Origin: Candidatus Minimicrobia sp. QA0096
GTDB lineage: Bacteria; Patescibacteriota; Saccharimonadia; Saccharimonadales; Saccharimonadaceae
Length of the DNA stretch: 32,000 bases
Direction: 5' to 3'
NCBI RefSeq assembly: GCF_963967315.1
Contig: NZ_OZ017288.1
Span: 450,001 to 482,000, forward strand
Position 1 is the stretch's first letter, and each line of letters begins with the position of its first letter. Under the pieces are notes generated by a model. That model was given only the letters and a program-made list of their open reading frames with translations. It had not been told where the DNA came from and made no database searches. The translations under genes and the position numbers were made by a program. Below are positions 1 through 32,000 of the stretch, one piece after another.

Positions 1-484
1 GCAATGAATTTCTCATTGCTTGCGGCAAAATAACCAGCCGCATTGCCTGCCAATTGCTCAAACCCAAAGACCTAGCCGCTTCCATTTGCCCCTTGTCGAT
101 ACTCTGAATTCCGCCACGAATAATCTCGGCGATATATGCACCGCTATTTATCCCGAACGCCACCGCCGCCACAAAAATCTTCGGCATAAATTGGTACGAC
201 CCAAAAACGACGTAATACATAATCAATAACTGAACCAAAAGTGGCGTGCCGCGAATAATATCTACATAAATTTTTCCCAAACTAGCTAGCGGATTAAAGT
301 TCGCGAGTCTACTCGTTTTCATCCTGCCAAATGGTCGTAAATTAGACGTACGCATCAGGGCAACAAGCACACCAATTGCCGACCCTAAAATAAGCGACAA
401 CACAGTCAAAACCAGTGTCACCTCTAATCCATGCCATAAAAATAGCCATCGACCGCCGCCAAAAATCACTTCCCAAAAATTCAC
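1..484 (-). CDS. Polar amino-acid ABC transporter permease (HisMQ/GlnP-type); only the N-terminal ~161 codons, remainder lies beyond the window start
   Basis: Not in the ORF track because it runs off the edge. Minus-strand translation from GTG 484-482 gives VNFWEVIFGGGRWLFLWHGLEVTLVLTVLSLILGSAIGVLVALMRT...IYVDIIRGTPLLVQLLIMYY...GQMEAARSLGLSNWQAMRLVILPQA, an EAA-loop signature. GTGA start/stop overlap with the binding-protein gene upstream. The 20-229(+) track ORF is its antisense shadow. Confidence 0.8.
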   Translation of the reverse strand, partial: MNFWEVIFGGGRWLFLWHGLEVTLVLTVLSLILGSAIGVLVALMRTSNLRPFGRMKTSRLANFNPLASLGKIYVDIIRGTPLLVQLLIMYYVVFGSYQFMPKIFVAAVAFGINSGAYIAEIIRGGIQSIDKGQMEAARSLGLSNWQAMRLVILPQAMRNSL

Positions 485-1272
485 GATTTAGCCTCCTCGC
501 CAAAATATTTGCGGATTAATTTTTCATAACGGCCATCTTTTTTCATCTTGGCAATTTCTTTATTAACCTTTTCTAAGAGGTCTTTATTATCTTTTTTAAT
601 AGCAATCGCATAACTTTCATCGCTGAGCGCGCCCGGTAAGATTTCTAAGTCAGAAAATCCAGCCGAATACTGCTTTGCGGGAGCGTCGTCCAGAATGACC
701 GCTTCAATTTTTCCCGAACTTAATTCCTGCAAAACACTCGGCGCGGTTTGAAACTGCGTGACTGATGCGCCGGTAATCTTAGACGCCAAAGTATCGCCAG
801 TCGTACCCAGCTGCACGCCAATTTTTCGCCCTGGCAATTGATATTTATTGCGAATCGGACTGCCCTTTTTAACAATTATTCTCTGCGACGCCGAATAATA
901 CGGATCTGAAAACAACGCATTTTTTTCTCGCTCAGGCGTCACTGTCATTCCAGCCGCCACCATATCAATTTGACCACTATCCAACGCTGGCAATAACCCG
1001 TCAAACGACATATCTTCGACCTTCAAGTCCTTACCCAAGCTTTTAGCAATTTCCCTTGCCAGATCAACGTCAAAGCCAACCACTTGATTGTTATCAATAT
1101 ATTCAAACGGCTTAAACCCAGCATTTGTGCCCATCACCAGAACATCAGTTTTTGAGCCAATTACGCCATCTCGATGTAAAATATCACCCAACATCAAACA
1201 AATCATCCCCGCAAATAAAACCAGCCCAATCCACCAACTAATTCCGAATATGCGCGTCTTATTCTTGCTCAT
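481..1272 (-). CDS. Amino-acid ABC transporter substrate-binding protein (family 3 SBP) with N-terminal membrane anchor/signal
   Basis: Motifs GTNAGFKPFEY, VGFDVDLAREIAKSLG and DMVAAGMTVTPER, with hydrophobic N-terminus WWIGLVLFAGMICLML. Start moved from the track's 1377 to ATG 1272 (MSKNKTRIF) because a TATAAT box sits exactly 6 nt upstream and the longer form would overrun the divergent promoter. Confidence 0.85.
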   Translation of the reverse strand: MSKNKTRIFGISWWIGLVLFAGMICLMLGDILHRDGVIGSKTDVLVMGTNAGFKPFEYIDNNQVVGFDVDLAREIAKSLGKDLKVEDMSFDGLLPALDSGQIDMVAAGMTVTPEREKNALFSDPYYSASQRIIVKKGSPIRNKYQLPGRKIGVQLGTTGDTLASKITGASVTQFQTAPSVLQELSSGKIEAVILDDAPAKQYSAGFSDLEILPGALSDESYAIAIKKDNKDLLEKVNKEIAKMKKDGRYEKLIRKYFGEEAKS

Positions 1273-1278
1273 GCTTTT

Positions 1279-1284
1279 ATTATA
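1279..1284 (-). promoter_or_regulatory. -10 box TATAAT, 6 nt upstream of ATG 1272 (leaderless geometry)
   Basis: Minus strand reads ggggTATAATaaaagcATGagc. Confidence 0.5.
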
Positions 1285-1309
1285 CCCCTTCATCCTCAAA
1301 AAACGTAAG

Positions 1310-1318
1310 TGATATAAT
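1310..1318 (+). promoter_or_regulatory. Extended -10 TGaTATAAT upstream of the LtaS-family gene
   Basis: Plus strand reads gTGaTATAATagaATGGTG. ATG 1322 is only 3 nt away, while the in-frame GTG 1325 is 6 nt away, matching the N6 geometry seen at other genes. Confidence 0.45.
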
Positions 1319-1321
1319 AGA

Positions 1322-2890
1322 ATGGTGAGAAAAATTAAATTTACCAAACGTTTCTGGATTAAATCAATATCAATCATTTTGCTTTTTTTGGCGGCATTTT
1401 GCTTAATTGCAGCCCACTATAAATATATAGTCTTTAAAGATTCACAAATCGACGAGATAATTTTTTATTTCGTCAACGGATTAGCTGGTGGCAAATCTGA
1501 CAATTTATGGTCGGCCGTCCTGCAAAATCTTCCGCTGGTTTTCCTATTATTCGGCACTTTATTAATCCCAATGTTCGACAAATCGATCTCTTTCATCAAT
1601 CGTATAATCGCCTTTTGCTTGAAAAAAATCAAATCATCACGAAAGCTCACCTTGCCGTTTTTGAGATTACGAAATCAGGCAATTTACTCACTAAGTATGT
1701 TTTTAATTGCGATCATCCTTCTAATTCAAAGTTTCGGCATCCCTAACTATATTTACGCCCTGACCCAATCGACCAAATTATACGAAGAAAATTACGTCAA
1801 TCCAAAAACCGCCAAATTGACTTTCCCAGAGAAAAAGCGCAACTTAATATACATCTATTTAGAATCAATGGAAAACACTTTAGCATCAAAGGCTAATGGC
1901 GGCAGTTCCGAAACCTCCGTTATTCCAGAGCTGGAAGAATTGGCGTTAAAAAATACCTCATTCTCAAACAAAGCATCTGGTGTTGGCGGCGCTTTGCCTG
2001 CAACAAACACTGGCTGGACTGTGGCAGGAATGGCTGCGCAATCCGCTGGTGTCCCGCTGAAAGAAAACTTGGTTGGTGGACGCGACCATAACGCCCTGGG
2101 CGAGTTTAAAAAATTCTTGCCAGGCGCTTATAGTCTTGGTGAGATTTTAGAAAAACAAGGCTATAATCAAACATTTATTATGGGCTCTGAAGCAAGTTTT
2201 GGCGGACGCGATAAATTATTAACTCAGCATGGCAATTTCAATATCGAAGATTACAATTACGCCAAAAAACACGGAAAAATATCCGAAGATTACAAAGTCT
2301 GGTGGGGTTATGAAGATAAAAAATTATTCCAATTTGCCCGCGAAGAAGCCTCGCGCTTGGCGGCGTCAGACAAGCCATTTAACTTGCAATTATTGACTGC
2401 CGACACGCATTTTACCGACGGATATTTGGATGAAACCTGCGCTAAAACCTTCAGCAATCAATACGATAATGTCCACGCTTGTTCTTCAAAACAGGTCGCC
2501 GCATTCGTCAATTGGATTAAATCTCAGCCATTTTATGAAAACACCACGATTATTATTTCTGGAGACCATTTAGGAATGCAAACTTCATACTACGACGAGA
2601 AAATTGGCGGAACTAATTATCAGCGAACCATTTACAACACGTTTATAAATCCAGCCATTTCGACTAGCCATTCAAAGAATCGTCAATTCACGACATTCGA
2701 TATGTATCCGTCAACTTTGGCGGCGCTGGGAGTTAAAATTGATGGCGACCGATTAGGTCTGGGCACAAACTTATTTTCTGGAAAGAAAACCTTGGTCGAA
2801 CAATACGGCGGAATTGAAAACTTAAATTCAGAACTTTCCAAACGTTCCGCTTATTACGAAAATAAGATTTTCACCAAATCTGGCAATTAG
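1322..2890 (+). CDS. LtaS/MdoB-family sulfatase-fold phosphoglycerol (lipoteichoic-acid-type) transferase, polytopic N-terminus plus extracellular catalytic domain
   Basis: 522 aa with several N-terminal TM helices. Catalytic-domain motifs IYIYLESMENT, NTGWTVAGM (nucleophile Thr region), LLTADTHF and IISGDHLGM. The true start may be GTG 1325. Confidence 0.75.
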   Translation: MVRKIKFTKRFWIKSISIILLFLAAFCLIAAHYKYIVFKDSQIDEIIFYFVNGLAGGKSDNLWSAVLQNLPLVFLLFGTLLIPMFDKSISFINRIIAFCLKKIKSSRKLTLPFLRLRNQAIYSLSMFLIAIILLIQSFGIPNYIYALTQSTKLYEENYVNPKTAKLTFPEKKRNLIYIYLESMENTLASKANGGSSETSVIPELEELALKNTSFSNKASGVGGALPATNTGWTVAGMAAQSAGVPLKENLVGGRDHNALGEFKKFLPGAYSLGEILEKQGYNQTFIMGSEASFGGRDKLLTQHGNFNIEDYNYAKKHGKISEDYKVWWGYEDKKLFQFAREEASRLAASDKPFNLQLLTADTHFTDGYLDETCAKTFSNQYDNVHACSSKQVAAFVNWIKSQPFYENTTIIISGDHLGMQTSYYDEKIGGTNYQRTIYNTFINPAISTSHSKNRQFTTFDMYPSTLAALGVKIDGDRLGLGTNLFSGKKTLVEQYGGIENLNSELSKRSAYYENKIFTKSGN

Positions 2891-3900
2891 CCATTGTAGC
2901 CATTTGGATTATTGCTCTGCCAATTCCAAGCGTCGCGGCAAGCATCTTCAATTGTCAATTCCGCTCGCCAACCTAATTCTCTCTCCGCCAAGCCTGGGTC
3001 TGCATAGCACGTCGCAATGTCACCTGCTCGACGTGGCGTAACTTGATACGGAACATCATGACCAGACGCCTTCTCAAATGCCTTCACTAATTCCAAAACC
3101 GAAGTACCACGACCAGTGCCGATATTATAGACTTTATATTCGTTCGGTCGACCTAAATTCTCCAAAGCCGCCACGTGAGCCTTCGCCAAATCAACCACGT
3201 GAATATAATCACGCACGCCAGTTCCATCTGGGGTGTCATAATCGTCACCAAAAACGCTCAAATACTCTCGCTTACCAACAGCAACTTGCGACACAAACGG
3301 CAGGAGATTGTTCGGGATTCCTGAGGGATTTTCCCCGATGCGACCGCTCGGATGCGCGCCAACTGGATTAAAATAGCGGAGAGATGTAAATTGCCAATTT
3401 TGATTTGTCGCAGAAATATCGCGGAGCATTTGCTCAATCATCAACTTTGTTTGGCCATATGGATTTGTGGCAGACAACGGCATATCTTCGGTAACTGGTA
3501 ATTTAGCAGGATCGCCATAAACTGTTGCCGAACTAGAAAACACCAATTTCTTCACGTCAAATTCTTGCATCACATCAAGCAAAACCAACGTGCTTTCAAG
3601 GTTATTTTTATAGTAAAGAAGCGCCTTTTCAACCGACTCGCCAACCGCCTTCAACCCAGCAAAATGAATTACAGCATCAATTTTCTCAGATTTAAACAAT
3701 TCTGATAGTCGCTGATGATCACACAAATCGAATTCGTGAAACGGTATTGATTGACCAGTGATTTCTTCAACTCGCCTCAGACTCTCGACGGATGAATTTG
3801 ATAAGTTATCAACCACCACTACGTTATGATTTGATGAAAATAGTTCGATGATTGTGTGACTGCCGATATATCCAGCGCCACCAGTGACAAGAATATTCAT
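2887..3900 (-). CDS. galE: UDP-glucose 4-epimerase
   Basis: 337 aa. N-terminal Rossmann motif VTGGAGYIGSH, SSSATVYG, catalytic YGQTK (YxxxK) and C-terminal DPGLAERELGW typical of GalE. 4-nt convergent overlap with the LtaS-family gene. Confidence 0.9.
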   Translation of the reverse strand: MNILVTGGAGYIGSHTIIELFSSNHNVVVVDNLSNSSVESLRRVEEITGQSIPFHEFDLCDHQRLSELFKSEKIDAVIHFAGLKAVGESVEKALLYYKNNLESTLVLLDVMQEFDVKKLVFSSSATVYGDPAKLPVTEDMPLSATNPYGQTKLMIEQMLRDISATNQNWQFTSLRYFNPVGAHPSGRIGENPSGIPNNLLPFVSQVAVGKREYLSVFGDDYDTPDGTGVRDYIHVVDLAKAHVAALENLGRPNEYKVYNIGTGRGTSVLELVKAFEKASGHDVPYQVTPRRAGDIATCYADPGLAERELGWRAELTIEDACRDAWNWQSNNPNGYNG

Positions 3901-3906
3901 ACATTT

Positions 3907-3915
3907 AGTGTATCA
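3907..3915 (-). promoter_or_regulatory. Extended -10 TGaTACACT, 6 nt upstream of galE ATG 3900 (leaderless geometry)
   Basis: Minus strand reads tgTGaTACACTaaatgtATGaat. Confidence 0.45.
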
Positions 3916-3935
3916 CAAAATGACTATTTATTTTA

Positions 3936-3962
3936 TTAGCACTCTTGCACTGAGAGTGCTAA
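3936..3962. promoter_or_regulatory. CIRCE operator (HrcA binding site), perfect match
   Basis: TTAGCACTC-ttgcactga-GAGTGCTAA matches the consensus TTAGCACTC-N9-GAGTGCTAA with no mismatch. It lies immediately upstream of the clpB -10 box. Confidence 0.85.
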
Positions 3963-3964
3963 TT

Positions 3965-3973
3965 TGTTATGAT
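3965..3973 (+). promoter_or_regulatory. Extended -10 TGtTATGAT of the clpB promoter
   Basis: Lies 3 nt downstream of CIRCE, about 77 nt upstream of ATG 4050. Confidence 0.5.
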
Positions 3974-4049
3974 AGCTACATCAAATTTCACCATTCTGTC
4001 TTTTACTGGGGCGCAACAAACTAGGACTAAAAACCAAAAGGAGGATTTT

Positions 4050-6197
4050 ATGCCACCAAACATGAATCAAGAAGAAACAACTAAACCACTCGAAAAGTTC
4101 GGTACAGATATAACAGCGTTGGCGCGCGAAGGTAAACTCGATCCAGTGATTGGTCGAGATGAAGAAATTCGACGCACTATGCAGATTCTAAGTCGCCGCA
4201 CTAAAAACAATCCCGTCCTCATCGGTGAGCCAGGAGTTGGCAAAACCGCAATTGTTGAGGCGTTGGCGCAACGAATTGTCAAAGGCAACGTTCCCGCTTC
4301 ACTGAAGGATAAACGACTAATTTCCCTAGAAATTTCCAGTCTTCTGGCGGGCGCTAGTTTCCGCGGACAATTTGAGGATCGACTGAAGGCTGTTCTAAAA
4401 GAAGTAGAAGAAGCGGCTGGTGAGATTATTCTTTTTGTCGATGAGATTCACACCATGGTTGGTGCTGGAAAAAGCGAAGGCAGTATGGACGCGGGCAATA
4501 TGTTAAAGCCAGCGCTGGCTCGCGGAAAATTGCACATGATTGGCGCGACGACACTCGCTGAATATCGTCAGTATGTCGAAAAAGATGCCGCCTTAGAACG
4601 AAGATTCCAGCCAGTTTACGTTGGCGAACCAAGCTTTGACGACACTGTCGCCATTTTGCGCGGATTGAAGGAAAAATACGAAATTCATCACGGAGTAAAA
4701 ATTGCTGATGACGCAATCGTGGCAGCCGCCAGATTATCCACCAGATATTTACCCGACCGATTCTTGCCAGACAAAGCAGTCGACTTGCTTGACGAAGCGA
4801 CCAGCTCACTCAAAATGCAGTTAGAAAGCGTGCCAATTGCGCTGGATCGATTGAATAATAGACGCTTGCAATTGGAAATCGAGGAAGCGGCGTTGAAAAA
4901 GGACAAATCCGACCACGCCAATATTCGCAAAGATGAAATCAAGGAGCAAATTGCCGAGATTCGCGCAAAAGCCGAAGTGATTGATAAAAAATGGCAACAC
5001 GAAAAAGACATTTTGCAAACCGTCAACACGACTACCGAAAAAATGGACAATCTGCGCTCACAATTGGAAATCGCTGAACGCGACGCAGACCTCGCCACCG
5101 CTAGCCGCATTAAATATGGCGATTTACCGGAGCTGGAGAAAAAATTAGCAAGCGCCCGCGAGGAGCTAGCGGCAATTCCAACCCACGACAGATTACTCCG
5201 CGAAGAAGTTACGCCTGATGATATCGCTGGCGTGGTAGCGCGCTGGACCGGAATTCCAGTGGAGCGATTGATGGAAAGCGAATCCAGCAAATTGACCAAA
5301 TTGGAAGAATCGATCAGCCGCCAAGTCATCGGACAAGATCGCGCCGTAGCAGCTGTAGCAAGCGCCATTCGTAGGTCACGCGCTGGACTCGGCGATATCA
5401 ATCGACCGATTGGCTCATTCCTATTCCTCGGCCCTACTGGCGTGGGAAAAACAGAGGTCGCGCGCAGTTTATGTCGTGAATTATTCGACGACGAGCATGC
5501 CATGATTCGAATTGACATGAGTGAATATATGGAACGCCATGCCGTAGCCAGATTGATCGGTTCGCCTCCAGGATATGTCGGCTACGATCAGGGCGGTCAA
5601 TTGACGGAAGCCGTTAGACGACGTCCGTATAGCGTGGTTTTGTTTGACGAAATCGAAAAAGCACACCCCGACGTGTTTAACGTTTTGTTGCAAGTTTTGG
5701 ACGATGGTCGATTGACGGACGGACAAGGACGAACGATTGACTTTAGCAACACCATTATCATCATGACCAGCAACGTCGGATCGCAAATGATTATGGACTA
5801 CACGGGCGACGACATTAGTTCGCTCGACAATCAAATTTTAGAGACGCTTCGTGGTCATTTCCGCCCAGAATTCTTAAACCGAATTGACGACATTGTGATT
5901 TTTGACCGAATCCATCCCGAGTCGATGCGTGCAATTGTTGACGTGCAATTAGAAAAAGTTGTTCGCCAAGTTAAGGATAGTCGTGACATAACGCTGAATT
6001 TTGACAATAGCGTTCGTGATATGTTGGCGCGAGACGGCTACGACCCGAGTTTCGGCGCTCGGCCACTTAAGCGTTTGATTCAAAAACGCGTGCTTGATCC
6101 TTTGGCGCTCGAACTGATCGACGGGCGAATTCACGACGGAGATACAGTAAAAGTTGCTGCCGTGGATGATCGAATTGCCTTTACGAATATCGTATAA
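4050..6197 (+). CDS. clpB: ClpB-type AAA+ disaggregase lacking the Clp_N domain
   Basis: Two Walker A sites ([16 protein letters not shown]), a long coiled-coil M-domain between them, and [37 protein letters not shown] beginning about 10 aa from the start. Start set at ATG 4050, preceded by AAGGAGG (4038-4044). The track's 3969 start has no RBS and overlaps the promoter. Confidence 0.9.
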
Positions 6198-6198
6198 T
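6193..6198 (+). promoter_or_regulatory. -10 box TATAAT, 6 nt upstream of ATG 6205 (leaderless geometry); overlaps the clpB stop codon
   Basis: Plus strand reads cgTATAATagatgcATGgat. Confidence 0.45.
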
Positions 6199-6204
6199 AG
6201 ATGC

Positions 6205-6804
6205 ATGGATCAAATTCGCAGCGAGCAGGAATCCGTCAAATCAGCGCTTTTAGGAGTCGGCAGAATGCTTGGTTTGCCGAAATATTTACTAATAACAATT
6301 GTCGCGACCGTCGCCTTCGCCGTGGTAATTTATTTCGCAATCAACGCCAATTTTTACGGACCGCTGATAATGTCGCGCTTACCAATCCTCGATAAAATCA
6401 CGCTGCTCGGTTCGATGATTATAGACATCTTCAAACAAAGTTTCACTTCACCAAATGGCGCGCTACTTATGGTAGTGTCAATTCTTCAAGGTGTATCGAT
6501 CGCCGCTGTAATTTTTACAGCAAAGAATAATCGCGACAATGAAAAAACTGTATCTCGACAAGTCGGATTAAGCGGAATCGCATCAATTGCCGCAACAATT
6601 GGACTCGGCTGCGTTCCCTGCGGAACATCACTAATCTTACCAATTGTAACCCTATTTTTCTCGGGAGCTGCCGCCGCCACCGCCGCAAATATCGCCAGTA
6701 TAATAGTCCTTTTATTGGCTTTACTACTCAGTTTATTCTCGCTATATAAATCAGGTCAAATTATTTTTATGTACACAGAATTATCTAAACAGGAGAAAAT
6801 ATGA
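6205..6804 (+). CDS. Polytopic membrane protein with a single CxxC (CVPC) motif; unknown family
   Basis: About 4 hydrophobic helices. The only two Cys are in GLGCVPCGTSLILPIV (nt 6610-6621). ATGA overlap with the downstream DsbA-like gene. Start at 6205 chosen from the -10-N6-ATG geometry and the end of clpB. Confidence 0.6.
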   Translation: MDQIRSEQESVKSALLGVGRMLGLPKYLLITIVATVAFAVVIYFAINANFYGPLIMSRLPILDKITLLGSMIIDIFKQSFTSPNGALLMVVSILQGVSIAAVIFTAKNNRDNEKTVSRQVGLSGIASIAATIGLGCVPCGTSLILPIVTLFFSGAAAATAANIASIIVLLLALLLSLFSLYKSGQIIFMYTELSKQEKI

Positions 6805-7517
6805 ATCGACAAAAATCATCAGGCATAGCACTTATTTGGGTTCTTTCGGGAATTGTAATCGTGGGAATTGTAGCTTTGTTTATTTATGGAATTGTCAATC
6901 GTCCGCCGAATCGTCACATTGGCGATAATAAACCATGGAATGAAAAAATGTCACAAGGATCCGCTGACGCGAAAAACGTATTCATTGATTATACTGACTA
7001 TTTTTGTTCATTTTGCGCCGAGGTCGAAGCCGCAACCAGCACAGAATTCTTCAAAAATGACTATATTAAATCCGGAAAAGTTCGTTATGAGCATCGCGTA
7101 GTAACACTATTAAAAGAGATGACCAACAATACAGAAACTGGCGCTCACGCTGCGTTTTGTGCTGCTGATCAAGATAAATATTGGCAGTACACCCACGATA
7201 TCGTCCCGCGCATTAAAAGCGATTATTTCGATAAAGGAATCGGCGTAAAAAACGTTGCTGTGCCGAAAAAAATCCCTGCTCTTCCGCTGGAATATTTCCT
7301 AACTTCCGCCAAAAATGTCGGCATGAATGAATCGCAATTTTCCGACTGTATGACTAAAAAACCGCACCAAAAAGAAATTGACAGCAACACACAAAAAGCC
7401 TTGTCGCTTGGCGTGAACGGCTTGCCGTACATGGTCATTAACGACTATCAAACCAGCGGATTCGTCGGCGGCGAAAACGGATTAATAAGCATTCTTAAAG
7501 CTGGCGGCGTTAAATAA
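6801..7517 (+). CDS. Membrane-anchored DsbA-family thiol:disulfide oxidoreductase
   Basis: N-terminal TM helix IALIWVLSGIVIVGIVALFIYGIV. Thioredoxin-fold active site DYTDYFCSFCAE (CxxC) and C-terminal GVNGLPYMVIND (cis-Pro region). Confidence 0.8.
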   Translation: MNRQKSSGIALIWVLSGIVIVGIVALFIYGIVNRPPNRHIGDNKPWNEKMSQGSADAKNVFIDYTDYFCSFCAEVEAATSTEFFKNDYIKSGKVRYEHRVVTLLKEMTNNTETGAHAAFCAADQDKYWQYTHDIVPRIKSDYFDKGIGVKNVAVPKKIPALPLEYFLTSAKNVGMNESQFSDCMTKKPHQKEIDSNTQKALSLGVNGLPYMVINDYQTSGFVGGENGLISILKAGGVK

Positions 7518-7523
7518 TTGTCA

Positions 7524-8135
7524 CTATTTCAGTTGACTCATAAATCCACGCAATTGAGATAAAGTCCGCTCTATTCTTTCATTAGTCCAATATTTATCTG
7601 GCGTGATATTATCGTCGCCAGTTGATTCCTCTTTGTAGCGGCCGATAATCTTGCCGTTCTTGACAATCGATACATCAGGCGCAAATATTCGAGGATTGCC
7701 ATTTTTATCTTTTTCCAAATACGGTTCTAATTTCTTGACCAATTTTTGATAAACTTCGTTGTTGCTAGCGCGAGCATCGCGAATATTCAAATAGTATATT
7801 TTATCAACACTTTCAGCCCGAGCTGCCCGATCAACGTGTTTGCTCAAATGCTGGCACCACGGACATTGCGGAAAGCCCAAGAAAACCACGCCGCTGCCGT
7901 TATCAAAGATATCAAGGATCTCTTTATCGCTGGCATAAACGAAGCGATTATTCGCCGCCACTCGCGGATATTCTGACTTGAATTTGGCGGCGTCGGACAC
8001 GTTAGTAGACGGAGTCTTCGGCTGCTCGGCAGAATGCTGGCGGTTATACCACAGCCCAGCCGCAGCGCCGCACAAGATGATTATGACGGAAATAATCGCA
8101 ATAAGTTTTTTATTCATACCAAACCTCTTTTTCAT
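7524..8135 (-). CDS. Membrane-anchored thioredoxin-like protein (CPWC active site)
   Basis: N-terminal TM LIAIISVIIILCGAAAGLW and VVFLGFPQCPWCQHL. Resembles extracytoplasmic thioredoxin-fold accessory proteins of Gram-positives. Confidence 0.7.
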   Translation of the reverse strand: MKKRFGMNKKLIAIISVIIILCGAAAGLWYNRQHSAEQPKTPSTNVSDAAKFKSEYPRVAANNRFVYASDKEILDIFDNGSGVVFLGFPQCPWCQHLSKHVDRAARAESVDKIYYLNIRDARASNNEVYQKLVKKLEPYLEKDKNGNPRIFAPDVSIVKNGKIIGRYKEESTGDDNITPDKYWTNERIERTLSQLRGFMSQLK

Positions 8136-8272
8136 AACGTCGTATCCTTCTTATAATTTTTCTTAGCTTCCAGCGACAACGATACCGCCGAACCGCGCGA
8201 ATCATTCGTCTTATCCCACTTCCGCGCGCGAATATGACTCATCACTAGCTCTTGCGCTTCTTCAAATGTCAT
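8132..8272 (-). CDS. 46-aa ORF, possible MazG-like N-terminal remnant or small protein
   Basis: Below the track's size cut-off. Sequence MTFEEAQELVMSHIRARKWDKTNDSRGSAVSLSLEAKKNYKKDTTL. Strong SD (aGAAGGGGGAatt) directly upstream of ATG 8272 and an ATGA overlap with the thioredoxin-like gene. Confidence 0.4.
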   Translation of the reverse strand: MTFEEAQELVMSHIRARKWDKTNDSRGSAVSLSLEAKKNYKKDTTL

Positions 8273-8389
8273 AATTCCCCCTTCTGGTGTAGCTTCACTA
8301 TAGCTGGTCTAATTATAATACAGCGTTAGCATCATGAAAAACGGTAAAAATCGAACAAAATATAAAGGCATTTTTCCAAAACATAAAAG

Positions 8390-8405
8390 CTGTTTTCGAA
8401 AACAG
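8390..8405. other. Perfect 16-bp palindrome in a 279-bp non-coding gap
   Basis: CTGTTTTCGAAAACAG. On the minus strand it is followed by cttttatgtttt, so it could be a weak lysK terminator or a protein-binding site. Confidence 0.3.
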
Positions 8406-8551
8406 AAAGAATGTTTTAAGCGACAGATACGACTATTCGATAAAAAGCAAGCGAAAACAGGCAAACTACCGATATATTTTAATAAAACCGCCAGACGATT
8501 AGAGTTTTGCTCCCCATTTCCACCTGAAAAGCTTAATCACTAGACGAGCTT

Positions 8552-10078
8552 CTACTTGACTAGTCGCAATCGCTCAATCAACCAATCCCGCGGCAAAATC
8601 GATAAGAACCAGCCAGCGCGCGGCCCGGAATCTTTGCCAATGAGCACACGGTAGATGGTGGTGAAAAGCTCCCGCGGCAGCAGCAAACCGCTCTCTTTGT
8701 AGGCGTAAATTGCTTGATGAAACCAGTTACCGTCAGCCCCAGCCGGCGCCTCGGCGATATCGTCAGCTAATCGCCTCAAGTATTCTTTTTGCTCTGGCGA
8801 GAACTCATCGGGATTTACCTCGTCCGTCAGACGAAACTTCAATGACTCGGGCGCCCACTTTTCCAGCCACCGACCAACATAGCCTAGTTCTGTGATGATC
8901 ACTGCTTCTTCTTCGTCGACGATGCGGGCGTATTCCGAACTGCGCCGCAAAATCTCTACTGTTTTTACCATGTCGCACAGCGCCGCTTGGTATGAAATAA
9001 CCAGATGCGAGAATGGAATTGAGCTGACCGCTGGCTGATCTAGTCCGTCAGTACACAAGAATAATAGCTGTTTATCAAGCTCATTTTGCGGATGCTGCTT
9101 CATCGCCGCGAAGTCGTCAACCAGCCGCACCAGGCTATCGGTCTCGTCAAAATACAACCGCTTGGCTGGCGAATATCGAAGGATAAAGTAGCGCACTACC
9201 TCAGGCGGCAGCATATCAACAACGTCGTGTGCATTCACGCCAGTACCCTTGCTGGCGCTCATCTTTTTCGTATCACCGGTGCGATTAATAAATTCATATG
9301 GCACTGGTACTGGCGCATCAATGTCATAGACTTCACGAGCGATCCGTTTGCCGGTATCATACGAACCGCCCTTCGTCGCGTGGTCACGACCAAACGGCTC
9401 GATATCAATACCGAGCAGCCACCACCGCCCCGGCCAATCCAACCGCCAGTCCAGCTTTACCTGCCCGTCATCGTACCGAACCGTGTGCTCCGAGTCATCA
9501 TGGCTACGATAGGTAATTGTTTTTGTATCGCTATCCATTCTGACAAACTGACGATTTTTAAGACGACCATGTTCCATAATCTGAATCGGCGACCATTGAT
9601 TATCCAGCTGCCGACCCGACACTTCCTGGATAGCCAACTTAGCTTTGTCAATGCGGCTCAGTGAGCGCTCGATGGCCGGCACAAAAAATCCGCTCCGATA
9701 TTTATCGCTAGCATAGATCACGTCCATGGTGACGCCAATTTTATCGGCGCTGTCGAGAAATGGCTTCAAGCAAAAATCCGCCCACGAATCGTACCGATCA
9801 TCTGGTGATGGCACCATACAGAGCGGCACACCCAAGTACTGTTCGTAGTTCGCTGGCAAATTAACCGGCACTTTACGAAAGGCGTCGAGGTTGTCTGAAA
9901 CGTGAACGTGGCGCGCCCGAATGCCTGCTTTCTTCAGCGCCCGCACCACGGCATCAGCGATGACAATTTCACGCAGATGACCCACATGATACACACCTGA
10001 CGGCGATGCGCCCGAGGCAACCAAAATATCTTTATTAGCATCCTGAAACGTATTTACTATATCATCGAGCCACTTCAT
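8552..10078 (-). CDS. lysK: Lysine--tRNA ligase, class I (archaeal type)
   Basis: 508 aa. HIGH-type motif SGVYHVGHLRE and KMSKS-type motif KKMSASKGTG, so a class I Rossmann synthetase rather than class II LysRS. Confidence 0.85.
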   Translation of the reverse strand: MKWLDDIVNTFQDANKDILVASGASPSGVYHVGHLREIVIADAVVRALKKAGIRARHVHVSDNLDAFRKVPVNLPANYEQYLGVPLCMVPSPDDRYDSWADFCLKPFLDSADKIGVTMDVIYASDKYRSGFFVPAIERSLSRIDKAKLAIQEVSGRQLDNQWSPIQIMEHGRLKNRQFVRMDSDTKTITYRSHDDSEHTVRYDDGQVKLDWRLDWPGRWWLLGIDIEPFGRDHATKGGSYDTGKRIAREVYDIDAPVPVPYEFINRTGDTKKMSASKGTGVNAHDVVDMLPPEVVRYFILRYSPAKRLYFDETDSLVRLVDDFAAMKQHPQNELDKQLLFLCTDGLDQPAVSSIPFSHLVISYQAALCDMVKTVEILRRSSEYARIVDEEEAVIITELGYVGRWLEKWAPESLKFRLTDEVNPDEFSPEQKEYLRRLADDIAEAPAGADGNWFHQAIYAYKESGLLLPRELFTTIYRVLIGKDSGPRAGWFLSILPRDWLIERLRLVK

Positions 10079-10085
10079 GTGCTAT

Positions 10086-10093
10086 ATTATACA
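10086..10093 (-). promoter_or_regulatory. Extended -10 TGTATAAT, 7 nt upstream of lysK ATG 10078 (leaderless geometry)
   Basis: Minus strand reads gctagTGTATAATatagcacATGaag. Confidence 0.5.
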
Positions 10094-10170
10094 CTAGCTT
10101 GTTACAAAAGAGTTAACGTTGAGCGATCATTCCGGTGATATCATAGACGTAGTCCCATTTTCTACCTATC

Positions 10171-10665
10171 ATGAGAGTCAAAAAAGCAATTAAAGTATTT
10201 GAAAAGATTCGCGACTTACCCTACGGAACAAGTGGCAGTGATGAAGTGTGGTCGTGTTACCAAAAATGCGTACTCTTGAAACAAGAACTGCAGCACATCG
10301 GCATTACCAGTCAATTGCTAATTGGTGTTTTTGACTGGCAAGACCTGCAGATCCCCGAACACATCCTCAAAATTCGCCGCCAACAATATGAGAGACATGT
10401 GATACTACGCGTGTTTATTGATGAATTTGCGTACGATGTCGACCCATCAATAGATATTGGGCTTACACCAATGTTACCTATGGCTTGCTGGGATGGCAAG
10501 TCAAGCACAATAACCATGGTGCCACTGCGACGTCTGCGCGTCTACCGGCCACATTCCTTACATGAGCGTATTTTATCACAACTACGACGTAAGATATTTC
10601 GAAGTAACCCCGAGAGTTTTTATACTGCAATCGACATATGGTTAGCAACCATACGAGTAAGTTGA
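10171..10665 (+). CDS. Small transglutaminase-like (papain-fold Cys-His-Asp) protein, putative
   Basis: 164 aa. The pattern WSCYQKCVLLKQELQHIGITSQLLIG ... RHVILRVFIDEFAYDVDPS matches the Cys ... GIxxR ... H ... D layout of transglutaminase-core proteins. Confidence 0.5.
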   Translation: MRVKKAIKVFEKIRDLPYGTSGSDEVWSCYQKCVLLKQELQHIGITSQLLIGVFDWQDLQIPEHILKIRRQQYERHVILRVFIDEFAYDVDPSIDIGLTPMLPMACWDGKSSTITMVPLRRLRVYRPHSLHERILSQLRRKIFRSNPESFYTAIDIWLATIRVS

Positions 10666-10713
10666 TATTTTTTATTTTAGTGTGCTATATAACAATCTGA
10701 TTGAGACAGTTTA

Positions 10714-11832
10714 TTATTCCCACCTAAATAGCTTAATGGCTAAGAAATAAATAGCGAAAGTCCAAGCCGCGATAATACCGAATTGTGGCAAGATTTCCAT
10801 AAAACTTGCGTGTTCAGTCATAATTAACCGGAATCCATCCGTGATTGGAGTTATGGGGACAAATTGGGCAACGCTTCGCAACCATTCTGGGAATAGATAA
10901 AGCGGGATAAACGTACCGGACAAGAACATCATCGGGAAAGAAATTAAATTACTTAACGCGGAAGATTGGTCTTCGTTTTTCGACCAGCCAGCAATCAATA
11001 GCCCTATTCCCACCATCATGAATGCCGATAATACAGATATAATCACAAACAGCGCCCAATCGCCTCGCATATTAAAGTGAAATATCAAAGCGCCAGCGAC
11101 AACCATCATGATCAAGCTAAGCAAGGAAATAATCGTATAGTGAATTGCTGTAGAGATAATCAACTGACCAGAAGTAAACGGCGCCGCGCGTAAACGTCGG
11201 TACGAGCCACGCTTCTTTTCAGCCGGCATTTGATTAGCTAAACCAAAAATACCCATACTTATCAAGCTGAAAGTTAATAGCCCTGTAAATATGTAATCAA
11301 ACGATTTTAATTGCTCATCACCAATCGCTTTACCAACAGCTTTAAGCGGAGCTTCAGGTTGACCCATCTGAATATTGATGTTATTGGTAATTTGGTTCAT
11401 CACTGCCACCAACGCGCCGCCTGTTTGTTCAGAACCCTTGGAGTAAATAACACTCACAGTGCCTGTTGGAATAGGATGATTGCCATTATTTTTTATCACA
11501 CCAAAATCACTCGGGAGCTCAATAATACCATTGAGCTCTGATCGCTTCAGCTTTTCGCGTGCGTCATCCATATCTTTAACGTCTTTAATTTTGAGGATCG
11601 AATCCTTAGAATTTTCTTTGGCATTTTTAACGAAACTTTTGGCAAATTCCGTCTGCGAATTGTTGACAATTGCAATATTAAAACTGGTCGAATCATTACT
11701 AAAAACCGACCCGAACACTAATAGAAAAATCAGCGGAAAAAGAAAGGTGAAAAATAGCGCCATTTTATCTCGAATAAAACGCTTTTGTTGAGCGCGAACT
11801 TGCCCAAATATTCCAATCCAATATTTTTTCAT
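10714..11832 (-). CDS. ABC-2 type exporter permease
   Basis: 372 aa with an N-terminal TM, a large extracytoplasmic loop, then 5 C-terminal TM helices. Sits 1 nt after the ATPase gene. Confidence 0.8.
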   Translation of the reverse strand: MKKYWIGIFGQVRAQQKRFIRDKMALFFTFLFPLIFLLVFGSVFSNDSTSFNIAIVNNSQTEFAKSFVKNAKENSKDSILKIKDVKDMDDAREKLKRSELNGIIELPSDFGVIKNNGNHPIPTGTVSVIYSKGSEQTGGALVAVMNQITNNINIQMGQPEAPLKAVGKAIGDEQLKSFDYIFTGLLTFSLISMGIFGLANQMPAEKKRGSYRRLRAAPFTSGQLIISTAIHYTIISLLSLIMMVVAGALIFHFNMRGDWALFVIISVLSAFMMVGIGLLIAGWSKNEDQSSALSNLISFPMMFLSGTFIPLYLFPEWLRSVAQFVPITPITDGFRLIMTEHASFMEILPQFGIIAAWTFAIYFLAIKLFRWE

Positions 11833-11833
11833 G

Positions 11834-12595
11834 TTAATCCCGAATTGCCTTTCCTGTTAAATCAATAAACACGTCCTCTAAGTTGGCCTGCTCGACAACC
11901 TGTTCCTTCTTAAAACCACGCGCCAATAATTGTTGGATGAGATTATGTGGCGTATCAATTGTAATAATCTTACCACTGTCCATAATTGCCAGACGATCAC
12001 ACAATAATTCCGCCTCGTCCATATAATGCGTCGTCAAAAGAATCGTAATTCCCTCATCACGAATTTCCTTAATCAAATCCCACAAATTTCTACGCGCCTG
12101 CGGATCAAGCCCCGTAGTCGGCTCGTCCAAAAATAGTACTTTTGGATTATTTACCAGCGTCGAGGCAATCGCAAAACGCTGTTTTTGACCACCAGAAAGC
12201 TGCTCGACGTAATTCTTAGCTTTTTCTGTTAATTGAACCTTAGCAAGCAGCGCCTCAGTATCAACTGTCCGACCATATAAACTACCAAACATTTTCAATT
12301 GTTCACGCAAAGTCAGCTTGTCATAAAAAGCTGTCGACTGAAGCTGAATACCAATTATATTCTTAATATCCTTAGGTTTCTTAGCGACATCTATGCCATC
12401 AATTGTAGCCACACCGCCATCAATTGGTCTGAGCGCTTCCAACATCTCCAACGTTGTTGTTTTGCCCGCGCCGTTAGGGCCAAGAATCCCAAATATCTCG
12501 CCCTTTTTAACTTCAAACGACACGCCGTCGACCACGTTATTTCCATCATAAGTTTTAACAAGTTTATCGACTTTTATAATTGGCTCAAGTTCCAC
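11834..12595 (-). CDS. ABC transporter ATP-binding protein (DrrA/CcmA-like)
   Basis: Walker A GPNGAGKTT, signature LSGGQKQR, Walker B LFLDEPTTGLD and H-loop TTHYMDE. GTG start preceded by gagagga. Confidence 0.9.
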   Translation of the reverse strand: MELEPIIKVDKLVKTYDGNNVVDGVSFEVKKGEIFGILGPNGAGKTTTLEMLEALRPIDGGVATIDGIDVAKKPKDIKNIIGIQLQSTAFYDKLTLREQLKMFGSLYGRTVDTEALLAKVQLTEKAKNYVEQLSGGQKQRFAIASTLVNNPKVLFLDEPTTGLDPQARRNLWDLIKEIRDEGITILLTTHYMDEAELLCDRLAIMDSGKIITIDTPHNLIQQLLARGFKKEQVVEQANLEDVFIDLTGKAIRD

Positions 12596-12674
12596 TCCGC
12601 AAATTCCTCTCTGTTGTAATTTTGATCAAGCTAGTCTCTACTTATCATCAATGATAACAAAACCAAAACACTAG

Positions 12675-12683
12675 TGCTATACT
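12675..12683 (+). promoter_or_regulatory. Extended -10 TGcTATACT, 6 nt upstream of ATG 12690 (leaderless geometry)
   Basis: Plus strand reads agTGcTATACTtatagtATGcgc. Confidence 0.5.
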
Positions 12684-12689
12684 TATAGT

Positions 12690-14126
12690 ATGCGCATTCA
12701 GAGAAAAAAAGCAAAACCAAAATCTAAAAAACTATTTATTATCATACCATTTTTGATTTTGCTATTTTCGGCAGGGCTATTTGGGATATATTTTCTCAAT
12801 CAATCATACTCGCGACAAACGACTGCGCCATCTGACGAAAAGTATTATTTTGCCGATTCGAAATATTCTGGCATTCGCTCAAAATTTGTCACCAGAGATA
12901 ACAAACGAGAAAAAGTTTCAATTGAATATCCGATCACGGAAAATGAAAAGATTAATCGCTTAATTAGCGAGTCGATTGATAAAATTGATCGCGATTTTCA
13001 AAATACGGTTTTACTGGCGACAGTTTTTGATAAGCCAATGACCGAAACAATTGGCTATCAAGTCACGCACAACACTTCAGAAGCGCTGTCAATTGTCATC
13101 AATATTAAGCAGGATATGAACGGCGCACATCCAGCATCAATGACGCAATTTTGGACTTTCGACAAAAAATCTGGCGAAGTTGTCGGCTTAGCTGATTTTA
13201 CAGAACAGTCCGATGAAGCCATCGAAGCAATCATATCCGCTGCCAAAGATAATATTTCTCAGACCATCAAACAACGCCAGCAGCCAGAAATTGACCTGAA
13301 TGAAATCATAAATAAAGAAGCTTTGTCTAATTTCATCATCACTAATAACGGCAATTCATTGGCTTGGCCACTCGGTCAGGCGTCGCTATTACCATCATCT
13401 TACGGCGAATTGACAATTACTGTGCCAATTTCCTCCGTCTCTAAATATCTACAAAACCCAACGGCGAGAAAATTCGCTAACATCCCCAAGCCCGCAGAAA
13501 AACCAAAACCAGCACCTGCAGCTCCAACACCTATCGTCGCAAATAAAACAATTGCTCTAACTTTTGACGACGGACCTGGACCATACACTGAAAAATTATT
13601 GGACATATTAGATAAGTACGACGCCAAGGCGACATTTTTCCTAATTGGAAGTAAAGTTTCAGCACGCGCCAACACGTTACGTCGTATGCAGTCGCGCGGG
13701 CATCAATTAGGCAACCACTCTTGGTCGCATCCAGAGTTAAATAAGATTTCAACAGAGCAACTATCTAGCGAAATTGACCAAACAAATAATGCCATAAAAC
13801 AAGCAGTCGGCATCAATCCCAATATCATACGTCCGCCATACGGCGCGTTTAATCGGGTAGTTTTGGAGAAGTTCCGTCAACGTGGAATGTCGTCTATTCT
13901 ATGGTCTGTCGATACGCGCGACTGGGCTGATCGTAATAGTGAGATAGTCTGTTCAAGGGCTGTCGCTGGCGCTCACAACGGAGCTGTGATTTTAATGCAC
14001 GATATTCATCAGACATCCGTAAATGCCGTTCCTTGCATTCTTGACTCACTCAAACAACAAGGCTATTCATTCGTAACGGTACAAAATTTAATCGGCGATA
14101 TGACACCGGGCGCCGTTTATCCGTAA
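12690..14126 (+). CDS. PdaC-like membrane-anchored peptidoglycan/polysaccharide deacetylase (NodB domain)
   Basis: N-terminal TM LFIIIPFLILLFSAGLFGIYFL, a DUF3298/DUF4163-like middle region and a PKPAEKPKPAPAAP linker. NodB motifs ALTFDDGP, GNHSWSHP, RPPYG and ILMHD. Confidence 0.85.
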   Translation: MRIQRKKAKPKSKKLFIIIPFLILLFSAGLFGIYFLNQSYSRQTTAPSDEKYYFADSKYSGIRSKFVTRDNKREKVSIEYPITENEKINRLISESIDKIDRDFQNTVLLATVFDKPMTETIGYQVTHNTSEALSIVINIKQDMNGAHPASMTQFWTFDKKSGEVVGLADFTEQSDEAIEAIISAAKDNISQTIKQRQQPEIDLNEIINKEALSNFIITNNGNSLAWPLGQASLLPSSYGELTITVPISSVSKYLQNPTARKFANIPKPAEKPKPAPAAPTPIVANKTIALTFDDGPGPYTEKLLDILDKYDAKATFFLIGSKVSARANTLRRMQSRGHQLGNHSWSHPELNKISTEQLSSEIDQTNNAIKQAVGINPNIIRPPYGAFNRVVLEKFRQRGMSSILWSVDTRDWADRNSEIVCSRAVAGAHNGAVILMHDIHQTSVNAVPCILDSLKQQGYSFVTVQNLIGDMTPGAVYP

Positions 14127-14128
14127 AC

Positions 14129-14350
14129 TTAATCAATCTCAAATATCTTATACTTTGAAGTTGCGCCGCGCACTAATTTAACTTTGGACGGCGCAACCTT
14201 AAAATGTTTTGCCAATAATTTAATAGTCGCCGCGTTGGCTCGACCTTCAATTGCTGGGGCTTTGGTATAAACCGTCAACGTTTCGTCGTCATTTTTCACA
14301 ACTTCCTCACGATGGTGAGAGTTTGGTTTAATGTGTACGGAGATTTTCAT
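14129..14350 (-). CDS. DUF167 (YggU) family protein
   Basis: 73 aa. IKPNS ... APAIEGRANAATIKLLAKHFKVAPSKVKLVRGATSKYK is the typical YggU signature. Confidence 0.8.
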   Translation of the reverse strand: MKISVHIKPNSHHREEVVKNDDETLTVYTKAPAIEGRANAATIKLLAKHFKVAPSKVKLVRGATSKYKIFEID

Positions 14351-14405
14351 ACGCCATTAAAAATCTATCACCTTTAATCCCCTAGGTAGAATTTCTCGCA
14401 CAACT

Positions 14406-15971
14406 TTACTTATCATATTTATCCATTATATATATTTCCGTCTCAGGGAGTGATATGACATCATCCAACTCATCAATAATAGTATCATCTATGAAATTAG
14501 CTTTAGATAATTCACAAAATGCTGATGGCTTTAGCCATGCTGAATTCCAAATACCATCAACCATTTCTCCTGTAACTATAGGACTTTCATACAGCATAGA
14601 AATAATCGGGTTACGTGATACAAGCTTACATAAAGGCTCATCAAATTTTCTGCTTCGATCCGATTTAATACTAATGCGCTGCAGACATATATCTAGATAT
14701 CCCACGTTTGGAACATCAGTAAATTTACGCTCAATTTTTCGGTACATATCATCTCGCTCCTTTCTCGTATCAAATGACATCAGCTTCGATATCACAGAAG
14801 CACCAGTTGCATATGTTCGAGGATTATTAAGCATTATATCCACCACAATAGCAACCATTGCGTCGTTTTGATCAGGCTTTTCTTTGAGGTTTTCTATACA
14901 CTTTCGGAAATCCCCGAACAGTCTGCTCACACTTCCCGAATTTTTATGTATTTTTGAGAAGTTCCTTATATAAAACAGCTTATGTTGTAGCCCAAGATTA
15001 TCATATCTATAATTAGATAAAATCAGGCTATTCTTATCAGTCTTAACCGAAGCGTCAATAACATTATCCGCGATTACCGTCTTATTTGGATTCAACTTGA
15101 AATTTAATTCCGCTAATATACTACTCAGCTTTAGGAGAATTTTTTCAGCGTCTTGGCAACTGTTTGTGAAAATTCTATAATCGTCCCGGTATCTAAGTAT
15201 CTTATAATCTTCAATTTTTTCTTTTTTCAGTTGTTTACTCAGTAACATATCTGCAAAGCCAAGGACCATCTCCGCAATCAAATCGGACACCATATTACCC
15301 TGAGGTATGCCGTTTGTCTGCCTGTTATGCATATCTTGTAGAAAATTATCGATACTATTTCCCAACAGTCCATCTTTTTTATCTAATTCGTTATGATTAG
15401 CTTTAGCTATTTTTTTATCATGAAGCGCCCATGCGACAGAATGTGTGTACAAAGACCCATAACAGTCTGTAATATCTGTAGTTGTAAGATATTTGAACTC
15501 TAGTGATAATTTAATTGATGCCTGTTCTATCTCACTCCACCAACGATTTATATTCTCTTCTTTTTCTGTATTTCCTTTGCTCTCATCGGGTTTTTGCGGA
15601 ATGTTTACCGCTATAATCTTGTCGTTACATTGCATCTCTTTGAAGCGCTTCTTAATACAATTCCAATTCTTTTCCTCTGTGAGCAAATTTACTAGCTCGA
15701 TATAAAGAATCGGATGAACAAGCTCATATGGTCGCCAGGCATACGCACCATCTTTGTTAGCAAGTAGCGTGTAGTTTACACCCTCAAAAGCACCTGGTCC
15801 TGACTTCTTGCCACTGTTTCTATAGCCTCCTTTTTGTACTATGTCATCAGCACAGTCTAATAAATTTTGCACATTAAAATAAGCAGGCAAGCCAAAATTG
15901 CAATATGAATTAGGTCGCAGTAATAAATCTCTGGCTTCAGAACACTCTAATTCTAAGATAAGTTTGCCCAT
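14406..15971 (-). CDS. Standalone reverse transcriptase, Abi/UG (defence-associated) class, with uncharacterised C-terminal domain
   Basis: RT motif A TDITDCYGSLYTH, motif B GIPQGNMVSDLIAEMVL, motif C RYRDDYRIF (YRDD encoded at nt 15180-15191) and motif D/E-like LNFKLNPNKT. The track ORF starts at TTG 15989; ATG 15971 (MGKLILE) is the more conservative start. The gene is AT-rich. Confidence 0.85.
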   Translation of the reverse strand: MGKLILELECSEARDLLLRPNSYCNFGLPAYFNVQNLLDCADDIVQKGGYRNSGKKSGPGAFEGVNYTLLANKDGAYAWRPYELVHPILYIELVNLLTEEKNWNCIKKRFKEMQCNDKIIAVNIPQKPDESKGNTEKEENINRWWSEIEQASIKLSLEFKYLTTTDITDCYGSLYTHSVAWALHDKKIAKANHNELDKKDGLLGNSIDNFLQDMHNRQTNGIPQGNMVSDLIAEMVLGFADMLLSKQLKKEKIEDYKILRYRDDYRIFTNSCQDAEKILLKLSSILAELNFKLNPNKTVIADNVIDASVKTDKNSLILSNYRYDNLGLQHKLFYIRNFSKIHKNSGSVSRLFGDFRKCIENLKEKPDQNDAMVAIVVDIMLNNPRTYATGASVISKLMSFDTRKERDDMYRKIERKFTDVPNVGYLDICLQRISIKSDRSRKFDEPLCKLVSRNPIISMLYESPIVTGEMVDGIWNSAWLKPSAFCELSKANFIDDTIIDELDDVISLPETEIYIMDKYDK

Positions 15972-16016
15972 TATTTCGCAATCTTCCAAATAGTATCACC
16001 TGTTGTCATATTAAAC

Positions 16017-16025
16017 ATTATACTA
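16017..16025 (-). promoter_or_regulatory. Candidate RT-specific -10 box (TAGTATAAT)
   Basis: Minus strand reads acaTAGTATAATgttt in the 54-nt gap between the acidic ORF stop and the RT, about 45 nt upstream of ATG 15971. Confidence 0.4.
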
Positions 16026-16042
16026 TGTTCTATGTCCTATTT

Positions 16043-17821
16043 TTATCTTATGATTATCTCCTGTTTTATCGAAGAGATCTTAATAGCCAAAAAACCTAGA
16101 AATTCCACTAAGGGTAAAAGCATATTGACACCATAGCTATTCGAAGCCTTATCATCTTCCGGATTCAGCGGACTATCATCAGCCCAAAACCCCGAATAAG
16201 CACCAGAAATATTTGTACTATTAATGATATTGTTTATATCATCTCCGTCGCAATTATAATTATCTTTTTCCTCCGATGAATTATCTGACGAAACAGGAAT
16301 TTCCTGAGAAACTGGAGTATTTAAATCCTCTTTCAAAACATTATCAATGCCATCACAACAATCGCTCGATTCTTCAATTTTTATAGAGCATTTTACCCCA
16401 TCGCAATCATCCGTAATAACCAATTCGCTACATTCTTCAGCCAATTCAGCTTTTTCCGCGACTTTTTTCACGGCCTCATCGACGATATTATTCCGATCAA
16501 TTGCATCATCGGCTAATTTCAAATCAGGAATAAATTGTCCTATTACTTCAAACCTATTAGTCGGCAATTCTTCCAATTCACACGTAACTTCTTCGCCCAA
16601 TTCTGCACAATCACCCAAATCATCTGCCATATTATCTGTTTCATTCACGACCATACAATTGTCAAAATCTTCGTCCATAGCAATATTCTCTGAATCTTCG
16701 AAACATACTTCACGCTCTTCAAAATCACGTTGTGGTAAAATTGGCGAATCCTCCTTATTTTCTGCCAATTCAGCAGATTCAATTCTTTTACGCACAGCCT
16801 CATCGCTCAACTCCACCTCAGCTGGCGCATTATTATTGTCATTCATCGCCATATCAATTTCATTATTGACTTGAAGAAAATCACGCACAGGCAAGGAATT
16901 TGGCTCATTAGAAATAGCTTTCTCGACCAGATCTTCCCTTGGAGTAGAATCTTCCAAAATCGGTGCAGAGTTTATATTATTTTCATCCCCTACATGGCTA
17001 TCTTCCTTTATAGATAATTCTCTCGGCAATTCATCACCTTTATCAACAGCCGGAGCTTGATTCTCAGAAGATACATCTCCTTTATAAATGTCTGCTTTTT
17101 CATCGATGTCTTCCGAGTCCATCAAGTTAATTTGACTAGCCACCTCAGTCTCCTCCGGCTCTTCGTTGATTTTCGGCGGGATATTTTCTTTGATCATTTT
17201 CGCGCTTGGAATATTTTCCGATGACGCACTTTCGCTATCCAAACATTCATCATCCGTCGGTTTGTTCGCCTCATTATTTTCCGCCGACACGCGTATCGAC
17301 ACATCATCATCGCTCGCTTCCAACTTAACCGCAGGTTTTTCTGATACGGATTCAGTTTTTTCATTTTCTGATGGATTATCTTTTTCAATCGACTCGGACG
17401 CCTTCTCTTCATTATCAACACTGACATATCCAGCAACAACAAAATCACAATCATCATTCATTAAGTCAGACAAATAGCTCTTCGGCTCCTCTGCTGCCGG
17501 CTGTAAATTCTCCTCAGCAAAATTACGCATTCGTAGTATTGAACAAGTTCCCGCCGCAGCACAACTGGCGCACGCCGCGCTGGCTACGTTTTGGCAAATT
17601 TCCGATCGTCTTTCAGCGTCCAAATATTTTTCTGCTGTTTCCGATTCATTTTCTTCGGCAAATGACGTATCAATTTTCTCACCGCTAGCAACCGCTTCTA
17701 CCAAATTTAATTCAGTCGCATCGTCATCAACTTCCGAAGATAAATCCTGAAAATTAACACCACCATTCAACGCTGAAAAAACATCAAAATCACCCGCTCC
17801 ATTTGCCAAACCTTCGTTCAT
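16043..17821 (-). CDS. 592-aa hyper-acidic, Cys-studded protein of unknown family with hydrophobic C-terminal tail
   Basis: Long uninterrupted ORF. Start set at ATG 17821 (MNEGLANG), which forms an ATGA overlap with the upstream reductase stop; the track's 17887 start would overlap that gene by 70 nt. By hand count there are about 150 Asp+Glu, about 45 Lys+Arg and 16 Cys. C-terminus is NMLLPLVEFLGFLAIKISSI. The Ser-rich plus-strand ORFs (16347-16874, 17166-17477) are antisense shadows. Confidence 0.7.
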   Translation of the reverse strand: MNEGLANGAGDFDVFSALNGGVNFQDLSSEVDDDATELNLVEAVASGEKIDTSFAEENESETAEKYLDAERRSEICQNVASAACASCAAAGTCSILRMRNFAEENLQPAAEEPKSYLSDLMNDDCDFVVAGYVSVDNEEKASESIEKDNPSENEKTESVSEKPAVKLEASDDDVSIRVSAENNEANKPTDDECLDSESASSENIPSAKMIKENIPPKINEEPEETEVASQINLMDSEDIDEKADIYKGDVSSENQAPAVDKGDELPRELSIKEDSHVGDENNINSAPILEDSTPREDLVEKAISNEPNSLPVRDFLQVNNEIDMAMNDNNNAPAEVELSDEAVRKRIESAELAENKEDSPILPQRDFEEREVCFEDSENIAMDEDFDNCMVVNETDNMADDLGDCAELGEEVTCELEELPTNRFEVIGQFIPDLKLADDAIDRNNIVDEAVKKVAEKAELAEECSELVITDDCDGVKCSIKIEESSDCCDGIDNVLKEDLNTPVSQEIPVSSDNSSEEKDNYNCDGDDINNIINSTNISGAYSGFWADDSPLNPEDDKASNSYGVNMLLPLVEFLGFLAIKISSIKQEIIIR

Positions 17822-18480
17822 TGTTCGAAAAATGTCTCCGTTGAAATTTTCAATTCGTTCACGCCAGCCGCAGATAATTTTTGCCAAACATCTCTAACAA
17901 ACGGCAAACTTCCACAGACCAAAAAATGCGCATCTTCTGGCGTTTCATGAACAATTTTTTCTACATTAAATCGACCGTTAAACCAACCATCTTTTTCCTC
18001 AATCTGCTGGCGAGTACTGAACTTCTTCACTTTAATATTTGACGCCGCTAGCTCATTTTCAAAAACCATATATTCTGGCGATTTTTGGCTAAAATATAAA
18101 AACGTCGGCTGGCTAGAACTTGCCATAACGCTCCAAATTGGACTAAGTCCGCAGCCCGCAGCAATTCCGACCAAAGGACCTTCCGTTTGCGGATTAAAAT
18201 CGCCATAAGCGTGGCTGATTTGCAATTTATCGCCAACATTCCGTGAACATAAATAGCTAGAAAATTCACCACCAACATTCTTCACGGTAATCGACATTAG
18301 CTCATCGTCAGGAGTAGAAGAAATACTATAAGCCTTCCCTTCACGCACGCTACTACCATCAATAAAAACAGTAATATATTGTCCGGCGGTAAAGTCGAAC
18401 GGTCGCGCAAAATATAATGTCTTCACCTCAGGATTTTCCTGACGGACGCGCACAATTTCAACCTCTAATGAATCACGCAT
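17818..18480 (-). CDS. Ferredoxin/flavodoxin-NAD(P)+ reductase-like flavoprotein (FAD_binding_6 + NAD_binding_1)
   Basis: 220 aa. Flavin motif GKAYSISS (RxYS type), VGGEFSSYL, NAD(P) motif VGIAAGCGLSPIWS, and C-terminal FLVCGSLPFV ... ETFFEQ. Overlaps nrdG by 16 nt. Confidence 0.8.
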   Translation of the reverse strand: MRDSLEVEIVRVRQENPEVKTLYFARPFDFTAGQYITVFIDGSSVREGKAYSISSTPDDELMSITVKNVGGEFSSYLCSRNVGDKLQISHAYGDFNPQTEGPLVGIAAGCGLSPIWSVMASSSQPTFLYFSQKSPEYMVFENELAASNIKVKKFSTRQQIEEKDGWFNGRFNVEKIVHETPEDAHFLVCGSLPFVRDVWQKLSAAGVNELKISTETFFEQ

Positions 18481-19205
18481 TCTCCAACGTACCTTTCCAT
18501 TATTTTCTGAGCTTCTCTAAATTCTTCGTCAGTAAAAGTGTGGTAATTCGCAAACTTTGGACTAATTGTCGTGCCGGTGCGAAAATGCTGCAGAGCAAAT
18601 CTCTTCGCGCCCTTAACCAGATCGCCAATCTTCTCAAAATCGCTAACTTCCAATTGCTCGCGGACAATCGTCGTACGGAATTCGTGATCAATTCCCGAAT
18701 CAATCATCAACCGAACATTCTCCTTGATCGCTTCCAAATCAATCGGTCGCGCCGCAATTTCAACATATTTTTCCAGCGGACCTTTTACGTCCATCGCAAT
18801 AAAGTCAATCAGTCCTTCTTTGACCATTCCGCGAACTATATCTGGATGCGTGCCGTTGGTGTCCAATTTAATATCAAAACCAAGTTCCTTAATCATCCGA
18901 CATAACTCCGGCAAATCTTCGTTTACCGTTGGCTCACCGCCAGAAATCACCACGCCGTCCAGTCGACCAACTCGCGATTTTAGAAATATCATCACTTCAT
19001 CAACTGGAATACTCGGTGCCAACCGTTCAGGTAATACCAATTCAGGATTATGACAATAACCGCACCGCATATTGCAACCAGAGAGAAACAGAGCTACCGC
19101 CACGTGCCCTGGATAATCCACGAGCGACAGCTTCTGAATTCCACCGATTGACACCTTAAGCTGCCGCGACGGCGCTAAGTCGCTGGTGTTCGGCGGCATC
19201 GTCAT
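18465..19205 (-). CDS. nrdG: Anaerobic ribonucleoside-triphosphate reductase activating protein (radical SAM)
   Basis: SLVDYPGHVAVALFLSGCNMRCGYCHN (CxxxCxxC) and GVVISGGEP. Start is uncertain: ATG 19205 overlaps nrdD by 50 nt, while GTG 19154 begins 1 nt after the nrdD stop. Confidence 0.9.
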   Translation of the reverse strand: MTMPPNTSDLAPSRQLKVSIGGIQKLSLVDYPGHVAVALFLSGCNMRCGYCHNPELVLPERLAPSIPVDEVMIFLKSRVGRLDGVVISGGEPTVNEDLPELCRMIKELGFDIKLDTNGTHPDIVRGMVKEGLIDFIAMDVKGPLEKYVEIAARPIDLEAIKENVRLMIDSGIDHEFRTTIVREQLEVSDFEKIGDLVKGAKRFALQHFRTGTTISPKFANYHTFTDEEFREAQKIMERYVGECVIH

Positions 19206-21282
19206 AATGCTCCCTCATTTCAAATTCCGCTTGCTTGCCCTTATTCCATTGAGAAACTGGACGCAAGAAACCAACCACACGTGAGTAAACTTCAGTCGCT
19301 TCACCACACTTTGGACATTCTGGATGCTCACCAACAATATAGCCGTGGTTCTTACAAATTGAGAAGCTTGGACTGAACGTGAAGTATGGCAATTTGTAAT
19401 TTTCACAAATCGTTTTCACCAATTTTTTCAAAGTTTGCGGATCGTCCATGCGCTCACCTAAGAAGAAGTGAATCACCGTGCCGCCCGTATACTTGGTTTG
19501 CAAATTGTCCTGAAGATCCATCAACTCAAACAAATCGTCCGTGTAATTAACTGGCAAGTGGCTAGAGTTGGTATAGAACGGACATTTAACTTCCGCACCA
19601 ATTCCATTAGCAAAATGTGCTCGATCTGGGAAGCTAGCTTTATCAAGTTGTGCCAATCGATACGTCGTGCCTTCAGCTGGCGTTGCCTCAAGATTGTAAT
19701 TATTGCCAGTTTCCTTCTGATATTCCACCAAACGATCGCGCATAAAATCAAGCGTTTTCTCAGCAAAAGCCTTACCTTTTTCCGTGCCAATATCAACGCC
19801 TAGTAAATTAAGCGCCGCCTCGTTCGTGCCGATCAAACCGATAGTTGAAAAATGGTTCTTCCAATATTGATTGAAACGTTGCTTAATGTTTCGCAAATAA
19901 AACTTAGTGTACGGATACAAATTAGCGTCGGTCAATCGCTCCAAAACTTTACGCTTGGTCTCCAAACTGTCCTTTGCCATATCCATAAGTTCAGCCAATC
20001 CCTTAAAGAACTCTTTCTCATTCTTAGATTTTAGCGCCAGTCGTGGCAAGTTTATCGTTACCACACCGACCGAACCAGTCATTGGATTTGAGCCGAACAA
20101 GCCACCGCCACGATATTCCAATTGACGATTATCTATACGCAATCGACAGCACATTGAGCGCGCATCTTCTGGATCCATGTCGGAATTGATGAAGTTTGAG
20201 AAGTACGGAATGCCGTATTTAGCGCTAGCTTCCCACAAACTTTCAATCACCGGATTATCCCAATTGAAATCCTTGGTGATATTAACCGTTGGAATTGGGA
20301 AGGTAAAGACTCGACCATTAGCGTCGCCCTCAGAAAGAACCTCCAGCAGCGCCTTGTTTAGCATATTCATTTCTTCTTGATATTCGCCATAAGTCGTGTC
20401 CTGCATTTCGCCACCAATAATCACTGGATTATCTGCCATGTGTTTTGGACATTCAAGGTCAAGTGTAATGTTGGTAAACGGCGTCTGGAAACCAACACGA
20501 GTCGGCACGTTGACATTAAAGACGAATTCTTGAATAGCCTGTTTTACTTCCTCATAGCTCAATTTGTCGGCACGAATAAACGGCGCTAATAGTGTATCAA
20601 AATCAGAAAAAGCCTGCGCACCAGCCGCTTCGCCCTGTAATGTATAAAAGAAGTTTACGACTTGACCAAGCGCTGATCGGAAATGCTTAGCCGGCTTAGA
20701 AGCAACCTTACCAGCCACGCCAGTAAATCCTTCTTGCAATAAGTCAGTCAGATCCCAACCAACACAATAAACGCTTAGCAAGTTAAGGTCGTGAATGTGT
20801 AAGTCGCCTTCTTTGTGAGCTTGCCCAATCTTCGATGTATAAATTTTATCCAGCCAGTAAGTCTTCGTAATCTCCGCTGAAACATAGTTATTCAAACCCT
20901 GAAGACTATAGCCCATATTAGAGTTTTCATTAACTTTCCAGTCCAAATTTTTCAGATATTTATCAATCAAATCAACGTGTGCATTAGAGGTAATTTCGCG
21001 CAATTTTTTATGCTGATCGCGGTAAATAATGTACGCCTTTGCAGTCTTCTTAAACTTAGAGTCAATCAACGCATCCTCAACAATGTCCTGAATATCTTCA
21101 ACGCTTGGTAGACGTTTCTGATTACGAGTTTCCAAAACTCCCAAAACCTTGTCGGTCAATTCAACTGCTTGAGCGGCGTCAAATTCACCAGTTTCCAGTC
21201 CTGCTTTTTCAATCGCTTTTTCAATTTTTTTCCGATCAAATTTAGCAGTTCGACCGTCGCGTTTTTTAATTGATTTATACAT
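19156..21282 (-). CDS. nrdD: Anaerobic ribonucleoside-triphosphate reductase (class III RNR)
   Basis: N-terminal ATP-cone (IKKRDGRTAKFDRKKIEKAIEKAG), Zn-ribbon CPKCG, and glycyl-radical motif SRVVGFLRP at the C-terminus. Start at ATG 21282, preceded by AAGGAGGGGG; the track's 21345 start lacks an RBS. Confidence 0.92.
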   Translation of the reverse strand: MYKSIKKRDGRTAKFDRKKIEKAIEKAGLETGEFDAAQAVELTDKVLGVLETRNQKRLPSVEDIQDIVEDALIDSKFKKTAKAYIIYRDQHKKLREITSNAHVDLIDKYLKNLDWKVNENSNMGYSLQGLNNYVSAEITKTYWLDKIYTSKIGQAHKEGDLHIHDLNLLSVYCVGWDLTDLLQEGFTGVAGKVASKPAKHFRSALGQVVNFFYTLQGEAAGAQAFSDFDTLLAPFIRADKLSYEEVKQAIQEFVFNVNVPTRVGFQTPFTNITLDLECPKHMADNPVIIGGEMQDTTYGEYQEEMNMLNKALLEVLSEGDANGRVFTFPIPTVNITKDFNWDNPVIESLWEASAKYGIPYFSNFINSDMDPEDARSMCCRLRIDNRQLEYRGGGLFGSNPMTGSVGVVTINLPRLALKSKNEKEFFKGLAELMDMAKDSLETKRKVLERLTDANLYPYTKFYLRNIKQRFNQYWKNHFSTIGLIGTNEAALNLLGVDIGTEKGKAFAEKTLDFMRDRLVEYQKETGNNYNLEATPAEGTTYRLAQLDKASFPDRAHFANGIGAEVKCPFYTNSSHLPVNYTDDLFELMDLQDNLQTKYTGGTVIHFFLGERMDDPQTLKKLVKTICENYKLPYFTFSPSFSICKNHGYIVGEHPECPKCGEATEVYSRVVGFLRPVSQWNKGKQAEFEMREHYDDAAEHQRLSAVAAA

Positions 21283-21367
21283 TCCCCCTCCTTGTTTATA
21301 AAAATAGCAAACTAGCCCAACCTCTCCAGTGGGTGCATGTTGCAAAAAACGTTATTTATTTTCTAAA

Positions 21368-21383
21368 ACACCATATGTAGTGC
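21368..21383 (-). promoter_or_regulatory. NrdR-type box (promoter-proximal/downstream)
   Basis: Minus strand gcACTACATATGGTGT matches 13 of 16 positions of the NrdR box consensus acaCwAtATaTwGtgt (hand alignment). Confidence 0.55.
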
Positions 21384-21392
21384 TTAATATTG

Positions 21393-21422
21393 AATATACA
21401 CGCGATATATAGCGTCTGTCAA
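21393..21422 (-). promoter_or_regulatory. nrdD promoter: TTGACA -35, 18-nt spacer, TATATT -10
   Basis: Minus strand reads catTGACAgacgctatatatcgcgtgTATATTcaa, leaving a leader of about 100 nt to ATG 21282. Confidence 0.5.
21400..21415 (-). promoter_or_regulatory. NrdR-type box (inside the -35/-10 spacer)
   Basis: Minus strand acgCTATATATcGcgt matches 13 of 16 consensus positions. Centre-to-centre distance to the other box is 32 bp, about three helical turns. Confidence 0.55.
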
Positions 21423-21458
21423 TGAAAGTACATTGTATTATTTACATTTATGATTTCT

Positions 21459-22469
21459 TTACATAGATTGCAATAAATCATAAGCAACAGCCGCTGATAA
21501 CGCCTGCATTTGACGAAGATTATCACCCGGCTTGAGCGGTGGTTTGAGGCTACGTGTAAGGAAAAATCCGACAAATGACGCCAACATTTCCGCGTTCAAC
21601 TCACCTAGCCACGATGTTACGTCATGACCATGGCGCGCCATATCAACCAGAAATTCTGTCGCACCAGATCCCTGGGGTACATAGGAAGCCCAGTTCCAGT
21701 CAACCAACTTCAACTCGCCAGTTTGCGGATTAAATGCCAAATTATCACTACGAACATCCGAATGATTAAAGCAATCTTCCGTCTGCTTGGCAAATTCTTT
21801 AGCGCGCACCGAAATATCAATCAACTCATCGCGCTTTTCTAACAGCTCAATTATAGCCTGACAACGCCGCTGATTAATCTCCAACTGATTTGGCAATAGT
21901 TTTTGATAGTTATTAATCAACCGACGACGAATATCAGCGTCAGCAATAATCTGATCAATCCCATCATCTAAGCCAAGCTTTTCCGCCGCAAACGGTTGTA
22001 GTTGTAATTCTTCAATCAACTCTTGTGGCAATTTTATTTTTTCCAACTCGCGAACCGCGGTTATCACCGTCGAAATATAGTGTTCCGCGACAGAGTTATC
22101 CGTCGGAGGTTGCCACAACCACCCATCCGACGAAGCGTAACTACTCGTCATCAACACGTAACCGTCATCAGCCAATTCAGTCCAATCAGCAACATATTGC
22201 GGATAAGTTTTCTGTAACAAACGCGTTACTGCATAATCTTTTTTTAGCCAGCCTAATTCCCGCTCGCCCTCATCCGACAATAAATTAGCATCAACTTCTT
22301 TAACGAAAATTGTTCGACCACCAGACGACACTAACGCTCGGCGATTAAGCGAAAAGCCGCCACTTACTGGCGTGATCCGTAATTCAGATAAATCAACGTT
22401 TAGCTCTGTCGCCGCACATTGCAAGGCTCTGTCGGTTAATAATTTATCGCGATCTGGCAATGTTTCCAT
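21459..22469 (-). CDS. Phosphotransferase of the APH/choline-kinase protein-kinase-like fold, substrate unknown
   Basis: 336 aa. Brenner motif HSDVRSDN (HxDxxxxN) followed by LKLVDWNWA (metal-binding Asp). Confidence 0.7.
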   Translation of the reverse strand: METLPDRDKLLTDRALQCAATELNVDLSELRITPVSGGFSLNRRALVSSGGRTIFVKEVDANLLSDEGERELGWLKKDYAVTRLLQKTYPQYVADWTELADDGYVLMTSSYASSDGWLWQPPTDNSVAEHYISTVITAVRELEKIKLPQELIEELQLQPFAAEKLGLDDGIDQIIADADIRRRLINNYQKLLPNQLEINQRRCQAIIELLEKRDELIDISVRAKEFAKQTEDCFNHSDVRSDNLAFNPQTGELKLVDWNWASYVPQGSGATEFLVDMARHGHDVTSWLGELNAEMLASFVGFFLTRSLKPPLKPGDNLRQMQALSAAVAYDLLQSM

Positions 22470-22475
22470 GCATAA

Positions 22476-22484
22476 ATTATAACA
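22476..22484 (-). promoter_or_regulatory. Extended -10 TGtTATAAT, 6 nt upstream of ATG 22469 (leaderless geometry)
   Basis: Minus strand reads gaTGtTATAATttatgcATGgaa. Confidence 0.5.
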
Positions 22485-22551
22485 TCATCTTCAATCAGTT
22501 TTAATTTTGCTGTAAAATTGACTATTCTTCTTTTATTTTTATTCTGCTTGT

Positions 22552-22560
22552 TGTTATAAT
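22552..22560 (+). promoter_or_regulatory. Extended -10 TGtTATAAT of GH16 paralog 1
   Basis: Part of TTTTATTCTGCTTGTTGTTATAAT, which is repeated with small changes upstream of paralog 2. A leader of about 30 nt carries the SD aaGGGGAG. Confidence 0.5.
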
Positions 22561-22590
22561 TGGTGTCTAACATAAGTTTAAGGGGAGTGT

Positions 22591-23838
22591 ATGTTAATAA
22601 GAAAACGCTTTTTAAATACAAAAGTTAAAATATTAACTGGAGTAATAGCCGCTGGACTATTCATTAGTGGATCACTACTTACCTTGCCGACTGGACAAGC
22701 TAAGGGTGTCGTCAGCGATGATTATCCATTAAATGATAGTACTCATTGGAACACAGAACCTGTTTGGCGTGATGAGTTTAATGGCACATCGTTAGATAAA
22801 GATTCTTGGAATATATACGGCAGCGGATGGAGCGCTAATAACGTCCAAAGCTGCTACAGTAGGAGCGAAGAGAATGTGAATGTTAAAAACGGCAGTCTAA
22901 ACTTAGTAGGACTATACAAGCCTGGCGCGCGTTGCAAAGGAAATGAAAAAAGCGGCAACTTCACCTCTGGATTCGTAGAAACGAAGGGTAAGAAGTCTTG
23001 GACTTACGGCTACATCGAGGCGCGTATAAAAATGCCAAATAATAAGAGTACTTGGCCTGGTTTTTGGCTGAGTCCTGACAAACCTACATACGGCAGTTGG
23101 CCTCGCAGTGGTGAAATTGACATCGTAGAAACTAAAGGTTCTAACTTAGATTACGCCGCAGCAGACGCTCACTGGGGACTTTCAACATACAATAAAAAAC
23201 ATGCTCAAGGCAAGGATTTGCCAGCTGGATTCAAAGATACCACTCAGTGGCACACTTACGGCGTAAAATGGACTGAAGGAAAATTGGAATATTACATTGA
23301 CGGCGTAAAGTTCCACACTGTCAACGGATTCGATCAGCCAAACGCAGCAAACGCGCCTTATGGTCCGTTTGATCAACCATTCTTCCTGCGTCTTAACTTA
23401 GCAATTGGCGGTGATTACATCGACGGTAAAGGCAGTAAATGGTCAAACGCCTACAATGCCCTAGCTAAATATCCAAAGTCATTCCCAGCAACTATGTCAA
23501 TCGATTATGTTCGCGTATACGAAAGGCGAACAGCTAAGGAAATAAACGTGCCAGATAACAATTTGCGCACTCAACTTAATAAAAAACTGTCGACAGCGCT
23601 TAGCACTAATCGTAAAGACGATCAAAAAATTACTGACGTAGAGTTGGAAAAATTGACAGATCTTAACTTGGATGCAGCTGACGACGCATCAGAAGCAGAA
23701 AAGATTCACGATTTAACAGGCTTAGAGGCAGCTAAAAACCTTAAGACTTTATCTCTTAAGAACAACTCCGTCTTCGACTTAAGAGCGGTTTCTAACATCA
23801 AATCTCTAAAGTCAATAAACCTAACGATTAATCGCTAA
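22591..23838 (+). CDS. Secreted GH16 family beta-glucanase (laminarinase/lichenase-like) with truncated LRR tail, no anchor
   Basis: Signal peptide. GH16 catalytic motif GEIDIVE (ExDxxE), WPGFWL and FFLRLNLAIGG. The C-terminus has an LRR cap and about 2 repeats, then a stop (LTINR*). Confidence 0.85.
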   Translation: MLIRKRFLNTKVKILTGVIAAGLFISGSLLTLPTGQAKGVVSDDYPLNDSTHWNTEPVWRDEFNGTSLDKDSWNIYGSGWSANNVQSCYSRSEENVNVKNGSLNLVGLYKPGARCKGNEKSGNFTSGFVETKGKKSWTYGYIEARIKMPNNKSTWPGFWLSPDKPTYGSWPRSGEIDIVETKGSNLDYAAADAHWGLSTYNKKHAQGKDLPAGFKDTTQWHTYGVKWTEGKLEYYIDGVKFHTVNGFDQPNAANAPYGPFDQPFFLRLNLAIGGDYIDGKGSKWSNAYNALAKYPKSFPATMSIDYVRVYERRTAKEINVPDNNLRTQLNKKLSTALSTNRKDDQKITDVELEKLTDLNLDAADDASEAEKIHDLTGLEAAKNLKTLSLKNNSVFDLRAVSNIKSLKSINLTINR

Positions 23839-23859
23839 TTAGCTTAGGCGTTTACAGGA

Positions 23860-23893
23860 AAATTGTCATCTCATTACGGGGTGGCAATTTTTT
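23860..23893 (+). terminator. Weak rho-independent terminator after GH16 paralog 1
   Basis: AAATTGTCA (23860-23868) pairs with TGGCAATTT (23882-23890, one G-U pair), followed by a T-run. Confidence 0.5.
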
Positions 23894-23981
23894 ATTTCAG
23901 CTTAAAACCTCAGCATTCAGCGTTTTCACAGCTCTGTTGTTAAAATAACTACATAATATTCTTTACTTTTATTCCGCTTAT

Positions 23982-23990
23982 TGTTACACT
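23982..23990 (+). promoter_or_regulatory. Extended -10 TGtTACACT of GH16 paralog 2
   Basis: TTTTATTCCGCTTATTGTTACACT is the duplicated promoter module; SD tGGGAGaa precedes ATG 24027. Confidence 0.45.
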
Positions 23991-24026
23991 AGCGATGGAT
24001 AAAAAATATTTGGGAGAAAACAAAAA

Positions 24027-25793
24027 ATGTTAATAAAAAGACGTTTTTTTAATACAAAAGTTAAAATAGTAACTGCGGTAATGGCTGTTGGTGTTCTTGT
24101 TGGTGGGGCGTTATTTACTCTGCCAATGGACAACGCCAAAGGTGCAGGAAGTCCATATCCGCCAACAGATAGTGAAAACTGGAATCCAGAACCTGTTTGG
24201 CGTGACGAGTTTGACGGAAATTCGCTAGATGGGACCAAATGGACAGCTCTTAATGGCGGATGGAAAGACGAAGGCCAACAAGTTCGAAACTGCTACACGA
24301 GATCAGATGAGAACATTAATGTCAGTGGCGGTAGCTTAAATCTAATTGGACTACACAAACCAGGAGCAACTTGTACTGGTGGTAACACTAAAACTGGTAA
24401 CTTCACTTCTGGATTCGTACAGACTAAAAATAAGGCATATTTTAAATATGGCTACATCGAAGCTCGCATAAAAATGCCAAAGAATAAGAGCACTTGGCCT
24501 GGTTTTTGGATGAGTCCTAATAACTCTCCGTACAGTGCTGGTTGGCCTGATTGGGGCGAGATCGACATCGTAGAGGCAAAAGGCTCTAATCACCAATTTG
24601 CTGCATCCGACGCACACTGGCGAGATAAGAATACGCCGACCGGTCAAACTGGTAGTCACAGAAACCGCCAAGGCGTTATTCCACCAAGTAAGTTCGGCAC
24701 TAATAATGACACTACGGAGTGGCACACATACGGTGTAAAATGGACTGAAGGTAAACTTGAATACTTCATTGACGGAGAATGGCATCATACAATTACCGAA
24801 TTTAAGAATTCAAACTCCACAGGAAGTCCTAATGGACCATTTGATCAAGACTTCTTCTTGCGACTTAACTTAGCCATTGGCGGCAATTACATTGATTCTC
24901 CATGGGATGATCCTACCAGCTCAGTAGGAGCTGCAAACGGAGAGGGCTTCCCGGCAACTATGTCAATCGACTACGTCCGCGTGTACGAGATGCGAAAACC
25001 CAAAGAGGTTGAAGTCAAAGACACACAACTGCGCAAGTTGCTTAATGAAAAACTAGGAGAAAAACTTGGTACAACTCGTACGGACAATCAAAAAATTACT
25101 GACGTAGAGTTGGAAAAATTGACAGATCTTAACCTGGACAACTCAAACATTACCGACCTAACTGGAATAGAAGCTGCCAAGAATCTTCAGAACTTGTCAT
25201 TAAATCACAACTCAATCTCAAATCTAAGCCCACTAGCTGGATTGACTTCCCTAAAGACTCTATCCCTAAAAGAGAATGCCATCGCCGACATAAGTCCACT
25301 AAATGGATTAACATCCCTAACTTCCTTACGTCTTGAAGATCAGCGAGTTAGTGTTAAGCCTAACGACAAATTGTTTGCTTCACCATTGAAGTTTCTAGCA
25401 GGAGGCATAGTTCCTATAACCAACTCAGCGGAAGTCGTCAACGATACTACAAATCCTGGAAATATTCGGCTATTATCGCTACCAGCCAGCGGAACATCCC
25501 CTATATTGAATAGTACTTGGGAAACTCATCTAGGAACCTTAGGAGGAGCTTACTATATGGCGTTTAGTGGCACTCTAGCTATTGACACATCAGCGATCAC
25601 TGGGGCAGGTCAACCACAGCCTCAGCCGCAGCCTCAGCCGCAGCCTGGAAATCCGTCAGCTGCCGCTCATAATCCAGCTAATAAGCCTCAGAATGCTGTA
25701 AGCGGTCTACTCGCAAACACAGGATTTAATGCCTTCTTAGGTGTTATCGCCACTCTAGCATTAGTTGCCGCAGGACTATTCATTCTACGCTAA
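24027..25793 (+). CDS. Cell-wall-anchored GH16 beta-glucanase fused to internalin-type LRR region, PQ linker and LAxTG sorting signal
   Basis: Signal peptide, GEIDIVE and FFLRLNLAIGG. 22-residue LRRs (NLQNLSLNHNSISNLSPLAGLT / SLKTLSLKENAIADISPLNGLT), a (PQ)6 tract, then LANTG (nt 25710-25724) plus hydrophobic FNAFLGVIATLALVAAGLFIL plus terminal R. Confidence 0.85.
   Translation: MLIKRRFFNTKVKIVTAVMAVGVLVGGALFTLPMDNAKGAGSPYPPTDSENWNPEPVWRDEFDGNSLDGTKWTALNGGWKDEGQQVRNCYTRSDENINVSGGSLNLIGLHKPGATCTGGNTKTGNFTSGFVQTKNKAYFKYGYIEARIKMPKNKSTWPGFWMSPNNSPYSAGWPDWGEIDIVEAKGSNHQFAASDAHWRDKNTPTGQTGSHRNRQGVIPPSKFGTNNDTTEWHTYGVKWTEGKLEYFIDGEWHHTITEFKNSNSTGSPNGPFDQDFFLRLNLAIGGNYIDSPWDDPTSSVGAANGEGFPATMSIDYVRVYEMRKPKEVEVKDTQLRKLLNEKLGEKLGTTRTDNQKITDVELEKLTDLNLDNSNITDLTGIEAAKNLQNLSLNHNSISNLSPLAGLTSLKTLSLKENAIADISPLNGLTSLTSLRLEDQRVSVKPNDKLFASPLKFLAGGIVPITNSAEVVNDTTNPGNIRLLSLPASGTSPILNSTWETHLGTLGGAYYMAFSGTLAIDTSAITGAGQPQPQPQPQPQPGNPSAAAHNPANKPQNAVSGLLANTGFNAFLGVIATLALVAAGLFILR
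25611..25646 (+). repeat. Hexanucleotide/12-nt tandem repeat encoding (QP)6
   Basis: caaccacagcct then (cagccgcagcct)x2; an in-frame microsatellite inside the wall-spanning linker. Confidence 0.8.
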
Positions 25794-25806
25794 CCTATGG
25801 CTACAT

Positions 25807-25842
25807 AAAATTACCACCCCGTGATGAGGTGGTAATTTTTTT
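25807..25842. terminator. Bidirectional rho-independent terminator (GH16 paralog 2 / NUDIX gene)
   Basis: AAAATTACCACC-ccgtgatga-GGTGGTAATTTT is a perfect 12-bp stem, with a T-run on the plus strand and ttttatg on the minus strand. Confidence 0.8.
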
Positions 25843-25946
25843 GCTCAACAATATCAGCCTCTCGTCCCTATTCCACATTATTAGAAATATATAACTTGCC
25901 CGCAGCTACTTATAAAGTGCGACGCTTCATCATACCCAACATTAGT

Positions 25947-26435
25947 TTACCCTAATTTGATCGATTCATAATTGTTAAGAATGCGTAGAGACTTTTTTAG
26001 ATATGGTAATTCTTGATCGTCGCTGCCATTTTCTTGTTCTACAAGATTTATATTGTCTTCGTTGACCCATAAAAGACCTGAGTGGTCTTCTGGGTTGACT
26101 GTCGGCTCTGAACCCTCTTTAGCTTGTGCAAAATACAAGAGCTCAATTGAATGCGAGCCTTTTATTTCATTTATATAGGTAAAAGCTGCGAACAAACTAC
26201 CTATCGTCACATCAAGCCCAAGCTCCTCTAGCAACTCTCGCTTAAGACCATCCTCTGGGTTCTCACCATAATCAACATGACCCCCAGGTAGTTCGTATTT
26301 ACCTGGTAAAAACTTTTTAGTCGCTGCTCGCTTTGCCACAAGAATAGATGGCTTGCCGTTTATAAATTTGTTGACTACCGCACAGGCAGTTATTACTTGT
26401 TGTCCGTAGGCTGCTGTTGCGCTATCCTGGCTCAT
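25947..26435 (-). CDS. NUDIX hydrolase
   Basis: Nudix box GGHVDYGENPEDGLKRELLEELGL (GX5EX7REUXEEXGU). Confidence 0.85.
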   Translation of the reverse strand: MSQDSATAAYGQQVITACAVVNKFINGKPSILVAKRAATKKFLPGKYELPGGHVDYGENPEDGLKRELLEELGLDVTIGSLFAAFTYINEIKGSHSIELLYFAQAKEGSEPTVNPEDHSGLLWVNEDNINLVEQENGSDDQELPYLKKSLRILNNYESIKLG

Positions 26436-26633
26436 ATTCTAAATACTTCTTTCATGACAAAATTATATCACATGATAAATCGTGTATTTCTCAAGAACTC
26501 TTCAATGATTTTTGATATATTGTCGTTTTATTGGATTATCAAACTCTTCGATACAACTACTTGATAAACTAAAACCATTAATGTAAGTATTACTTCTTAA
26601 TAACCGTTTAGTGCTATGGCTATTATTCAAGGA

Positions 26634-26660
26634 AATATAAAACTGCCCGCGCGGGACAGT
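26634..26660 (-). terminator. Rho-independent terminator downstream of tRNA-Asn
   Basis: Minus strand CTGTCCCGCGCGGGCAG hairpin (GC-rich stem with one bulge) followed by TTTTATATTT. Confidence 0.7.
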
Positions 26661-26675
26661 TCTTGACCAATTCTA

Positions 26676-26750
26676 TGGCTCCGGGGGCGGGGTTCGAACC
26701 CGCGGCCTATTGGTTAACAGCCAACCGCTCTACCGCTGAGCTACCCCGGA
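26676..26750 (-). tRNA. tRNA-Asn (anticodon GTT), CCA encoded
   Basis: Minus strand TCCGGGGTAGCTCAGCGGTAGAGCGGTTGGCTGTTAACCAATAGGCCGCGGGTTCGAACCCCGCCCCCGGAGCCA. Acceptor stem TCCGGGG/CCCCGGA, anticodon loop CT-GTT-AA, T-loop GGTTCGAACC. Confidence 0.93.
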
Positions 26751-26761
26751 ATATGTCTTGT

Positions 26762-26790
26762 ATTATAGCGAGTTTTTGAATAGTTGTAAA
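26762..26790 (-). promoter_or_regulatory. tRNA-Asn promoter: TTTACA, 17-nt spacer, TATAAT
   Basis: Minus strand reads cTTTACAactattcaaaaactcgcTATAATacaagacatat, followed by the tRNA 5' end. Confidence 0.55.
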
Positions 26791-26791
26791 G

Positions 26792-27124
26792 TTACTGACG
26801 GACAATTTCCAATGCTTTTTTTAAAATCTCCACTTCCGAGCGTGATTTTTCGTTATCTTCAGCTTCTCTCTTCTTAATTTCTTTCGCTAAATTCTGCCAC
26901 CAAACTTCTTTTTTCTCACTGCTCAGCGTCAAAGATCTAACTTCGCCATCCTGCTTCTCTAAAAATCCCGCAGCCACCAAATTATCAACGTGTTTTGCTA
27001 CCGTCGATACCGATTTATAGCCCAAGGCGCGCATAATTTCCCGAAGCGTCGGACTGTAGCCATTGCCCTTTATAAACCCATCGATAAAATCCAACATTAT
27101 TTTTTGCTTTTTCGTCAGTTTCAT
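26792..27124 (-). CDS. LexA-type winged-helix DNA-binding protein without the S24 peptidase domain
   Basis: MKLTKKQKIMLDFIDGFIKGNGYSPTLREIMRALGYKSVSTVAKHVDNLVAAGFLEK aligns with the LexA N-terminal domain. The C-terminal ~45 aa are a charged helix with no Ser/Lys protease motifs. Start at ATG 27124, from LexA alignment and the -10 geometry. Confidence 0.75.
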   Translation of the reverse strand: MKLTKKQKIMLDFIDGFIKGNGYSPTLREIMRALGYKSVSTVAKHVDNLVAAGFLEKQDGEVRSLTLSSEKKEVWWQNLAKEIKKREAEDNEKSRSEVEILKKALEIVRQ

Positions 27125-27130
27125 ATCTAA

Positions 27131-27139
27131 AGTATACAC
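27131..27139 (-). promoter_or_regulatory. Extended -10 TGtATACT, 6 nt upstream of ATG 27124 (leaderless geometry)
   Basis: Minus strand reads gTGtATACTttagatATGaaa. Confidence 0.5.
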
Positions 27140-27146
27140 CATACGC

Positions 27147-27152
27147 TATACT
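27147..27152 (+). promoter_or_regulatory. -10 box TATACT, 6 nt upstream of ATG 27159 (leaderless geometry)
   Basis: Plus strand reads cgcTATACTtaaaatATGgca. It sits back-to-back with the divergent -10 box 10 bp away. Confidence 0.5.
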
Positions 27153-27158
27153 TAAAAT

Positions 27159-28556
27159 ATGGCAAAAAAATATATTAACGACGTTCGATTCTGGCTATTG
27201 GCGATTATTATTTTTGGCGGCGGCTTCGCTCTGCACCCCAGTATCGGTTTATCAATTCTGGACTTCTCATCTTTTCGCATAGGCTTGTATCAAATCGCAG
27301 CAGTCGGACTGATAATATCTTCCTTACCTCTAATATTCAAAAAGCGGCAATCATTATCTAGAAACCGATGGCTAATCGGCGGATTTTTGGCAATTTTTAT
27401 CGCCATCACCGTCGGCATATTTTTCGCAGAAGCACACCTGCGCACCGCGTTATATTCGTTATCACTATTATTCTTACTCACCGTCGGATTATCCGCTGGC
27501 TTAATTTACAGCGAATTGTCAAAATCAGAAAAACGTAAACTCATCAATGTCGGACTATGGAGCGGGCTGGTTTTTGGGATTTTAGCAATCATTCAGCTCA
27601 TCGTCGCCACTTTTGAGCCAACAGGATTTGGTACGCTTTGCGCTGGCTGTAAAGCCGACGTTTTTGGATTTCCACGAATCAATTTATTCGCCGCTGAACC
27701 TCAGTTTTTTGCCAATTCTCTACTTCCAGCATTCTTCCTTGCGCTCTTTCAATCAAAATCTCGCTTAGCCAAATTTAGCCTATTTTTCACAACTCTCGCC
27801 ATATCTTTAACATTTTCCCGTGGCGGATTTTTGGCAATTTTTATCGCCATCACAGCCTTATTTATAATCGCTTTCATAAAACGAATTGATGCATCTTTTG
27901 TGTGTAAAAAACTTCCAATCATCTTCGCTGGATTATTACTCGGATTCACCTTATTATTCTCGTCAGCCAACATTAGATACGCCAATACACCTTTCATTGC
28001 GCACAATACCTTCGTCAGTATGGTTGATCAATTATCTCTCGGGAAAATTAAGATTCCGCAAAAATCCGTCGCCAAAAATCCATCACCAAAACCCGCCGAA
28101 AACGTTCCGTCAAGCAACAATTCTTTCCAGCCCGCTGGTTTCGTTGAAGCTTCCGCCAACGACAGACTCAGCGCCAGTGACTTAGCCATAAAATCTTGGC
28201 TATCATCGCCGCGAACATTCTTCTTCGGCGTCGGACTCGGCAATCTCGGTAATTTTATCCAAAAACACCTTCACGTAAACGTCCCAGCGGACCAAACAGT
28301 CTACGTTTTTTACATATTATTACTCAGTGGAATGGGAGTCATCGGGCTATTTGCCCTTCTAATTGCCCCGTTGACAATTATATTTCTTGCCATAAAAAAC
28401 ATCCGTAAAATTAAAGCCCAATTTATCTTATCTCTAACCATCGCGATGTTTGTGCATTTCTGGTTTTTTGGCAGTTTTATAAATACGATTCATTGTTTTG
28501 CTATAATCGGCATATTTTTGTATAATTACCCCAGAGATTATGCGGAAAAAGTCTGA
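27159..28556 (+). CDS. O-antigen ligase / Wzy-like polymerase family membrane protein
   Basis: 465 aa with about 10-12 TM helices. Wzy_C-like segment LAISLTFSRGGFLAIFIAITALF and a hydrophilic loop (aa ~300-340). Confidence 0.75.
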   Translation: MAKKYINDVRFWLLAIIIFGGGFALHPSIGLSILDFSSFRIGLYQIAAVGLIISSLPLIFKKRQSLSRNRWLIGGFLAIFIAITVGIFFAEAHLRTALYSLSLLFLLTVGLSAGLIYSELSKSEKRKLINVGLWSGLVFGILAIIQLIVATFEPTGFGTLCAGCKADVFGFPRINLFAAEPQFFANSLLPAFFLALFQSKSRLAKFSLFFTTLAISLTFSRGGFLAIFIAITALFIIAFIKRIDASFVCKKLPIIFAGLLLGFTLLFSSANIRYANTPFIAHNTFVSMVDQLSLGKIKIPQKSVAKNPSPKPAENVPSSNNSFQPAGFVEASANDRLSASDLAIKSWLSSPRTFFFGVGLGNLGNFIQKHLHVNVPADQTVYVFYILLLSGMGVIGLFALLIAPLTIIFLAIKNIRKIKAQFILSLTIAMFVHFWFFGSFINTIHCFAIIGIFLYNYPRDYAEKV

Positions 28557-29961
28557 TTTTTACTTCAAAATTGTTCTGGTCGTTCTTGATATCATAGCTT
28601 TATTGAGCGCATTTACTATTGCCTATATTTTGCGAATTTCCCTGGATCCTAGACCATTCCATATCAGCATCAATGCCATGGATTTTATCACCTCCATTTT
28701 TATGACGCTGCCATTGTGGATTGTAATGTTCTATTTCTTTGGCTTATACGACAGAGAGGTTTACACTCACCCATTGCGAAACTTCGGACGAATACTTTTG
28801 GCGTCAATAACTGGAATTATGATTATGATTTCTGTGGCGTTCTTTACTAACACTCCGTTATTCCCAGCCAAACTTGTCGCGGTTTACGCCACCGGAATTG
28901 GCTTCATCTTACTGATGATTTTCCGCAGCGCCGCCAATATTGTTCGCCTAAAACTATTAAAGCGCGGACTCGGAGCGCGCCGTGTTGTGCTAATTGGCAA
29001 TTGCGATTTAACTCACGTTCTGGCTGATTTTATAGAAACCAATCCGCTGACTGGCTTTAAGATTAGCGGAATTGTTGCGCAAACCCAATTCATTCCTATT
29101 GAATTAAAAAAGCGTCGAAGCTCGTCATTAGAATCGGCACTCACCAGAGATAAAATTGACGTCATCATCCAAACCGACTCAAAAAATGTTAGCGAACATT
29201 ATCAAATTGCCCAAAAACATTACTTGGATTTCTATCAAGCGCCGGAATTCGACGGAATTATGACCACCAAACACACTATTGATATCATCGACTCCGTGCC
29301 GCTAATTCACACTCATCCGACGCCGCTAATGGGCTATGGGCGAATTGTGAAGCGCATTATGGATGTTGTAGGCGGGACAATTGGGATTATCATCGCCTCG
29401 CCAATTATGCTTTTGGTGGCAATTGCCGTAAAAATCAGCGACCCAACAGGACCGATTTTAATGCACGGCAAACAACAAAAACGCCTCACTCGTTATAATC
29501 GACCGTTTAAGGTTTACAAATTCCGCTCGCATTATGCAAAGTTTGACGGCAAAACTGACGAAGAAGTCTTTCGAATGGTTGGTAAACCTGAGCTAATTGA
29601 AGAATACCGTAAAAACGGCGACAAACTTGATCATGATTTTCGCGTGACGCCAGTTGGTCGATTTATTCGTCGCTTCAGTCTTGATGAATTGCCACAATTA
29701 TTCAACGTCGTAAAGGGCGACATCAGCCTAGTCGGACCTCGAGCACTGGTACCACACGAATTAAGCGCCTACGACAAAAAACACGTTTTGCTGGCAGTCA
29801 AATCAGGACTCACTGGACTTGCAGTAGTGTCTGGCAGGCGCAGTATCAGCTTTGAAGAGCGTCGACGAATTGACTTATATTATGTTCAAAACTGGAGTCT
29901 CTGGCTGGATATTACAATTTTATTAAAAACCTGCTTGGTTATTTTCCAGAAAGATAATTAA
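28540..29961 (+). CDS. Polyprenyl-phosphate glycosyl-phosphotransferase (WbaP/EpsL-type bacterial sugar transferase), priming enzyme
   Basis: 4-5 N-terminal TM helices, a central Rossmann-like region, and the C-terminal sugar-transferase domain KRIMDVVGGTIGIIIASPIMLLVAIAVK ... DELPQLFNVVKGDISLVGPRA. Confidence 0.88.
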   Translation: MRKKSDFYFKIVLVVLDIIALLSAFTIAYILRISLDPRPFHISINAMDFITSIFMTLPLWIVMFYFFGLYDREVYTHPLRNFGRILLASITGIMIMISVAFFTNTPLFPAKLVAVYATGIGFILLMIFRSAANIVRLKLLKRGLGARRVVLIGNCDLTHVLADFIETNPLTGFKISGIVAQTQFIPIELKKRRSSSLESALTRDKIDVIIQTDSKNVSEHYQIAQKHYLDFYQAPEFDGIMTTKHTIDIIDSVPLIHTHPTPLMGYGRIVKRIMDVVGGTIGIIIASPIMLLVAIAVKISDPTGPILMHGKQQKRLTRYNRPFKVYKFRSHYAKFDGKTDEEVFRMVGKPELIEEYRKNGDKLDHDFRVTPVGRFIRRFSLDELPQLFNVVKGDISLVGPRALVPHELSAYDKKHVLLAVKSGLTGLAVVSGRRSISFEERRRIDLYYVQNWSLWLDITILLKTCLVIFQKDN

Positions 29962-31103
29962 TGAGTAAGCCAAAAATTGCCATAGTTCACGATTGGATTT
30001 ACGGCGGCGGCGCCGAAAAAGTCGTTTTGGAAATTCATAAATTATATCCAGAAGCGCCAATTTACACTTCTTTTTGTAGCGATGAGTGGCGAGAAAGATT
30101 AGACAACAAAGTCGTTACTGGTTATCTACAGCGATGGCCGTTTTCAAAAATCCGACGATTGTTACCGCTTCTTAGACAGTGGTGGTTCGCTAAGCTTGAT
30201 CTTAGTGAATTTGACATTATCATCTCCAGCTCGGGAAATGGCGAGGCAAAATTCGTCCGCAAATCCAGACCAGATCAACTTCATATTTGTTATTGCCACA
30301 CGCCAACGCATTTTTATTGGCGACACTACGACGAATACATCAAACGACCAAGTTTTCGTCCGCAATGGCTGGCGCGCCTAGGCTTAAAAACCCTAGTTCG
30401 ACCACTGAAAAAACGAGATTTTAACGCCGCTCAGCAAGTTGATGTTTTTATTGCCAACTCTACGGGAATTCAGGCTGATATCGAAGAATTTTACCAGCGA
30501 AAAAGTACGGTTATTTTTCCGCCAATTGACGTGTCGAGCTTTTCGCCGCTTGCTAAAAATCGCAAGCAAACATCCATCCCCAAAAAACCTCGCTGCCTGA
30601 TTTGGGGACGAATTGTGCCAATGAAACGTCTTGATATTGCTATTAAAGCTTGTCAGAAACTTGGCTGGCAATTAGATATTATTGGAAAAGGTCCAGATGT
30701 TGATAATCTAAAAAATATCGCCGATAAACATACTAATTTCTTAGGATTTGTCGATAATGCCACACGAGAAAAATACATTAAAAAAGCAGATTTGTTTATT
30801 TTTTGTTCGCACGAAGATTTCGGAATTGCGCCAGTCGAAGCGTTGGCGTCTGGCATTCCAGTAGTTGCGTATGAAGCTGGCGGCGCACTTGATTATATAA
30901 AACCTGAAAAAAACGGCTGGTTCTTTTCTGAGCAAACAGATTCTTCATTGATAGAAACCTTAGAGAAACTTCCAGGAAAAAAAGTTTCACCAACAAAAAT
31001 CTCAGCCACGGCCAACGAATTTTCAGCCGCAATTTTCCATAAAGCGATAAAAAATATAGTTGATAAATCATGGAAGGAACATTATCGTGAAAATCGTAAT
31101 TGA
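29961..31103 (+). CDS. Glycosyltransferase family 4 (GT-B)
   Basis: 380 aa. HDWIYGGGAEKV at the N-terminus and the EX7E region SHEDFGIAPVEALASGIPVVA. TAATG junction with the upstream gene. Confidence 0.85.
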   Translation: MSKPKIAIVHDWIYGGGAEKVVLEIHKLYPEAPIYTSFCSDEWRERLDNKVVTGYLQRWPFSKIRRLLPLLRQWWFAKLDLSEFDIIISSSGNGEAKFVRKSRPDQLHICYCHTPTHFYWRHYDEYIKRPSFRPQWLARLGLKTLVRPLKKRDFNAAQQVDVFIANSTGIQADIEEFYQRKSTVIFPPIDVSSFSPLAKNRKQTSIPKKPRCLIWGRIVPMKRLDIAIKACQKLGWQLDIIGKGPDVDNLKNIADKHTNFLGFVDNATREKYIKKADLFIFCSHEDFGIAPVEALASGIPVVAYEAGGALDYIKPEKNGWFFSEQTDSSLIETLEKLPGKKVSPTKISATANEFSAAIFHKAIKNIVDKSWKEHYRENRN

Positions 31104-32000
31104 CGCCCGAACATTAAGGACTAGTACTGGTCGGTACATCGAACGGCTGATTCATTATTTGCAGAAAATTGATAATAAAAACGATTATGTTATTCTGCTC
31201 AAGCCAAAAGACTTTGATGGTTGGCAACCAAGCAATCCAAGATTTCAGAAAGTTATTTGCCCATATAAAGAATACACTTTTGCTGAGCAAATCGGCTTTA
31301 AAAAACAACTTGAAAGTCTTCATCCAAACTTAGTACATTTTGCGATGGTTCAGCAGCCAGTTCTATATAATTCCAGTCCAGTTGTTACTACGATGCAAGA
31401 TTTGACCACTGTCAGGTTTAAGAATCCAGATAAAAATCCTGTCATTTTCTGGATCAAACAGCAAGTTTATAAATGGGTCAATAAAAAAGTTGCGAAAAAA
31501 TCTTCGCACATCATCACAATTTCTAACTTCGTAAAAAATGATTTGATTAAATTCACCGGCGTAAACCCAGAGAAAATTACTGTAACTTTGGAATCTGCGG
31601 ATGAGTTACCAAAAGGAAACGAACCTGTTGACGAGTTAATTGGCAAAAAATTCATTATGTATATCGGTAGACCAACACCACATAAAAACCTTCGACGACT
31701 AATCGACGCATTTGCTTTGTTACAGAAAAAATATCCAGATTTAACACTGGCTTTGGCAGGTAAAAAAGATAGCAATTACGCTCGCCACGAGACATATGTA
31801 AATGAACATGGAATTAAAAATGTTGTGTTTACCGGCTTTATATCAGACGAGCAATTGCGCTGGATGTACGAAAATACGGCAGTTTATTGCTTCCCTTCGC
31901 TCAGTGAAGGATTTGGTTTGCCAGGGTTAGAGGCGATGCTACACGGCGCGCCAGTCGCTTCGAGCACAGCCACTTGCTTGCCAGAAACCCACAGTGATGC
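31087..32000 (+). CDS. Glycosyltransferase family 4, 3' end cut by the window edge
   Basis: Not in the ORF track. Open frame from GTG 31087: VKIVIDARTLRTSTGRYIERL ... FIMYIGRPTPHKNLRRLIDAF ... FPSLSEGFGLPGLEAMLHGAPVASS. 17-nt overlap with the preceding GT4 gene. The minus-strand track ORFs 31114-31323 and 31467-31775 are its antisense shadows. Confidence 0.8.
   Translation, partial: MKIVIDARTLRTSTGRYIERLIHYLQKIDNKNDYVILLKPKDFDGWQPSNPRFQKVICPYKEYTFAEQIGFKKQLESLHPNLVHFAMVQQPVLYNSSPVVTTMQDLTTVRFKNPDKNPVIFWIKQQVYKWVNKKVAKKSSHIITISNFVKNDLIKFTGVNPEKITVTLESADELPKGNEPVDELIGKKFIMYIGRPTPHKNLRRLIDAFALLQKKYPDLTLALAGKKDSNYARHETYVNEHGIKNVVFTGFISDEQLRWMYENTAVYCFPSLSEGFGLPGLEAMLHGAPVASSTATCLPETHSD

Follow-up and report, generated by a model that had tools for sequence, protein, structure and literature searches.

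Few defence polymerases have both a solved structure and a known way of priming; Abi-P2 is one of them. The founding Abi-P2 proteins are encoded by the P2-like prophages P2-EC30 and P2-EC58 of E. coli, and the crystal structure is available as PDB entry 7R08 (Figiel et al. 2022, PMC9508834). Defence by Abi-P2 has been shown in E. coli only, against T5 (cited in 10.1101/2021.12.02.470933). AbiK of Lactococcus lactis (7R06/7R07) and AbiA, also class 1 UG/Abi proteins, have a C-terminal helical domain and synthesise DNA from a protein primer without a template. DRT6, UG14 and DRT4 (UG15) are single-gene defence reverse transcriptases (RTs), and DRT4 makes template-independent ssDNA too (PMC12783706). 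The E. coli prr locus (EcoprrI; hsdM-hsdS-prrC-hsdR) is an example of a type I restriction-modification (R-M) operon with a defence gene embedded in it. No description of an Abi-P2 or DRT in Saccharibacteria was found in a limited literature search.

The window analysed here is a stretch of 32,000 nt from Candidatus Minimicrobia sp. QA0096 (contig NZ_OZ017288.1, positions 450,001 to 482,000). One of its genes had been described from its letters alone as an AT-rich single-gene insert encoding a standalone Abi/UG-class RT with the architecture of AbiA, AbiK or Abi-P2 (the original prediction). We found that the protein is a full-length member of the already characterised Abi-P2 (class 1 UG/Abi) family.

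Identification of the Abi-P2-family gene

The Abi-P2-family polymerase gene occupies 14406..15971 on the minus strand, including the TAA stop codon at 14406-14408, and encodes 521 aa from an ATG at 15971. The mechanical ORF, 14406..15989 (minus strand), is counted from a TTG and has 527 aa. The real start is the ATG: P0001 in NCBI starts there, as does every homologue, with MGKLILEL as the first residues. The product is identical to P0001, 'RNA-directed DNA polymerase' of Candidatus Minimicrobia sp. QA0096; the gene is already annotated in NCBI under that name, and standard finders of the PADLOC type identify it. Its G+C content was 36.1% against a gene mean of 42.8% (SD 2.8; z = -2.4) and its GC3 was 32.8% (z = -1.7), both the lowest among the 25 genes in the window. 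The original prediction was right about the direction of this bias, but the contrast that it gave, 27-35% against 40-57% on sampled lines, did not hold.

The PADLOC AbiP2 profile matched the protein with 579 bits (E 2e-174), residues 9-522 aligning with positions 5-485 of the 489 in the profile. The next-best profiles were RT_UG14 and Drt6 with 168 bits each and DRT4 (UG15) with 151 bits, scores that are 3-4 fold below that of AbiP2. The same single-gene RTs came next after Abi-P2 in structure (Foldseek TM 0.59 for DRT6, 9wy8, and 0.58 for DRT4). In phmmer, residues 6-518 aligned with 30-538 of the 7R08 chain (E 2e-73), and the founding proteins of P2-EC58 and P2-EC30 showed 33% identity over 99% of the length in tblastn. 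Scores were below the cut-offs of the NCBIfam equivalogs DRT4 (Drt4, 125 vs 450), DRT3b (Drt3b, 112 vs 350), DRT5 (Drt5, 37 vs 550), DRT2 (Drt2, 26 vs 390) and AbiA (34 vs 250). [quoted passage not shown]

The AlphaFold (AF2) monomer model (pLDDT 90.3, pTM 0.90) has a predicted bilobal fold, with a thumbless RT-like lobe and a C-terminal alpha-helical (alphaRep/HEAT-like) lobe whose helices lie at 304-451. All six chains of 7R08 were the top Foldseek matches of the model (TM 0.80-0.87), and superposition on 7R08 gave TM 0.82 (query) and 0.87 (target) over ~530 columns. The C-terminal, mainly alpha-helical domain (about aa 300-521; 14409..15074, minus strand), as delimited by AF2 and the superposition, corresponds to the 'helical/alphaRep' lobe of Abi-P2. 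The original prediction had left this part as unrecognised sequence to be compared with known folds; the whole chain superposed on 7R08, and the helical C-terminal domain was conserved. The proposed Abi/UG class is thus borne out, and profile, sequence and fold place the protein specifically in Abi-P2. The interpretation in the original prediction, a standalone Abi/UG-class RT with a C-terminal domain of its own and a putative role in defence, is supported overall.

Conserved motifs and proposed mechanism

All motifs lie on the minus strand; residues are numbered from the ATG, and aa ranges follow the 527-aa numbering, in which the motif positions of the original prediction were exact. The predicted priming tyrosine, Tyr31 (Tyr37 in the longer numbering; codon 15879..15881), lies in the motif LPAY and aligned with Tyr61 (ELPAY) of 7R08. 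In Abi-P2 the substitution Y61F abolished DNA synthesis (PMC9508834). Among 45 homologues P29 and Y31 were invariant. Motif A, TDITDCYGSLYTH (15441..15479; aa 171-183), contains the catalytic Asp166 as well as Asp169, and here D166, D169, C170, Y171, Y175, T176 and H177 were invariant in the same 45 homologues. Motif B, GIPQGNMVSDLIAEMVL (15261..15311; aa 227-243), has QTN just before it; Q218, T219, N220, G221, P223, Q224 and G225, which make up a QTNGxPQG motif, were again invariant in this set. Motif C, RYRDDYRIF (15168..15194; aa 266-274), contains the catalytic Asp263/Asp264 and Arg262, with R260, R262, D263, D264, Y265, R266 and F268 invariant, and LNFKLNPNKT is found at aa 295-304. The box YRDD had been regarded as uncommon. 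It is not an oddity, because its Arg is invariant across the Abi-P2 family and 7R08 carries the identical RYRDDYRIF; YRDD as an unusual catalytic box was rejected in favour of a family signature (45 homologues).

The window protein and E. coli Abi-P2 thus belong to the same family and have the same architecture. They have in common the N-terminal thumbless fingers/palm RT-like lobe, the LPAY priming tyrosine, the motifs TDIxDCY and RYRDDYRIF, the C-terminal helical lobe and the single gene without ncRNA. They differ in host, which is here a Saccharibacterium with a genome of ~0.7 Mb (longest contig with the protein, 689 kb) and not an enterobacterial prophage, and in context, which is here a chromosomal defence hotspot that arose from a type I R-M operon and not the P2 hypervariable region. 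We consider it likely that the gene encodes a functional Abi-P2-family abortive-infection polymerase. By analogy with the E. coli enzyme, the protein would assemble as trimers, possibly hexamers, prime synthesis with the hydroxyl group of its own Tyr31 and polymerise single-stranded DNA without a template or partner RNA. The ssDNA would remain covalently bound to the protein and pass between its two lobes, the RT-like and the C-terminal helical one, and polymerase activity would be coupled to the arrest of phage infection. The understanding of Abi-P2 itself is unchanged by this gene, which is a well-conserved but ordinary addition to a known family.

Flanking genes and gene fossils

On the downstream side the RT gene is followed by a DUF167/YggU gene (14129..14350, minus strand; Pfam DUF167, 73.6 bits), the conserved right-hand border of a variable slot. 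This gene adjoins a deacetylase gene in most loci compared, and a few kilobases are inserted between the two in six. The spacer to DUF167 is 55 nt, as predicted; the upstream spacer, for which a similar 54-55 nt had been given, is 71 nt from the ATG (53 from the TTG). The upstream neighbour is the gene of a 592-aa acidic protein, which comes after a FAD/NAD oxidoreductase gene downstream of nrdD-nrdG, so that these two genes intervene between the RT gene and the RNR operon that had been named as its neighbour.

The 592-aa acidic protein had no Pfam, PADLOC or NCBIfam match. It is found in RT-less genomes too and is therefore not part of the system; the missing profile matches and this distribution ruled it out as partner or effector. 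Only the last ~32 codons of its gene (16043-16139) co-vary with the slot allele, and its C-terminal tail in the sister locus L011 differs from those of the window and L008. The gene is fast-evolving and its product is probably surface-associated. The segment unlike RT-less alleles, made up of the RT cassette and the allele-specific 3' end of the acidic-protein gene, extends over 14402..16139 (no strand assigned) according to blastn break points against L011, L016, L023 and L084.

Gene fossils were found at both ends of the cassette. The upstream one is the 5' end of a type I hsdM gene (15971..16022, minus strand), recognised in the sequence and by comparison with the intact hsdM of L008 and L085. 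It consists of a TATAAT box (16017-16022) and a 15-codon relic ORF, MFNMTTGDTIWKIAK plus stop codon (15971-16018), in which codons 1-8 of hsdM are kept, 12 codons are lost and the next 6 (TIWKIA) are kept, with one junction codon (K). The TAA of the relic overlaps the ATG of the RT gene (TAATG). The identical hsdM-RT junction occurs in L010, L020, L022, L093 and L094; in L022 and L093 a TGA shortens the relic uORF, and the TAATG coupling is therefore not conserved. The downstream fossil is the 3' end of a 200-aa gene (orf200), of which the last 15 codons and the stop codon, VVREILPRGLKVIDF, remain at 14357..14404 (minus strand) as judged by comparison with EVREILPRELEVIDF and its stop codon in L011; homology break points lie at 14397-14401.

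From the consensus -10 box and the homology to hsdM starts, the fossil hsdM 5' end is likely to serve as promoter and leader of the RT gene. The original prediction that the gene lacks the -10-N6-ATG geometry of the window is correct for the RT ATG, but the TATAAT-N7-ATG of the fossil hsdM sits 38-51 nt upstream of it. The RT gene and DUF167 would most likely be transcribed together, from this leaderless hsdM promoter, by read-through of the upstream operon, or both. A consensus scan found no terminator-like site between the RT gene and DUF167, and the two are probably co-transcribed. A terminator-like hairpin with a T-run after DUF167 (14093..14108, minus strand) probably marks where the RT-DUF167 transcript ends; sites of this kind were no more frequent in the region than in shuffles, and the same held for counts in generic sigma-70 and terminator scans.

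The slot in related genomes

In sister species the slot between DUF167 and the acidic-protein gene contains the 200-aa gene alone, or this gene with type I or type III R-M genes, or the RT gene; PrrC, RhuM, DrmD-like genes and a second Abi-P2 were also found in it. In oral/gut Saccharibacteria the slot is thus a hotspot for defence genes, a context that supports an anti-phage role of the RT, and it may be a useful marker of defence-gene turnover and recombination in these bacteria. While orf200 was present in 19 of 25 sister loci, the RT gene was found in only 3 of the 25 and was absent from the others. The interval is thus an indel, and the original prediction's counter-case, the same gene in all relatives, did not occur, since most sister genomes have no RT. 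The gene is not a single-gene insert into an empty site: it replaced the 200-aa gene, and relics remain on both sides. Neither the 200-aa slot occupant nor a 245-aa ORF of the R-M operon of L008 matched Pfam or PADLOC.

Relatives of the RT gene at ~83-86% identity are intact within hsdM-RT-hsdS-(prrC)-hsdR operons, and the island of L085 carries the RT gene together with a PrrC homologue (308 bits). The window RT is the sole survivor of a decayed type I R-M island after two deletions; the island that it remains from would have had the order hsdM-RT-hsdS-(prrC)-hsdR. The relatives resemble the E. coli prr locus in having a defence gene within a type I R-M operon, a likeness in genome architecture only, and the window copy has no R-M genes.

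Selection on the RT gene and its relation to R-M systems

Purifying selection acts on the RT gene: dN/dS is 0.11-0.15 overall (dS 0.6-0.8), and each segment taken separately gives 0.05-0.25. The divergence of the gene does not track that of its flanks and is 3-4 times higher at synonymous sites. The C-terminal domain is the segment most divergent from sister alleles and its last ~100 codons are mosaic: for codons 421-521, dS was 0.43-0.58 to R-M-embedded alleles vs 1.5-1.7 to other orphan alleles. The orphan architecture is intact across alleles differing by ~17% in nucleotides.

The RT might be an accessory of type I R-M, held latent by or activated via Hsd proteins as PrrC is by EcoprrI, a guard function that we think unlikely. 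It would fit the position of the closest embedded relatives, which lie between hsdM and hsdS with overlapping start and stop codons (L085/L086, L088/L089, L091, L092, L095), the presence of PrrC itself in the L085 island, and the hsdM promoter and first codons retained in the window. It would also fit a set of 80 metagenomic Abi-P2 loci: type I hsd genes adjoin the RT gene in 27 of them, and in 9 of the 23 loci whose flanks reach at least 3 kb on either side. Often the RT gene is then placed between hsdS and hsdR, the position of PrrC. A copy without hsdMSR would then be non-functional, differently regulated, or regulated by an hsd system elsewhere in the genome; if R-M genes were needed, the window copy might be inert because the R-M genes of its closest embedded relatives are lost here. 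However, in P2 prophages a single gene suffices for the founding Abi-P2 systems, and AbiP2 counts as stand-alone. An hsd neighbour is absent at most sampled family loci, and defence genes in general tend to be embedded in R-M operons, which by itself does not imply functional coupling. The orphan arrangement is kept in at least two deeply diverged orphan lineages at dN/dS ~0.1, which is hard to reconcile with a loss of function.

A further reading is that the RT has lost its function and is left over from a degraded defence island, on its way out of a reduced genome. Such decay would be in keeping with the fossils on both sides, the deleted R-M partners, the absence of the gene from most sister species and its G+C content, the lowest in the window. 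Decay of such genes does occur in the lineage: in Ca. Minimicrobia vallesae (L073) the same slot holds a related Abi-P2 broken into two ORFs. For the window gene we regard decay as very unlikely: the ORF of 521 codons is uninterrupted, it keeps every residue that is invariant in the family, dN/dS is 0.11-0.15 at a dS of 0.6-0.8, and the orphan architecture persists across alleles ~17% apart.

A functional Abi-P2 polymerase remains our preferred reading. Saccharibacteria, which are ultrasmall and depend on a host, can carry an intact Abi-P2 maintained by selection in a genome of ~0.7 Mb. Its retention after deletion of the R-M island suggests that phages or MGEs do exert pressure on these episymbionts. 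For biochemical work the window gene offers a naturally minimal, partner-free allele.

It is highly improbable that the protein has a role other than phage defence, such as interference with host-derived or competing mobile DNA or a part in symbiont-host interaction. A role of this kind could be read from the lack of any known phage of the lineage, from a host prophage recently shown to bind a Saccharibacterium (PMC13578794) and from the adjoining gene of the acidic, probably surface-associated protein; there is no positive evidence for it, the slot of relatives is filled with canonical anti-phage systems, and the family members that have been characterised are all defence proteins.

There is practically no chance that the gene belongs to a retroelement (group II intron, retron or DGR): the generic Pfam RVT_1 match (46 bits vs a cut-off of 29.6) and the weak similarity to the group II RT model are set against a TIGR04416 score of 54 bits vs a cut-off of 300, a protein without maturase or endonuclease domain, Foldseek values for retron and DGR structures (TM 0.28-0.33) and group II RT (~0.3) far below Abi-P2 (~0.3 vs 0.8), and flanking spacers of 55 and 71 nt. 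Rfam found no intron, retron or other RNA family near the gene, the only match in the whole window being one tRNA (26679-26750). NCBIfam, Rfam and flank size ruled out a retroelement; the claim that there is no room for a ribozyme, msr/msd or template repeat agrees with the lack of a cognate RNA in Rfam and with less than 75 nt of non-coding flank. The gene also stands alone in that its neighbours, DUF167 and the acidic protein, have no defence-profile match, with the caveat that close relatives are embedded in type I R-M operons.

Origin and distribution of RT alleles

No close relative was found on viral contigs (IMG/VR), and among GenBank phages only Abi-P2 genes of P2 and Listeria phages matched, at roughly 30-33% identity; carriage by phages was rejected on these two results. 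Transfer from actinobacterial hosts had no support either: the Corynebacterium and Actinomyces homologues (43-44% identity) are no closer than the proteobacterial ones (41-42%). A wider scenario, which we put forward tentatively and hold to be rather improbable, is that Abi-P2 in Saccharibacteria and in about one third of the wider family forms a module of type I R-M, a second line fired when R-M is disabled, like PrrC. The window RT would then be an orphan on a fossil hsdM promoter and part of an ancient lineage exchanged among species by homologous recombination via conserved flanks. Allele exchange would explain the synonymous divergence of 3-4 times that of the flanks, the common deletion junctions and the mosaic C-terminus. 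RT alleles of at least 82% identity are widespread in Saccharibacteria; clustered at 90% identity, they make up groups of 39 and 184 sequences, with Nanosynbacter TM7-008 and Nanogingivalaceae among the members.

Assignment of the RT to the Abi-P2 family

The interval 14351-16042 contained a single long ORF, 14406..15989 (-), encoding 527 aa when counted from the mechanical TTG. The RT start was placed at the ATG at 15971 (521 aa, MGKLILEL...; CDS 14406..15971, -), as in all homologues and in the identical database protein P0001. P0001 is annotated 'RNA-directed DNA polymerase [Candidatus Minimicrobia sp. QA0096]' (longest contig, 689 kb); the gene is thus already annotated in NCBI, and its family is recognised by standard tools. 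The RT motif strings and positions of the original prediction were exact on a position check.

The PADLOC AbiP2 profile gave an end-to-end match to the protein (E 2e-174, 579 bits; residues 9-522 against profile positions 5-485 of 489), while the runner-up PADLOC families UG14, Drt6 and Drt4 reached only 150-168 bits. The NCBIfam models for Drt4, Drt3b, Drt5, Drt2, AbiA and group II intron RT all scored far under their cut-offs. The Abi-P2 crystal structure 7R08 was matched by phmmer in PDB over residues 6-518 (E 2e-73), and tblastn aligned the founding members of the family, the Abi-P2 genes carried by phages P2-EC58 and P2-EC30 (33% identity across 99% of the length). AlphaFold2, run on an alignment of 45 sequences, gave a confident model (pLDDT 90.3, pTM 0.90). 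Foldseek ranked all six 7R08 chains above any other match to the model (TM 0.80-0.82 and 0.87, rmsd about 3-4 Å), followed by DRT6, DRT4, UG15, AbiK and AbiA at TM 0.36-0.6 and by group II, retron and DGR RTs at TM about 0.3. With the 7R08 chains as best matches, the model suggests that the C-terminal 220 residues, at first unrecognised, form the helical lobe of Abi-P2. The agreement of profile, crystal structure, phage genes and Foldseek supports the proposed defence RT; its Abi/UG label named the right class and is refined here to Abi-P2. The RT adds one more member to a family that is known and has been characterised structurally.

The RT had the minimum G+C (36.1%, z = -2.4; gene mean 42.8%, SD 2.8) and the minimum GC3 (32.8%, z = -1.7) among the 25 genes of the window, so its reported AT-richness is real, though much milder than the hand counts on which it had been based. 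Antisense to the RT lies a Ser/Ile-rich ORF of 138 aa (14455-14871, +), most likely a side effect of AT-richness in the coding strand and not a gene.

Priming and catalytic residues

Abi-P2 is a trimer with hexamer potential that synthesises DNA without a template; synthesis is abolished by Y61F and not by Y46F (Figiel et al., PMC9508834). Tyr61 of 7R08 (ELPAY) paired with the LPAY tyrosine of the RT (Tyr37 counted from the TTG, Tyr31 counted from the ATG). In the 45-sequence alignment (39-86% identity to the query), P29, Y31, D166, D169, Q218-T219-N220-G221, P223-Q224-G225, R260, R262, D263, D264, Y265, R266, F268, K297 and T298 were invariant. Since R262 was invariant and the YRDD Arg is identical in 7R08, this Arg is a family signature, and the YRDD box is not the uncommon variant it had been taken for.

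The slot between the DUF167 and acidic-protein genes

Using the adjacent polysaccharide deacetylase as a probe, we retrieved loci from 80 Saccharibacteria species representatives and located the neighbouring genes with tblastn and blastn. The flanks were conserved in sister species (deacetylase at least 93% identity; ABC ATPase, oxidoreductase and NrdG 98-100%). The usual slot occupant, a 200-aa gene (orf200; intact copy in L011, 11668-12270, -) that matched nothing in Pfam or PADLOC, was present in 19 of 25 sister loci. It was the sole occupant in L011, L014, L016 and L023, and was accompanied by a complete type I R-M system in L008, by only an hsdR fragment at the contig end in L018, and by type III R-M (Res and Mod) in five sister species (L015, L017, L019, L024 and L079), with a PDC-S13 gene and a truncated DrmD/SNF2-like helicase in addition in L015. 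In the complete genome of Ca. Minimicrobia vallesae IHU2 (L073), the slot held type I R-M, a PDC-S20 gene and a second Abi-P2 (37% identical). This Abi-P2 (16181-17733, -) adjoins hsdS, the PDC-S20 gene and hsdR, is split into ORFs of 166 and 316 aa and lacks profile positions ~134-193, where motif A lies, which makes a pseudogene probable.

The window-type RT occupied the same position in L010, L020 and L022, as well as in four window-identical metagenome contigs. The slot is therefore a defence hotspot in which the RT is a presence/absence polymorphism, and the earlier view of the gene as acquired holds, as the comparison of orthologous intervals found it variably present between conserved flanks.

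Fossil genes flanking the RT

The RT is separated by 55 nt from DUF167 and by 71 nt from the upstream gene. The 52 nt 5′ of its ATG read TATAAT-G-TTTAAT-ATGACAACAGGTGAT/ACTATTTGGAAGATTGC-GAAATAATG. By comparison with the intact hsdM of L008 (MFNMTTGDNRKEQERTKLHNTIWKIANELRG), this stretch is a fossil type I hsdM 5′ end (15971-16022, -), comprising the -10 box, codons 1-8 (MFNMTTGD), an in-frame 12-codon deletion and the codons TIWKIA. The relic forms an ORF of 15 codons, closed by a TAA that shares bases with the RT start codon (TAATG); in L022 and L093 it is shortened by a TGA. Between the RT stop and DUF167 lie the last 15 codons of orf200 (14357-14404, -; VVREILPRGLKVIDF; L011 counterpart, EVREILPRELEVIDF). 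Both junctions were identical in the other orphan alleles, those without R-M genes (L010, L020, L022, L093 and L094), so the orphan arrangement goes back to a single ancestral pair of deletions. A simple single-gene insertion does not fit the fossils on both sides; the RT is the residue of a type I R-M island and the last of its genes to survive.

TATAAT or TATACT lies 6-7 nt before the ATG at 10078 (-), 12690 (+), 22469 (-) and 27159 (+), the starts of lysK, the deacetylase gene and the genes at 21459-22469 and 27159-28556. This agrees with the geometry described for native genes and suggests leaderless starts. The RT itself literally lacks it, as had been noted; what was missed is the inherited hsdM start (TATAAT-N7-ATG), 38-51 nt upstream. 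A scan, which is weak evidence here, found no terminator-like site separating the acidic-protein gene, the RT and DUF167, and one beyond DUF167 (14108-14093), a candidate end of the transcript.

Relatives of the RT within R-M operons

An RT 83% identical (P0008) was found in the same slot of a more distant Saccharibacterium (L085, metagenome contig), in an R-M island (4595-15523) with the order radC - hsdM - rhuM - orf32 - RT - hsdS - prrC - hsdR - HTH. The PrrC anticodon-nuclease homologue scored 308 bits. Three defence genes, RhuM/PDC-S05, the Abi-P2 RT and PrrC, thus lie within this one type I R-M operon. Alleles 84-86% identical (L091, L092 and L095), and likewise a 47% relative (L088/L089), lay between hsdM and hsdS, their start and stop codons overlapping those of these neighbours. 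A type I hsdM/S/R gene adjoined the RT in 27/80 metagenomic Abi-P2 loci (L090-L169), and in 9 of the 23 having at least 3 kb on either side, both lower bounds because the Hsd queries were Saccharibacterial only. Frequent orders were hsdM-hsdS-RT-hsdR and, in Saccharibacteria, hsdM-RT-hsdS-hsdR; in many non-Saccharibacterial loci the RT lay between hsdS and hsdR. IMG/VR held no close relative of the window RT.

These operons fit an RT that served as an R-M-dependent guard and is now orphaned, which we consider improbable. The literature recognises operon association with type I R-M as a defence signature, and classes AbiP2 as stand-alone, class 1, and as found in P2 prophages and plasmids (10.1101/2021.12.02.470933).

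Selection and history of the RT alleles

Nei-Gojobori estimates gave a dN/dS of 0.11-0.15 for the RT, which indicates purifying selection. All segments were constrained (palm, 0.05-0.07; helical and C-terminal parts, 0.10-0.25). That the RT is a decaying remnant, as its fossil surroundings might suggest, is less probable still.

The RT dS to the sister species L010, L020 and L022 was 0.73-0.83, against 0.13-0.40 for flanking genes of the same genome pairs. Against the distant L085 this was reversed, the RT dS being only 0.64 and the flank dS 1.1 to saturated. Neighbour-joining resolved three roughly equidistant lineages (0.80-0.85 nucleotide identity): an R-M-embedded clade, orphan clade A and the window. 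At codons 421-521 (14409-14711, -), dS was 0.43-0.58 to the embedded alleles and 1.5-1.7 to orphan clade A, so the gene is mosaic, and its C-terminus implies recombination among RT alleles; the orphan alleles distant here nonetheless have the same deletion junctions as the window. The alleles would be older than their carrier species, moved or converted by recombination through conserved flanks.

Proposed function

From the homology, residues, fold, selection and context, we infer a functional Abi-P2 polymerase as the best-supported account of the RT. A role other than defence is very unlikely. A retroelement RT can be practically dismissed: the NCBIfam group II model was below cut-off, Foldseek gave TM about 0.3, and Rfam, searched for a cognate RNA over the whole window, matched only one tRNA (26679-26750).

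As an Abi-P2 polymerase, the RT would act as a trimer or hexamer, and its expression would come from the fossil hsdM promoter, from read-through, or from both. Tyr31 would prime template-independent ssDNA synthesis, the growing strand would be retained between the lobes, and the enzyme would confer abortive-infection-type defence. What modest interest the gene has comes from its occurrence in a lineage of episymbionts with reduced genomes, from how cleanly the fossils record the decay of the island, and from its evolution, which is mosaic and decoupled from that of the flanks.

Other genes of the window

The very acidic, low-complexity 592-aa protein (16043-17821, -) had no family match. It has a Cys-rich N-terminal patch (CQNVASAACASCAAAGTC) and a hydrophobic C-terminal tail, and its gene shares a start-stop overlap with the FAD/NAD oxidoreductase gene that precedes it downstream of nrdD-nrdG. 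It is fast-evolving (58-81% aa identity, dN/dS 0.34-0.6; neighbours 98% identical), and its last ~32 codons occur in two versions that track the slot allele. Two neighbouring glycoside hydrolase family 16 proteins, the second with leucine-rich repeats, are encoded at 22591-25793 (+). They may act at the surface of the episymbiont or in its interaction with the host.
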